Of a stretch of 64,000 nt of DNA, positions 1 through 64,000 are shown piece after piece (position 1 is the first letter of the stretch; each line of letters begins with the position of its first letter). Below the pieces are notes generated by a model, which did not search any database, was not told the origin of the DNA, and saw only the letters and a program-made list of their open reading frames with translations. Source of the DNA: Nitrospirota bacterium (GTDB taxonomy: Bacteria > Nitrospirota > UBA9217); NCBI GenBank assembly GCA_963737155.1, contig CAVTRN010000001.1:320001-384000 (forward strand), given 5' to 3'. Position numbers and translations under genes: made by a program.

Positions 1-393
1 CTCGAAAAAGAGCGCACTAAGCTGGAAAGAATCCTTTCTGGCATCAAGTCCATGACCCAGCCGCCGTCACTTCTCTTCGTCATTGATCCCCGCAAGGAGG
101 CAATCGCGGTCCAGGAAGCGAACAAGCTGCATATCCCGGTAGTCGCCGTCGTCGACACGAACTGCGATCCCGACAACATCGATTATGTCATCCCGGGTAA
201 CGATGATGCGATCCGTGCCATCAGGCTCATGGCCTCCAAGGTGGCCGATGCCATAATCGAGGGAAGACAGTCCATCGTGAAGGAACAGGGTGCGGCAATG
301 GAAGCCGCAAAGGCCTCGGGAGAAATACAGCCCGCCGCCGTTGAACCCACGGTTGATGAAGCGGAAGCTGACACCGATGAGGATGTGGCCTAA
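1..393 (+). CDS. rpsB: 30S ribosomal protein S2 (5' partial)
   Basis: Open from base 1; motifs VDTNCDPD and [11 protein letters not shown]; directly upstream of tsf. Confidence 0.97.
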
Positions 394-437
394 ACCGCAC
401 CGGGTGTGCCGATAACAGAGAAAGGGGCTTTAAAGAA

Positions 438-1322
438 ATGGCAACAATATCTGCAAGCGCAGTGAAGGATTTGAGAGAAAAGACCAGCGTCGGCATGATG
501 GAGGCCAAGAGGGCCTTGGAAGAAGCCGGCGGCGATTTTGAAAAGGCAGTTGATATTCTGAGAAAAAAGGGGCTGTCCGCCGCGGCGAAAAAAGCTGCAC
601 GGGTTGCTTCAGAGGGCGTAATCACTTCCTCGATCTCGAACGGCGGGAAGAGAGGCGTTCTCATCGAGGTTAACAGCGAGACGGATTTTGTCGCGAAGAA
701 TGAAGAATTCCAGAAGTTTGCAAAGGGTCTGGCCGAACTCGTAGCCGCTCAGAAGCCGTCGGATATAGCAGCGCTTTCGCAGCTGTCGCTGGACAGCGAG
801 AACGTCGAAGCAAAGCGCAATTCGCTTGTGCAGAAGATCGGCGAAAATATATCAATCCGCCGCTTCGTATGCTTTGAGACCGAGGGGCGGATCGCCATAT
901 ATCTTCATAGCAACCGTATAGGCGTCATGGTAGATTATACGGGCGGGGATGAGCAGCTCGGCAAAGACGTTGCAATGCATGTTGCCGCGGCAAACCCTCT
1001 TTTCCTGAGTCGCGATGCCGTGCCCTCGGACGTGCTTGACCGGGAACGCGCCGTATACGAGGCCCAGGCCAAGGAATCGGGAAAGCCCGCGGCAGTCATC
1101 GGCAAGATCATTGAAGGCAAACTCGAAAAATTCTATACCGATTCCTGCCTTATGGAGCAAATTTACATCAAGGATGCAGACGGAAAACTCAAGATAAAAG
1201 ACCTATTAAAGAAAGCCGGTGCGAATATCACGCTCAACCGGTTTATCCGTTATCAACTCGGCGAGGGCATCGAGAAGAAAAAAGAAAACTTCGCAGAGGA
1301 AGTAGCCGCGCAGCTGAAGTAA
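438..1322 (+). CDS. tsf: Elongation factor Ts
   Basis: VKDLREKT...EVNSETDFVAKN; rpsB-tsf-pyrH-frr synteny. Confidence 0.98.
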   Translation: MATISASAVKDLREKTSVGMMEAKRALEEAGGDFEKAVDILRKKGLSAAAKKAARVASEGVITSSISNGGKRGVLIEVNSETDFVAKNEEFQKFAKGLAELVAAQKPSDIAALSQLSLDSENVEAKRNSLVQKIGENISIRRFVCFETEGRIAIYLHSNRIGVMVDYTGGDEQLGKDVAMHVAAANPLFLSRDAVPSDVLDRERAVYEAQAKESGKPAAVIGKIIEGKLEKFYTDSCLMEQIYIKDADGKLKIKDLLKKAGANITLNRFIRYQLGEGIEKKKENFAEEVAAQLK

Positions 1323-1388
1323 TCGGCGGTAATGGGGAAGTGTGATCACCGCTGAAATTTTTCGCTGAATCGACAGCAGCGTTCCTGA

Positions 1389-2688
<1,300 letters not shown>

Positions 2689-2958
2689 CCGACCCCCCTT
2701 TTTTTACTTCCTTCGGTATCCCTTCCCGCTCCGACAGTCAGCATCTGTTACGTCTTGGTCCGTCCAGTTATGCATTTCCGTAATGGTGTTCAGACCGTTT
2801 CCTATACCGTCCCGCGAGGAGACCCCTTTCCGGGAGACGGAAATGGTCATATAATGCTGGTGGGGCCGTTGCGCACGCATCTTCCTGCCATTCTCCATCC
2901 CTTTGCCGGAGTGGTTGCTGACAGGAAGTTCCGCTGGCGAGCAGCATCAACCCCAATT

Positions 2959-4092
2959 TTACTCAATTTCGCTGCATTCTCCCGACAACTGGTACGTTCT
3001 CATGAACTTCCTGTCGATATATTTCTTGAGCCGCAGAGCCATCTTGCCACGCCAGATCACGTTTCCGCGCAGAAATAGCCCCGTGTCATCCCCAAGGTTG
3101 AAGATGAGAAGAAAGCGTTTTTGAGGCCGGAAAATCTTCAGGGGCCTGTTCCCCAGAACCGCAAGAATGTTATGAAAAAGAATCTGACTCTCGCGCACGG
3201 CATAGACCCCGATCTTGGCCAATGGTCGGCCAATGAGATCAGCACAGTCGCCTCCGCAAAATAGCTCTGGATGCGCGATGCTTTGGAGGTTCTCATTGAT
3301 GAGGAGGCCGCCGGTTTCCCCCGAAGGAAGACCCGATTCCTTGAAGAGCGGCGGAGGCTCGACTCCTGTGGCGACGAAGCAGACGTCGAAATCCAAGCTC
3401 TTGCCTGTGGACAGCCTGACAGATGCGTCTTCGATTGCAGATGCGCTTACCCCGTTCAGAACTGCAATGCCACGTTCTTCAAGAGATGCCCTAGCAAGCC
3501 GGTATGCCTTATCCGGTAACCCGTTGAGCAATCGCCGTCCCGAGACAATGGTGATACGTCCCGTTCTGCCGAGGCTGTTTACGAGTTTCCAGGCATTGCC
3601 CGCGATCTCAAGGCCTGACGAGCCGCCGCCAATGACCAGAATATCCGGTGTCTTGTCAGAAGGAAGCCCGATGATGTAATGTCGGGCCTTCATGAGATTG
3701 GTGATCGGCTTGACGGGAAAAACGTTCTGACGTGCAACGGACAGCCTTTCCAGTGCTACGGTGCTGCCGATGTTGAACGATGCGACGTCATAAACGATTT
3801 CTCCGCCCCTGCTGAGCCTCAGCGTTCGTTTGTTAAAGTCGACGGCAACGACAGCGTCATCGATAAACGTTGCGCCCCGTGATTCGACAAGTTTCCTGAT
3901 GTTAAAGCGGATATCCTGCGGCCGATAGAAACCCGCAAGCATACCGGACCCCATACCAGAATAGTAATGGTAAGGTGAAGGGCTGACGACCATTACCTGG
4001 TGCCCGCGTTTTACGTATTCATCGCAGCGCGCCAGCACCATAAGATGAGCATGGCCTGCTCCGACAATAACAAGATGTTTGTTCAAATTCAT
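2959..4092 (-). CDS. FAD/NAD(P)-dependent pyridine nucleotide-disulfide oxidoreductase (resembles N-terminal domain of SelD fusions)
   Basis: VGAGHAH, YSGM, second Rossmann IGGGSSG, GGDCA, KIGVYAVR, KKYIDRKFM. Confidence 0.85.
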   Translation of the reverse strand: MNLNKHLVIVGAGHAHLMVLARCDEYVKRGHQVMVVSPSPYHYYSGMGSGMLAGFYRPQDIRFNIRKLVESRGATFIDDAVVAVDFNKRTLRLSRGGEIVYDVASFNIGSTVALERLSVARQNVFPVKPITNLMKARHYIIGLPSDKTPDILVIGGGSSGLEIAGNAWKLVNSLGRTGRITIVSGRRLLNGLPDKAYRLARASLEERGIAVLNGVSASAIEDASVRLSTGKSLDFDVCFVATGVEPPPLFKESGLPSGETGGLLINENLQSIAHPELFCGGDCADLIGRPLAKIGVYAVRESQILFHNILAVLGNRPLKIFRPQKRFLLIFNLGDDTGLFLRGNVIWRGKMALRLKKYIDRKFMRTYQLSGECSEIE

Positions 4093-4390
4093 TTTTTCAT
4101 TATACCACGGGCTTTTCATTCGGCGACGGGAGAATACTGCGTTTACGTCAGAAAATCAAACGGTTAAACCCGATAAAAATTCAAAGCAGATATAATCACA
4201 ATAGTTCTATTTGACGCTGTCAAAAATTAACGGAAACCCGCCGATAAGGGGGAACATTGATCGGGCAAGAGCTGTTTTTCCTCCGATCAGGAGGAAGCGC
4301 TAGCAACGAGCAGCCTTCGGCAAATTCATTTTATTAGCAAACATATATATGATTATTAAGAAATTTTATGAGACTGTTCCGGGTTTTTTC

Positions 4391-4419
4391 TTGACAAAGA
4401 ATAGGGGTTCCTGTAAATT
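4391..4419 (+). promoter_or_regulatory. sigma70-type promoter of atpB-atpE
   Basis: TTGACA-17 bp-TAAATT, 38 bp before atpB start. Confidence 0.6.
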
Positions 4420-4456
4420 TTTCCGAGTATAATACTCGCCTCAAGGAGCGTAGATT

Positions 4457-5155
4457 ATGAAGGAAGGTCCGCTGCTTTTACCTATCGTCAATATCCCCCA
4501 TTTAAACGAAATCACCCTGGTCAATATCACCTATACGTGGTTTGCCATGGTTGTGCTCATAGGACTGGCCCTTGCCGCCCGTTTTTCGCTCAAGAAAACG
4601 GCCCCCACCGGTTTTCAGAATTTCTTCGAGGTCATCATCGGCGGTTTGGAGAACTTTATTGAAGAAATAATGGGGCCGGAGGGATTGCATTATTTCACTC
4701 TTATTGCTGGTCTCTTCCTTTTTATCCTGGTCTGCAATCTAATGGGCTTGATCCCAGGGTTTGAATCGCCCACGGCCAATCTGAACACCACACTGGCCTT
4801 GGCTCTCTGCGCATTCGCCGCAACGCATTACATCGGCATAAAACGCCACGGCATCGGGTACATCAAGCATTTCCTCGGTCCCATGTGGGCTCTTGCGCCG
4901 ATCATGTTAATCATCGAACTCATCAGCCATCTGGCCCGCGTGATGTCCTTGTCCTTTCGTCTCTTCGGAAACATGGTGGCGAAACACAAGCTCCTTCTCG
5001 TGCTTGCCCTGCTTGCGCCATATATTGCACCCGTCCCGATCCTCGGGCTTGGTCTGCTGGTCTCTTTTGTGCAGGCCGGCGTTTTCACGCTTCTGACCAT
5101 GCTGTATCTTTCAGGATCCATCGAACCAGCTCACATCGGCGGTGAGCACCATTAA
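4457..5155 (+). CDS. atpB: F0F1 ATP synthase subunit a
   Basis: Multi-TM; PTANLNTT, SLSFRLFGN with essential Arg, VQAGVF. Confidence 0.96.
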   Translation: MKEGPLLLPIVNIPHLNEITLVNITYTWFAMVVLIGLALAARFSLKKTAPTGFQNFFEVIIGGLENFIEEIMGPEGLHYFTLIAGLFLFILVCNLMGLIPGFESPTANLNTTLALALCAFAATHYIGIKRHGIGYIKHFLGPMWALAPIMLIIELISHLARVMSLSFRLFGNMVAKHKLLLVLALLAPYIAPVPILGLGLLVSFVQAGVFTLLTMLYLSGSIEPAHIGGEHH

Positions 5156-5237
5156 ATATCATTGACCCTTGGGACCGATATTCCTTCCAGCGGAGGGAGT
5201 CCCCGGGAGGTAGCACCCCGGCACGATTCCGGACTGA

Positions 5238-5609
<372 letters not shown>

Positions 5610-5634
5610 CACTCGAAGCGCTCTTTTCGCACAG

Positions 5635-5671
5635 AAGAAAAGGGACGGTTCACTGAACCGTCCCTTTTCTT
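5635..5671. terminator. Bidirectional intrinsic terminator
   Basis: Perfect IR AAGAAAAGGGACGGTTCA/TGAACCGTCCCTTTTCTT between convergent genes. Confidence 0.85.
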
Positions 5672-5791
5672 TTATCGGTATTGCAAAACCAAGATCATAT
5701 GCAGAAGACAACGCGTTTATGATGTTGTGCGCCTCGATCACTCGCAATCGGGAACACAGACCGTGGATCTTACTTCAGGAAAGCCTCCTCC

Positions 5792-6238
5792 TTACGCAAC
5801 TTTTTTATAAACTTTGCTCTCACCAAGGAATTGCATTTCCCCGCCGACCCTAGCATTGCCCAATATCCTTGCATTCCCGCCAACCTCCGCCCGATCAAAC
5901 ACTTCGGAAAAACCAGTTATCATGGCGTCTCCATAGACACTTGAAAATCCATAAACCTTGGCGTCTCCCGAAACCTTTGCATTGCCGAAAACCCTTGCAT
6001 TGCCGAATACCTCCGCATTGCCGGAAACCTCGGCCTTGTCAAAAATCCAAGCATTCCCAAAAATGAATGCTTCACCGCTCAGCTTGCAATGGCCGCAGAT
6101 TTTCGCGAAAGGTCCGACATAAACAGTGTCCGCGACCCGTGCGTACTCGGCAACCATTCCACCCCCGTTTGGATGATGATGATATTTTATGCCATCAATC
6201 TCCACAACAGGCGCCGTAGAAAGTACCTTAATATCCAT
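5792..6238 (-). CDS. Hexapeptide-repeat (left-handed beta-helix-like) protein
   Basis: HPNGGG motif then tandem GNA(E/R/K)V(F/S/Y) repeats; GGAGG RBS before ATG 6238. Confidence 0.8.
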   Translation of the reverse strand: MDIKVLSTAPVVEIDGIKYHHHPNGGGMVAEYARVADTVYVGPFAKICGHCKLSGEAFIFGNAWIFDKAEVSGNAEVFGNARVFGNAKVSGDAKVYGFSSVYGDAMITGFSEVFDRAEVGGNARILGNARVGGEMQFLGESKVYKKVA

Positions 6239-6388
6239 ATAACACCTCCAATTTAATGCAAATTCCCCTTCTTCCGAACACATAGAGAATTAGACCATGG
6301 AACCTAAAATTACAATTATATATCAACTAAATGATAGCTGACGGACAGGATTTTGTCAAATAAGCCGAATCTATATCAAACAAATGGA

Positions 6389-6522
6389 ATGAACCTCTCC
6401 GTAGCAAGCTGCGGGGTATGTATAAAAAGGAAGACGATTATCTATTGAGAAACCTACGGATTCTCAAACTCTTCCCTCTAAGCGGTGACCCTGTCGCTTG
6501 CTACAGGGAATTGCAAGTTAAA
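6389..6522. mobile_element. Short non-autonomous IS200/IS605-like element (two hairpin ends)
   Basis: Ends CTCCGTAGCAAGCTGCGGGG and CCCTGTCGCTTGCTACAGGG, no ORF between. Confidence 0.5.
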
Positions 6523-6612
6523 TGTTGATTAAATCCGTTTCCTTTTTTTTCGAGACAGCCAAGCTCCCGTATTTTTTGCAATTTTTAGCATTTTAAAAAG
6601 AGCTGCAGATCA

Positions 6613-7044
6613 CTGACATTCTCCCGGCCCCCGGGCCGGGGATTCCCGAATCAGGTTATGGTGCTGCTGAGAGTCGCTGCTGCTTCTGTTCGCAGATGCG
6701 GCAGAGTACATGACGGAGATGCCCTTGAGTCATGCCTCGTACATGAGCGTCTTGAAAATCCGTTTGGATGGCTGATTGTGAATCTGTTGGTTCACGCTGT
6801 CTCCCGGTCTGCCCTCTCTGATGTCTTTGAGGTTCCCCTCAACGATCGTGGCTTCCTAGTGCCTGCCCATGGCATTCATCGTTTGCAAATCAGACTCTCG
6901 ATCAGCTTCAATCATAATTAGTTAATTGCGTCCTAGATATGATTATTTGGCCATCTATTTCTAAAATAATATCTCTCTGGTTGCTTCGCGACCGGCGCTC
7001 TATTCCCGCTCTGAAGAGACGGGGTTTTACTGCGCGGATGATAA
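6613..7044. mobile_element. Degenerate internally deleted IS200/IS605-family remnant
   Basis: Left hairpin CTGACATTCTCCCGGCCCCCGGGCCGGGGATTCC; right hairpin TATTCCCGCTCTGAAGAGACGGGGTTTTACTGCGC..GATAA. Confidence 0.55.
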
Positions 7045-7132
7045 ATTTGCTTTTGATTAAAGAAATTATTTGATATAATGCTACCCTATTAAGATTCATG
7101 GTTTAGCAGTAATAAAAGGAGTTTATTGACTT

Positions 7133-8548
7133 ATGAGCTCTACTAACAATGTCAGAGTCCGTTTTGCCCCCAGCCCCACCGGCGCACTGCATATAGGCGG
7201 AGTCCGCACCGCACTGTTCAACTGGCTCTTCGCACGTCATTTCGGTGGAAAATTCATATTAAGAATCGAGGATACAGACCAGACGCGGTCTACAGATGAA
7301 TCGATCAAGATCATCATCGATGGGATGAAGTGGCTTGGCCTCGATTGGGATGAAGGGCCCTTCCGCCAGACCGACCGCATGATCATTTATCGCAGCCATG
7401 TTGACAGGCTCCTCAAGGAAGGCAAGGCATACTTTTGCTATTGCACACCCGAAGAGCTTGAGGCCAGGAGAAAACTTGCCATTGCCGCGGGCAAAGCGCC
7501 CAAGTATGACCGAAAGTGCCGGTCTCTAACGGCTCCAGTCCCGGGCAGAACGCCGGCGGTGCGATTCCTGTCTTCAGATGAAGGACAGACCGTTGTGCGG
7601 GACCTCATCCGCGGCGCCGTGACGTTCGAGAACCAACAGCTCGATGACTTGATCATTCTGCGTTCCGACGGACTTCCCACATACAACTTTGCCGTGGTCG
7701 TGGACGATGTGACGATGAACATTTCTCACGTGATCCGCGGCGATGACCACTTGAACAATACACCCCGCCAGATTCAACTTTATCGCGCTTTCGGATACGA
7801 GTCCCCTCAGTTTGCGCATTTGCCCATGATTCTCGGCTCGGACAAAACCAAACTTTCAAAACGCCACGGTGCCACGGCGGTCACGGAATACATTGACCTA
7901 GGCTATCTTCCTGAGGCGCTCGTGAATTACCTTGCCCGTCTCGGCTGGTCGCATGGAGACCAGGAAATATTCCCGCTCGGGGAGCTGATAGAAAAATTTT
8001 CGCTCGAGAATGTCGGCAAGGCGCCCTCGGTATTCAATCCGGAAAAGCTACTCTGGCTGAATCATCACTACATCCAGCAGGCGGACCCGAAACGTCTTGC
8101 CGGCCTGTTAATCAACCTCCTGATTAAGGACGGCATCATTACCGCGGGCAGGGAACCTGACGAGGAGTGGCTTAAGAAACTCGTCGAGATCCTGATTGAG
8201 CGAAGCCACACGCTTGTAGAGATGAAAACTGGCTCAATCCCCTTTCTCGTCGAGGAACTCACGATGAACGAGAAAGCCAAAGCGAAACATTTGACGCCCG
8301 ATGTCTTGCCGCTTCTCTCTGAACTTGCAGCGCGGTTGAATGCCGTCGATCCTTTTACGCATTCGGAAATAGAGAAAGTGTTTAACTCCATGGTGGTGGA
8401 AAAAGGGATCAAACTCGGCATGATCGCGCAACCAGCGCGCGTGGCCCTGACAGGCGGCACCGTGAGCCCAGGCATCTACGATGTCGTAGAAGCGATGGGA
8501 AAACAGAAAACGATCAGGAGGTTGAATGCAGCTGTAAAGACAATGTGA
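7133..8548 (+). CDS. gltX: Glutamate--tRNA ligase
   Basis: RFAPSPTG, HIGG, RIEDTD, KLSKR. Confidence 0.98.
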   Translation: MSSTNNVRVRFAPSPTGALHIGGVRTALFNWLFARHFGGKFILRIEDTDQTRSTDESIKIIIDGMKWLGLDWDEGPFRQTDRMIIYRSHVDRLLKEGKAYFCYCTPEELEARRKLAIAAGKAPKYDRKCRSLTAPVPGRTPAVRFLSSDEGQTVVRDLIRGAVTFENQQLDDLIILRSDGLPTYNFAVVVDDVTMNISHVIRGDDHLNNTPRQIQLYRAFGYESPQFAHLPMILGSDKTKLSKRHGATAVTEYIDLGYLPEALVNYLARLGWSHGDQEIFPLGELIEKFSLENVGKAPSVFNPEKLLWLNHHYIQQADPKRLAGLLINLLIKDGIITAGREPDEEWLKKLVEILIERSHTLVEMKTGSIPFLVEELTMNEKAKAKHLTPDVLPLLSELAARLNAVDPFTHSEIEKVFNSMVVEKGIKLGMIAQPARVALTGGTVSPGIYDVVEAMGKQKTIRRLNAAVKTM

Positions 8549-8678
8549 CGGCGATCTGGGGTGGTGATGCTTTCAGACCGGCCTGATAAGCAGCTTTTAT
8601 GCGCCTGGGCAATTGCCGCTCATTCGTTTTCTCTTGAAATCCCTCCTTGCGCAACGGGCTGGAGAAGTGGAGGTGCTT

Positions 8679-9086
8679 ATGGGATTCATAAAGTGGACTA
8701 GTAATTATTCCGTCAACATAGCCGAAGTCGACGAGCAGCATAAGAAGCTCATCAGCCTCGTCAATGAAATGAATGATGCTATGAGCGTGGGTAAAGGTCG
8801 CGATGTCTTAGGACCGGTTCTTACGGAGCTAGTCAATTACACTGTTTACCATTTCACCACCGAAGAACGTCTGTTTCAGCTATACAATTATCCCGATTAT
8901 GAAAAACACAAGAAAACCCATGAGGACCTGACGGCGAAAGCCAATAAGCTGCAAGAGACATTCAACGCGGGGAACAAGACGATCACCATCGACGTTATGC
9001 TCTTTCTTAGCGACTGGCTGAATGTCCACATCCTCGTTGAAGACATGAAATACGGCACCTTCTTGAACAGCAAGGGAGTTTATTAG
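8679..9086 (+). CDS. Bacteriohemerythrin
   Basis: W..YSV...VDEQHKKL, HFTTEE, HKKTH, WLNVHILVED; GGAGG RBS before 8679. Confidence 0.93.
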   Translation: MGFIKWTSNYSVNIAEVDEQHKKLISLVNEMNDAMSVGKGRDVLGPVLTELVNYTVYHFTTEERLFQLYNYPDYEKHKKTHEDLTAKANKLQETFNAGNKTITIDVMLFLSDWLNVHILVEDMKYGTFLNSKGVY

Positions 9087-9168
9087 CGGCGTCCTTTTGG
9101 TGCCACGCACACTCCAAACGCCGGCGTGCCCACACTGCCCGCAGGGACGGATCATAATTTTCAAAGAA

Positions 9169-9648
9169 ATGTCCACATGTGTAGAACAAAAAGTCCTGCT
9201 CTCCGGAGAACTTCACGAATACCAATGCAAGCTGGTTCTTCTCACGGACAGTTTCGGCATCCTTCGATACATCCTCGATAGAGAATACCATGTCGACGGG
9301 ATCACGCTGCGTCCCGGCGAAGTCACATCGGCATTTTACTGGACCAACAGGCCTTACACCCTGTACACATGGCGCCATGATAGACCAGGACAAGAACTCT
9401 ACTACTTCAATATCGCCGACAGGGTGTCGCTTTCGCAACCCAGGTTTGTCTGGCGCGATCTTATCGTCGACGTTCTTATCGATGAACACAAAACCGCGCA
9501 CATCCTCGACGAAGAAGATTTGCCGTCGGATCTCAACCCAGAGCTCCGTGACTACATTGAACGCGCGCAGCATCATGTTCTTACGCATTACCGCCAAATT
9601 ATCGAGGAAGTGAAACACAGCATCATTGATGACATAGTATGCCCTTAG
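9169..9648 (+). CDS. DUF402-like protein
   Basis: YYFNIAD...WRDLIVDVL...ILDEEDL pattern. Confidence 0.75.
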   Translation: MSTCVEQKVLLSGELHEYQCKLVLLTDSFGILRYILDREYHVDGITLRPGEVTSAFYWTNRPYTLYTWRHDRPGQELYYFNIADRVSLSQPRFVWRDLIVDVLIDEHKTAHILDEEDLPSDLNPELRDYIERAQHHVLTHYRQIIEEVKHSIIDDIVCP

Positions 9649-9744
9649 CGTTAGCTATACCGTTTTGTCTGCCGCTTGCATCCCCGGCTTCATGGGCATA
9701 TTTATTCCTGTTGTCAATTCATTCTAGTTCCGTTACAATTAATT

Positions 9745-10041
9745 GTGCGTCTCGACCTGTTCTTGAAGACCGGCAAGCTTATAAAACGAAGGGCCATCGC
9801 CAGAGAAATGTGCGAAAATGGCAGGGTATTAGTCAACGGGATTGGGGCAAAACCCGCCAAAGAGGTGAAACAGGGCGACCGTATCACCCTGAAGTTCTCA
9901 TCGCACACTACTATTGAGCTCGAAGTCCTCGGCGGGCTTTCTGCGATATCGCGGAAGAATCTGCCTGAAGAACTGTATCAGGTCATATCGGAGACGCGTT
10001 TGCCAAAAGACGAAGACCTATGGAGCAAAAACCTCTCATAG
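9745..10041 (+). CDS. RNA-binding S4 domain protein (Hsp15/RqcP-like)
   Basis: GTG start; RLDLFLK...IKRRAIAREMC..GRVLVNG..AKPAKEVK.GD. Confidence 0.88.
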   Translation: MRLDLFLKTGKLIKRRAIAREMCENGRVLVNGIGAKPAKEVKQGDRITLKFSSHTTIELEVLGGLSAISRKNLPEELYQVISETRLPKDEDLWSKNLS

Positions 10042-11039
10042 CCATCACCATGGGTGATCCGGCCGGTGTCGGCCCCGAGATCATTGCAAAGGTTATCGAA
10101 AGCGGAGAAATCTTTCCGCTTTGCAGGCCAGTGGTAATCGGTGATGCAAACGTGCTGAGAAAGCTAGTTGAAGAATTGCGTCTCTCCGTCTCCATAAGGA
10201 TCATCGCTTCCGTTGCGGAAGCGGATCCCATGGCCGGCTATCTCGACGTTCTCGACCTGGGCATGGTGGAAATCTCGCGCCATTCCTGGGGCACGCCTGA
10301 CGCATCATCGGGAAGGGCCGTCGTCGAGTATATCAAAAAAGCCACGATGCTGGCGATGAACGCCGAAGCAGATGCCGTGGTAACCGCCCCGATCAGCAAG
10401 GAAATGATGAATGCGGCTGGCCATCACTACGCCGGCCACACGGAGCTGTTCGCGGAGTTGACGGGCTCACGGGACTACGGCATGCTTTTCACCGGCGGCG
10501 GTTTGCGGGTCATTCTCGCGACCATACACGTTGCGCTGAAAGATGTTGCCGGGCTCATCACGAGAGAATCAGTATTGAAGACCCTCCGCCTCGCACAGAA
10601 GGCCATGCCTTTCTTCGGCATCGAAAAACCTCGTATCGGCGTCGCGGCACTTAACCCCCACGCGGGCGAAGGCAGACTCTTCGGCTCCGAGGAATGGGAC
10701 ATAATTCTTCCCGCGGTAATCAAGGCCCGGTCGGAAGGCATCAACGCGAGCAATCCGCTGCCTGCCGATACGCTCTTTTACAAAGCTCGCAATAATTACT
10801 TTGACATCGTCGTTGCCATGTACCATGATCAGGGGCTGGCGCCGCTCAAAATGCTTGCCTTCGGCAATGCCGTCAACGTGACTGTTGGTCTTCCAATCAT
10901 CCGCACGTCGGTGGACCATGGCACCGCATACGATATCGCCGGAAAAGGCTGTGCGAATCCGGCAAGCCTGTTCGAGGCCGTCAAGCTGGCAGCGGCTATG
11001 AGCACTCACCGGAAGCGGTCGACGAAGGAGCATTCTTGA
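10020..11039 (+). CDS. pdxA: 4-hydroxythreonine-4-phosphate dehydrogenase
   Basis: ITMGDPAGVGPE, GHTE, LNPHAGE, MYHDQG, RTSVDHGTA. Confidence 0.96.
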   Translation: MEQKPLIAITMGDPAGVGPEIIAKVIESGEIFPLCRPVVIGDANVLRKLVEELRLSVSIRIIASVAEADPMAGYLDVLDLGMVEISRHSWGTPDASSGRAVVEYIKKATMLAMNAEADAVVTAPISKEMMNAAGHHYAGHTELFAELTGSRDYGMLFTGGGLRVILATIHVALKDVAGLITRESVLKTLRLAQKAMPFFGIEKPRIGVAALNPHAGEGRLFGSEEWDIILPAVIKARSEGINASNPLPADTLFYKARNNYFDIVVAMYHDQGLAPLKMLAFGNAVNVTVGLPIIRTSVDHGTAYDIAGKGCANPASLFEAVKLAAAMSTHRKRSTKEHS

Positions 11040-12106
11040 ACTTGAAGCCGCAGCCCTTTCTCAATCGATCTAATCTCTCCGCCGCTGCATTTTTCGGCCT
11101 CTTCATTTTTCTGCTCTACCAGATAACGATCCTGCTTGCGCCGCTTTTAACCCCTCTCATCTGGGCATCCATCGTTGCTCTAGCGCTGTACCCGATTTAC
11201 CAGAAACTCGTCCTGCGGCTGAGAGGAAAACGCGGATTGACTGCAGCCATTATGACATTCGTGATCCTGATTCTCATCATCGGACCCGCTGTGACCCTGT
11301 TGATACTTCTGGTTACGCAGGCTGTTGACATCTATCAGTGGACCTCCGCAAACATCCAGACAGGCAAGCTTGCCGACCTCTGGACTCAGCTTACTTCGTC
11401 CTTCCTCGATAAGCTTCATGCCCACCCGGTGCTGGCGGGACTTGATATCAAAAGCATAGTCATGAAAAGCATTGGCGATATTTCCTCGGGCCTTGCCGGG
11501 CAGATTGGTGGCATCCTGAAACATACGGCAATACTCATTGTCAACATCCTGATCATGCTCATCGCGCTCTTCTTTTTTTTCAGAGACGGCGAGGCTTACT
11601 ACAATACCGTTATAGACCTGCTCCCTTTTACCAAGAAACATAAAGACGCGATTGCGCAGAAATTCGTAGACACCTTCGCTGCCGTAATCAATGGAGTGTT
11701 TCTTATAGCTCTGCTGCAGGGCGTTCTGACCGGGATCGGCTTTTTTTTATTTCACATTCCCTTCGCGATCTTTTGGGGGTTTCTGGCCGCCGCGCTGGCA
11801 TTGCTTCCTATTGGCGGGGCAGCGCTCGTCTGGATACCCGGCGCCATTTACTCGTATTTGACAGGATCACTGCTTTCAGGAGTTCTGCTTTTTGTTTGGG
11901 GAGTACTCCTCATCACGCTGCCTGAAAATTTTTTGAGGCCGCTCCTAATCGGCAGGAAGACGCAGATCCCAGCCTTCGTGCTCTTCATCGCATTACTAGG
12001 CGGCCTTGAGGCTTACGGCATTCTCGGGATACTGTTCGGCCCGATCATAGTTACGTTGGTCATGGTCTTTATCAAAATTTATCGTGAGGAGTTTTCGGAC
12101 CAGTGA
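11036..12106 (+). CDS. AI-2E family transporter
   Basis: Multi-TM; FFFRDG, NFLRP, GILFGPII. Confidence 0.9.
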   Translation: MNLKPQPFLNRSNLSAAAFFGLFIFLLYQITILLAPLLTPLIWASIVALALYPIYQKLVLRLRGKRGLTAAIMTFVILILIIGPAVTLLILLVTQAVDIYQWTSANIQTGKLADLWTQLTSSFLDKLHAHPVLAGLDIKSIVMKSIGDISSGLAGQIGGILKHTAILIVNILIMLIALFFFFRDGEAYYNTVIDLLPFTKKHKDAIAQKFVDTFAAVINGVFLIALLQGVLTGIGFFLFHIPFAIFWGFLAAALALLPIGGAALVWIPGAIYSYLTGSLLSGVLLFVWGVLLITLPENFLRPLLIGRKTQIPAFVLFIALLGGLEAYGILGILFGPIIVTLVMVFIKIYREEFSDQ

Positions 12107-12183
12107 ATTAATCCGGTTCATCAGCCTCGGCTTTTTCCCCAGTTAAACGGAACCACTCATTACTCTGAAAGGAATAAAAGAAT

Positions 12184-12867
12184 ATGGAAGATTTATCGAA
12201 ATCCGATACCTGGCGTGTGTTCCGCATCATGGCCGAACTCGTGGAAGGCTTTGAGGCCTTGCATGGAATCGGCCCGGCTGTAACGATCTTCGGAAGCGCC
12301 CGTATCCAGCCAGGATCGCCTTTCTATAGTAAATGCTTGAAGACTGCCGAGAACTTGGCAAAAGAGGGTTTTGCTGTGATCTCCGGAGGCGGGCCGGGCA
12401 TCATGGAGGCGGCAAGCAAAGGCGCGCAGCACGCAAACGGTATCTCCGTCGGACTGAACATCGAGCTTCCCTCGGAACAGATGCCGAATCAGTTTCAGGA
12501 TGTACGGCTCGAATTCCGCTACTTTTTTGTCCGCAAACTGATGTTCGTAAAATATGCCGTTGGATATGTGATATTCCCTGGCGGCTTCGGCACCATGGAC
12601 GAACTCTTCGAGGCGCTTACCCTTATCCAGACCAAGAAGATCAGGGGCTTTCCGGTTGTTCTCGTGGGGAGGGATTACTGGGGTGGATTGATCGGCTGGC
12701 TTCGGCAGACAATGCTTGCGAACGGGAACATCAGCCCTGAAGATCTCGACCTGATGCATATTGTCGATGAACCCGAGGAAGTCTGCACCATTATCAGCAA
12801 GAAATACAAGGACCGGGTGAGCGTCATCCACAAGGACAGGAGAGATAATACCAGGAAAGGCGTTTAA
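12184..12867 (+). CDS. LOG family (TIGR00730) Rossmann-fold protein
   Basis: FGSAR, GGGPGIMEAA, FFVRK, PGGFGTMDE. Confidence 0.93.
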   Translation: MEDLSKSDTWRVFRIMAELVEGFEALHGIGPAVTIFGSARIQPGSPFYSKCLKTAENLAKEGFAVISGGGPGIMEAASKGAQHANGISVGLNIELPSEQMPNQFQDVRLEFRYFFVRKLMFVKYAVGYVIFPGGFGTMDELFEALTLIQTKKIRGFPVVLVGRDYWGGLIGWLRQTMLANGNISPEDLDLMHIVDEPEEVCTIISKKYKDRVSVIHKDRRDNTRKGV

Positions 12868-13180
12868 CTACGGCCCCTTTTCTCGACTTGGAACGCTCGT
12901 TTAATGCCTTCAGATGCTGCACCACGCGTATCCTGCAAAGCCACCGCTGTATGTTCTCGCAATATCTCGGCATAAAAAGGGTCACCTTCAACAACAATGA
13001 AGATCGCATAGGACCCGATCCCCGGATGACATGCATGAACGGATTTTTATCGGTAAAATATTTGACCTGCCCATGCCGGGAACAGAAGTGAGTTAATTTC
13101 CCCCTGAAAAAAACACAGAGGAGATGTTTCCCGCGACAGTTTTTTTTCAAGCTCGATCGTGGAGAGGAATCCCGCTAGAG

Positions 13181-13471
13181 CTATTTTTTAAACAAGTTAT
13201 CAAGTGCCTTGCGCGCTTCAGCCTTAGCATCCGCTGGGGTGCCATTGCCGAAAGCTTGTTCCGATATAGAAAAATAATCACAAAAGTTGGCCCGCCCTTT
13301 ATCCTTAACCAACTCCGCAATCGGTTCCCGGCACTGCTTGGATGCGTCTCGGCAATAGAAACCGCAGTTCAGGCAACAGTGCAAGTCGGCGTCGCATCGC
13401 GGGCACACATCCCGTCGACCGACAGTCTGACTCACAGTGAGTTCATTTTTGCAGGCATGACAGCTCTTCAT
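13181..13471 (-). CDS. Cys-rich small conserved hypothetical protein
   Basis: CHAC, CPRC, CLNC, ANFCDYF, C-terminal LDNLFKK. Confidence 0.8.
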   Translation of the reverse strand: MKSCHACKNELTVSQTVGRRDVCPRCDADLHCCLNCGFYCRDASKQCREPIAELVKDKGRANFCDYFSISEQAFGNGTPADAKAEARKALDNLFKK

Positions 13472-13530
13472 TGTGATTTATTTTATCCGATTATCCTATC
13501 GAAGACAAGCTGAAAACAATAACTGACATC

Positions 13531-13562
13531 CCTCATTGATGTTTTGATCAACATCAATGAGG
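13531..13562. repeat. 13-bp perfect inverted repeat in divergent intergenic region
   Basis: CCTCATTGATGTT-ttgatc-AACATCAATGAGG. Confidence 0.75.
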
Positions 13563-13785
13563 ATCGCCAACCTTTCCGGTCCCGGATCCAAGACCTTCCG
13601 TCGCTCGCCAGATCCCTGCAGGGAACGGAGACAATGGGCATTATAAGGGCGCAATTATGTCCAATATACACTTGATGATTTTTTTGCTATAATCATTTTA
13701 CTGTATCGGTCATCTTAATCGAGTGGTCGATTCCGGTGATAAACCAATATCCTAATGAGAAGAATATGCCAAGGGGGGTATGCAT

Positions 13786-14103
13786 ATGGCGATTAAAATT
13801 CTTGTCGAGAACCTGCCGCCAGATGTTACCGAAGACAGATTGATGGATGTTTTCTCCCAGGTCGGAGCCGTTGAATCGGTCAAGATACAAATGGACCTGC
13901 TGACGCATCGCCCCAAGGGATCGGGTTATATCGAGATGTCTCTGGATGTGGACGCCTACCGGGCGGTAAATTGTTTTAATGGAGCAACATTTAAAAACAG
14001 AAAAATTTACGTTCGCGTAGCAAAGCCTTTCTACGAACGGGCTGTGCAAGTGTTGTGGCAACGCCTGAGTGAGGTGACGCGACTCAGGGATGAGAGACGA
14101 TGA
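13786..14103 (+). CDS. RRM RNA-binding protein
   Basis: RNP2-like KILVENLP, RNP1-like PKGSGYIEM. Confidence 0.85.
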   Translation: MAIKILVENLPPDVTEDRLMDVFSQVGAVESVKIQMDLLTHRPKGSGYIEMSLDVDAYRAVNCFNGATFKNRKIYVRVAKPFYERAVQVLWQRLSEVTRLRDERR

Positions 14104-14361
14104 ACGGACCATGCAAGTTGACCTCTGGCATGTCGTTTCATGGGACAAGAAAAAATCATGCGGCAATCACGCGGGAAACGATGTTCGTTGCCATAATTAC
14201 CGTTGACCGCGTTTTCCCGGGGTTGTAAGTTCTGCGCAAAAAGTGACATCCGATTCAGGCAAGCCTTTTCCCGTTTTTGTCTCATCACCGTACCTAATAC
14301 CGTAGCAAACAAAGGCATCTGTCTAATCTTTTCACAATAACGTTACGTTTTTGGCAGCCAG

Positions 14362-14412
14362 CGCATTTTATCCTTGCCCTGAAGAGGCTGGCTTTACGGT
14401 GCAGAAGGATAA
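14362..14412. mobile_element. Degenerate IS200/IS605-type right end
   Basis: TTATCCTTGCCCTGAAGAGGCTGGCTTTACGGTGC..GATAA resembles the end at 7000-7044. Confidence 0.4.
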
Positions 14413-14618
14413 AAAGGCTGGAATAAGTGGATCAACTTTGGTAATATGCGATAATTTAAACGATACGCTTACATTTGATTGTTCTCCAACCGGATTGGAA
14501 CGATAGAAGAGAGACAGCTTTTCCCGAGCGCCATACAGTCGCGAGTCTGGCTGATATCAAGTTCGTAAGATAACGTTCATCGTATAACCAAATCGAAAGG
14601 TTCGAGCAAAACTGGCAA

Positions 14619-16055
14619 ATGGAATCAACCTCACCGAAAAAAATCATCCCTAAAAAGACCCCCATCCCTGTTCAGAATCCCTCGATACGACGGACAAACT
14701 TCGAAGAAGTCGCTCTTGGCTATTCGATTGAGCAGGCACTTCTCGAAGCGTCGCGGTGCCTTCAGTGCGCAAAGCCGCGCTGCGTTACAGGTTGCCCTGT
14801 CGGTGTTCCAATTCCCGGCTTCATCAAGGCGATCCATGAAAATGACTTTGCCCGCGCAATCGAAATCATCAAGGCAGCTAATTTACTCCCTGCAGTTTGC
14901 GGACGGGTTTGCCCCCAAGAAAGCCAGTGCGAAAAACACTGTACTCTTTCCGAGAAATTTGAAGCTGTTGCGATTGGCAGGCTGGAGCGATTCGCGGCAG
15001 ACTGGGAGCGGCTGCGGGGGAGTGACAAAATGCCGGACTACGCGCCCGCAACCGGTAAAAAGGTGGCAATTATAGGGAGTGGCCCATCTGGCCTCACCTG
15101 CGCCTATGACCTCGCAAAACTCGGGCATCATGTCACGATCTACGAGGCGCTTCACGAGGCGGGCGGCGTGCTTGTTTACGGAATTCCCGAGTTCCGTCTG
15201 CCGAAAGCTATTGTTAAGCGGGAAGTCGAACTCCTCAAGCGGATGGGCGTGACCATTATCACCAATGCCGTGATCGGGAAAATCATGACCATCGACGAGA
15301 TCATGCTTGAATTCGACGCGTGCTTTCTCGGTACCGGGGCGGGGCTGCCCCGGTTTATGCACATTCCCGGCGAAAACCTGAACGGCGTTTACTCGGCCAA
15401 CGAATTCCTGACGAGAATCAACCTGATGCGCGCCTACCGTTTCCCGGAGTACGATTCTCCGGTCAGAAAAGGCGACCACATCGTCGTGGTGGGCGGCGGC
15501 AATGTCGCCATGGATTCGGCGCGGACAGCCCTCAGGCTCGGTGCGAAGGACGTGACAATGGTGTACCGCAGATCCCTGTCGGAATTACCTGCGAGAAAAG
15601 AAGAGGTTCATCATGCGGAGGAGGAAGGGATCGTCTTCGAGCTCTGCACAAATCCCGTGAGAATTCTCGGGGACGTGGACGGGCATGTAAGCGCGATCGA
15701 ATGCATACATATGGACCTGTGCGAACTCGACGAATCAGGTAGAAAAAAACCGAAGCCTGTGCCCGGATCGGAGTTCACCATTCCCGCTGATACCATTATC
15801 ATTGCTGTCGGCACCGGTGCCAATCCCCTGATCGCTCAAAGCGCTGGGGATATTGAAATGACCAAGCAGAAGTATATTGTTGCCGATGATGATACCGGGA
15901 AGACAAGCCGTGTGGGCGTCTACGCCGGTGGAGACGTCGTTACCGGTGCGGCTACAGTCATATCGGCCATGGGAGCGGGCAGGAAGGCCTCGAAGGCGAT
16001 TCATGAATATATGACTAATGAACCAGCGAGAAAAAGAGAAACTGCGGTTCGATAA
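14619..16055 (+). CDS. gltA: NADPH-dependent GltD/NfnB/SudA-like FeS flavoprotein
   Basis: RCLQC..PRCVTGCPV, CGRVCPQESQCE, GSGPSG, GGGNVA, YRR motif. Confidence 0.9.
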   Translation: MESTSPKKIIPKKTPIPVQNPSIRRTNFEEVALGYSIEQALLEASRCLQCAKPRCVTGCPVGVPIPGFIKAIHENDFARAIEIIKAANLLPAVCGRVCPQESQCEKHCTLSEKFEAVAIGRLERFAADWERLRGSDKMPDYAPATGKKVAIIGSGPSGLTCAYDLAKLGHHVTIYEALHEAGGVLVYGIPEFRLPKAIVKREVELLKRMGVTIITNAVIGKIMTIDEIMLEFDACFLGTGAGLPRFMHIPGENLNGVYSANEFLTRINLMRAYRFPEYDSPVRKGDHIVVVGGGNVAMDSARTALRLGAKDVTMVYRRSLSELPARKEEVHHAEEEGIVFELCTNPVRILGDVDGHVSAIECIHMDLCELDESGRKKPKPVPGSEFTIPADTIIIAVGTGANPLIAQSAGDIEMTKQKYIVADDDTGKTSRVGVYAGGDVVTGAATVISAMGAGRKASKAIHEYMTNEPARKRETAVR

Positions 16056-16171
16056 TTTGTTGAAATAATGCCGCGTTGACCTGTGGAATCTTAAAAAAGG
16101 CAGATTTTCAGCTCGTTCCTCGACACACTTTTCGCCTTTTGATCACTCGTGATCGCTCAATTTCACGAAAA

Positions 16172-16209
16172 AAATCCCTTTACTCAAATTATATCGAGTA
16201 AAGGGATTT
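16172..16209. terminator. Bidirectional terminator between convergent gltA and fhs
   Basis: AAATCCCTTTACTC/GAGTAAAGGGATTT with A/T tracts. Confidence 0.75.
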
Positions 16210-16321
16210 AATTTTTTATTGGGAAACCATAAGGAAAAAATTTCGACACCTAAAGCTTATGCCTGGCCGAACATCAGCCTGGGTTTTGAACTCGATCGAA
16301 ATTTCAGATGCTTGACGCTCT

Positions 16322-18085
16322 TTAGAACACGCCTTTGACCTTCCCTGTCTCCACATCCACATCCACCCGCCGATACGCGGGATCTGACGAGGTACCGGGC
16401 ATGAGCGTAATAGTACCGGCAACGGGGACGACAAACCCTGCTCCTTTATAGGTAAGGATGTCTCTGATCCGGAGTCTCCATCCTTTGGGAACACCCTTGA
16501 GATTCGGGTTGTCGGTCAGTGACAGATGCGTCTTAACCATGCAAGTACCGAGCTTTGCAGTCTCCGGATCGGCCTCCATCTTCCTGGCCTTGGCCTCGGC
16601 CTCAGGCGTGTAATCCACACCGTCCGCACCGTACACTTCCTTGGCGATAAGTTCGATACGCTTGCGAAGCGGGGTATCGAGCTCATAGAGGAGCTTGAAG
16701 TCGTTCTTTTCGTTGCAGGCATCAATGACTGCGTCCGCGAAATCAAGCGCGCCATCTCCGCCCTTCTCCCAGTGACGGGACAAGGCTACGCGCGCGCCCG
16801 CCGCCTCGGCAAGCCCACGCACAGCCTTGATTTCGTTGTCCGTATCGGTGTAGAAGGCATTGATGCAGACAACGGGATTGATACCAGCCTTCTTCACGGT
16901 CTTTATATGATGGATCAGGTTCTCGCAGCCCTTCTCGACCCATCCCACATTCTCACCTTTATACTCGGCAGGCAGCGGCTTGCCCGGCACCGGAATCGGA
17001 GCGCCGCCGTGGCACTTGAGTGCACGGATCGTTGCGACGATAACCGCAGCGTGGGGTTTGAGGCCCGACATGCGGCACTTGAGGTTCCAGAATTTCTCGA
17101 AGCCTATGTCCGCGGCAAAACCCGACTCGGTCACAACGTAGTCGCCGAGTTTGAGAGCGACACGGTCGGCGATGATTGACGACTGGCCGATGGCGATGTT
17201 TGCAAAAGGGCCCGCATGCACGAACACGGGCTGTCCTTCGATGGTCTGGAGCAGGTTAGGGTTCAGCGCTTCGACCATCCAGGCAGTCATGGCGCCGTCC
17301 ACCCCCAAGTCGGCCGTCGTAATCGGCGTACCGTCCTTGCTATTTGCAACAACGATTCTTCCCATGCGTTCGCGCATGTCCTTCAAGTCCTTCGCGACGG
17401 CCAGGATAGCCATCACTTCCGACGACACGGCAATGGCGAAGCCTGACTTCATCATGAAACCGTTCGACTTTCCACCCATGCCGATGACAATTTCGCGGAG
17501 GGACTGAGCGCAAAAGTCCATGATCCACTTCATCTCAACATTGTGAGGGTCGATATTTAGGCGTTTCAATTTTCTCTTTGCAAGCTGCTCATCGCTGTAA
17601 TTGAACTCATGCTGCATGCGGGAAGTCAAGGCCACCATCGCAAGGTTGTGAGCGTTCATAATGGCGTTGATGTCGCCTGTGAGTCCGAGCGAAAACGGGG
17701 TAAGCGGGATGACCTGAGAAAGACCACCGCCAGCCGCGGATCCCTTGATGTTCATCGTTGGACCACCCGAAGGTTGCCGGATCGCGGCAATCACGTTCTT
17801 GCCTCGCTTGCCCAAGCCTTGGGTGAGGCCAATGGTCGAGGTGGATTTGCCTTCGCCGAGGGGCGTAGGTGTGATAGCGGTTACGTCGACGTACTTCCCG
17901 TCCGGCTTTCCTTCAAACCGCTTGAGCACCTTTTTAAAGTCAACCTTTGCGATATAGTGCCCATGGAGCAGAAGCTCATCGTCATTGAGCCCCATCATCT
18001 TCGCGATCTCGACGATCGGCTTCATTCTTGTTTCCGAATCTTCCGCAATTTCCCAGTCAGCATGCTTCGTTGGATCAAGTACCAT
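16322..18085 (-). CDS. fhs: Formate--tetrahydrofolate ligase
   Basis: [28 protein letters not shown]. Confidence 0.97.
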
Positions 18086-18165
18086 TCCCGGCCTCCCTTA
18101 TCAATAGATGTAGTTCAAACAGTTTAAACGGTTCAAGCGATTCAAAGAGAATTGGACTGCGTTGT

Positions 18166-18624
18166 TCAATAGCTGATCAGGAGCTTCATGAGCTTCTCGT
18201 TCATCGAATGCACATTCCTGCTCGCAATGCGGGCGAGGGTCTTCATAATTTTGTACATCATGCTCGCGTCGCTTATTTCGAACGCCTTGAAGACCTCAAT
18301 TTTGATCCGGTAAATCTCGGAGGCCTCAATGGCCGTAGCGTCGGCGCCGTGGTTCTGTTTGTCTTCGATGACGGCAAGCTCGCCGAAAATTTGGTTTTCC
18401 TGGAGAACGGCGAGGGTCTGCTTCCATCCGTCAGCCGTGTTCTTTGAAATCTCGACCCTTCCGCTCTTTACCAGGTAAATCCCTTTCGTCGTGTCGCCTT
18501 CCTTGAAAATCGGCTGCCCTTTGGCGTACTTCTCAAGCACGATCTTCTGCGCAATTACGCCGAGTTCGGAATCGGTCAGATCGCTGAAGAGAATCTGTTT
18601 CTTGAGTCCCGATGTGTCTGCCAT
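18166..18624 (-). CDS. Stand-alone cyclic nucleotide-binding domain protein
   Basis: GAGGAGG RBS; IFKEGD...IYLVKSGRVEI...FGELA; 152 aa, no HTH. Confidence 0.88.
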   Translation of the reverse strand: MADTSGLKKQILFSDLTDSELGVIAQKIVLEKYAKGQPIFKEGDTTKGIYLVKSGRVEISKNTADGWKQTLAVLQENQIFGELAVIEDKQNHGADATAIEASEIYRIKIEVFKAFEISDASMMYKIMKTLARIASRNVHSMNEKLMKLLISY

Positions 18625-18730
18625 GGTGTCCTCCTCGCCAGAAAAACTTTTTTGCCGCAGAGTGAGAATCCTGAGAGATTTTTTTGAAGATTCGTCTCCC
18701 TGTTCTCCGCGGTGATTCGTTCGTTGGAAA

Positions 18731-21403
18731 TCAAGCCCTCTCGATCCGCACCGCCGAGACTTTGAACGATGGAATCTTCGCGATGGGGTCAAGAGAGTTG
18801 CTGCTCGTGAGCACATTTGCCGCAGCTTCCTTGAAATGGAAGGGCACAAACACAACGCCTTTCGCCGGCCGCTTGGTTACCAACGCTTTCACAATAATCG
18901 AGCCCCTGCGCGAGCTCACCTTCACTCTCGAACCAGCCTCAACGGCAAGAGCCCGCGCGTCCTCGGGATTGATCTCGACATACGACTCCGGCGAAACCGT
19001 ATTGATCGCCTTTACTCTTCTCGTCATGCCTCCGGTGTGGTATTGGAACAGCTGACGTCCCGTGGTCAGAATGAACGGATAATCCTGATCTGTCTCCTCA
19101 ACCGAAGGTTTGTATTTCACGAGCGTGAACCTGCCCTTGCCGCGCGGGAACCCGCCCTTGAACAGATATGGAGTGCCCGGATGTTCCGGCGTGGGGCAGG
19201 GCCACTGGAGCCCGCCGTCCTCGAGCCGGGCATAGCTCATGCCCGCCAGAGCGGGCCACGCTTGGCCGATCTCGCGGAATATCTCGACGGTATGGGAATA
19301 GAACATCTCGTAACCCATCCGCTTCGAAAGTTCCATGATGATGAGAGAATCCTTCATTGCGAGACCGGGGGAATTTACCGCCCTTCTTACCCGCTGCACG
19401 CGCCGCTCGGTATTCGTAAATGTGCCGACTTTTTCCGCGAACGACGAGCTGGGCAATACGACATGGGCAAGTTCCGCCGTTTCGGTCATGAAGATGTCCT
19501 GTACCACGAGAAACTCGAGTGATTTAAGCGCCTTGATCGTGTGCGCCATGTTGGGGTCCGAGACAACCGGATTTTCACCCATGATATACAGCGCCTTAAA
19601 GGTTCCCTTCTCCGCCGCCGCCAGCATTTCAGGGGAGGTGATTCCTTCCTTTTCGGAAAGTTTCGTTTTCCACAGATCCTCGAACTTCTGCTTGATCGCC
19701 GGGATGCTCACCCGCTGATAGCCCGGATACATGTTCGGAGTACAGCCCATGTCCGTGGAGCCCTGAACGTTGTTCTGGCCGCGGAGCGGGTTGACACCCG
19801 CGCTTTCCTTGCCGAGGTTGCCGGTCATGAGTGCCAAGTTGGCGATGGAAAACACGTTTTCGGTGCCGTGCGAGTGCTGAGTGATGCCCATCGTGTAGTA
19901 GGTGCCCGCGCGTTCAGAGCTTCCATAAAGACGGGCCGCTTTCACAATCAAGTCGGCGGGCACTCCGGTGATTTTCGAGACGACTTCCGGCGGATATTTT
20001 TCGATGTTCTTCTTGAATTCATCATCGAACCCTTCAGCCATTGTCGAGATGAAATCCTTCTTGATGAGGTTTTCCTTCAGGATGACGTGCATCATCCCGT
20101 TCAGGAGCGCCACGTCCGTGCCGGGCTTGTGCTGCATCCAGATATCGGCGAACCTGACCATCGGAACCCGCCTCGGGTCTGCGATGATGATTTTCGCGCC
20201 TTTGCGCTTCGCTTTTATCATCCGAAGCGCAACAATAGGGTGGTTCTCCTTGGTGTTCGATCCGATGATGAAGAGTACGTGATTGTTCTCAATCTCCTGC
20301 ATGGAGTTTGTCATTGCACCGGAACCGAATACGGTGGCCAGACCGGCCACAGTCGCACTATGTCAGTACCGTGCGCAGTGGTCGATATTGTTCGTGCCGA
20401 TTCCCGCGCGGATGAATTTCTGGAAAAGATAATTTTCCTCGTTCGTGCAGCGCGCCGAGGAGAGGCCGCCGATGGCATCCGGGCCGTGCTTCTGCTTAAT
20501 TGCCCCGAGCTTTTCGGCGATGAGCGAAAATGCTTCTTCCCAGGAAGCTTCAACGAACTTGCCCTCCCGCTTGATGAGCGGTGTCTTGAGACGGTCGGGA
20601 CTGTTGATAAAGCTGAATCCGAAACGCCCTTTGACGCAGAGCCATCCCTCGTTGATGGTGTCCGGCCTGGACGTGACACGGACTACTTCGTTCCTGCTCA
20701 CGTGCAAGGTAAGGTTGCATCCGCACCCGCAATAGCCGCAGATGGTGTCTACCTCCTTCACGTCCTTCTGCCTGCCCCTACCCAGGGACTGCTTGCCCAT
20801 CAGCGCTCCCGTCGGGCAGACGCTGATGCACTGTCCGCAGAACTCGCAATCGAGGTCCCTTTCAAAGGGTGTGGAGACCTTGGCAACAAACCCGCGGCTT
20901 GAGATATCAATGGCGCTCACGCCTTGGATCTCTTCGCAGACGCGCACGCACTTGCCGCAGAGGATGCATTTTTCCATGTCACGCTCGACGAAGGGGTTCA
21001 TGTCCTTCTTCGCGTATTGGCGCCGCTCGCCGTAAAACCGGTTTTTCCGGAGTTCATAGAAGTAGGCCAATTCCTGGAGCGTGCAATCGCCGGCCCGCTC
21101 GCAGACCATGCAATCGTTCGGATGGTCGGAAAGGAGGAGTTCCACGATGGTGCGGCGCTGCCGCTCTATCAGGTCGTTCGAAGTCTCGACTTCCATTCCA
21201 TCCATCACCGGCGTCGTGCAGGCCGTAACCGGCCTGGGCATGCCCTTGATCTGGACGAGGCAGAGCCTGCATCCCCCGTAGGGTTCGAGCCTCGGATCGT
21301 CGCAAAGCGTCGGGATGTAGATGTCGTTCTTTCGCGCGGCATCGAGGACTGTCGTGCCGTCGAGGACAGAGATTTTATTCCCGTTAATGGAAATATTCGC
21401 CAT
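18731..21403 (-). CDS. fdhA: Formate dehydrogenase alpha subunit, selenocysteine-containing, NuoG-like N-terminus (890 aa)
   Basis: Two in-frame ORFs joined across TGA 20363-20365: DHCARY-U-HSATVAGL; RGQNNVQG; downstream SECIS hairpin. Confidence 0.95.
20334..20350 (-). promoter_or_regulatory. Bacterial SECIS element
   Basis: mRNA GUGGCC-GGUCU-GGCCAC 12 nt after UGA, similar to E. coli fdhF SECIS. Confidence 0.85.
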
Positions 21404-21406
21404 GGC

Positions 21407-23185
21407 TTACCCTTTTTTAATCGCTTTGAATTTGCATGTTTCAAAACAGGCGCCACACTTGATGCAAATGTCCTGAATGATCTTATGCGGCTTCTTCTTT
21501 TCACCAACGATAGCGCCGGCGGGGCAGACACGAGTACAGGCGGTGCAGCCCTTGCAGAACTCTTCAACAATGCTGTAGGAAAGAAGGTCCTTGCATACGC
21601 CCGCCGGACAGCGCTTTTCATAGATATGTGCCTCGTATTCGTCTCGATAATACCTGATCGTGGAGAGCACCGGATTGGGCGCGGACTGCCCCAAACCGCA
21701 GAGCGATGACGTCTTGACGTCGCTGCTCAACGTCTCCAGGAGCTCGATATCGCTTTCCCTGCCGTGGCCTTCGGTGATCCTCGTCAGGATCTCAAGGAGC
21801 CGTTTGGTGCCGACCCGGCAAGGCACGCATTTTCCGCACGATTCCGATTGGGTGAACTGAAGGAAGTACTTGGCAACATTCACCATGCAGTCTGTTTCGT
21901 CCAGGACGACCATGCCGCCCGAGCCCATAATGGAGCCGACCTTGCCGAGCGATTCATAATCAAGTGTCGTGTCGATGATACTTGCGGGAATGCACCCGCC
22001 GGACGGACCGCCGGTCTGAACAGCCTTGAGCTTCCGACCGCCTTCGATGCCACCGCCGATATCGTAGATGACCTCTCTGAGGGGAATGCCCATGGGCACT
22101 TCGATCAGGCCCGAGTTCTGGATCTTGCCGGTCAGGGCGAAAACCTTGGTACCCTTGCTCTTCTCCGTGCCCATAGCGGCATACCAATCAGCACCTTTGC
22201 GGATAATGTAGGGGATGTTCGCGAGCGTCTCAACATTGTTGATGATCGTGGGTTTTCCCCAGAGCCCCTTCTGAACCGGAAACGGCGGCTTCGCCCGGGG
22301 CTGCCCGCGCTTGCCTTCGATCGAGGCGATAAGCGCCGTCTCTTCTCCGCAGACAAAGGCACCAGCCCCGAGCTTCACCTTGATGGTGAAATCAAACCCT
22401 TTGCCAAGGACGTTCTTGCCGAGGAATCCGTGCTCTTTCGCCTGCTTGATGGCGAGGTGCAGACGCTCGACGGCGAGCGGGTATTCCGCCCTGATATATA
22501 CATAGCCGTAGGGAGCGCCGATGGCATAGGCGCCGATGATCATCCCCTCGATCACCGCATGGGGATTCCCTTCGACAACCGAACGGTCCATGAACGCTCC
22601 GGGGTCACCCTCGTCGGCATTGCAAATGAGATACTTGGTCGGCCCGGGCGCTTTGATCGCCATATCCCATTTCACCCCGGTGGGAAATCCCGCACCGCCG
22701 CGGCCCCGGAGTCCTGAAGCCTTGATAGTCTCAATGACTTCTTGCGGGGCCATTGATTGAAGAACCTTCTTCGTCGCTTCGTAGCCGCCGCGGCCGATAT
22801 AGGAATCGATTTCCTCGGGATTGACCTCACCGCAGTCCGAAAGCACCACTTTAACCTGCTTGTTGTGAAATGTGTGGTAGTCATCCTTCACGAGCCAGTC
22901 ACCGACGGGCGTGCTGCTCATGATATGCTCGCTCACAATCCGCTCAACCATGTCCGGCTTGATGTACTGGTAGGTCGTCTTCTCGCCGTTAATAATTACA
23001 TCCACGAGCACGTCGCGGGCGCAAAACCCCCGGCAGCCGACTTTATGAACCGAGCAGTTTTTCTCTACCAAAGCATGGATACCCTCGGCCGCAAGGGCCT
23101 TTTCAAAGGCGGAGAGAACCTCCACGCCGCCGGCGGCGATGCCGCCCGTACCCATGCATACTTTTATAGAGATGTCTTTATTCAT
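21407..23185 (-). CDS. NuoF/HydB-like NADH-binding FMN subunit
   Basis: GRGGAGFP, NADEGDPGAFMD, GGPSGG, SCGKCVPCRVG, C-terminal 2x[4Fe-4S]. Confidence 0.93.
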   Translation of the reverse strand: MNKDISIKVCMGTGGIAAGGVEVLSAFEKALAAEGIHALVEKNCSVHKVGCRGFCARDVLVDVIINGEKTTYQYIKPDMVERIVSEHIMSSTPVGDWLVKDDYHTFHNKQVKVVLSDCGEVNPEEIDSYIGRGGYEATKKVLQSMAPQEVIETIKASGLRGRGGAGFPTGVKWDMAIKAPGPTKYLICNADEGDPGAFMDRSVVEGNPHAVIEGMIIGAYAIGAPYGYVYIRAEYPLAVERLHLAIKQAKEHGFLGKNVLGKGFDFTIKVKLGAGAFVCGEETALIASIEGKRGQPRAKPPFPVQKGLWGKPTIINNVETLANIPYIIRKGADWYAAMGTEKSKGTKVFALTGKIQNSGLIEVPMGIPLREVIYDIGGGIEGGRKLKAVQTGGPSGGCIPASIIDTTLDYESLGKVGSIMGSGGMVVLDETDCMVNVAKYFLQFTQSESCGKCVPCRVGTKRLLEILTRITEGHGRESDIELLETLSSDVKTSSLCGLGQSAPNPVLSTIRYYRDEYEAHIYEKRCPAGVCKDLLSYSIVEEFCKGCTACTRVCPAGAIVGEKKKPHKIIQDICIKCGACFETCKFKAIKKG

Positions 23186-23253
23186 GCTTACCCCGGATAG
23201 AAACTTGTTAACCGATTAATCGGTTAGAACTGTTTAAACAGTTTAATCGTTAC

Positions 23254-23736
23254 TTAAATATAGTCGATGTATTCCCGCTTCCCCTCTTTGAGTGTCTTCA
23301 TCTCTTTCATGAGCTTGTCGGGCGTCATCTTGCCGTGCACGGTCTTATTGATGATGATAACCGGGGCGATGCTGCAAGCGCCTACACAGTTAACTTTCTC
23401 TACGGTGAACTTGAGATCTTCGGAGGTATTTTCGCCGTCGGGAATGGCCAGTTCTTTTACCAAGCTGTTGATCAGCCGTTCCGATCCCTTCACGTGGCAC
23501 GCCGTGCCGCAGCATGCGGTAATCACGTTCTTGCCTTTGGGCTTGAGATGAAATTGTGCGTAGAAGGTGGCGACACCGTAGAACTTCGCCGGCGGAATAT
23601 CGAGCCGTTCAGATACCCAGTTGATCGCGTCCTCCCGCAAGTAGCCGAATTCGGTTTCGATGTCCTGCAGGATCGAGATAATGTTGCCCTCGTTTTCCCG
23701 GTGTCGAGTGAGTATTCCCTCAAGTCTATCTTCCAT
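23254..23736 (-). CDS. NuoE/HydC-like [2Fe-2S] subunit
   Basis: VATFYAQF, CCGTACHVKG, CVGACSIAP. Confidence 0.93.
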   Translation of the reverse strand: MEDRLEGILTRHRENEGNIISILQDIETEFGYLREDAINWVSERLDIPPAKFYGVATFYAQFHLKPKGKNVITACCGTACHVKGSERLINSLVKELAIPDGENTSEDLKFTVEKVNCVGACSIAPVIIINKTVHGKMTPDKLMKEMKTLKEGKREYIDYI

Positions 23737-23884
23737 AATTATCAGTCCTCTTGAGACAAAAAGGGCCGCCTTATTTGTCCCGGCAGCCGCGTATGAGCTT
23801 TGCCGCTTTCTTTAGAAGACAGAAGGAGCCGGGAAGAAAGAATTGAACCTTCCCCCTTCCCTGCTCCCTCCCGTATTCGTCGAA

Positions 23885-26086
23885 TCAAAACATTGGATCC
23901 ATGGTGAGCGCCGGATGACCCTTCTCCGTAAGAAATGCCAGCAGCTTTTCCGAATCCTCCGCAACACTCTCATCGGCGATCTTATCTATAAGATCAGGCA
24001 TGCCCTCTTCCTCGGCACGTTTCTTGAAAACCTCAGCAAAGGACTCCTTCAGGTTCTTGGTCATCCAGACGATACGCTTGAATCCACCTTCCGCGGAGAG
24101 AAATTTCTTGCTCGTGAGGAAGAACCGGCCGATTCCCATGAAGCCCGGGGTCTGGGCGCCGCCACCCACGGTTCCGGCGAGGGTTGAGAATTTCATACCG
24201 ATGGGGGTCATGCCGGTGAAACCGCGGTTGACGACCATCACGCCGTTGGCCTCCGGTACGATGGCGACGATACACTCGAAACAGCCGCAGGAGGTCATCG
24301 GCGCGTCCATAATGCTGTAGGCGTTAAAATACTCCAATGCCTGGTGCGAGTTGGTATATACGTACTCATCAACGCCTTTCCAGCGTCCTTTGACCGCGTC
24401 GAGGGTCTCGCCCTTCTGGACCGGCTGGTTTGCTCCGTTCGGGTCGATCTCATAGGCCGCCTTGGCATCGAGCCAGTTGTAGGCCCCGCAAAGACCGAGC
24501 CGCTCGGGAGAAACGACACAGACATGGTTCGGTGCAAAACTCTGGCAGAGAATACAGGAGTAGTAGATATCCACCGAGTCGTCAGTCATGGTAGCGAGAC
24601 GCACATCGCGTTCGAGATAGGCTTTGCGCGCATCCTCCAACTTGGCCTTCACGTCGGCGTCGTCCACATAAAACGTGACCTGTGCTTTGTCCACGATGTT
24701 GTTGAACTTGTGCTTCATCTGGGTGGTGAGGATATCGCCGAAGTGCTTGAGCTGGAAACCGTCCTTGAGGGCGTTGATGCTGACGCGCAGCCAGTTCTGG
24801 TCGCGCTGACCCATGTGCCAAATACCCTGCGCCTCGTTGATAAAATGATGGATCTTGCGCTCGAGCACCGGTTCGAAGTCCTTCTGCATCTTTCGGCCTG
24901 CCACTTCAACGACGATGCCGAGCGGCATCTGGCCGCCTTTGGTATACCGTCCCTCGGGGTCTGCGCCGACGATCGTGACCTTGCCGTCTTCCACCTCGTC
25001 GAGGTTCACCGTATGGAGCCATTCAAAAGCCGCCGTGCGCTGCCCGCCGAACTCGATGTGCATGTCTTCCTTGCGGATGCGCTCGCCTTCGAAGGCCGGG
25101 CCGTAGGCCACGGGAATGGGCGGTTTAGAAACGGTAATTTTGAGGCCACGCACCTCGATGCATTTCTCGACTATCTTTTTCGGATCGAGTTCCTTGGCCA
25201 CTTCCTCGTAGATCGTGACGCCAGTGGGATGAATCGTGGGAATGTCGGTGTTACAGATGGCCGGGAAGCCCATATTGATCGCGCCCGCACCGGTTGTCCA
25301 GATCCGATCATTCAGTGGTCCGAGCACCATGGCGAAAGCGAACACCTTGTCTTTGGAGTATTTCAAAATCTTCTTGAAATCTCCGCCCTTCATGCCGCCA
25401 AAGGTAAGACCAGCACGCGCCGCCCAGTTCAGGGCGTAGATCGCGTGCTCCACTTCGGGACCGAGCGGAACCAGGCGGGTATCCCAGCCGAGCTGTACAC
25501 CTTTCCTGATAAGCTGCTTGGCCACGCTCTCGCCGTTCACATTGCCGCAGAGGAAGGTGAGGATGTTCTTCTGCTGTAGTTCGCGCGCGATTTCAACCGC
25601 GTGATCGTCGTCATTGGCCGCGCCAATGATGACCACGTAGCCCGGCATGGTGCCATCCACGAGCTGCACACCAAGGTTTCGAAGGATCGTATCGGAGATG
25701 AACCCATGGTAGGTGAGGCCGATTGAATCGTCTTTTACAGGCTCCTGTCCGTAGATATAGCGGATCGCCATGATGATTTCCTGAGCAAAGAGCGATGCCA
25801 TGCCCGCATCGAGCGCCTCGCCGAGGTACGGCTTGTAGAGTACATCCGTGGGATCGTCCGTCAGCATCGGTTTTATGTGCTGTTCAAGAGCCGTCTTCAT
25901 GTCGCCCACGGTATGAACTTCGTAGCCGGTCATGGCGAATAACTGGGGGAGGAAGTAGCCCGTATCCGGGAACTCGAACTTGAAGTCAGCTCCTTTTTCG
26001 CTGATGGCCCTCTCTACGAGGGCTTCCGCCTGTTTAACATAGTAATGAGAGGCCTTGATAGCTCCGCTGGCAATGACTTTTGACAT
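23885..26086 (-). CDS. acsB: Acetyl-CoA synthase (bacterial, with N-terminal domain)
   Basis: A-cluster motifs CILCQSFAP.HVC, LCGAYNW, TSCGCFE. Confidence 0.96.
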   Translation of the reverse strand: MSKVIASGAIKASHYYVKQAEALVERAISEKGADFKFEFPDTGYFLPQLFAMTGYEVHTVGDMKTALEQHIKPMLTDDPTDVLYKPYLGEALDAGMASLFAQEIIMAIRYIYGQEPVKDDSIGLTYHGFISDTILRNLGVQLVDGTMPGYVVIIGAANDDDHAVEIARELQQKNILTFLCGNVNGESVAKQLIRKGVQLGWDTRLVPLGPEVEHAIYALNWAARAGLTFGGMKGGDFKKILKYSKDKVFAFAMVLGPLNDRIWTTGAGAINMGFPAICNTDIPTIHPTGVTIYEEVAKELDPKKIVEKCIEVRGLKITVSKPPIPVAYGPAFEGERIRKEDMHIEFGGQRTAAFEWLHTVNLDEVEDGKVTIVGADPEGRYTKGGQMPLGIVVEVAGRKMQKDFEPVLERKIHHFINEAQGIWHMGQRDQNWLRVSINALKDGFQLKHFGDILTTQMKHKFNNIVDKAQVTFYVDDADVKAKLEDARKAYLERDVRLATMTDDSVDIYYSCILCQSFAPNHVCVVSPERLGLCGAYNWLDAKAAYEIDPNGANQPVQKGETLDAVKGRWKGVDEYVYTNSHQALEYFNAYSIMDAPMTSCGCFECIVAIVPEANGVMVVNRGFTGMTPIGMKFSTLAGTVGGGAQTPGFMGIGRFFLTSKKFLSAEGGFKRIVWMTKNLKESFAEVFKKRAEEEGMPDLIDKIADESVAEDSEKLLAFLTEKGHPALTMDPMF

Positions 26087-26161
26087 CGGTAAACTCCTTA
26101 TCCAAATCGAATGTAATGAACGGCTTTTTGCCCTTTAACCAGTTGAAACGCTTCGAAGGTG

Positions 26162-27502
26162 TTACGCTCTCGCCTTCAGGAAAGTCGGGAGTTGATTCGC
26201 TTCGCGCGGCCCCACGGTGATTTTCCAACCCGCCAGCTTCTCTTCCAGCGCGCCGGAAAGCACGGCCACGTAGCCAGGGATGATCAGCTCTCTATGGCTG
26301 ACGCTCTTTTCAACACCGCTTTCGGTGATGAACTGGGCAATCTTGCCGGCAGTGAACTTGCCAGCCGCCCACGCCGTGAGCACAGAAAGTCCTTCATTGT
26401 CCATGACTGCAAGCCACGAGGGTACCTTGCTGTTCTCAACCTCGCCGCGCACGATGAAGTAGGAAAGCGAAAAATTCGTGGTGATCATGAGCGGTGAATT
26501 TTCCTTGGCGTCTCCCACTTTATAGATGTTCTGCGCGACCTGCATCGGGACCTGAGGATCGGTATAGATGTTCTGGCGCAGCGACAGAAGCGCGAGCATC
26601 TTCCACTTCTCCACATTATTCAAAATAATGATCGACGCATATTTCATCGTACCAATGGCGGCCGTCATGGCCTCGGACAGGGAATCGTCTCGGGTCGCGA
26701 ACGTGATGATCGGATAACCGAGAGGCTTGAAGTTCTTTTTGATCGCCACGCGGCGGATGATGGTAAAATGCTCGATCATGGCCTTAGCCTTGCGCGCGCC
26801 GGAATCGAGCACCAAGTCGTCGACGCCGAGCGCCTTTACCTTCTCGGACAGGGCAGTCAGCGCGTCGAGGCCTTCGGCGGCCACAGCGAGCGACGCTTTT
26901 TTCTCCTTAGCTATTTTTGCCATTGCCTCGGCATTCTCGGCGGTGGCGGCGTAGATTAGCGGTTTCATGTCCGCGCAATGCGTAATTCCCGCTTCAATCG
27001 TCGCCGGGGTTTTGCTCACCAGGATAATGGGCACGCCGGGCGCGCCGTCGACAACCTGCTTTACAACTGAGGCGAACTTCACTGCATCGCCGCCCTCGTC
27101 GGTCACGGCAATAGCATCCACGCGGAGCTTCTGGCCCACGCGGTCGATCTCGGAGGTCTTGACCGCTTCGATCTTTTTGGCTGCGGCATCGCCGGCCTCG
27201 GAGGCTTTGATCGCGACGGCAAAAATATTGGGGTTGAAAAATTTCTTTTCATGCCGGAAGAGGCAGATCTCGTCACCCACTTTAACAGCCTTATCGCCCG
27301 TACCAAGCGTGATGCCGCGAATCGGCGGCGCCGCTGCCTCACCCAGCACTTTCTTCGCGTCGGCGGACGCGTCCGGGCAGGCATCGAGGCTCGCCTGCTT
27401 GGCTGCGAGCTTCATGGCAAAAGCGAGGCAGGTTGGGTGACCACACTTTTTGCAGTTAGTCTTTGGAAGATATTTGAATATTTCAACACCAGAGAGAGCC
27501 AT
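26162..27502 (-). CDS. acsC: Corrinoid iron-sulfur protein large subunit
   Basis: LPKTNCKKCGHPTCLAFA, YTDPQ, LTAWAAGKF, GPREA. Confidence 0.96.
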   Translation of the reverse strand: MALSGVEIFKYLPKTNCKKCGHPTCLAFAMKLAAKQASLDACPDASADAKKVLGEAAAPPIRGITLGTGDKAVKVGDEICLFRHEKKFFNPNIFAVAIKASEAGDAAAKKIEAVKTSEIDRVGQKLRVDAIAVTDEGGDAVKFASVVKQVVDGAPGVPIILVSKTPATIEAGITHCADMKPLIYAATAENAEAMAKIAKEKKASLAVAAEGLDALTALSEKVKALGVDDLVLDSGARKAKAMIEHFTIIRRVAIKKNFKPLGYPIITFATRDDSLSEAMTAAIGTMKYASIIILNNVEKWKMLALLSLRQNIYTDPQVPMQVAQNIYKVGDAKENSPLMITTNFSLSYFIVRGEVENSKVPSWLAVMDNEGLSVLTAWAAGKFTAGKIAQFITESGVEKSVSHRELIIPGYVAVLSGALEEKLAGWKITVGPREANQLPTFLKARA

Positions 27503-27618
27503 CGGTAAACTCCTTTCGCTATCTTAACATCATAACCACAGAGAATAATGCGAAAAAACGACCGGGATGAATGGTTCTGGAGCTCTCCCTGTTTTCTCTG
27601 TAGCAAAATTATAAGGTT

Positions 27619-28557
27619 TTAGACCAGTTCGGAAATCAATTCCTTCGCTTTTGCCGCTGCGCCCGGATGCCGCATGATCAGCATATCCGCTCCCGCGGTG
27701 ATCATGGCTGAAGCGGAAACCGATTCCCAGGCAAGGGCTCGGTCTCCCAAGCCGCCCCATTCGGGCATTTCGGTATCGGGCGCCATGGTTTCCTTGACTT
27801 TCCAGACATTCATCCCGATGTCACAAACGATGGGCGTCTGCATCATAGGATCGTTCTGCAGGAGCGCTGCCAGACGGATGCGCTCCATCACGCTGTACGT
27901 ATATTCAAGACCATAGCCCAGGGCCGACGACATGGGGTCCATGATGATGCGCTCCTTGTTGAAGCCCATCTGGGTCAGCAGTATGTTGAGCTGCTTTGCC
28001 AGGTTCACGTCGAGCTGGCTCATGGCGATTAGCTTGTGGTCGTTCGCCATTGCCGCGGCCGCCACTGTCTTGTAGTTCTCTTCAACGGCCTTGCCGATGG
28101 CGCAGTTCTTTCCGCGCGTTGCGCCCGCCGCGGCCTGCAGCACCTGCGTGTCCTTCTCCGCATGGCCGCTGCCGAGAATCATGAGCGGGATGTCGATGGC
28201 CGCGGCAACGTCAGCCGCTATCTTCGCGGCTTCTTCCGCACTCCTGTTTTTCTGGTCCGGATGCGTACCCATGAGCCGGAGCGCCACCAGGTCGGCGCCG
28301 CTCTTCTGGCAGAACTTGGCCCACTGAACCGGGTTTGCTGCTTCGCCACCGATCGCTTTCTTCAGGGTTTCGGGCCAATCGTCGGGCGTGATATCCATTA
28401 CTTCAAGTGCTATGGCTGGTCTATTTGGGAACGTGCCTTCGAACCCCAGGAAGGGAAGGGCGTTCGCGCCCCCTATAGTCACAGCATTTGCGCCGCTGCC
28501 GATCTGTACGTTGTAAATCTTGCCGCTATAGTTCTCTTTAGGTACTACCAGTGCCAT
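27619..28557 (-). CDS. acsD: Corrinoid iron-sulfur protein small subunit
   Basis: DVNLAKQLN, ALGYGLEYTYSVMERIR, MRHP; GAGGAGG RBS. Confidence 0.95.
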   Translation of the reverse strand: MALVVPKENYSGKIYNVQIGSGANAVTIGGANALPFLGFEGTFPNRPAIALEVMDITPDDWPETLKKAIGGEAANPVQWAKFCQKSGADLVALRLMGTHPDQKNRSAEEAAKIAADVAAAIDIPLMILGSGHAEKDTQVLQAAAGATRGKNCAIGKAVEENYKTVAAAAMANDHKLIAMSQLDVNLAKQLNILLTQMGFNKERIIMDPMSSALGYGLEYTYSVMERIRLAALLQNDPMMQTPIVCDIGMNVWKVKETMAPDTEMPEWGGLGDRALAWESVSASAMITAGADMLIMRHPGAAAKAKELISELV

Positions 28558-28705
28558 GAGAGCCTCCTCGAAAAGTAGTGCACATATTAACAGAATTGCC
28601 CGGTCAGAACAAGGGCAAAACGCGCTTCGGAGTGGGAGATTCCAGAGGCATGATGCTGGCTTTTGTGAGCCGCCATCCCGCATCCAAATCCGGAATTAAG
28701 CCTGT

Positions 28706-29494
28706 TTACATCTCCAGATAGGAATGAGCGTACATCTTTTTTCCCAGAATCATCTCGACGGTCTTAACGGTATCCATCATGTCCTTGTCCAATGGATCGA
28801 TGATGGCCGAAGACAGCCCCTCGTACATCAGCATTGCGAGGAAGTTCCTGTTGATGATCGGACGGACATGCTTCGGAGCCCCGTTGGAAATATTCGAGAG
28901 ACCGACCACCGTGTTCATCGGAGGATCATTCAACTCGCGAAACATCTTGATGGCCCGTAATGCCTGCCTGCCCTGATCCTGCATGGTGCAGAGCTGAAGT
29001 ATGAGCGGATCAAGGAAGATGTCCTCCATCGGGATGCCGTATTCCATGCCGCGCGCCATGATCTCAGCGGCGATAACACAGCGATCCTCGGCATCAGCGG
29101 GAATGCTACCCTTGCCCAGCGTAAGAGCGATTATCTTCGCGTTGTACTTTCCCGCGAGTTCCATCATGGGGAACCGCTCGGGCTCATTGGATGTGGAGTT
29201 TACGATCGGTGCGCCCCATGCATTATTGTGCGCCTTAAGACCGGCTTCCATGGCCTTAATGTTCGTCGTATCGAGGCAGAGCGGCTTTTCTACCACTTCC
29301 TGAACAACCTTCACTGCCCAATCCATAAGTTGCGGGCCGTTCTCTTCGGCCGGACCAATGGAAACGTCGATAAAGTGCGCGCCTGCCTTGGCTTGGGCCA
29401 CGGCGAGTTCCTGCAACGGCTTGGGATCGAGCTTCTGAAGGGCCTCACGCACCTTTTTCGCAATTACACTGATTTTTTCTCCGATTATAAGCAT
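28706..29494 (-). CDS. acsE: Methyl-THF:CoFeSP methyltransferase
   Basis: MLIIGE, LCLDT, GLSNISNG pterin-binding barrel; acs context. Confidence 0.92.
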   Translation of the reverse strand: MLIIGEKISVIAKKVREALQKLDPKPLQELAVAQAKAGAHFIDVSIGPAEENGPQLMDWAVKVVQEVVEKPLCLDTTNIKAMEAGLKAHNNAWGAPIVNSTSNEPERFPMMELAGKYNAKIIALTLGKGSIPADAEDRCVIAAEIMARGMEYGIPMEDIFLDPLILQLCTMQDQGRQALRAIKMFRELNDPPMNTVVGLSNISNGAPKHVRPIINRNFLAMLMYEGLSSAIIDPLDKDMMDTVKTVEMILGKKMYAHSYLEM

Positions 29495-29627
29495 GTTCTG
29501 AAACGTCTCCTTTCGAACTGTATCAAGGCTATTAACTATCGCGGGTGATCAGGAGAGCAATCCTGACCTCAAGCACTTTGATTTTCAGAAAGCCGGCCGC
29601 CGTCAGTCGGTGTATATCCGCGACTGA

Positions 29628-30515
29628 TTATTCCTCCACCATCTTGAGCAGCTCCGCTGCCGTGATCTCGGTGATGCTGCCTTTTTCTCGCGCCACGGAA
29701 ACTGTCTGCCGGGCCAATTCTTTATAGAGATCCGTCAGTTCCGGCGTCCGGTTCCCCATGGCGGAAAGATGTCCCCGCACCGTCTCGATGTCGCCCCGCA
29801 TGATCGGCCCGGTAAGAGCATCGGGGATGCCAAGGGTCTCGATATTATGAAGCGTCCCCCGAATGAGCGGCAGCACGCCTTTGAGCGCTTCCTTTTTATC
29901 GGCGCCCAGCGCCTGGTAAAACTTGAGCCCGTAATCAACAAGGGCTACAAAATAATTTGAAACAGCTACCGCGCCTGCGTGGTACAGTGCTGCCGAATCC
30001 TTATCCGAAGTCCACTTCGGCATTGCCAGTTCGATGCCGCCGAGCGCCTTCACGATTTCCTTAACCATGTCCAGCGCCGCGGGATCAGCCTCAATACGAA
30101 AGTAGGAACCGGGAAGTACCTTGATGCCCTGCTCCCGACTTGCAAGCGACTGAAGAGGATGGAGTACGGCACGATAGGCGCCCCTAGCCCCTGCCGCTGA
30201 TAAAAGATCGAGTGAATGAGCTCCCGAGGTATGAACCACGATCGAGCCTGGCTGGATACCGGCCGCCGCGATCCTGTCGCAGGTTTCCCGGATTGCGCGG
30301 TCCGGTGTGGTAATGAGAATAATCCCTGCATTTGCCGCGGCGAGTGCGGCATCCGTCGTCGGCTCCCCTGCACCGATGAATTCCGCTGCTGATGCTGCGG
30401 ATGCCCTCGAACGGGTTACAACGACTGCCACGGCGAATCCCGCTCTCTGCAACAGAAAGCCTATTGAGCAGCCGACACGACCAGCGCCAATGATAGCGAC
30501 GGTTTTCAGGGTCAT
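29628..30515 (-). CDS. Rossmann-like/DUF2520 protein (putative PanG-type ketopantoate reductase)
   Basis: IIGAGRVG, HTSGA, HPLQS, YHAGA, LTGPIMRGD; panB in same cluster. Confidence 0.85.
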   Translation of the reverse strand: MTLKTVAIIGAGRVGCSIGFLLQRAGFAVAVVVTRSRASAASAAEFIGAGEPTTDAALAAANAGIILITTPDRAIRETCDRIAAAGIQPGSIVVHTSGAHSLDLLSAAGARGAYRAVLHPLQSLASREQGIKVLPGSYFRIEADPAALDMVKEIVKALGGIELAMPKWTSDKDSAALYHAGAVAVSNYFVALVDYGLKFYQALGADKKEALKGVLPLIRGTLHNIETLGIPDALTGPIMRGDIETVRGHLSAMGNRTPELTDLYKELARQTVSVAREKGSITEITAAELLKMVEE

Positions 30516-30518
30516 AGC

Positions 30519-31289
30519 CTAAGGGATCAACTTGTCGAGCACGGAATAGAAGCTCGAAAGCGCTTTTGACTCGGCTGGGAGCTGGATCAGCGGTTTGCCA
30601 TTCAAATCATATTCAAAGATCTGTTGATCGGCGGGAACAAATCCCGCAAACGTCACATTTTGCTTCTTGATCGCCTGCAGCATCGATGGGTCTTCGCTGG
30701 TACCATTCTGCACACGGTTCACAATCAGCACCGTGCGCTTGACGTTCAGATTCAGCTCTTTGACGAGGTCGCCGATGCGCCCAGCGGTCATGATACCTCG
30801 AACCGATGAGTCGCTGACGATGAGTAGCAGGTCCGTATCCTGTGTTGTTCGCCGCGATAGATGTTCGAGGCCAGCCTCGTTGTCCATGACTGTATAGGGA
30901 TAGGAGTCGGCCAGCTTATCCATATACTTGCGGATAATGTTATTCGCGGCGCAGTAACAGCCGGCGCCCTCAGGCCTGCCCATCACGAGGAGGTCGAATC
31001 CTTTTGCCTCGATAAGAGCCTGCTGGATCTGGTAATCGAAAAGCTGCTCCATGCTCATGCCGCCCGGCCGGGGCGCCGGCGACTTGACCGCTTCGAGAGA
31101 AGTCTCCCGCAGTTTCCCCACCGTCGCATGGACCGGGACGCCGAGCACGTCGTTCAGGTTTGCATTCGCGTCCGCATCCACCGCAAGCACGGCGCCTTTT
31201 TTCTTTTCTGTCAAATATCGTATGGTCAGGCCGCAGAGGCTGGTTTTTCCCGTGCCGCCCTTGCCTGCTACTGCTATTGAAAAACCCAT
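30519..31289 (-). CDS. acsF: CooC2/AcsF-type nickel-insertion ATPase
   Basis: GKGGTGKT, DADAN, GCYCAAN, DNEAGLEHLSR. Confidence 0.88.
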   Translation of the reverse strand: MGFSIAVAGKGGTGKTSLCGLTIRYLTEKKKGAVLAVDADANANLNDVLGVPVHATVGKLRETSLEAVKSPAPRPGGMSMEQLFDYQIQQALIEAKGFDLLVMGRPEGAGCYCAANNIIRKYMDKLADSYPYTVMDNEAGLEHLSRRTTQDTDLLLIVSDSSVRGIMTAGRIGDLVKELNLNVKRTVLIVNRVQNGTSEDPSMLQAIKKQNVTFAGFVPADQQIFEYDLNGKPLIQLPAESKALSSFYSVLDKLIP

Positions 31290-31392
31290 GTGACCTCGAA
31301 CCACTTGGGTCAAGGGTCGCTTATAACAAGGGTCTTGGGAAAGCGCAAGACCGCCGTTTTCATCCCTTGACTACTTGATGCACGCTACTTGA

Positions 31393-32975
31393 GAGCCTGT
31401 TGCTCAAATGCCAGCATAGCCGTTTATGATCGCCCATATGGGATAGTGCCAGACTGCAAATGGGGTATCTCTGCGAAGCACACGGCATGAATCAGCTGTC
31501 GTTTTCGTTCTTTATACTGCCATCTGGGCCGCAATCTCTTTGCCGCTTCGCCAAAGCTTCAAGAGATTGTGCGTCGCGCAGATGAGTTTCCATTCCTGGG
31601 AGCAGGCTTCAATCCCTCGGCGCATGTAGTGCCGGATGCCGCGATTGTCTTTAATCTGGCCAAAGATCGGTTCGACGGTCTGGCCTCGTTTCTTATAAAG
31701 CTCTCTGCCCCGCTTGGTCAGGAGCTTCCTCTCCATCCTCTGCCGGAGTGTCAGGCTTTTTGGTATCCTCCCTTGGGGCGGGGATGATGCGGCGGCCTCT
31801 TTACGTTGCTTCCAGTCTTTCTTGGTTGCGATAAGATGTTCGGGACCGTCGGGAGTGATGGCCGCAAAGTTCTTCTCACTTGCGTAGCCGGCATCGCTCA
31901 GAGATATTTCGATCTTCAGTTCTTTTTGCAGGGCGATCTCGTTTAAGTTCTCCTGGGCCTTCTGGATCATGGGATGCAGCTGGTTGATGTCGTTTTCCTG
32001 GTTCGTGACCTCGGCGGCGATGATGATCTGCTCCTTGGTGACCACGGCCTGGCTGTTGTAGCCCTGAACATATCCGCTTCGGGTTTTCATGATCCTGCTG
32101 TCCGGATCAGTCATATTGGCCTTCGCTTCCGACGATGGCGTCGGATCAGGCTCCTGAGGTTTGCGGCCCCGTTTCTTGCTGCCGGTTTCAGCCTCTTGGG
32201 CCTGTCGTTCTTCGATCTTTGACTGTTGCTCGGCTGCTGCCTCTGCAGCCTGTTCTTCCAACCGCTTTTTGCACGCGGCAAGGCGGGCTCTGCGGCTGGT
32301 TCGGTCGGCAAGTTCATCAGGAAGTTCGTCGCCCCGTTTGTTTTGGCCGTACTGCCGGTCTTCCTCGGTGTCCTTGGCCTCCGCTTCATCGAGCATCCTC
32401 TTCACTTCCTGCTCGATATGTTCGTACGTGCGGTTGGCTTCCAGGGCTGCGTTAGCCTTTATCTTGCTCCCGTCAAGGGCCACGATGCCGACTTTGACGA
32501 GCCCGGCTTCCTTGCAGAGCTTGAGCATCTGTTTGAACAGCCCCTCCAGTGCCTGGCCGTTGTCCTTCCGAAATCGGCTGATGGTGCAGTGGTCCGGAAC
32601 TTGGTTGGCGGCAATTACCTTGAATCCGATGTCCCGTTCGCAAAGCTTCTCGATCTCACGGGATGATCGGATACCGAGGCTGTAGGCATATAACAGCAGG
32701 GAGACCATCATTGACGGCTCAAAAGCTGCCTGGCCTTTTCCGTCCTGACGGTATTTTCGGTAGAATGCCGTAAGATCCATTTCTGCCACGACGTCAAGGA
32801 CCATCCAAACAAGGTCCTTGGATGGCAGCCACTCCTGCAAGGTGGGCGGCATGAGATATACTTGATCTCGGTTACAGTCTTTGAAATTGTAGGCCATCCA
32901 GCGTCTCCTTATATGCGTGATGACCAATACTATACTATTCGTATATTAATGTCAAATGATTTATGCAACAGGCTC
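31393..32975 (-). mobile_element. Complete IS1182-family insertion sequence (1583 bp)
   Basis: 17-bp TIR GAGCCTGTTGC(TC/AT)AAAT, 15/17 match; 4-bp TSD TTGA at 31389-31392 and 32976-32979. Confidence 0.92.
31512..32897 (-). CDS. IS1182-family transposase
   Basis: PDHCTISRFR, ALDGSKIKANA, TDPDSRIM, DAGY, VEPIFGQIK. Confidence 0.95.
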   Translation of the reverse strand: MAYNFKDCNRDQVYLMPPTLQEWLPSKDLVWMVLDVVAEMDLTAFYRKYRQDGKGQAAFEPSMMVSLLLYAYSLGIRSSREIEKLCERDIGFKVIAANQVPDHCTISRFRKDNGQALEGLFKQMLKLCKEAGLVKVGIVALDGSKIKANAALEANRTYEHIEQEVKRMLDEAEAKDTEEDRQYGQNKRGDELPDELADRTSRRARLAACKKRLEEQAAEAAAEQQSKIEERQAQEAETGSKKRGRKPQEPDPTPSSEAKANMTDPDSRIMKTRSGYVQGYNSQAVVTKEQIIIAAEVTNQENDINQLHPMIQKAQENLNEIALQKELKIEISLSDAGYASEKNFAAITPDGPEHLIATKKDWKQRKEAAASSPPQGRIPKSLTLRQRMERKLLTKRGRELYKKRGQTVEPIFGQIKDNRGIRHYMRRGIEACSQEWKLICATHNLLKLWRSGKEIAAQMAV

Positions 32976-33275
32976 TTGACCCTCTTTATTTTTCACGCCG
33001 TACTTCTTCCTGACTACTTCGATCTTGCCGCAGGCCATCTTTCCTTAGGGACAGGCGGCATTGAGTCGATCTGATCCGGACTTGGCGAAGATCATCCGCG
33101 CTACCTTCTTTACGTGCTCGACGAACGCCGCCTGATCCTTTGCCTCGAGCTTTTTTTCAATTCCTCAACGCTTAAGCTTGAAGGGCCGTAGCACAGCTTG
33201 GCAGCCATGGCCACAACTTCTTCAGGGTCCCGGTAAACGCCGGAGAAGAACAGCGTTCAAAAAAGCTGCTGGCAT
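32976..33275 (-). pseudogene. thyX: thyX (flavin-dependent thymidylate synthase) relic with large internal deletion
   Basis: DPEEVVAMAAKLCY..KLEAKDQAAFVE joined to VKKVARMIFAKSG..ACP*GKMACGK; frameshifts and stop at 33045-33047. Confidence 0.75.
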
Positions 33276-33355
33276 CAAACCCCATCCTCTCAGATTACCC
33301 CTCAGCAACCGAGAAGCGAGAAAGAGGGGTATAAAACAGATGATAAGGGACTATT

Positions 33356-33386
33356 ATTATATCGAGTCCTTGACGCATGAGTCAAG
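33356..33386 (-). promoter_or_regulatory. sigma70 promoter with overlapping palindrome
   Basis: TTGACT-18 bp-TATAAT on minus strand; CTTGACGCATGAGTCAAG near-palindrome covers the -35. Confidence 0.55.
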
Positions 33387-33508
33387 AAAAAATCGGAAAT
33401 TACCAACAATTTTTTTTTATCAACGTATAAATTTCATTGATAAAAATGTCGTATGCTACAAAAATGAGCCCGTAGTATGTGACTAAAGTCATCCTGTTTT
33501 ATACGGAA

Positions 33509-34309
33509 TTATTTAAAACTTTGATCTGCGGAGGGGAATTTGCCGCTTTCGACATCCTGCTTGTATTCGTTTACTGCCGAGAGTGCCAGCTGTTTGAGAT
33601 TAGCGTATTTCTTGACAAATTTAGGCGTAAACCGGTCGAACAAACCTAAAAGATCGTGGATAACGAGAACCTGGCCGTCGCAGTCCGGCCCTGCGCCGAT
33701 CCCTATAGTGGGTATGTGAAGCATTGCCTGAATCTCTTTCGCCAGTGAGGACGGCATAGCCTCGAGCACAACAGAAAATGCCCCCGCATCCTGAACCGCC
33801 CTGGCGTCTGCAAGTATCTTTTCCCGGGCTGCCTCGCCTTTTCCCTGGACTTTGAACCCGCCAAGCATATGGACATACTGGGGTGTCAGGCCTATATGCG
33901 CCATGACCGGAATGCCGGCTTGCACAATCGCACGGATGGCATCGGCCATTTGCGTCCCGCCTTCAAGTTTCACCGCCTCGGCGCCGGCCTCTTTCAAAAA
34001 CCGTCCCGCATTATTCACCGCATTGGCCATGCTCAACTGGTAAGAGAGAAAGGGCATGTCACCGACGACCATGGCGGAAGCAGCGGCACGGGACACCATT
34101 TTTGTATGATAGAGCATTTCCTCCATAGTGACTGGAAGCGTACTCGTCATCCCCTGCACAACCATGCCGAGCGAATCCCCAACCAGAATCATGTCGATTG
34201 CGGCTTGGTCCACGATCTGGGCTGTGGGAAAATCGTATGCCGTGAGCATAGTGATTTTCTTGCCTTCGGCTTTCTTTTTATAAATATCGAGGATGGTTGT
34301 TTTCGGCAT
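33509..34309 (-). CDS. panB: 3-methyl-2-oxobutanoate hydroxymethyltransferase
   Basis: LTAYD, LVGDSLG, KLEGG, HIGLTPQ, IGIGAG. Confidence 0.98.
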
Positions 34310-34408
34310 AAAAACCTCTGGCTTCTTTACGCAGGCTGCAGCCTGCGGGCTGCCCGTTTACCATGCACCGTAATATTCTCTATATCGTTGGAATCCTGAC
34401 CCGGTCTT

Positions 34409-35380
34409 TTACACCTGTGGTCGTGGATACAGCCCAGCGGCTTTCACAATCCCTTCGATGGCGCTCTCCCACTCGATGGCCTGGATATGAACACCCTTAA
34501 CGCCCGGAGTTTCCAATGCCTGGTGAATAAGCTCTATGGCGATTTTGATGCCTTCCTGCTCCTGCAGTTCGCGCATCTTCTTCTTATCCTCGCCGGCTGC
34601 CGCTTTGGCCTTGTTCATACGGTCGATCAGCTCTTTGGGGACCGACACCCCGGCAACCGAGGAATCCATATACTTGAGCATCATGGCGCTTTTCGGCACA
34701 ATGATGCCTGCAAGGATCGAGGTCCGCTCATGGAGGCCCATGTTCCGGATTTTCGCCATCTGCTCGCGGAAGAGAGTCATATCGTAGATGCCCTGTGTCT
34801 GGATGAAATCAGCTCCGGCATTCACTTTTTTAAGAAGATTGATCGGCCGGAAATCAATGGGGTCGGCCATGGGCGTCCAGGACGCTCCTACAAAAAATTT
34901 CGGGGCTACTTCCAGAGGGTCGCCGCCCTCCTGCTTGCCCTCATCACGCATCTTCTTGAGAATGCCGACGAGCTGGCACGTATCGACATCATAGACATTC
35001 TTCGCCCCGGGATGGCCTTTCAGTCTACCGGCCGAGCTGAACTTCTGGTGGTCGCCGGCGAGGCAAAGACAATTCTTGAGCCCGAGCGCAGCAGCGCCGA
35101 GGAGGTCTGCCTGCATGGCGATGCGGTTCCGGTCACGGCAGGTCATCTGGATCACCGGCTCCAGCCCCTGCTGGAACGCGATGGCGCCGGCAGCGATGCT
35201 CGAAATTCGTACAACCGCAGTCTGGCAGTCCGTAATATTCGCCGCGTCGCAAAAACCCTTGAGCATCTGAGCTTTTTTCACCACTTCATGAGGATCGGCG
35301 CTCATGGGAGGCCCAAGCTCAGCAGTGACCGCGGGTTTGCCGCTGGCGATTACTTTTTCAAGATTGCTTCCGCTTTTCAT
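34409..35380 (-). CDS. metF: Methylenetetrahydrofolate reductase
   Basis: QMTCRDRNRIAMQ, GADFIQTQ. Confidence 0.93.
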   Translation of the reverse strand: MKSGSNLEKVIASGKPAVTAELGPPMSADPHEVVKKAQMLKGFCDAANITDCQTAVVRISSIAAGAIAFQQGLEPVIQMTCRDRNRIAMQADLLGAAALGLKNCLCLAGDHQKFSSAGRLKGHPGAKNVYDVDTCQLVGILKKMRDEGKQEGGDPLEVAPKFFVGASWTPMADPIDFRPINLLKKVNAGADFIQTQGIYDMTLFREQMAKIRNMGLHERTSILAGIIVPKSAMMLKYMDSSVAGVSVPKELIDRMNKAKAAAGEDKKKMRELQEQEGIKIAIELIHQALETPGVKGVHIQAIEWESAIEGIVKAAGLYPRPQV

Positions 35381-35526
35381 TCTTTCTTCCCTCCAAAAGG
35401 TCTATCCTAAGAGGACTATGGACCGCTTCTTCATTCACGCTAACGCCGGAAGTCGGCGTCTCGAGGCAGACCCGGAATGACGGGCTGGATAGACATATGG
35501 ACATCCTCTGCCGAACAATTTCTTCA

Positions 35527-36228
35527 CTACTTCCCGGACTTGTCCGCTTCCTTCTCTTCGAACTCCCGTATATGCTCCATGGATATGCGGCGCGGTCCGC
35601 CGTCGCGCGACGTGGACCAGTTCCTTGGCGGCTGGATTTCGGTGAGTCTCTCAAGAGTACCGAGCATCTTCATGCGCTCGACGATCAGGTACCAAACGCA
35701 GTCGATCTCGTTGCTGACTTCGCACTTCCCCTTGTTCGTGCCACCGCAGGGACCGTTCATAAGTGTCTTCGAGCAACGCGCAATGGGGCAGAGGCCGCCG
35801 GTAAGATGCAGGATGCAGTTGCCGCAGCCGGCACAGAGTTCTTTGAAGACGCCGGGCGCTTCTACCGCTCCGTAGAACGAGGTATTGATGCCCGGATAGA
35901 CCGGAATCGTTCCGGTTCGGTCGGACAGAAAATTCACCCCGACCCCGCAGGCCGTTGAGAGAATGAGGTCGTACTTCCTGACCTCATCCATGACTGGCTC
36001 GAAGTACTCGGGCTCGCAGTGGCGCATCACGCCGAGGTGGTTCACCTCCATAGCCTTCCCCTCCTGCGATGCCTTGATTCTGATGAGGGAAGCGATGGTC
36101 TCGGCCTCCTTCTCGCCGCCTGCATGGCAGATGGCCACGCAGGTGTTGCACCCGAATACGAGAACCTTTTTAAAGTCCTTGACCATGGTCCAGATTTCGT
36201 CAATCGGTTTCTGTGATCCTACGATCAT
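35527..36228 (-). CDS. metV: Methylene-THF reductase C-terminal-domain (MetV) subunit
   Basis: CAGCGNC, CPIARCSK, NGPCGG, CEV, CVW; adjacent to metF. Confidence 0.92.
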   Translation of the reverse strand: MIVGSQKPIDEIWTMVKDFKKVLVFGCNTCVAICHAGGEKEAETIASLIRIKASQEGKAMEVNHLGVMRHCEPEYFEPVMDEVRKYDLILSTACGVGVNFLSDRTGTIPVYPGINTSFYGAVEAPGVFKELCAGCGNCILHLTGGLCPIARCSKTLMNGPCGGTNKGKCEVSNEIDCVWYLIVERMKMLGTLERLTEIQPPRNWSTSRDGGPRRISMEHIREFEEKEADKSGK

Positions 36229-36288
36229 AATTCATTACTCCTTCTATAGCGAACTCAAAAATATTATCGCCCTGAAACCGTCCCCGTC

Positions 36289-38382
36289 TTACTTCGTCCT
36301 TAACCCGATTTTCTTCACACGTTCGGAAAAATCTGCGCAAACCGCTGCATAGGAATTCCCGCCATTGTTAGATGCGGAAAGGATCTCGAGACGGCCCGGT
36401 TCGATCGACAGCATGCCGAGCAGTCCCTGAACTCTTTTCACCCTGGCATTCACACGCGGAGCAATGTCCCGATACTTGCATGTTCCGTCATTACAGCGCA
36501 CAATTACCACGCCATCGGCACCGGCTTCAAAGGCTTTCAGCATATCCAGAATATCAATTCTGCTGGTGCAATGCACCGGCACAATCTTCATGTTCGTCGG
36601 CAAATCGAAGCCGAGGATACCGGCGTGATTTGTGCACAGGAGCGCGACAATAACCGGCTCCCGGCGGCTCTCGTCAACCTTTCCGATGCTTGCCGAAAGC
36701 GAGTTCCTGATCTCGCGAACATCATAGCTCACCATGCTGATCGCTTGGGCAGGGCATTCCGGAGCGCAGAGACCGCAGGCCTGGCAGTACTCGGGACGGA
36801 TTTCGGAGTAGGCCTGCACCACCGGCGCGCCGTAGGGGCAAACACGCATACAAGTAAGACAAGCCATACATTTGTTCTTGTCCACGACTGCTCCGCCGCC
36901 GCAGCCGCGGCACCGGCCGGCTTCCTCGAGGGCCTCTTGCTCGGTAAAGCCCTCTTCAAAATGGTCCATGGTTTTAACGCGGACTTCGGGAGCGAGATGT
37001 TTGATCTTGAGCCGTGGCAGCTTGTCGATCTTTTCAACGACGTCGGCCGGCATTGGGGCGATCTTTTCCTTTTCCTGCGTCGGAAGCTTGCCCTCAATTG
37101 ACTCTCCCTGAAGATGGAGATGAATGGCAAGGGCCGAGCGGTGGCCGTTCGCGACAGCTGCAATGGCCGATCCCGGACCGGTAACGACTTCGCCAGCTAC
37201 GAACACGTTCCTGGCGCTGCTCATCTGGGTCGCGGGATTCCACTCAATGCGGCCCCGTTCGTCGACCTTCACGGCGCTGTTTTTCAAGAACGAGAGGTTC
37301 GACATCTGGCCGATCGTGATGATGATTGTATCAGCTTCGAGCAGCATCGTAATATTCGTATCAAAGGTCGGTGCGAACCGCTTGTTCGCATCAAAGACCG
37401 ACACGACCTTCGTGACTTCAAGGCCCTTTACCCGGTCGCCTTCGCGAATAACCGCCTTGGGCCCCCAGCGATAATTGATCTTGATAGCCTCTTCAACAGC
37501 CTCGTCAACTTCCCATTTCCAGGCCGGAATCTCCTGCTCGTTTTCGAGGCAGACCATCTCGACGTTCTGCACGCCGAGCCTGCGGGCCGATCGGGCAACG
37601 TCCATGGCAACGTTTCCGCCGCCAATGACAAGCACTCTCCCACCCAGGGTCGGCTTGCGGTTGAACGCTACGTCTTCGAGGAAAGGAATCGCGAGCAGCA
37701 CTCCGGGTCCCTGCTCTCCGGGAATATTCAAGGCCCGGCTCTGGGACAGACCGATGGCGATCAGCACGGCATCATGTTTTTTCGTAAGGTCGTCAAGCTT
37801 TGCATCCCTGCCGACCTCGAAGTTTGTTTTTACTTCGACGCCTTTTGAAACAACATCGTTGATGTCTTCATTCAAAACTTCCCTCGGAAGCCGGTAGGGC
37901 GGGATCGCGGAAGCGAGCATGCCGCCGAGCATGGGATGACGCTCATAGATCGTGACGCTGTAGCCGAAATCGGCGAGGTCCCGGGCCGCGGTCAGGCCCG
38001 AAGGCCCTGAACCGATGATTCCGATACTTTTGCCCTTCGTTTTCGCGATGAGTCTGCGCTTGGCGCGGCGATAGTCCCTAGATTTCTCTATGGCGAACCG
38101 CTTCAGATGGCGGACCGCCAGGGGCTCGTCGATGCCGCAACGCCTGCAGGACTGCTCGCAGGGATGGTGGCAGATCATGGAGCAGACCGAAGCAATGGGG
38201 TTTACTGACGTGATGACTTCGAACGCTTCAGTATATTTGCCCTTGGCGATCAGTGCCACATAAGCCTGCACATCCGTATGCGCCGGACATGCGGCCCGGC
38301 ACGGCGAATAAGGCCTTGTTTCCTTGATATCGGCGCCATAAGGACGATAGGGTTCAAGAGTGCATATAGTTTCCAATGCCAT
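36289..38382 (-). CDS. NfnB/GltD-like flavoprotein fused to 2x[4Fe-4S] ferredoxin and MvhD-like domain (697 aa)
   Basis: PCRAACPAH, CHHPCEQSC, GSGPSG, GGGNVA, CMACLTC..CP, CQACGLC..CP, HCTSRID...GADGV..C..GTCKY; AGGAG RBS. Confidence 0.88.
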   Translation of the reverse strand: MALETICTLEPYRPYGADIKETRPYSPCRAACPAHTDVQAYVALIAKGKYTEAFEVITSVNPIASVCSMICHHPCEQSCRRCGIDEPLAVRHLKRFAIEKSRDYRRAKRRLIAKTKGKSIGIIGSGPSGLTAARDLADFGYSVTIYERHPMLGGMLASAIPPYRLPREVLNEDINDVVSKGVEVKTNFEVGRDAKLDDLTKKHDAVLIAIGLSQSRALNIPGEQGPGVLLAIPFLEDVAFNRKPTLGGRVLVIGGGNVAMDVARSARRLGVQNVEMVCLENEQEIPAWKWEVDEAVEEAIKINYRWGPKAVIREGDRVKGLEVTKVVSVFDANKRFAPTFDTNITMLLEADTIIITIGQMSNLSFLKNSAVKVDERGRIEWNPATQMSSARNVFVAGEVVTGPGSAIAAVANGHRSALAIHLHLQGESIEGKLPTQEKEKIAPMPADVVEKIDKLPRLKIKHLAPEVRVKTMDHFEEGFTEQEALEEAGRCRGCGGGAVVDKNKCMACLTCMRVCPYGAPVVQAYSEIRPEYCQACGLCAPECPAQAISMVSYDVREIRNSLSASIGKVDESRREPVIVALLCTNHAGILGFDLPTNMKIVPVHCTSRIDILDMLKAFEAGADGVVIVRCNDGTCKYRDIAPRVNARVKRVQGLLGMLSIEPGRLEILSASNNGGNSYAAVCADFSERVKKIGLRTK

Positions 38383-38522
38383 AACATACTCCTGCTTTAA
38401 AAGGACGGGATTTCTCTCGCGCGTAGACGTCAGGAACGTAAAACGGATAAACCGGCGGGCTTGCATCGGTTTTCACCGGCCCTTCTCTGCATTCCATGCG
38501 CCCGTGCGGGAGAATACTCTTT

Positions 38523-39086
38523 TTATTCTTTTTTCGTTAAAAGTTCCAGCATCTCCATGCGCGTCGATTCCTTGGTGCGGAAGCTGCCGCGCACAGCGGA
38601 AGTGACCACCCGAGAGCCGGGCTTTTTAACGCCGCGCATGCTCATGCAAAGGTGCTCGGCGTCGATTACCACCATGGCGCCTTTCGGCTTGAGGTGTTCA
38701 ACAATCAGGTCGATGAACTGGGTCGTTAGTCGTTCCTGTACCTGCGGTCTCTTGGCAAAAACCTCCAGGGCTTTTGCCAGAGAACTGATGCCGACGATCT
38801 TCCCGGCGCCCGGGATGTAAGCGATATGTGCCCTGCCAAAAAACGGCAGTAGATGGTGTTCGCACACGGAATAAAAAGGGATATCGCGAATCATCACCAT
38901 CTCATCGTGGGTCTCCCCAGCCATGGGTGCGAGAAGCTTTTCCGTATCCATCGAAATCCCGGAGAAAATCTCCCCGTACATCTCGGCCACACGCTGGGGC
39001 GTGCTCATAAGCCCCGGCCTGTCAGGATTTTCACCGATTCCTTCTATGATGAGACGGACGCCTTTTTCGATTTTCTTAATATCCAT
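38523..39086 (-). CDS. folE: GTP cyclohydrolase I
   Basis: [25 protein letters not shown]. Confidence 0.97.
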
Positions 39087-39141
39087 CGAGTGTGATAACG
39101 GCAGAGGGTGCGTGGGTCTCTGCTGCTCCCCTGCCCTTGTG

Positions 39142-39699
39142 TTATTTTCCTTGAGCTCTGATGACCCGTTTTTCGGTTATTATTTTTTGCATTGGAACAT
39201 CGTGGCTATCAACGGGTATTTCATCCACGATCTGCGCTTCGAAGGCCAGCGCCACAGTAGCTTTCCCAAAAGCAGGAAGAAGCTTGTCGTAATACCCTGC
39301 GCCGTAGCCAAGCCGGTTGCCCCTCTTGTCGAAAGCAGCTCCGGGTATAATCATGAGATCGATATCTGTCAGCGAGGCGGGCATGATAGACTTTGGCTCC
39401 GGAATTCCCCACGTACCGGACTCCACATCGTTGTCGAAATCGCGTATCTCATAGAGGGCAAGCTCACTACCCTGAACTTTCGGGAGGACCACGCGCTTAC
39501 CCGATTGCAAAACCCGGCGGATCATCGGGCCGGTTTCTACTTCGCTCCGGAATGATGCAAAAAACATGACGACCCGCGCTGACAGGAATTCAGGAAGGGA
39601 AAAAAGCCGCTCTGCGATCTCCCGGCTTTTCGCCGTTCTGTCTATCGGTGAGAGACAGTCGCGAGCCGATAAAACCTGTTTACGAAGGATCTTTTTCAA
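39142..39699 (-). CDS. 5-formyltetrahydrofolate cyclo-ligase
   Basis: [20 protein letters not shown]; TTG start. Confidence 0.94.
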
Positions 39700-39808
39700 T
39701 AGGGAGCCGCAAATGCCGGATGAAGGCGCTTACAAGACGACATCAGTGAATAGGGAACAAGAATTTTCATGAACGATTTTCCTCCCTGTAGTCCCTATTC
39801 ATCCATGG

Positions 39809-40600
39809 TTAATGCTTCACTGTATTTGCGAGCATTTGATCAAGGTCAGCCTTGATTTTCTTTGCCTCTTCCACGGCGAGAGGCGAGGCATCGTATGGCG
39901 ACCTGCCATCCAGATCGGCCCTAACCGTATCATCGGCATAACTCATGAACCCGAGGACCTTCATGCCTGCAAGGTGTTCCGTTATGAACTCTTTGTCCGA
40001 TTCCTGTTTGATCTTGTTACCGACGACAAAAACATCCTTGATGCCTAACCCTCTGGCCAGGTTTTCAACGTGCCGCGCGGTCTGGAGGCTCCGCTGGCCT
40101 GGCTCGACTACGACAATGAAGGCATTCACGCCGCTCGCCGTGCCTCGCGTCAGATGCTCGATGCCGGCCTCCATGTCGAGGATGACCAGTTCATCGCGCC
40201 GCAGAATCAAATGGCTCACGAGACGTCGCAACAAAACATGTTCGGGGCAATAACAGCCAGCGGCGGCCTCTTTGGATTTTCCCATGATAAGAAGCCGCAC
40301 ACCTTCGTGCTGTACTCCATACGCCTCGGGAATATCATCCACTTTCGGATTGATCGTGAACAGGCCCCCGGGAGCTCCGGGGCGTGAGCCCGTACGCTCC
40401 TCGATCATGTCCGACTGCTCAGCGAGCGGCAGAACCCGCGCCGCAACCTCGGGTGATATGCCGAGCGCCGATGCAAGATTCGCGTCCGGATCGGCATCTA
40501 CAGCAAGAACCTTTTTGCCTTCCGATGCATAAATTCTCGCTAAGAGGCCGGAAAGAGTAGTTTTACCCACCCCGCCCTTGCCCGTAATCGCAATTTTCAA
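39809..40600 (-). CDS. cooC: CooC-type CODH nickel-insertion ATPase
   Basis: GKGGVGKT, DADPDANL, GCYCPE, DMEAGIEHL; TTG start after GGGAG. Confidence 0.9.
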   Translation of the reverse strand: MKIAITGKGGVGKTTLSGLLARIYASEGKKVLAVDADPDANLASALGISPEVAARVLPLAEQSDMIEERTGSRPGAPGGLFTINPKVDDIPEAYGVQHEGVRLLIMGKSKEAAAGCYCPEHVLLRRLVSHLILRRDELVILDMEAGIEHLTRGTASGVNAFIVVVEPGQRSLQTARHVENLARGLGIKDVFVVGNKIKQESDKEFITEHLAGMKVLGFMSYADDTVRADLDGRSPYDASPLAVEEAKKIKADLDQMLANTVKH

Positions 40601-40806
40601 GCAACTCTCCCAAAAAATCTTTATGCAAAATAACATCTCTTAAGCGAGAGTGTCAAGGCTTTTTTGTTTGGAACAGACTGCAGCTGATGTACTTTATCGA
40701 ACGCCGGCAAAAAAATCCGGAATAACCTTGGTCAGGGTCGCCTTATTTTGCAATTTTATGATTTTATTAAAGATATTGGCGAAATGTCCGATAAATAATA
40801 TACCAT

Positions 40807-42435
40807 ATGCTTACGATGTCATCGAAAAAAACAAAATATATCCTGCTCCTTTCGTCCGCCCTGCTGGTATGCATCATTTTTGCTGCACTGATCATACGCA
40901 GGTCTGTCATGAATAGGACAGAAGAAGGGCAACAAGTATCGAAATATTCAAGTATCCCGCTATCCACTCCGGCAGTGAGCATCCCGATATCGACCACCAG
41001 CGAGGCGGCTACGCCTTTTTTCCCCCTTCCGCCGGAAACAGCGGTATTCCCCGATTCCGCTGACAAGGGAAGCGATATTGTGCTGCTAATCGATAGTTCA
41101 AACAGCATGAAAGTTTCCGATCCGGACGGCTACTATAAAGCCGCCGCAAAACTTTTCATATCCCTCCTCGATACGGGCGACCGAGTCGCAGTCGTGAGTT
41201 TCGGTGATGCGGCCACCCTGTTAAGCCCCCTGACGCAAAATACCGAGCAGAATCGTCCGGCCCTCTTTAACGCGGTTGAGAGAATATCGCCGCAAGAACA
41301 GTCTGCTAATATATATGAGGCGCTTCTGAAAGGCTTTGATGAACTCGGTACCTCTTCCCGCAGGAACCGCATACTCATTATGATATCGGACGGAAAGATT
41401 TCTCTGGGTTCAAAAGAAAAAAATGAAGCGGCGCTCGCCGGCCTACAGGCCCTTTTACCCCAACTGGCCAAAGCTCACATCAAACTGAACACAATCGCTT
41501 TCACTGATTCATCAGACCGTGTTTTCCTCGAACAGCTGGCGCTGGTGACCGGCGGAGTCTTTGCGTTTTCGAAATCAGGAAACGACCTACACCTCATTTT
41601 CTCTACAATTTTCGAGAAGATCAAGTCCTCTGATTCCGTTGCCGCCGAGGGTGACGCGTTTTCCATCGACAACGACGTCCGGGATGCCATTGTGCTGGTC
41701 TCCAAGAAGGTCGGAGCCGCTCCCGCCCTTATCAATCCGTCTGGAAACTCAGAGACCGCCAATAGGCATCCTAGTCAAACAGAGTGGTACGTATCCACGG
41801 TTTTCGACATGGTCATGATACGGGACCCCGCTCCCGGTATATGGCACATCGAGCCCAGTCTCGGAGAAGGGAACAAGATCTATGTCCTCACCGACTTGAG
41901 CCTGAAAAGCTCCTTCAACAGATACTTCATCTCCCAGGGGGAGACGGTGATCGTGGATGCGTGGATGGAAAAAACAGGTGGGGTCATCACCGGGCAGGGT
42001 GCGCTCGATGCTTTCAACTTAACAGCCGAGGTAACCGGCCCTAACGGAAAAATAGTCAACTTGCCTCTTCTCTCCGTTCCAAAACCAGAAGAACCTCAGA
42101 CGGCGAGCGGTAGATTTTCCGTTGCCATAACGGCGCGTGACCTAGGCGACTATACGGTAAAAATCTTCGCACAAGGCAAAACGTTCAGGAGAGAAAAGAC
42201 ACTGCTCTTCAAAGCGATTGAGCCGTCGGCAATGGGCCCGGCTACCTCCAAAACGGAACCCGCTCCCAAACATGTACTCCTTCAGACCCAAGCTGCCGCA
42301 CCTGATGAGATATCCTGGGCGTCCGTACTTATCAGATTCGGAATTGTAAATCTTGGTGCAGCCTTATTGACGGCTGCGGCCGTTTTCATAAGGATATTGG
42401 CGCTCAAATTGACAGTAAAAAGGACGAGGCAATGA
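40807..42435 (+). CDS. VWA domain membrane protein
   Basis: N-terminal TM, MIDAS DSSNS, ISDG, beta-rich middle region, C-terminal TM. Confidence 0.85.
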   Translation: MLTMSSKKTKYILLLSSALLVCIIFAALIIRRSVMNRTEEGQQVSKYSSIPLSTPAVSIPISTTSEAATPFFPLPPETAVFPDSADKGSDIVLLIDSSNSMKVSDPDGYYKAAAKLFISLLDTGDRVAVVSFGDAATLLSPLTQNTEQNRPALFNAVERISPQEQSANIYEALLKGFDELGTSSRRNRILIMISDGKISLGSKEKNEAALAGLQALLPQLAKAHIKLNTIAFTDSSDRVFLEQLALVTGGVFAFSKSGNDLHLIFSTIFEKIKSSDSVAAEGDAFSIDNDVRDAIVLVSKKVGAAPALINPSGNSETANRHPSQTEWYVSTVFDMVMIRDPAPGIWHIEPSLGEGNKIYVLTDLSLKSSFNRYFISQGETVIVDAWMEKTGGVITGQGALDAFNLTAEVTGPNGKIVNLPLLSVPKPEEPQTASGRFSVAITARDLGDYTVKIFAQGKTFRREKTLLFKAIEPSAMGPATSKTEPAPKHVLLQTQAAAPDEISWASVLIRFGIVNLGAALLTAAAVFIRILALKLTVKRTRQ

Positions 42436-42836
42436 TTAAAATCGACCCGCTTTATCTGCTTCTGCTCATGGAACTTTCCTGCATCCTGACGGGCGGGGTT
42501 TTTTTTCTTCTTTTCCGAATCAGGAAATGTCGGAGTCAGTACCGGGACAGTCTCAAGGCCCTCAGCGTATCTCGGCAGGCCCAGGAAAACCTTCGCAAAC
42601 AGCTTGCCACGCTAAGCAATACAACGCCAGCATCACAGCCAGTAACCGCTGTTCAAGGATCCGGGAAAACGGAAGGCAAACCGGAGAATCTTGATGAGCT
42701 CCTGCCTCAAATTAATGCTCTGCGGGAACAATTGAAGGAGAAGACAGGAGCGTACGAGCAAATGCAGGCAAAGTTCACCGATCTGGAGAAGGAGTATATG
42801 ATTCTTTATCATCAGCAGCAGAAGAAACCTGTTTGA
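42432..42836 (+). CDS. Membrane-anchored coiled-coil hypothetical protein
   Basis: ATGA overlap with VWA gene; N-terminal TM; coiled-coil C-terminus. Confidence 0.75.
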   Translation: MIKIDPLYLLLLMELSCILTGGVFFLLFRIRKCRSQYRDSLKALSVSRQAQENLRKQLATLSNTTPASQPVTAVQGSGKTEGKPENLDELLPQINALREQLKEKTGAYEQMQAKFTDLEKEYMILYHQQQKKPV

Positions 42837-43278
42837 ATAACATCGTTCAAAATAGTTGACATCCTCTCCAGCATTTTGCCCGCCTCGTCGCGGATGTAAC
42901 TAATTAGGCAACCTATGCCACCGCCAACGAGTATTTTGGATCATTCACTATGGATCAGCCCCTCGATATTCCAAAGCTGCCAAAAGACTGCAAGCACATT
43001 ACCTAAAACATCGTATTCTTTCATGTTCCTCTTCTTTGGTGCTCAAGTCTCCGTCAATATCTCTTAAAAACCAAGCAAATACGACTCAGGATTAATCCAA
43101 AGAGTAATTCTTCAAGCAATCAATAAAATGCGACTGAACAATGTTGTGAGCAATAGTCCTGTGCGAGCGATGTCCTGAACTTTATGACGTCAGTATTTAC
43201 GCAAGCCTTGACACGCAAGCCTGGAACAACTTGCTTTTCAGGGATGAAGGTGTTACATTCCGTCAGGAAACGGAAATC

Positions 43279-44346
43279 ATGGGTTTTTCACGGTTAAATA
43301 TCAAGACATTGGCGCCCGAAGAACTCTGGGAAATTCTGAACCGACAGGGACTCAAGAAGTATCGCGCCGACCAGATATATAAGTGGCTGTATACCCATCA
43401 TGCCCAGTCCTTCGAGGAAATGACCAACATTGCAAAATCGGAACGAGAAATGCTGTCGCATATTTTCGATATCTCTGCTCCGTGCATTATCAGGACAGAA
43501 ACTTCGTCAGACGGCACGCGAAAGTTTCTCTTTAAACTTGATGATGGACACACTATCGAAAGCGTTCTGATTCCCGATGAAGACAGGCAAACACTTTGCA
43601 TCTCTTCCCAGGTGGGATGTCAGCAGGCATGCCGGTTCTGCCTGACCGGAAGCGGTGTCTTCACCCGTAATCTCAAAGCCTTCGAAATCGCCGATCAAGT
43701 GCTCGAAATCTCGCGTCTTCTGAAACAAAGAGCAACGCGAAGAATAACGAACATCGTGCTCATGGGCATGGGTGAGCCGCTCGCGAATTTAGAGGAAGTA
43801 GTCAAAGCACTCAAGATCATAACTTCGGAAAACGGGATGGGTTTCTCTCCCCGCCGCGTAACCGTATCGACCGCTGGCATTGCGCCGAAAATCGCAGAAT
43901 TCGGAAAGTGCGGAGTAAAGGCAAACCTCGCCGTGTCTCTGAATGCGACGACAGATGAGGTTCGTGATGAGATTATGCCCGTGAACCGGCGCTATCCGAT
44001 TCAAGCGCTTCTCGATGCCTGTAAGCGGTTTCCCTTGGAGCCGAGGCGGAGGATTACCTTCGAATATGTGCTGTTATTGGGGCTGAACGATTCTCCCGAC
44101 AATGCGCAACGGCTTGCTAAGCTGCTGGCCGGCATCAAGTGCAAAGTAAACCTCATTCCCTTTAATCCATTTCCGGGATGCGAGTTCAAAAGACCCGATG
44201 ATAGGGCGGTAAGGCGATTCCAGAAAATCCTGTTGGACCATCACTATACCGCGCCGGTGCGGGAGTCGAGAGGAAGGGATATCTCGGCCGCCTGCGGACA
44301 ATTGCGCCAGAAGGATTCGGCGGCAAAAACAGCAGAGAACAAGTAA
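43279..44346 (+). CDS. rlmN: Dual-specificity RNA methyltransferase RlmN
   Basis: SSQVGCQQACRFC, MGMGEP, AACGQL. Confidence 0.97.
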   Translation: MGFSRLNIKTLAPEELWEILNRQGLKKYRADQIYKWLYTHHAQSFEEMTNIAKSEREMLSHIFDISAPCIIRTETSSDGTRKFLFKLDDGHTIESVLIPDEDRQTLCISSQVGCQQACRFCLTGSGVFTRNLKAFEIADQVLEISRLLKQRATRRITNIVLMGMGEPLANLEEVVKALKIITSENGMGFSPRRVTVSTAGIAPKIAEFGKCGVKANLAVSLNATTDEVRDEIMPVNRRYPIQALLDACKRFPLEPRRRITFEYVLLLGLNDSPDNAQRLAKLLAGIKCKVNLIPFNPFPGCEFKRPDDRAVRRFQKILLDHHYTAPVRESRGRDISAACGQLRQKDSAAKTAENK

Positions 44347-44818
44347 AGCTCAGGTTCAATCGCAGGAAATATCTCCGCGTGATTGACCACACGGCGTGAC
44401 TCTGAACCCGGCAAAGGGTCGATATGCGTCCCTATGCAAGAGCCGATATGTGCCCCCTGGTCAGGTGGCCATTTTCAGTTATTCGAGAACTTCCCTCATC
44501 GAGACTCCGTCCTCCTTCATCTCATTTCTAGAGTTCTTCCTCAGTCCCGATGAGATCAAGCCCCTGGGTCCCGGGGCCGCAGTCTTCTCCAGAACAGTGA
44601 CGCGCGAATAGTGCTCTATCATGTCCGGGTTGATTATCTTTCTCGCGCTTTTAAATTGTATATTTTACCTCAAGGGTATAGGAAACAATAAGCGCCGGAT
44701 AAACAGTGTCAGCCCAAAGCAGTACGGACAAGACAGATGGTACCGCTGAAAGCTAAAACCATACACAGCATCGACATGCCATTCCATCCTCGTTAGCAGT
44801 CATGGGAACATTGTGCAG

Positions 44819-45508
44819 ATCGGGTAGGAGGCGGGGTCGCCCCCGCCGTCCTCCCACACCACCGTACGTACGGTTCCGTATACGGCGGTTCATGGTAGAC
44901 TAATCAAGTCCAAGTTTTACGACTTGCGGTTTAGTGTTCTCCTCTGTCGCCGCGAACGCTTGGCGCTCCCTCTCCGTACTCTGACGGGTTCCGCCCGCTA
45001 CCATCCGGGAGTCCTCCGGCATCTCAGCCTTCTTGTGTGCGTCTCCTTCGTTCGTCGGGGCTTCGGCACCTTCCCGGCCTACCATGTTCGGCGCTTCATC
45101 CAGTTGGTTGCTGGACTACTACCGCCTCTGCTGACTTCTGTCGATTCATCTCAACACCTTACGGCATCGATAGCACAAGGCAAATCGATAGATCTCCCAG
45201 GGTAAGACGCATGACCTTCATCCCATATACCCGCCGCATCTACTTCCACACCTTCTGGATGGTTATCGGGCTTTGAGTATTATCGCCCTCTCGCCCAGAT
45301 GTGGCTGCCTCATATGCGGTTTCTGTTCGTCAGGCCGGGACTTTGCTTACAGCTTCCTTCAGATTCCGGGTCGCCCCGGACACCCTTGCTGTTCGGCTAA
45401 CGGTTCCTTCCATCAAGGCCCGTAGAGGACTTGCACCTCCGAGTCACCGTTCAGACACCATATCTGATCGGCCCGTACTAAAAATACAATGCGTCATGCC
45501 TGGCATAC
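44819..45508 (-). mobile_element. ORF-less group IIC intron (690 nt)
   Basis: DV GAACCGCCGUAUACGGAACCGUACGUACGGUGGUG (44858-44891), DVI ending CUACCCGAU, 5' end GUAUGCCAGGCAUG, inserted after a terminator. Confidence 0.88.
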
Positions 45509-45511
45509 AAC

Positions 45512-45547
45512 AAAAAAGGACGAAAGATTGTACCGTCTTTCGTCCTT
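45512..45547 (-). terminator. Intrinsic terminator of che cluster; intron target
   Basis: AAGGACGAAAGA/TCTTTCGTCCTT stem plus U-tract. Confidence 0.85.
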
Positions 45548-45575
45548 CTCTCTATTTGTAATTAATTCTTTACGA

Positions 45576-45953
45576 TCACTTTTTCCCCAGTATCCCGTTC
45601 ACGACACCTAGGAGGTCTGCTGTTTGTATCGGCTTGGGGATATAGGCGTTGGCTCCCAGGGCCATGCCGCGCTTGCGGTCTTCCTCTGCGCCTTCAGTCG
45701 TTATAATGATGATAGGTATGGCCCTGTGCACCGGATCGTTCCGCACCATGGAGACGAGCTTCAGGCCGTCCATGATGGGCATGTTGATATCAGTCAGGAT
45801 GATGTCGAACTTGTGTGTCGAAAGCTTCTTAAGAGCATCGAGGCCGTCATTCGCCTCGATGATTTTGCATCCAGAAATGCGCCTTAACGCAAAGGAGATT
45901 AACTGACGCATCGTCGGAGAGTCTTCAACCACCAGAAAAGTATATTCGGGCAT
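45576..45953 (-). CDS. cheY: CheY-like single-domain response regulator
   Basis: VVEDS, TDINMP, ITTEG, KP. Confidence 0.9.
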   Translation of the reverse strand: MPEYTFLVVEDSPTMRQLISFALRRISGCKIIEANDGLDALKKLSTHKFDIILTDINMPIMDGLKLVSMVRNDPVHRAIPIIIITTEGAEEDRKRGMALGANAYIPKPIQTADLLGVVNGILGKK

Positions 45954-45966
45954 GAGTTAACCTCCG

Positions 45967-46794
45967 TTATTTTTCCTTGAGCAGGTCCAGAAAGCTTTGA
46001 ATCGTGGTGAGTTTACGCTCCGACTGCGAATAGAGCTTCGAGGAAAAGAGCGCCGTCGCCGCATGTCCCGCCAGCATGGAAAATAGTTCATAATCAACGT
46101 TCGTGAACGACTGCTTCTGAACTAGGAGCTTGTAGATGACAATGACGCCGATGACATGCTCCTTGATCTTGAGCGGGATGACAACAAGGGGGTGGAGATA
46201 GTCCACACCTGAAAGATTCGTGGGGTCTCCGTCTCGGTAAAAGGCCTCGCCGACTTTCGAGGCGGCGCCGATAATACCCTCACCCAACTTTATGCTGGCC
46301 CGCGCCTTGGGGCCCATGCCTTCCTGGGCGACGATCATCAGCTCATTGGTCTTCTCGTCGAGCATCATGATCGAGAACTCCTCGGCGCCGATCAGATTCA
46401 TGATAATCTCGAGAATGATCTTGAGAGACTCGTTGAAATCCAGCGTGGAGTGCAACTGGTAGCTTGCCACGTACAGGTTCGCGAGGTTGTTGTTCTCGGC
46501 TTCGACTTCAACATACCGGTGCGCGAAGTCCTTGTTCTCTTCTTCTACCAGCCGGTAGCGCTCGATAAGGCTCCGGTTTTCATCCTCCAAAAACTTAATG
46601 CGGTCTTCGAGGGAATGGACCTTGTAACTGCTTTCCCGGTCCGAAAACTTAGCCAAATCTTCAAGCTGGGCAAGACGGTACCTGAGCTTTTCGTTTTCTT
46701 TCAGAAGTTCCTGCGTGAACTCTTCGCCTTTTTTGAAAACCTGCAGAAACTCTTCGACTTTTTTCGAGATCGAAGCCGGTTCCTTCTCCATCAT
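45967..46794 (-). CDS. Coiled-coil plus GAF domain protein
   Basis: N-terminal coiled coil; NLYVASYQLHSTLD; GEGIIG; IPLKIKEHVIGVI. Confidence 0.85.
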   Translation of the reverse strand: MMEKEPASISKKVEEFLQVFKKGEEFTQELLKENEKLRYRLAQLEDLAKFSDRESSYKVHSLEDRIKFLEDENRSLIERYRLVEEENKDFAHRYVEVEAENNNLANLYVASYQLHSTLDFNESLKIILEIIMNLIGAEEFSIMMLDEKTNELMIVAQEGMGPKARASIKLGEGIIGAASKVGEAFYRDGDPTNLSGVDYLHPLVVIPLKIKEHVIGVIVIYKLLVQKQSFTNVDYELFSMLAGHAATALFSSKLYSQSERKLTTIQSFLDLLKEK

Positions 46795-46915
46795 ACCCTC
46801 CAGCTGCTGCTGTTCGTGAGGCCCCTGTTCCGATTGCTTCCCGTTGCCCGAAGCGGGCTGAATATTTTACGGAGAAACCATGGATCGACGTGATAAAATC
46901 CTTCAAGCGCAATCA

Positions 46916-46944
46916 ATTATAATCGAGTCCGCAATAATTATCAA
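46916..46944 (-). promoter_or_regulatory. Internal sigma70 promoter upstream of GAF-cheY
   Basis: TTGATA-17 bp-TATAAT. Confidence 0.6.
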
Positions 46945-46957
46945 GCGAGATTTCCCC

Positions 46958-48034
46958 TCAGCTCTCCACGTTTTTCGGGTTACAGCGCGACTGTATCTCC
47001 GCCGCCATTTTGCCGAGTGGAAGCGCCTTGTCGACGGCTCCCGTCCGCATGGCCTCTTGTGGCATTCCGAAGATCACCGCGCTTTCCTCACTCTCGGCAA
47101 GGCATTGACCTCCTCTCCGCTTCATGGCCACGACACCCTCGGCTCCATCCCTGCCCATTCCCGTCAACACGATTCCGAGTGCCATTGGGCCGCAGGCTTC
47201 GGCAACGGATATCATCATGCGGTCGGCCGATGGCGTATAGATGTCCTCGGCGGTGGGGGAAAGGATTCTGGCGACAAGGCCCTTCTGGTCCCGCCTGATC
47301 TCAAGATGCAATCCGCCCGGGGCGATCAGCGCCGTTCCCGCCTCCACGCGGTCGCCTTCGGCTGCTTCGCGCACCATGAGTGCCGAAAGCTTGTTCAAGC
47401 GCTCGGCAAAACTCCGCGTAAACCCCGCCGGCATGTGCTGGGCTATAACAATGCCCGCGCTGAGGTCCGCGGGAATGCGGGTCAGAATCGCTTGGAGAGC
47501 GGGCGGTCCGCCCGTAGAAGAAGCTATGGCGACAATCTCTATCGGCCCCTGATCCCGTCTTACCTCGTCTTCTTTGCGGGCGACGGGCACCGCATGCTCC
47601 TGGGACAGCAGGTCGATCGTCGACTTGACTTTCGACATTTTAAGATTGAGTACCAGATGGACCTTATGCAACAGGCCGTCTCTGACGGTTTCAATGCTCC
47701 GGGAGATGCGCGATTCGGGTTTGGCCAGAAACTCCACGGCCCCGAGCTCAAGGGCACGGAAGACGCTTCGGCTATCGGACCGCGAGGAAAGGACGATAAC
47801 TGGAGTTGGACGCTCCCTCATGAGCCAACGCAAAAAGGTGAAGCCGTCCATATTTGGCATCTCAAGGTCAAGTGTGATCACCTGCGGCGAAAGCCGAAGT
47901 GTCTGGGCAATGGCGTCGAGACCATCAGTGGCGTTGCCCACGACCTCGATCGCTTTATCGCTCTCCAGCATATGGGTGATCACTGAGCGGTTGTAGGCGG
48001 AGTCGTCAACCACCAGCGCTTTTATCTTATCCAT
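46958..48034 (-). CDS. cheB: Chemotaxis methylesterase with REC domain
   Basis: REC plus ASSTGGP, QHMP, LTGMGRDG. Confidence 0.96.
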   Translation of the reverse strand: MDKIKALVVDDSAYNRSVITHMLESDKAIEVVGNATDGLDAIAQTLRLSPQVITLDLEMPNMDGFTFLRWLMRERPTPVIVLSSRSDSRSVFRALELGAVEFLAKPESRISRSIETVRDGLLHKVHLVLNLKMSKVKSTIDLLSQEHAVPVARKEDEVRRDQGPIEIVAIASSTGGPPALQAILTRIPADLSAGIVIAQHMPAGFTRSFAERLNKLSALMVREAAEGDRVEAGTALIAPGGLHLEIRRDQKGLVARILSPTAEDIYTPSADRMMISVAEACGPMALGIVLTGMGRDGAEGVVAMKRRGGQCLAESEESAVIFGMPQEAMRTGAVDKALPLGKMAAEIQSRCNPKNVES

Positions 48035-48063
48035 AAGTCCTCTGCGCCCCGTGCGGGCCGCCG

Positions 48064-48927
48064 CTAGCTGATTTTGCTCCGGAACGGTTTCTGGTAGACC
48101 ATGTCGTTCTTTAGCGTACGCAACACAAATGCGTTCGATATGTTGATCAGGGATTCGGAATGTCCCAAGAGCAGGTAGCCGCCCTCCCGTAGCTTGTGGT
48201 AAAAGCTCTCGATCACCTTTTTCTTTGCTTCATGGTCGAAATAGATGATCACGTTCCGGCAGAAAACCGTGTCCATGTTGCTGATCAGACTCGTTTTGAA
48301 TGGGTCGAGCAGGTTCAGGCAGCTGAACGATACCAGCTCCTTGACCTTGTCGATGATCCGGTAGTCTCCCTTCTCGTCGCACGCGAAATACTTTGACAGC
48401 ATTTCGGGGCTGGTTGCGCGAAAGGCGCTCTTTTTGTACACACCTTTGCGCGCTGTGTGCAGCACCCGCTGGTTGATGTCGCTGCCGAGAATCTCGACCT
48501 GCCATTCGCGCCACCAGTCTCCGGATTCAAGCAGCAGCATGGCGATGGTGTACGGCTCTTCACCGGTGGAACAGCCGGCGCTCCAGATCCGGAGCACTTT
48601 TCGGTCAGCAAGCGCGTGGCGCAGCTCGGGAAGGATTTCTGAAGAGAAGGCCTTGAGTTGGGGGCTCTCGCGGAAGAAATACGTTTCGTTCGTGGTGAGA
48701 TTGTCGATAAGGATAACAAGCTCTTCTTCGCGTTTTCGATCATACTTCAGGAAGTGATAATACTCCTCGAAAGTTTTCAGTCGGTGCTGATCAAGTCGGC
48801 GAGAAAGCCTGCGCTCCAGAAGGTATTTTGATCCCTCATCAAAATAGATCCCGCAGTAGTCGTGAATGAAGTCCCGGAGAAGTCTGAAGACGTCATCGGG
48901 CAGCGGAATAATCTGCTCTTCGAACAT
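48064..48927 (-). CDS. cheR: Chemotaxis methyltransferase
   Basis: TTNETYFFRE, WSAGCSTGEEPY, CRNVIIYF, GHSESL. Confidence 0.96.
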   Translation of the reverse strand: MFEEQIIPLPDDVFRLLRDFIHDYCGIYFDEGSKYLLERRLSRRLDQHRLKTFEEYYHFLKYDRKREEELVILIDNLTTNETYFFRESPQLKAFSSEILPELRHALADRKVLRIWSAGCSTGEEPYTIAMLLLESGDWWREWQVEILGSDINQRVLHTARKGVYKKSAFRATSPEMLSKYFACDEKGDYRIIDKVKELVSFSCLNLLDPFKTSLISNMDTVFCRNVIIYFDHEAKKKVIESFYHKLREGGYLLLGHSESLINISNAFVLRTLKNDMVYQKPFRSKIS

Positions 48928-50916
48928 TTATCTCCCCAGGACCTCTCTGGATGCCTGACGCACGGTCATGTCCGGGTCTTCATCGGCCATCTTTGCCAGA
49001 ACCGCATCGGCCGCAGCCGATCGCTGCCGCCTCAGCGCTTCAACAGCCGTTTTGCGCACGCTCCAGTGGGGGTCCGACAAACGCGCAATAACAGCCTCCT
49101 GAACAGACTCGCCATATCCAGCCAGTGCCATGAGTACCATCTTCCGTACTTCTGGATCAGGATGATCAGCGAGCTTCAGGAGCGGCTCCCGAGCCTTCGA
49201 AGGACTGAGTCTGCCCAGCACATCCACAATTGCCAGGAGAAATATATCGGTTGCAGTCTCAAGATGTGCGACCAGTGTGTCGACCGCCTGTTCTCCTCCT
49301 ATTTCACCGAGCCCCCGGGTTGCTGCGGCTCGGACCCAGATATCTCTGTCATTGAGAAGCGGAAGCAGTGCGGTCCAGGCCCCGGCAGTCCTGCTTCTGC
49401 CCAGTGCCTCTGCCGCGAGCATTCTCACCTCGGGGTCGTCGTCGGTAATCGCGAGCAGCAGCGGGCGCAATGCTTTTTCTCCAGCCACGTCGGCCAAGGC
49501 CTGAACAACGGCTTTTCTCACGGAAGATTCCTCGTCTTTGAGTGCAAAGGCCAGCGCATCAATCGACCGTTCGTTCGAAAAAGCTCCAAGCAGGAGCGCT
49601 ATGTTCCTTCTAATAAATGTATCGCGCGTCGAAAAATCATGGACAAGACGGTCCAGCACTGACTCGTCTCCAATAGCGGCCAGAGCCTGGATGGCTGATT
49701 TCTGAACGCTTTCATATTCATCAGCCAGGAGCGCGAGCAGTGGTACTGATGCTTTTCTGCTTCGCAGGCGGCCGAGAGCGAGCGCGGCTGTGCTCCGCAC
49801 GTGACCGTTTTCATCATTCAACAAAGTGATCAGCGGTTCTTCCGCAGCCCGTGCGCCAAGATCTCCAAGAACCTGTGCAACCGTTCGGCGGACAAGTGCA
49901 TTTTCATCGGGGATATATTTTAGCAGGAGCGCGGTTCCTGCGCGGTCGAGATATTGTAACGATTGAACAACGGGCTCCTCAAGCTCCTCCTCCGTCAGAA
50001 ATGCAAGAAGCTTTCGGATGGAACTTTCCCTGCTGGTCCAACCAAGGAGTGTGATCGTAGACTTCAGCAATTCACCGCTGCTCATGAGGAGGATTTCCTC
50101 CAGGAAATCCACGGCACGCTCCGTCATCCCGGCACGCACCGCGTCGACGATTTTCCGCCGATCAGTCGCTGTGCTCTTTCGGTAAATCGCGTCAATAGCA
50201 ACGATCGATACTTCTCGCACAATCCTGAGCGGATCAGCAAGGCCGCTGACCATCGGTCCGATCGTTTCGACGTTACCGATCCTGCCGAGCGATTCAAGAA
50301 CCGGCTCCCGGAGACTGCTCCGCGACAGAGCCATGAGGAGCGGTCCCAGCGCCCGTCTATCGCCGATGGCGCCCAGCGCCTCCGCCGCCGCATAATCAAG
50401 CCAGTTCTGGTGAGAACGGACAAGGCAGGCAAGCAGGGCATCGACGGCCCGCGGGTCCCGGATTTTGCCAAGGGCCTCTGCTGACGCCACCCGGACGTTC
50501 TCGTCATCATCGGCTAGCATGTTGATGAGCACAGGAACGGCGCGGGAATCCATGATAACGCCCAGAATATCGACTACAAACTTTCGTACATCGGGATCGG
50601 GTGTTTCCACGGACCGAAGCAGGCTATCGACAGCTGGCCCTCCGATGTGAATGAGAGCCTCAATGGCTGAGTTGCGCATACCAGCATTTTCGGGAGCGTT
50701 GAGCGCGTGCAGTAGCCCATCAATAACGTGCAATCCCCCGAACGACACCAGCGCCTCAACAGCAGTCTTCCGCACCCGCCAATCGGCATCTTCCATGGCG
50801 CGGAAGAGCAGGGGCACTGCTTCGGCCCCTAGACGACCCAAATCGACCGCCGCTTCTCGACGCTCTTCGGCATCGCTGCTTCCGAGTTTGTTCCCTAGCT
50901 GCTCAATATTCGGCAT
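48928..50916 (-). CDS. HEAT/PBS-lyase repeat protein
   Basis: Many D..VR..A..ALG repeats over 662 aa. Confidence 0.92.
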   Translation of the reverse strand: MPNIEQLGNKLGSSDAEERREAAVDLGRLGAEAVPLLFRAMEDADWRVRKTAVEALVSFGGLHVIDGLLHALNAPENAGMRNSAIEALIHIGGPAVDSLLRSVETPDPDVRKFVVDILGVIMDSRAVPVLINMLADDDENVRVASAEALGKIRDPRAVDALLACLVRSHQNWLDYAAAEALGAIGDRRALGPLLMALSRSSLREPVLESLGRIGNVETIGPMVSGLADPLRIVREVSIVAIDAIYRKSTATDRRKIVDAVRAGMTERAVDFLEEILLMSSGELLKSTITLLGWTSRESSIRKLLAFLTEEELEEPVVQSLQYLDRAGTALLLKYIPDENALVRRTVAQVLGDLGARAAEEPLITLLNDENGHVRSTAALALGRLRSRKASVPLLALLADEYESVQKSAIQALAAIGDESVLDRLVHDFSTRDTFIRRNIALLLGAFSNERSIDALAFALKDEESSVRKAVVQALADVAGEKALRPLLLAITDDDPEVRMLAAEALGRSRTAGAWTALLPLLNDRDIWVRAAATRGLGEIGGEQAVDTLVAHLETATDIFLLAIVDVLGRLSPSKAREPLLKLADHPDPEVRKMVLMALAGYGESVQEAVIARLSDPHWSVRKTAVEALRRQRSAAADAVLAKMADEDPDMTVRQASREVLGR

Positions 50917-51442
50917 GTCCTGCCTCCTCCAGTGCCGAACGTTCCTGCTGGTTCAGAATTTTGGCGATATCCACGATAATAATGAGCCGTTCGCCCATCT
51001 TGCCCATGCCGCTGATGAAATCGACCTGTTCGCCGGTGGCCGCCCCCGGAGGTGGTGCGATCTCTTTCCGGGGTATATGCAGTACTTCCTGAGCGCCGTC
51101 CACGACAAGGCCCAGCAGTTCCCTCTCGCGTAGTCCTGCGGCTGGAATGGCACCTTTCGTAATCAGCATGCGCATTTTCCGCGGCTCATTGCGGATCTCC
51201 TCGAGGGCAAAGCGCTTCCGAAGATCAACAATGGGAATAATGACACCGCGAAGATTGACCACGCCCTCGATGAACTTAGGCATCCGGGGAAGGGGTGTTA
51301 TCTTTTGTGGACGAACAACCTCGGTAATTGCATGGATATCCAGTCCGTATTCCACGGATCCGACGTGGAAGGTCACGATCTGTACAATGTCTTCAATGAC
51401 CGCTGCAGCTTTTTTTTCTCTTTTTTGCAATGCGCTTCCCAT
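50903..51442 (-). CDS. cheW: CheW adaptor
   Basis: GVVNLRGVIIPIVDL, GLVVD. Confidence 0.93.
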   Translation of the reverse strand: MGSALQKREKKAAAVIEDIVQIVTFHVGSVEYGLDIHAITEVVRPQKITPLPRMPKFIEGVVNLRGVIIPIVDLRKRFALEEIRNEPRKMRMLITKGAIPAAGLRERELLGLVVDGAQEVLHIPRKEIAPPPGAATGEQVDFISGMGKMGERLIIIVDIAKILNQQERSALEEAGHAEY

Positions 51443-51467
51443 GAGCCTTGCCCCGAACCCCAGTCTT

Positions 51468-53594
51468 TCATGTTCTGAATTTTTCGATTTCCTTCTTGAG
51501 CTTCTCCGATTGAATGGCCATCACATCCATCGCCATATGCAGACCTGAGGCCAAGTCCGCGTTCGCTCGTGCGATATTCTTGATACGCTCGATAGCCTTC
51601 ACGATCATGTCGCTTCCCGCTTGTACTTCGCCGGTAGCCCGGCTTACCATGCTGATCTTGCCGTTCATGTTTTCCGCGGCAACGGTGATGTTTTTGCTCT
51701 CCTTGGTCTGCTCCTCCGTCGAGCCGACGACAAGACGTGTCAATTCACGCATTCGATGCGCCGCGCGCGTGATTTGTTCACTGCCGGACTTCTGCTCCTG
51801 CGCGGCTTTCGCGATCTGGTGGGTCATCTCATTAATTTTGTCCACGGCATCGCTCACTTTCCTGATGCCCCTGGCCTGCTCACTCGCCGCCTTGTTAATG
51901 TTCTTGCTCATATCGCGGGAGACATTGGCGCGCTCCCTGATTTTTTCGAGTGCTTTCCGGGTGTCGCGCGCGAGCCGCACACCCTCTTCGACCATGGACA
52001 CCTCTTCCCGCATGACCCCAACTGCATCCCGCGTCTCTTCCTGGACGGAGCCGATCAACGCGGTGATTTCCTTCGTTGACGCAGCTGTCCGGTTTGCCAA
52101 CTCGCGGACCTCCGCGGCAACAACGGCGAATCCCCTGCCGTGCTCCCCTGCCTGCGCCGCGAGGATCGCTGCATTAAGCGCCAGAAGTCCGGTCTGGTCC
52201 GTGATGTCCTCGATCACGGTCAGGATGGTACCAATGCTTTCGGCACGCTCGCCCAGGCGGTTTATTACGTCCGCCGTGCGCCGCACCGTGGACTCGATCC
52301 GGTTCATTCCGTCGATGGTCTTTTCGATGGAACGCATGCCGAGCTGCTGAGCATCGGCCGCAACAGCTTCCGCCAAGGAAGCCGACTCATTCGCGTGGCT
52401 TTCCACTTCCTTCACCGATGCGCTAATCTCTGATGCCGAAGCCGCGGTTTCCTCCGCAGCGGTGGAAAGGACCTCAACATTCTCGGCAATCTGGCGCATG
52501 GCTGCGGACATCTGCGTGATTGCCGCCGAGGTCTCCTCGATGGACGACGACAACTCGGACATGGTCCGCGCAACTTCGTGGATCGAGGTCACCATCTCAA
52601 CGATGGCGGAGGATGTCTGCTCGGAGGTCATGGAGAGATCGTTGACACTCCCCACTATCTCCTTGAGGGAAAAATGCATCTCATTAACCGACGATGCCGC
52701 CTCCTCCACGGATTCCGCCTGCACTTTGCTGCCCGACGATATTTCCCCGGCAATCTCCTTGACCCCTTTCCAGACCTCGTCGGTTTTTCCAGAGGCTTCC
52801 CTCACGTTCGCGATCATCCCCTTAAGCCCGATGATCATGCGGTTCAATCCTCTCCCGAGCATGCCGATCTCGTCCACGGAGGACACATGGAAGCTCTGCG
52901 ATAGATCGCCGGATGCAACATTCGACGCCACAGCCACCGCTTCCGTCGTCGGAATGACGATCTTTTTCCGCACCATCAGGTAGATCATGGCTGCGATTAC
53001 GAGAATGATCAGCAGGCTGGTCGCCGCCAGAATTAGGACGATCCCGATCGTTTCCCTTCGGACGGCCATCCGCGAGAAACCCATGGTGACCGAGCCAAGC
53101 CGGGTGTTCCCCATTTTAACGTCGACCAGCACCTCGATTGGGTCCAGTTTGACTCGCGCATGCGCCACAAGGACGGACATATCATCTGATGGCTCCTGCT
53201 TCAGGAAGCTTTTTACTTCCGGGCGGGTCATGTTGAAGCTCGTATAGGCACTGTTCAGGATCGTGTTCCCGGAATCCTCGACATAGGTGTAGAGCACGTC
53301 CTTGGCTTTGCCCGCTTCGGCCACGAGACTGTCGAGCGCCGTAAGGTCCCGGTGAAGCAATGGATCGGTGCTGGCATGCCCCAGGAACTGCCCCATCTCC
53401 TTGCCGCGTGTTTCCAGCGCCGCGTACTGTACTCTCATCATGATACGGGCAACGAAAATAGTTCCTATCAACATGATGACAGAAACAACGATAGTCATGG
53501 TGATCACCAGCTTGTACGCCACGCTGGCATCGATGGGGTCCCAGATAGCTCGTCTGAGCCTCTCACGGAAAAGCATTTTGCTTTTCTCCGTCAT
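51468..53594 (-). CDS. Methyl-accepting chemotaxis protein (2 TM, HAMP, extended signalling domain)
   Basis: [27 protein letters not shown]. Confidence 0.94.
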
Positions 53595-56386
53595 GTCGGG
53601 GCTCCTGTCCAGTTCATTTTCTTCGCTGCTTTCCTAATCACGTCGTAATCACCATCCGTTGCTGTGGCAAACCCTGTATAGTCAGGGTCAATCAGCGCAA
53701 GGAGTTCGCCTTGCTCTCGGTTCGTCCGGCTCAGGGCAAGAAGCGCCTTTTTAAGCGCTGCCGCCGACGACCGGTCCATGGTCCGGGACACGCAAATATT
53801 GAACTCCGGAATCTCGATGGATGTCTTCAAGATCGACAGGCCGCGGTCGGTGAAGTCCTTTGCCGTTGATTCTCGGAGCCCACCTGCCTCATACTCTCCC
53901 GCTAGAACAGCCTTCGCCACATCGTCGTGATGCCCGAGGAAGGCGTACGTCTTTAAATCATCGAGACCGATACCTGCCTCGGAAAGCATTACGCAGGGAA
54001 AGAGGAAACTGGTGCTCGAAAGCCTGTCGCCGAAGGCGAATCGCTTGCCCCTGAGCTCATCAATCAGTGAAAATCGGCTGTCTGAACGAGCAACGATGAC
54101 GGAATGCATTGAAGGCAAGCCGTTCCGAAGCGCCTTAACGAGAAGCTCGACTCCACACCGCTGCTGGGCCTCGATATAGGTTGTGGGCGTCAGGAAGGCA
54201 AGGTCCGTTTTACCCTCTTCGAGATCCCTGATCGTCCCGGCAAAGTCGACGGCAATCGACAGTTCGACCCGCCTGCCGGTTGCCTTCCCGAGGTACTCAG
54301 CCAGCGGCGAGAAGCGGCGATACATCTCCGCCGGCGATTCCAGGGGAATCACGCCCATCCGCAGGGTACCGCCCGGGGTCACCCTGTGTCTCTTCCCGAC
54401 CGTCATCGTGGCGATTTCCCGGCCGAGCAATTCCGATTGTTCGCCGAGGGTCTTGATTGCGGCGATCATCCCCTCCATCCTCTTCATATTCTGGCGCGGG
54501 ATGTCCTGAATCCGTTCCACCGAACCGAGAATCTGCCTGATTGCTTGCTGTTGCTCCCGGGTCCCGACCGCAATACTGCCGGACCGAACGGTGACATTGT
54601 CTGCGGCGATGACAATCTGCTTGCCGCCCCGTCCCTGCTCTGTCATGGCGATCTTCACTCTTCGAGAAATGTCTCGCATTGCCTCGGCTGCGTGAAGAAT
54701 CATTTCGGTCCCTTTGATCTGCTCATGGGTCGCCTCGCTGATCTGAAGCGTCATCTGTTTCACGTTCGAGATAGCTTCCGTTACCTGCTTGATACCACGG
54801 GCTTGCTCGGTCATCGCCCGTTCAATCTTGGTGGCCATTTCCGCTGAACGGGTGGAACTCCCAAGTATCTTATCAAGGGCGGCATTGGCCTCGCGGGAGC
54901 GCTTGACCCCCTCATCCACGGCGTTAAGACTGTCGGACATTGCCGCCACGGCCTCCTTAGCCTCCTTCTGGACTGACGAGACCAGTTTCGAAATATCCTG
55001 CGCAGAACCCGCAGTGCGGTCGGCAAGGGCTTTGATTTCCTCGGCCACCACTGCGAACCCCCGCCCGTGCTCGCCAGCTTGGGCGGCGAGGATCGAAGCA
55101 TTGAGCGCCAGCAGGTTTGTCCGCTCCGTCACTTCGACGATCACGCCGAGGATTTTGCCTATTTCCTCGGATCGTTTGCCCAGACGCGTTATTAGGCCCG
55201 AGTAGCGCTCCACGGCGTCCTTGATCGTATTGATTGCATTCACGGTCTCCTCGATCGTGCGTACGCCCATGTCCTGCGCCTCCGCCGAAACCTGCTGCGA
55301 CAGTTTAGTCGATTCCATCGCAGCCCGCTCCACTTCGCGCACCGTCGCCTCGATTTCAATTGCAGAAGCCGAGGTTTCTTCGGAAGCGGATGAAAGGCTG
55401 TCGACATGCTCGGCCACCTCACGGATCGAAGCTGTCAACTGCGTTACCGACGACGTCACGTCCTCAACGGCGGATGTGAGTTCCACAGTGTGGAGTGCAA
55501 CCTCCTGGTTGGACGCATTCATCTCGAGAATGGCTGACGAAGTCTCCTCCGCGGAGGCCGTCAGGCTTTCCGCGCTCTGGGCAATGGCTTGGATGGACGA
55601 CGACATCTGGGTGACGGAAGCAGAGACATTCGAAACGGCTTTTGCTTCTACTTCAGCGCTCTTCCGGATTTCGCGGGAATCCGTCGCGATGACGGGGCTC
55701 AACTCATTGATGCGCGAAGCAAAGACGCCCGTCTCTATGATGAACTGTTCCAGGCGTTCGATGAGGTAGTTTACGCCTTCCGCGAGTTGGCCGATTTCGT
55801 CTCCGCGCACCACGGTCACCCGCCGCGTAAAATCCTTCTTGTCTATCACGTCCTTAAGGACGCTCGCGACCTGCTTGAGCGGAGAGGTGATCGTCCGCGT
55901 CACCGAAAGAAGCAGAAGTCCTGCCAAGAGAAGGAAAGTGAAGAGATGCTCGATGATCATACCGGCGGCATAGGATTTGAGCTTGCTGCCCAGGTCCACC
56001 GGATATACAGAGATTGTAATTTCTCCGAGCTTCGAATCGCCCGACATGATCGGCATCGGTCCGATCACGATTCGCTGTTCCTGCACGTCCGGCCTGGCGC
56101 TGTGCACGAACTGATGTTTCTCGTGGTCTACGATAATAATTTCCTGTCCGTCGGGAGTATGTATGAAATTCTGGACCATGTAGTGGAGACCGCTGTAATC
56201 GTCCGTTATCAGATAGGGCGCCGAGAGGTCCGCCATAAGCTTACAGGACTGTTCGCCGTAACTGCGGGCAACGTTCAGGATCTCACGCCTCTCCACGGAA
56301 TAGCGGTAGACGCCGATCGCGCTCATGATCACAAAGAGCCCTGTAAAGATCAGGATGATGAGTCTCTGTCTTACACCTATTCGCAC
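53591..56386 (-). CDS. MCP fused to C-terminal PhnD-type substrate-binding domain
   Basis: 2 [25 protein letters not shown]; then [32 protein letters not shown]; GTG start after GGGAGG. Confidence 0.9.
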
Positions 56387-56478
56387 CGCTGCCTCCCGAG
56401 ACAAGAGAATATTGGATTCCGGGCCAAAGCTTTTTCTTCAGGCCCGGATCTGAGCCTCTGTGTTCCAACTCCCGATTT

Positions 56479-58569
56479 CTAAAACTTGAAGCCCTGCAAC
56501 TCCGCGCGAAGCGCATCCGCTTTTGCCTTCAGCGTATCCACGGCCATGTTCATCTCAACGGATACGTCGACTGTATCCTGAGTGGTTTTCTGAATGCGGG
56601 CGATGGCCTCGCTGATCTGCTGCGCACCGAGATTCTGTTCCGAGGTGGAACGCGATACCTGTGCCGCCTGCAAGGTGACGGACTCAACAGCATTGGCGAT
56701 TTGCCTGCTGCCCGTGGTCTGCTCCTGTGTTGCCGTTTTCACCTGCCGCGTGATTTCGCGCATTTGTTCGGCAGCCAGCACGATTCGATCGCTTCCCCGT
56801 TGCTGCTCCTTCAGCGCAGTGGCAATCTGTTCCACTTGATCGGCGATATAGACTGACGTCTCGGTGATCTGCGAAACGCCCTTGGCCTGCTCCGCCGTCG
56901 TTTTCTCGATAGCCCGAGCCGTCTCCGCGGCCTGCAGGGAGCTGTCTGCAACCTGCTGAAGCACTTCACTAGTCACATTCACCAGGGAGACTCCGGCATC
57001 CACGGCCTTAAGCCCCTTCCCCATGGCCTGAACACTTTCCGTGGTCTCCCCATGCACCGATGCGATGAGATCGGCGATTTCCTGGGTCGAAGCCGCAGTA
57101 CGTTCCGCAAGGTCTTTGATTTCCTCAGCCACAATGGCAAATCCCTTGCCATGCTCCCCGGCTTGCGCCGCAAGAATGGCCGCATTGAGGGCAAGCAGGC
57201 TAGTCTGGTCCGTGACTTCATCAATGACTTTCAGTATTTGATCGATTTCCTGCGACCGCTTGCCGAGGTGGTTCACGGCGGCGGCCGTGGCTTCAACGGC
57301 GGTCTTGATGTTTTGCATGCCCCGGATGGCCTCATTGGCGGCGGTCATGCCGCGCTCCGATGCTTCGCGGGACACCTTTTCCGCCAGTCGGGCCGATTCG
57401 ATGGCGCGCTGCTCGACTTCCTTGACCGAAGCACTCATCTCAGTAATGGAGGAGGAAGTTTGCTCCACCGATGCGGAGAGCGCGTCGGTATTCGCCGATA
57501 CCTGCTTGATCGATGCAATCATCTGTTCAATTGACGAGGCAGTGTCTTCTACGGACGAAGACAGCGTTCCGGCATTCTTGGCGACCTCCTCGACTGACGA
57601 TGCCATTTGCGATGCGGACGATGACGCATCCGTTGCGGCGCGAGACATGTCCCGCGCGTTCTCATCGACACCCCTGATCGATGCTGCCATTTCATTGACA
57701 ACCATTGCAGTCTGCTCCGTGGCTTCTTGCTGTTCTTTCGCGCCCTGGCTCATTTTGGATGCGGCCCCGCTCATGAGCGTCATTGCATCAGACAATCCGC
57801 TTCCGGAGGCGCTGATCTTACGTAACGTCTCGCGAAGATTGGCCGACATGGTATTGATTGCGCCCCCCAGCTCGGCGATCTCGTTCTGCCCTGGTACCGG
57901 GACTTCCCGGGACAGATCCCCCGTGGCTATCAGACCCGCGGATTGCGAAATCTCAGTGATAGGCCTGATGATAGCGCGGTCCATGAAAACAGAGATAAGG
58001 CCTATGGCGACCAGAAAACTGCAAAGACCAACGAGAAGAGACCACAGGAGAAGACCCCTCACCTGCCGGTTCATTATTTCTTCCCGGAGCGCGATCCGGA
58101 ACACCCCAATTTTCTCACCCCCGGCGTTCATCAGCGGGACGTCCATTTCATAATGTCCGCCCGAGTTGTCGTGATAGGACTGGAACGGGGGTGCCTCCGC
58201 CAATGCATGCTTGGTCGCTTCATCGCTCAGCAGGGTGTTTTCTCGGGCCCGATCTCCGGCGTATAGTACCCTCCCCTGCATATCCATGATCATCGCGCCG
58301 GAAAGCTCCTTGTCCGCCTCCATCATACCGTGCAGACGATCTTCCATGCCCTCGAGCGAGTTCAGGGACTGGCCCGATCCCAATGCCCTGCTGATCTCCT
58401 GCTGGATTCCATCGGCAAACGCCGTTGTCCGGGCAAGAAGCGATTCTTTGTACCGATTCGTGGCCGCGTATGTGTTGACGAGGGTATTCACCAGCAGCAC
58501 CAGCAGGAGAATGCCTCCGATAACGAGGACAGACTGCGTCTTCAGTTTTTTCGCCAATAGTAACATCAT
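56479..58569 (-). CDS. Methyl-accepting chemotaxis protein (periplasmic sensor, HAMP)
   Basis: [23 protein letters not shown]. Confidence 0.94.
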
Positions 58570-58927
58570 CTTATCAACCTCGTCGAAGTGGAAACCACGT
58601 CAGGGGGAAACATGATTTCCATAGTCTCGGCCTCTTTGAGATCCAGAACCAGCCGCATAAGCTTCAGCACTTCAAGGGGAATCTTGACGGGGTTTTCTCC
58701 CCGGAGTAGCCGCGCCTTCATTCTTGCCACCGCTTCAACCTCTCCGCTAAACTCGGCAGCAAGATTCAGGATAACCCTTCTTCCTCCGTTCCGCCGATCA
58801 GAACTGATCGAGGAATTTTTGCGATATGCATATAACGTGCAGAGTTGCCAAGTTCCATCGGGCAGCACCGCTGAAGGGAAGAGTGCTGCCACAACAGCGA
58901 TAAGACGGTTTTCGCCGTTTCTCTCAT
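58566..58927 (-). pseudogene. Decayed PhnD-type periplasmic binding protein
   Basis: AAGGAGA RBS; fragments VLPME and GRRVILNLAAEFSGEV match [16 protein letters not shown] of the fused domain; frameshifted and short. Confidence 0.55.
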
Positions 58928-58958
58928 ACTGCGGTGTCTCCTTATGTCCTGTGCAAAT

Positions 58959-59624
58959 TCATGCATCGTGGTGCCCCACGGCCTTCACCAAGTCCAGAAC
59001 AATGAACAATTTGTCGTCCTTGCGGACGATGCCACGAAGAAACTCTCCGCCATGCTCGATATTTTCCGGCGGCGGCTTGATTGCATCCTCCTTGATTCTG
59101 TGCACTCCAGACACCCGGTCAACAATGAGCCCTACATCCTCCTCATCGGAGCTGACGACGATGATCCTCGACTTTCCATCTCGAACGCCGGGAGTGATGC
59201 CGAGGCGTTTGCAAAGATCAATAATCGGGAGCATAGAGCCCCTGAGCGAGATCACACCAGGGATAAAATCGGGCGTGTTCGGCACCATCGTCAAATCCCG
59301 GCGCTTGAGCACCTCCCGAACGTTTTCCACCATGACAGCATATTCCTCGCCGCCGAGCCGGAAGGAGAGTATCTCGATCTCCTGTGCCGGCGCATCAACC
59401 AGCTCGTTGGCTCTTTCCGCAGGCATCGGGTCAGCCGCTTGCCGTCCGGATGAAAGGGCTTCTGCGGCATGCGGCGTTTGCACGACCGCAGTTACGGGCT
59501 GGCAGGCCTCACGATCCTGGGAAGTTTCACCAGTCATACTTTTTTGTGGCTCAACAGGCCGCTCCGGCTTCTGCTGAGAGCGCGCTTTTTCGGCCGCCTT
59601 TTTTCGAGCTGCAAGAATATCCAT
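58959..59624 (-). CDS. cheW: CheW adaptor with low-complexity N-terminal extension
   Basis: GVISLRGSMLPIIDL, GLIVD. Confidence 0.92.
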   Translation of the reverse strand: MDILAARKKAAEKARSQQKPERPVEPQKSMTGETSQDREACQPVTAVVQTPHAAEALSSGRQAADPMPAERANELVDAPAQEIEILSFRLGGEEYAVMVENVREVLKRRDLTMVPNTPDFIPGVISLRGSMLPIIDLCKRLGITPGVRDGKSRIIVVSSDEEDVGLIVDRVSGVHRIKEDAIKPPPENIEHGGEFLRGIVRKDDKLFIVLDLVKAVGHHDA

Positions 59625-59692
59625 TCCGACAATGCTCCTCTCTCGAACCTCTAAGAGCTCGTGTCAATCCGAAAACTTCTGCTTACCCTGTC

Positions 59693-60490
59693 CTATTCCC
59701 CGTCACGGACGACGCTCTCTATGATCTCGGGCCCGATGGATTGCGCTTCCCGTCCGAAGCCCTCGATAAGCGCGTTGCCGGCGATAATATTGATGCGGCG
59801 GGGAACCCCGCCGGAATATCGGTACAGAAGCTCGATCGCCCCCCCCTCGAAGAGAGGCGCTTCCCTTCCGGCGACCCTAAGCCGGTGCAGCACGTATGCT
59901 TCCGCCTCTTCGCGGTCAAGAGGGCCGAGATGATACTGCATGCTGATGCGCTGCCGCAAAGCCTTATACGGTTTGCGATCCAGGCGCGCCCGGAGTTCGG
60001 TTTGCCCGATTAGCGCGATTGCGAGGAGGTTCCGGTCATCAAGCTGAAAATTGGTAAGCAACCGCAGTTCCTCGAATGTAGCCTTGCTCGGAATGAGCTG
60101 TGCTTCGTCAATGATGATGATCGGCCGCCTGCCCGCTTCATAAATCTCATAGAGCTTCGCGTTGATCCCTTCAAGAAGCCCGTGCCGCTGCCGCTTCACG
60201 CTGTCTATACCCAGCCTCAGGGCAACCATGTGTAAAAGCTGCGATGGCGTAAGCCTCGGGTTTATAATCAATATAGGTTGAAAACTCCCATCCAGGCCAT
60301 CGATGAAGGCCCGGGAGAGCGTAGTCTTGCCTGCTCCTATCTCGCCGGTCAGAAGAACAATGTCTTGCTCCTCGACGGCATAATGGAGCCGCGCCAGCGC
60401 CTCAGCGTGCTTGCGGCTCTGGAAGAGAAACCGTGGGTCCGGTGTTTTATTGAACGGCTTTTCGGCAAATCCGTAAAAGTCTTCGTACAC
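59693..60490 (-). CDS. ExeA/GspA-family AAA ATPase
   Basis: MYEDFYGF..KPF..TPDP, GEIGAGKT, IIIDEAQ, GQTEL, SGGVPRRIN. Confidence 0.92.
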   Translation of the reverse strand: MYEDFYGFAEKPFNKTPDPRFLFQSRKHAEALARLHYAVEEQDIVLLTGEIGAGKTTLSRAFIDGLDGSFQPILIINPRLTPSQLLHMVALRLGIDSVKRQRHGLLEGINAKLYEIYEAGRRPIIIIDEAQLIPSKATFEELRLLTNFQLDDRNLLAIALIGQTELRARLDRKPYKALRQRISMQYHLGPLDREEAEAYVLHRLRVAGREAPLFEGGAIELLYRYSGGVPRRINIIAGNALIEGFGREAQSIGPEIIESVVRDGE

Positions 60491-60574
60491 GGCAAAATCA
60501 AAATACAGAAGACAGATGCAGGCTTCCTGCCTTGTCTGACAGCTGGCTTCCGTCTCCTTTCTCCCGCCCGCTGT

Positions 60575-62572
60575 TTACTGACTGGCAGCCGCGGTTTTTT
60601 TCAGCGTCCCGTCGACGAGCGATTCGACATCCAGAACGAGCACCACGCCCCGGAAATTGCCCAGTTCCGTAGCGCCGGCAATGCCGGGAATATCGGCCAG
60701 ACGCTTCCCCAGAGGTTTGATCACGATCTCCTGCTGGTCGCGAAGTCTGTCGACGATGATGCCGAGCCGCCTTTCAGCAAGTCCGACGAGAATAACATAA
60801 AAAGACTCGCATTCGCTTTGATCTGCGAGGTTGAAAACACGCGAGACGCGAATAAGGGGAATCGTCTCGTCTCGAACAGCCATGACTTCCCGTCCTTCGA
60901 CCGTCTCCACCTGTCCGATGGTTGCCTGCTGAATCTCAAGCACCGAGCTGAGGGGGATGGCAAAGATCCTGCCGCCCGACTCGACGACCAGCGCCTTGAT
61001 GATAGCCAGGGTGATGGGAAGCATAAGGGCGAACGTAGTTCCCTCTCCGATTTCCGATCGAATATCGATCATGCCGGACAATTTTAACACGTTTCGCTTT
61101 ACCACATCCATGCCCACTCCCCGTCCCGAAATTTCCGTGACCCGGTCACGAGTCGTGAAACCGGGAAGAAAGATGAAATCAAAAATCTCCCGGCTGTCAT
61201 GCTGGGGATCGAGGCCATGGTCCGGCGCCAGGATCCCCTTTTCCACGGCCTTGGCGGCAATCACGGCCGCATCCATGCCAGCCCCATCATCTTCGACAGT
61301 TATCTCGACATGGTTGCCTTTCGGAAATGCCGAAAGCCGCACCCTTCCCTGGTCCGGCTTGCCTAGCCGTCTCCGGACGTCCGGCGACTCGATGCCGTGG
61401 TCAATGGCGTTCCGGATCAGGTGCATAAGGGGATCGGCAAGATCCTCAATCATCAGTTTGTCCAGTTCCGTTTCGGCGCCGTGCACTTCAAGCTCGATCT
61501 CCTTTTGGGCCTCTTTGGCGTACTTGCCGACAAGCTGGGCAAGCCGCGTGAAAATCTGGCCAAGGGGAACCATCCTTACTTCAAGAATGCCTTCCTGGAG
61601 TTCGGTGAGTTTTCGCTCGAGACCCCGTTGGGCCCTATGAAGATCGATGGACAACCCGGTGAATCCCTGCATCATTCTGAGTTCTTTGGAAATCCGGCTG
61701 ATGACGTTTTTTATCATGTGCATCTCACCTACGACGTTCATCAGACCGTCGAGCTTGTGGATATCGACCCGGACCGTACGACTGACGGACCTTAGCATGC
61801 CGCTTTCCGTTTTGGGTCCTTCGTTTTTCCGGCTTTCAGCATAGGAAATCTTTTCGATGTTCACGTTCGGCATGGCGATCGTCGATGCCAGTCCCGCCTG
61901 GTCCTCCTCTGTCCCGAAGACAATGGAAAATCCGATGCCGGCTCCGCCTGCAGTCGGAAGCGTACAGATAATTTCACCGTGTTTTTTAAGTGTTGTGTTG
62001 AGGTCCTTAATTCCCGCTTCGAAATTCGACAAATCGAATTCCATCTTCAGCATATAAAGATTTCTCTTCTCACGGATGCATTCGCGGAGACGGTGTTCCT
62101 CATACTCGGTAAGCACCTGAAGAATGCCGCGGTCAAGGTTAATCAGATCTGTAATCGAGCAGCCGGCCGGGGAGGATGACGGTTTCTCCGTAAGAATGGC
62201 ATCAATGCAGCTCAGGGCCGACGAAATATTTTCGAGCGGCTGATTTTTTCCGGCCTCTTGAACCAGCCTGCCGAGTAAAGCCGCTGTATTAGTAAGCACG
62301 TCGGCCGTTTCGTGGTTCAGGACCCTCTTTCCGAGACGGAGTTCATCGAGAAAAAATTCAAGCTTGTGTGTAAGTTCCGTCAGTTCCTTGAACCCGAACA
62401 TGCCTGCGAGACCTTTGAAGGAATGGATCGCGCGGAAAAGGGCATTCACCTGATCGGGGTCACTCCGGCCCGTGGCCTCAGCGGACTCGAGCGCAAATAA
62501 AGACGCGTTTACTGCTTCGAGGATGTCTTCGGCTTCGGCAAGAAACTCTTTTATGGGCCGATCAGATTTCAC
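60575..62572 (-). CDS. cheA: Chemotaxis histidine kinase
   Basis: LFRAIHSFKG, HLIRNAIDHG, ISGRGVGMDVV, CheW-like C-terminus; start uncertain (62572 or 62623). Confidence 0.96.
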   Translation of the reverse strand: MKSDRPIKEFLAEAEDILEAVNASLFALESAEATGRSDPDQVNALFRAIHSFKGLAGMFGFKELTELTHKLEFFLDELRLGKRVLNHETADVLTNTAALLGRLVQEAGKNQPLENISSALSCIDAILTEKPSSSPAGCSITDLINLDRGILQVLTEYEEHRLRECIREKRNLYMLKMEFDLSNFEAGIKDLNTTLKKHGEIICTLPTAGGAGIGFSIVFGTEEDQAGLASTIAMPNVNIEKISYAESRKNEGPKTESGMLRSVSRTVRVDIHKLDGLMNVVGEMHMIKNVISRISKELRMMQGFTGLSIDLHRAQRGLERKLTELQEGILEVRMVPLGQIFTRLAQLVGKYAKEAQKEIELEVHGAETELDKLMIEDLADPLMHLIRNAIDHGIESPDVRRRLGKPDQGRVRLSAFPKGNHVEITVEDDGAGMDAAVIAAKAVEKGILAPDHGLDPQHDSREIFDFIFLPGFTTRDRVTEISGRGVGMDVVKRNVLKLSGMIDIRSEIGEGTTFALMLPITLAIIKALVVESGGRIFAIPLSSVLEIQQATIGQVETVEGREVMAVRDETIPLIRVSRVFNLADQSECESFYVILVGLAERRLGIIVDRLRDQQEIVIKPLGKRLADIPGIAGATELGNFRGVVLVLDVESLVDGTLKKTAAASQ

Positions 62573-62692
62573 GTCAATCGCTTCGCTCCATAGGGGAATC
62601 GGGAATGTTGCATTTTCCGCCAACAGTCAGCTTTGCCGCTTATAGATGTCAATGCAGCGGTTTCGATTCTCAATGCGTGAATTGCGCGGAGT

Positions 62693-63064
62693 CTACTTCG
62701 CAGCCAGTACCTGCGAGACCACCGTTACCAACTCTTCCTTCTTGAACGGTTTGACGACATACCCGGCGGCGCCGAGCGCCATGCCGCGTTTTTTGTCTTC
62801 AGTGGACTTTTCGGTGCTCACGATGATGAGGGGGATGTCACGGTAGGTCGGATTCGACTTAACGTAGCCGATGAGCTCCAGGCCATTGATGTCCGGCATG
62901 TTGATATCGGTGATGATTAGATCGAACCGCTGAGTGGGCAGTGTCTTGAGCGCCTCAAAACCGTTGCTTGCCTCGATTGCGAAGAACCCACCGGCTTCCT
63001 CAAGAGCAACCCGGATCATGGAACGAATGGCTTTGGAGTCTTCAACCACAAGGACATTCTTCAT
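62693..63064 (-). CDS. cheY: CheY-like response regulator
   Basis: VVEDS, TDINMP, VKPF. Confidence 0.9.
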   Translation of the reverse strand: MKNVLVVEDSKAIRSMIRVALEEAGGFFAIEASNGFEALKTLPTQRFDLIITDINMPDINGLELIGYVKSNPTYRDIPLIIVSTEKSTEDKKRGMALGAAGYVVKPFKKEELVTVVSQVLAAK

Positions 63065-64000
63065 TTTCTTCCCTTTTGAAGTTCGGCTAGACGCTTTTCA
63101 AGCAGTGCTTTCTCGAGGGCCATCCCCGCCTGGTTCATGAAGATCTCAAGCGCGTCGATTTCCTGGATGGGTTTTCGCTCGGGCAGATTGTCTCCATACA
63201 CGATCAGGGCGACCTTATCGTCCACAATGATCGGTATCGCGAGGACCATCTCAGGCATGGCTTCGCCGAGTTCGGCGGCAAAATGGGAATTGCATTCGTT
63301 CTGCTCAAGACGGCCGGTGTAACTGCGCCGGGTCTCAATGACGGAGAAAAATAAGGAAGGCTTGTTCAGGGGAATCTTGATTTTTCTGACGACCTCATCC
63401 GCAGAACGGTCTTTGAATTCGATGCCAAACTGGCCGAGACCGCGCACTTCATCCTTCTTGACCATGAACAGGACCGCGCGATTCACCACCTCGCTTGCAT
63501 ACCGGAGAATAAGAAGCGTCACTTCGGCCGTAGCGGTCGGAAAACGGAGTTCATCAAACATGGATTTAAGTGCACGGATCTCCCGCCGGGGCTCTTCGTT
63601 TTCGATGCGGGTGCGGAACTCCTCCTTGGTCGGTTTATAGCTGACGGAGTGAGGGGGGACTGCGGGTTTCGGCGCCAGCGTTGCCGCGGCAGGGCGAGAG
63701 ACGGCGGGAACCACGTGCGTTTTCCCATCCTTCCGTCTCTCATCGAGAATCCGCGTTCCCTCCATGAGAAGATACTCGGCGCTGATGCCGGAGTTGAGAA
63801 GGAACTCTTGGGTATCGATCTCGATCTTGTCCTTGGGCGCGATTTCGCCAAGTTCAAAATTAAAGAAGCCCTCTTCCAAAGCAAGCAAATCGTATATGAT
63901 CTCCTCGATCTGCTTGCGAACAACGGTTTCGAGCGTTTGCGCGGAGACTGCTCCCATTTCGACGAGGATCATGCCCAGCGGAGTGTCCGCCTTCCGTTTC
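63061..64000 (-). CDS. DUF4388-like/GAF-like domain protein (5' end outside window)
   Basis: PLGMILVEMG, EGFFNFE, LLMEGTRILDE; C-terminal GAF-like region with YGDN. Confidence 0.75.
   Translation of the reverse strand, partial: KRKADTPLGMILVEMGAVSAQTLETVVRKQIEEIIYDLLALEEGFFNFELGEIAPKDKIEIDTQEFLLNSGISAEYLLMEGTRILDERRKDGKTHVVPAVSRPAAATLAPKPAVPPHSVSYKPTKEEFRTRIENEEPRREIRALKSMFDELRFPTATAEVTLLILRYASEVVNRAVLFMVKKDEVRGLGQFGIEFKDRSADEVVRKIKIPLNKPSLFFSVIETRRSYTGRLEQNECNSHFAAELGEAMPEMVLAIPIIVDDKVALIVYGDNLPERKPIQEIDALEIFMNQAGMALEKALLEKRLAELQKGRK

What the first reader, a model, noticed from the sequence alone, without database searches (positions are those of the whole stretch)
34409..38382. Candidate distinct methylene-THF reductase: one NfnB-like/ferredoxin/MvhD fusion directly upstream of metV-metF
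Seen: a 697-aa protein with an NfnB/GltD FeS-FAD-NAD(P) core, two [4Fe-4S] motifs and an MvhD-like tail with four Cys (LLC, HCTSR, VRC, GTCKY), ending 60 bp before metV. Known: MetVF partners are HdrCBA-MvhD (Moorella, Sporomusa) or RnfC2 (Acetobacterium). Seen: no hdrABC or rnfC2 in this cluster, and CLE follows the second Rossmann motif where the paralogue at 14619 has the NADPH-type YRR. Inference: a compact three-subunit, probably NADH-linked MTHFR in which one chain replaces Hdr/RnfC2. Electron bifurcation is possible but unproven.
Basis: partly seen in the sequence, partly recalled or inferred. Interest (0 to 1): 0.8.

Follow-up and report, generated by a model that had tools for sequence, protein, structure and literature searches.

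The report
Fused NADH module beside MetVF reductase
One iron-sulfur flavoprotein sits where close relatives carry a four-protein heterodisulfide-reductase module, next to the folate-reducing enzyme of the Wood-Ljungdahl pathway, and probably feeds it electrons from NADH, a subunit layout outside the four described types.

Summary
A 697-aa protein (36289-38382, minus strand) joins a GltD/NfnB-like FAD/NAD(P)H module, a 2x[4Fe-4S] ferredoxin domain and an MvhD (FlpD) domain with four conserved Cys. It ends 60 bp before metV-metF, inside a Nitrospirota Wood-Ljungdahl cluster with no hdrABC or rnfC.

The linkage is not chance. metV follows the fusion in 69 of 76 judgeable related loci. A separate clade at 34-38% identity is also next to metV. 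In sister genomes the same slot (folE ... metV-metF-panB) holds hdrC-hdrB-hdrA-mvhD, of either the Moorella or the Sporomusa kind.

The GltD module is circularly permuted, as in StnC/NfnABC. It carries CLE where NADPH-specific relatives carry YRR.

Best reading: an Hdr-less, NADH-linked, probably non-bifurcating three-subunit MetVF methylene-THF reductase. A predicted fusion-MetV complex gave only weak support (0.53, best control 0.00).

Caveats:
- In one genus the fusion lies away from metVF.
- Distant family members pair with hydrogenases.
- There is no expression or biochemical data.

Seven literature searches found no description of it. Earlier notes of this scan report the same layout on other DNA, in other phyla. 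Verdict: new variant of a known kind.

The parts
36289..38382 (-). Fusion gene, 697 aa: permuted GltD/NfnB-like FAD/NAD(P)H module + 2x[4Fe-4S] ferredoxin domain + MvhD domain
38074..38307 (-). Residues 26-103: GltD-type FeS region (Fer4_20, profile positions 30-110 only). Invariant C28, C32, C71, C75, E76, C79; C67 conserved in at least 90%
37144..38025 (-). [quoted passage not shown]
   Evidence: aligns to NfnB, StnC and GltD structures
37543..37551 (-). Residues 278-280, CLE, at the position of the NADPH-phosphate-binding YRR of NfnB. Predicted NADH preference
   Evidence: YRR role from PMC7596348 (passages)
36901..37008 (-). Residues 459-494: segment homologous to the N-terminus of NfnB (…EEA.RCxxC), relocated behind the flavin domains. 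Invariant C491 and C494 supply the 'missing' CxxC of the distal [4Fe-4S] cluster
   Evidence: HMMER aligns T. maritima NfnB 7-42 here and 43-462 to residues 24-427
36733..36891 (-). Residues 498-550: 2x[4Fe-4S] ferredoxin domain (C505/508/511/515 and C533/536/539/543, all invariant), like the C-terminal ferredoxin domain of HdrA
36304..36633 (-). Residues 584-693: MvhD/FlpD domain with four conserved Cys (C583, C605, C630, C635) for a [2Fe-2S] cluster
   Evidence: (MvhD chains 7bkb_F, 5odc_D)
35527..36228 (-). metV (233 aa, PF12225/DUF5981). Starts 60 bp after the fusion's stop, with an AAGGAG ribosome-binding site
34409..35380 (-). metF (323 aa, PF02219), the acetogen-type MetF. A second, canonical metF lies on contig 2
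38523..40636 (-). Upstream genes of the same strand block: folE (38523-39086), 5-formyl-THF cyclo-ligase (39142-39699), cooC-type ATPase (39809-40636)
   Evidence: same order in related loci
33509..34309 (-). panB, directly downstream of metF. Marks the conserved slot folE ... metV-metF-panB

Best explanation
The 697-aa protein is the pyridine-nucleotide-linked electron-input subunit of a three-subunit MetVF-type methylene-THF reductase. The enzyme has no HdrABC and no RnfC2.

Proposed path: NADH gives a hydride to the FAD of the permuted GltD-like module. Single electrons then run along one wire: proximal [4Fe-4S], then distal [4Fe-4S] (ligated partly by C491/C494), then the two [4Fe-4S] of the ferredoxin domain that follows directly in sequence, then the MvhD [2Fe-2S], then the FeS clusters of MetV, then the flavin of MetF, then methylene-THF.

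The reaction would be non-bifurcating NADH:methylene-THF oxidoreduction. It is functionally like the RnfC2-MetVF enzyme, but is built from the NADH module, the C-terminal ferredoxin domain and the MvhD of the Moorella-type Hdr enzyme.

What is shown: the domains, ligands, synteny and same-locus replacement. What is inferred: complex formation, donor specificity, order of clusters and direction of electron flow.
For: Domains and ligands.

Linkage to metV:
- metV lies downstream in 69 of 76 judgeable genome loci, and within 300 bp in 59.
- A separate clade at 34-38% identity is also next to metV, in all 9 loci fetched (in L100 and L104 metV was seen only).
- With my choice of start codons, the fusion's stop overlaps the metV start in 5 of 28 paired loci (L097, L098, L099, L101, L105).
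- On a tree, metV-linked forms fall in at least 4 places.

Same-slot replacement:
- 3 of 3 examined genomes of the same family that lack the fusion (1 of them the same genus, G087) carry hdrC-hdrB-hdrA(1018-1080 aa)-mvhD-metV-metF between folE and panB.
- 3 of 3 others carry hdrC-hdrB-giant HdrA (1477-1492 aa, with a GltD insert)-mvhD-metV-metF.
- The giant form matches the published Moorella HdrA (1487 aa, GltD domain, NADH:BV 190 U/mg). The smaller form matches the Sporomusa HdrA (101 kDa, 0.5 U/mg) (PMC9430772, passages).

Donor specificity: CLE is present in 21 of 21 clade-a sequences and in the 3 giant-HdrA inserts. YRR is present in the NADPH-binding StnC/NfnABC chains, the paralogue and 9 of 9 group-b sequences.

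Single wire: the permuted module and the direct continuation into the ferredoxin domain match StnC, whose FAD is reported as non-bifurcating (PMC10482914, passages).

No alternative adaptor: the genome has only two FlpD domains, this one and one in a QmoB-like protein.

Predicted fusion+MetV complex: weak support, with a median score of 0.53 and a best control of 0.00.
- The mark was reached by 58 of 80 solved complexes and 2 of 110 mismatched pairs.
- At 0.60 or under it was reached by only 7 of those 80, and by both mismatches that passed.
- The runs agree in at least 96% of contacts, and the partner's pLDDT is at least 87.
- No MetV structure exists in the PDB.
Against: No expression data and no biochemistry.

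In one genus (g55, 64-67% identity) the fusion lies among housekeeping genes, while metVF sits elsewhere behind hdrCBA-mvhD. That covers 6 of the 7 loci without metV.

Distant family members stand alone (L117) or precede NiFe-hydrogenase subunits (L132, L152). The module is therefore not specific to MetVF.

In the window the genes are separated by 60 bp and 146 bp rather than overlapping.

The second Rossmann motif is GxGxxA, which one paper (PMC12054007) reads as NADP-type.

Relatives (Ca. Sulfobium, PMC5812927) are proposed to run the pathway oxidatively. In that direction methyl-THF oxidation with NAD+ is uphill (E0' -200 mV against about -320 mV).

The complex score is in the band that the tool itself calls weak.
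Confidence: 0.55

Rival explanations
1. Same three-subunit complex, but electron-bifurcating or confurcating. The NfnB-type FAD splits the NADH electron pair. One electron goes to MetVF and methylene-THF, the other to ferredoxin or another low-potential acceptor. In reverse, reduced ferredoxin helps push methyl-THF oxidation to NAD+.
For: The flavin module is homologous to NfnB, whose FAD bifurcates (PMC10482914 passages).

The Arg of the YRLP motif, which in NfnB contacts flavin N5, is invariant here (R164).

The module replaces an Hdr module that is itself proposed to bifurcate (PMC8760232, PMC9430772).

An oxidative pathway direction in relatives (PMC5812927) would need an energetic push.
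Against: No NfnA-like second branch is encoded beside it.

The closest solved relatives by sequence and fold are the permuted StnC/NfnABC subunits. There the same Arg is conserved, yet the FAD is reported as non-bifurcating (PMC10482914).

The sequence offers one continuous wire, not two.

All TrxR-like HdrA domains that carry the bifurcation signature in the Moorella and Sporomusa enzymes are absent (PMC9430772; one search shows that only the C-terminal part of HdrA2 matches).
Confidence: 0.2
2. The fusion is not a subunit of the reductase. It would be a general NAD(P)H:FeS oxidoreductase, for example an FdhB-like partner of formate dehydrogenase, a ferredoxin:NAD oxidoreductase or an adaptor for another Hdr-like or Qmo system. 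On this reading it is merely co-located with C1 genes.
For: Source annotations call homologues 'formate dehydrogenase beta subunit' or 'glutamate synthase beta-like/F420-hydrogenase delta'.

g55 genomes keep the fusion away from metVF and have a full hdrCBA-mvhD-metVF set.

Other family members sit with hydrogenase genes or alone.
Against: Adjacency to metV is kept across 34-100% identity and in several clades, with overlapping stop and start codons in some loci.

The g55 copies are nested inside the metV-linked clade, so their position looks secondary.

The window's formate dehydrogenase has its own NuoE/NuoF-like partners.

The fusion fills exactly the hdrCBA-mvhD slot.
Confidence: 0.17
3. 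The MvhD tail links MetVF to a membrane or quinone-linked system, as proposed for Sporomusa. The GltD module would act only as a side entry for NAD(P)H.
For: In S. ovata, MvhD was found mostly in membranes and was proposed as the membrane linker (PMC9430772, passages).
Against: Here MvhD is covalently fused to a soluble flavoprotein. No membrane protein is encoded in the block from cooC to panB. I did not run a transmembrane prediction.
Confidence: 0.05

Closest known systems
Type IV (Hdr-type) methylene-THF reductase, HdrCBA-MvhD-MetVF of Moorella thermoacetica and Sporomusa ovata (Mock 2014, not read; Kremp 2022 PMC9430772 and Oppinger 2021 PMC8760232, passages read)
   Same: The MetV+MetF core and an MvhD-type [2Fe-2S] element are shared. 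The GltD-type NAD(P)H/FAD module is homologous (36-39% identity) to the insert of the giant Moorella-type HdrA found at the same locus in sister genomes, and it carries the same CLE motif. The fusion occupies the same genomic slot.
   Different: There are no HdrB (CCG), no HdrC and no TrxR-like HdrA domains. The MvhD is fused to the flavoprotein rather than being a separate, often stop-interrupted (possibly selenocysteine) gene. The total is three polypeptides instead of six.
Type III methylene-THF reductase, RnfC2-MetV-MetF of Acetobacterium woodii (as summarised in PMC8760232)
   Same: Three subunits. A dedicated NADH-oxidising flavo-FeS subunit is added to MetVF. The expected reaction is non-bifurcating NADH:methylene-THF.
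   Different: The input subunit is unrelated: a GltD/NfnB fold with FAD, against an RnfC fold with FMN. The MvhD and HdrA-type ferredoxin domains have no counterpart in RnfC2.
StnC of StnABC (8oh5) and the NfnA chain of NfnABC (9bov, 9n5u)
   Same: These are the best sequence and fold matches. They share the circularly permuted GltD module, with the 'EA.RCxxC' segment placed after the flavin domains. That segment is followed directly by further FeS domains.
   Different: Those proteins continue into a NuoG-like domain and dock on a HydBC-like bifurcating module, and they carry YRR (NADPH). This protein continues into a ferredoxin domain plus MvhD, carries CLE, and lies beside metVF.
NfnB/NfnL of NfnAB (4ylf, 5jca) and GltD
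   Same: Same fold for residues 24-427 (TM about 0.8 normalised to the target). Same FAD and FeS ligand set.
   Different: The order of segments is permuted. There is no NfnA partner gene and no YRR. There is an extra ferredoxin and MvhD half.
DsrL (PMC7596348, passages)
   Same: A GltD-like core, then a linker, then a C-terminal 2x[4Fe-4S] ferredoxin domain. NAD(H)- and NADP(H)-specific subtypes are told apart at the YRR position.
   Different: DsrL has the normal, unpermuted N-terminal ferredoxin domain and no MvhD domain, and it works with DsrAB. This protein is linked to metVF.
HdrL of Desulfobacterium autotrophicum (PMC2702500) / type III HdrA with GltD insert (PMC12054007)
   Same: A GltD-type NADH module combined with Hdr-family parts and MvhD.
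   Different: Those keep the HdrA flavin core and a separate MvhD. Here only the GltD module, the C-terminal ferredoxin domain and MvhD remain.

Membership tests
MetVF-type methylene-THF reductase core | MetF (PF02219) of the acetogen type, encoded next to MetV (PF12225) | tested here: met
   MetF 119.6 bits, MetV 120.8 bits. The two genes are adjacent on one strand. One search shows a separate canonical MetF (323 bits) elsewhere in the genome.
MetVF-type methylene-THF reductase core | Catalyses methylene-THF reduction; MetF lacks its own NAD(P)H site | not testable with these tools
   Needs an enzyme assay.
Type IV (Hdr-type) MTHFR | hdrA (TrxR-like FAD core), hdrB (CCG) and hdrC encoded with metVF | tested here: not met
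   no CCG, HdrC-type or HdrA-core protein between 14619 and 40636; the HdrA2 model matches only residues 496-694, at 140.7 bits against a cut-off of 1100.
Type IV (Hdr-type) MTHFR | MvhD-type [2Fe-2S] element encoded with metVF | tested here: met
   FlpD 86.6 bits, present as a fused domain; four Cys, each conserved in at least 90% of sequences.
Type III (RnfC2-type) MTHFR | RnfC-like NADH/FMN subunit next to metVF | tested here: not met
   no RnfC-like domain in any cluster protein. The rest of the genome was not searched for rnfC.
NfnB of NfnAB | GltD fold with FAD, an NADPH site (YRR) and two [4Fe-4S] clusters in an N-terminal domain | tested here: not met
   The fold is met. But YRR is replaced by CLE, and the CxxC segment is relocated to residues 459-494.
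NfnB of NfnAB | NfnA (PyrK-like) partner gene | tested here: not met
   none adjacent. In group-b loci the gene upstream of the fusion is folD, not nfnA.
Permuted GltD module of the StnC/NfnABC-A type | The 'EA.RCxxC' segment lies after the flavin domains, followed by further FeS domains | tested here: met
   alignments to 9bov_A, 9n5u_A and 8oh5_C; these are the top Foldseek matches.
Permuted GltD module of the StnC/NfnABC-A type | NuoG-like domain and HydB/HydC-like partner subunits | tested here: not met
   no NuoG-type domains in the fusion. The NuoE/NuoF-like genes of the window lie 13 kb away, next to fdhA.
MvhD / FlpD (PF02662) | Profile match over the cut-off, with Cys ligands for [2Fe-2S] | tested here: met
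   MvhD chains match at E 1.6e-11 to 3.8e-9.. The first Cys motif is reduced to a single Cys, with a 7-residue deletion relative to the distant homologues of alignment A1.
DsrL | Unpermuted N-terminal ferredoxin domain, no MvhD, gene from a dsrAB organism and functionally tied to DsrAB | tested here: not met
   the module is permuted and an MvhD tail is present. There are no dsr genes in the block. I did not search the genome for dsrAB.

The most novel reading that the evidence does not exclude
The three proteins form the smallest known flavin-based electron-bifurcating (or confurcating) methylene-THF reductase. A single NfnB-type FAD would couple NADH, methylene-THF and ferredoxin without any Hdr module. 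That would supply the long-sought energy-coupling mode of this step in a tractable three-subunit enzyme.
Probability: 0.2. Interest if true: 0.85.

Novelty: new variant of a known kind. Interest (0 to 1): 0.65.

Why it matters
The methylene-THF reductase step is the least settled part of Wood-Ljungdahl energetics. The physiological donor of type II MetVF enzymes is disputed, and the second acceptor of the Hdr-type enzyme is unknown (PMC8760232, PMC9430772).

Here nature has cut the Hdr-type enzyme down to its NADH module, one ferredoxin domain and MvhD, all in one chain. That gives a simple system for three questions:
- Does MvhD dock on MetV?
- Is NADH alone sufficient?
- Is the Hdr part needed only for coupling?

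The finding also matters for metabolic models of uncultured sulfate-reducing Nitrospirota of soils and aquifers. In the same genus, some genomes carry the Hdr form and others the fusion, so ATP and redox budgets would differ between close relatives.

It would also correct annotation. Sources currently call these proteins 'FAD-dependent oxidoreductase', 'formate dehydrogenase beta subunit' or 'glutamate synthase beta-like'.

Tried and rejected
Expression: the look-up of sequencing runs listed no RNA holder. Only soil and peat DNA runs held at most 0.27 of the sampled words, so I laid no reads.

Literature: seven searches found no paper describing a GltD-ferredoxin-MvhD fusion with MetVF. I also read passages in PMC5736913, PMC7325909, PMC9012536, PMC10553843, PMC6305446 and PMC5812927, with the same result. 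Subscription papers and supplements are not covered. Table S2 of PMC5812927 (proteome of a relative) could hold peptides of the orthologue, but I could not see it.

Metagenome scan: the patterns were generic. Only 16 of 80 loci hit my MetV, MetF or MvhD-tail profiles, and 4 of them had metV+metF. This is not a census.

Rejected ideas:
- That the ~290-aa gene upstream of the group-b fusions is NfnA or HdrB. It is folD.
- That the N-terminal FeS domain has lost a cluster. The ligands are relocated.
- That the ORF at 7133-8548 is a second copy of the IS1182 transposase. It is unrelated.

Limits:
- The structure tool returns no coordinates, so I could not measure cluster-to-cluster distances or the position of C491/C494.
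- The search of earlier findings by place gave nothing.
- One search was read in the wrong frame and repeated.

Full report
**What is there.** The minus strand of the window carries a Wood-Ljungdahl block. In order it reads: cooC (39809-40636), 5-formyl-THF cyclo-ligase, folE (38523-39086), the gene in question (36289-38382), metV (35527-36228), metF (34409-35380) and panB. Then come an IS1182 transposase, a second cooC/acsF-like ATPase, a DUF2520 protein, acsE, acsD, acsC and acsB. The block ends with NuoE- and NuoF-like genes, a formate dehydrogenase and fhs. Source names of close homologues place the organism in the Nitrospirota. The genome is 4.84 Mb in 2 contigs.

**Start codon and domains.** The 697-aa start is supported by an AGGAG 7 nt upstream and by the length of the listed homologues (658-704 aa). 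Pfam finds Fer4_20 (26-103), Pyr_redox_2 (120-413), a Fer4 dicluster (498-550) and FlpD/MvhD (584-693, 86.6 bits against a cut-off of 22.3). NCBIfam places residues 496-694 on the C-terminal end of HdrA2. The fusion's stop is 60 bp from the metV ATG, which has an AAGGAG site. No strong terminator-like site lies between the three genes on that strand, which is weak evidence only.

**Cofactor sites.** In an alignment of 38 fusion-type sequences the invariant residues fall into three groups:
- C28, C32, C71, C75, E76 and C79
- C491 and C494
- C505/508/511/515 and C533/536/539/543

C67, C583, C605, C630 and C635 are conserved in at least 90% of sequences.

**A circular permutation.** The N-terminal FeS region matches only profile positions 30-110 of Fer4_20 and lacks the first CxxC pair that the paralogue at 14619 has. 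HMMER explains this. T. maritima NfnB residues 7-42 (ending RCLQC) align to fusion residues 459-494 (ending RCRGC), while NfnB 43-462 aligns to residues 24-427. The module is therefore circularly permuted. The same permutation is seen in the best PDB matches: 9bov_A and 9n5u_A (NfnABC) and 8oh5_C (StnC of StnABC). These are also the top Foldseek hits of a confident AlphaFold model, with pLDDT 89.3 and pTM 0.87. By the NfnB ligand assignment quoted in PMC7596348, C491/C494 would join C28 and C79 on the distal cluster. I could not check this in 3D, because no coordinates are returned. The predicted cofactor set is one FAD, four [4Fe-4S] and one [2Fe-2S].

**Nucleotide specificity.** After the second Rossmann motif the fusion reads CLE and the paralogue reads YRR. 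In NfnB the YRR residues hold the 2'-phosphate of NADPH. In DsrL the presence or absence of YRR tracks measured NADP(H) against NAD(H) use (PMC7596348, passages). CLE is present in all 21 clade-a sequences I aligned, in the two g55 copies, and in the GltD inserts of the three giant HdrA proteins next to metV. YRR is present in all 9 group-b fusions and in the NADPH-binding StnC/NfnABC chains. I therefore predict NADH for this protein and NADPH for group b. One contrary hint: the motif itself is GxGxxA, which PMC12054007 reads as NADP-type. The paralogue and the NADPH enzymes share that motif, so it does not discriminate here.

**Is the linkage to metVF conserved?** A scan of one genome per species returned 80 loci. 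Most are Nitrospirota; two are labelled Syntrophobacterales or delta proteobacterium.
- 76 loci have enough downstream sequence to judge. 69 of them have metV downstream, and 59 have it within 300 bp.
- 4 loci were too short to judge.
- 7 loci lack metV. One of these has only 1.1 kb of flank. The other six are 64-65% identical copies.

In a sample of 401 Nitrospirota genomes, MetV occurs in 280. Matches to the fusion at E <= 1e-100 occur in 97, but these 97 mix four things: true orthologues, a second fusion group at 35-38% identity, giant HdrA proteins, and ~613-aa forms without the tail.

I fetched 20 of these places:
- All 9 group-b loci I aligned read folE-folD-fusion-metV-(DUF2520-purD)-metF.
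- L105 (51% identity) reads folE-folD-fusion-metV-metF.
- With my start-codon choice, the fusion's stop overlaps the metV start in 5 of 28 paired loci.

On a quick ML tree of the flavin module (58 rows), clade a (16 rows, support 99) and group b (9 rows, support 100) are far apart. Between them lie members from other contexts. metV linkage needs at least 4 changes on starred branches. The association is therefore old or repeatedly formed, not a single accident.

**Same-slot replacement.** Three genomes of the same family (one of the same genus) lack the fusion. All three have, between folE and panB, hdrC (200 aa), hdrB (291-298 aa; CCG shown for L110), an HdrA-like protein of 1018-1080 aa, mvhD, metV and metF (L110-L112). 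Three others have hdrC, hdrB, a 1477-1492-aa HdrA with a Fer4_20+Pyr_redox_2 insert, mvhD, metV and metF (L107-L109). Kremp et al. (PMC9430772, passages) describe exactly these two HdrA kinds:
- Moorella: 162.8 kDa, 1487 aa, with a GltD domain and NADH:benzyl viologen activity of 190 U/mg.
- Sporomusa: 101 kDa, no GltD domain, 0.5 U/mg.

They also report pull-downs linking MvhD and MetV to the other subunits. The fusion is 36-39% identical to the GltD insert of the giant form. In effect it is that insert, plus an HdrA-type C-terminal ferredoxin domain, plus MvhD, with HdrB, HdrC and every TrxR-like domain gone. The own genome has only two FlpD domains. The other is in a 768-aa open frame followed by a membrane protein. 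I read this as QmoB-QmoC from its layout alone and did not test it.

**Mechanism.** The most economical reading is a linear wire from NADH to methylene-THF through the fusion, MetV and MetF.
- For it: in the closest solved relative, StnC, the same permuted module passes electrons one by one to downstream clusters, and its FAD is reported as non-bifurcating although the N5-facing Arg is conserved (PMC10482914, passages).
- For it: there is no NfnA-like second branch.
- For it: the domains that carry the bifurcation signature in the Hdr forms are missing.
- Against certainty: the module is an NfnB homologue with the invariant Arg (R164).
- Against certainty: relatives are proposed to oxidise acetate (PMC5812927), and in that direction NAD+ reduction by methyl-THF is uphill.

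I put the linear model at 0.55, a bifurcating version at 0.2, and 'not a subunit' at 0.17.

**Test of binding.** A predicted complex of the full fusion with MetV, both given as alignments, gave 'weak support'.
- Scores were 0.53, 0.55 and 0.46, with a best control of 0.00.
- The mark was reached by 58 of 80 solved complexes and 2 of 110 mismatched pairs.
- At 0.60 or under it was reached by only 7 of those 80, and by both mismatches that passed.
- The runs agree in at least 96% of contacts, and the partner's pLDDT is at least 87.
- No MetV structure is in the PDB, so the score is not from memory of a solved complex.

**Evidence against a dedicated role.** In genus g55 the fusion (64-67% identity) sits between argS and murI/rph/ftsH/folP-type genes. 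In the 4 of 5 g55 genomes where MetV was found, metVF lies elsewhere behind hdrC-hdrB-hdrA-mvhD. These copies are nested within the metV-linked clade, so relocation looks secondary, but their partner is open. Among metagenome loci found with distant fusions:
- L122 has fusion-metV-metF.
- L123 and L133 have giant HdrA-mvhD-metV-metF.
- L120 has a NuoF::GltD fusion before metV-metF.
- L117 has a fusion among unrelated genes.
- L132 and L152 have GltD-type proteins plus MvhD ahead of NiFe-hydrogenase subunits.

The module is thus a general NAD(P)H adaptor that has been tied to MetVF several times.

**Comparison with what is known.** Oppinger et al. (PMC8760232) define four MTHFR types: MetF alone; MetVF; RnfC2-MetVF; and HdrCBA-MvhD-MetVF. 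This one fits none of them. It works most like type III and is derived from type IV parts. Seven full-text searches found no description of it. Subscription journals and supplements were not visible. Earlier AI notes of this scan report the same fusion-metVF layout in other genomes: a planctomycete, an anammox bacterium, a Dehalococcoidia bacterium and others. One of those notes led me to check the giant HdrA against the Moorella description, which PMC9430772 confirms. These notes are not independent evidence.

**Verdict.** This is a real, conserved, apparently undescribed variant of a known enzyme kind. It is interesting to specialists because it isolates the NADH-MvhD-MetV connection in three polypeptides.

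Noticed in passing
window 18731-21403 (-): The formate dehydrogenase catalytic subunit is split into two ORFs by an in-frame TGA at 20363-20365. Read as selenocysteine, it gives the motif HCARYUHSATV. The gene is followed upstream by NuoF-like (21407-23185) and NuoE-like (23254-23736) genes.
   Followed up: partly
window 31512-32927 (-): An IS1182-family transposase (318 bits, over its cut-off) is inserted in the Wood-Ljungdahl block, between panB and the second cooC/acsF-like gene. Related loci (e.g. L013) have no such gene there. The 471-aa ORF at 7133-8548 is not a second copy.
   Followed up: partly
window 14619-16055 (+): A stand-alone GltD/NfnB-like protein (478 aa). It has a full, unpermuted Fer4_20 domain and the NADPH-type YRR motif, lies next to fhs, and has no NfnA-like gene beside it. 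Its partner is unknown.
   Followed up: no
L108, L110-L116 (mvhD between hdrA and metV): In 8 of the 10 Hdr-type loci examined, the separate mvhD is interrupted by a single in-frame stop between profile positions 68 and 71. This suggests a selenocysteine MvhD. The codon was not read, and the fused MvhD of the window has Cys throughout.
   Followed up: partly
L093-L104 (group-b loci): A second fusion clade (645-678 aa, 34-38% identity) carries YRR instead of CLE. It lies in folE-folD-fusion-metV-(DUF2520-purD)-metF operons, which makes it a predicted NADPH-linked counterpart. Three of these loci (L097, L102, L103) hold a second metV-metF pair.
   Followed up: partly
L120:93-8105: A metagenome contig with fdhA, a 160-aa gene, a 1041-aa NuoE/NuoF::GltD fusion (CLE type), then metV-metF. 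This is another way of placing a GltD module before metVF.
   Followed up: no
L132:3825-10223 and L152:2005-6679: GltD-type proteins with a separate MvhD, followed by NiFe-hydrogenase small (Oxidored_q6) and large subunits. These look like NAD(P)-linked Mvh-type hydrogenases.
   Followed up: no
G000:C1:1338126-1341503 (L001): The only other FlpD domain of the genome is in a 768-aa HdrA-like/MvhD open frame, followed by a 386-aa membrane FeS protein. I read this as QmoB-QmoC from layout alone. It fits a sulfate-reducing lifestyle.
   Followed up: no
window 46958-58569 (-): A chemotaxis block: cheB, cheR, a 662-aa HEAT-repeat protein, cheW and three MCPs. One MCP (53591-56404) is fused to a phosphonate-type periplasmic binding domain.
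   Followed up: no
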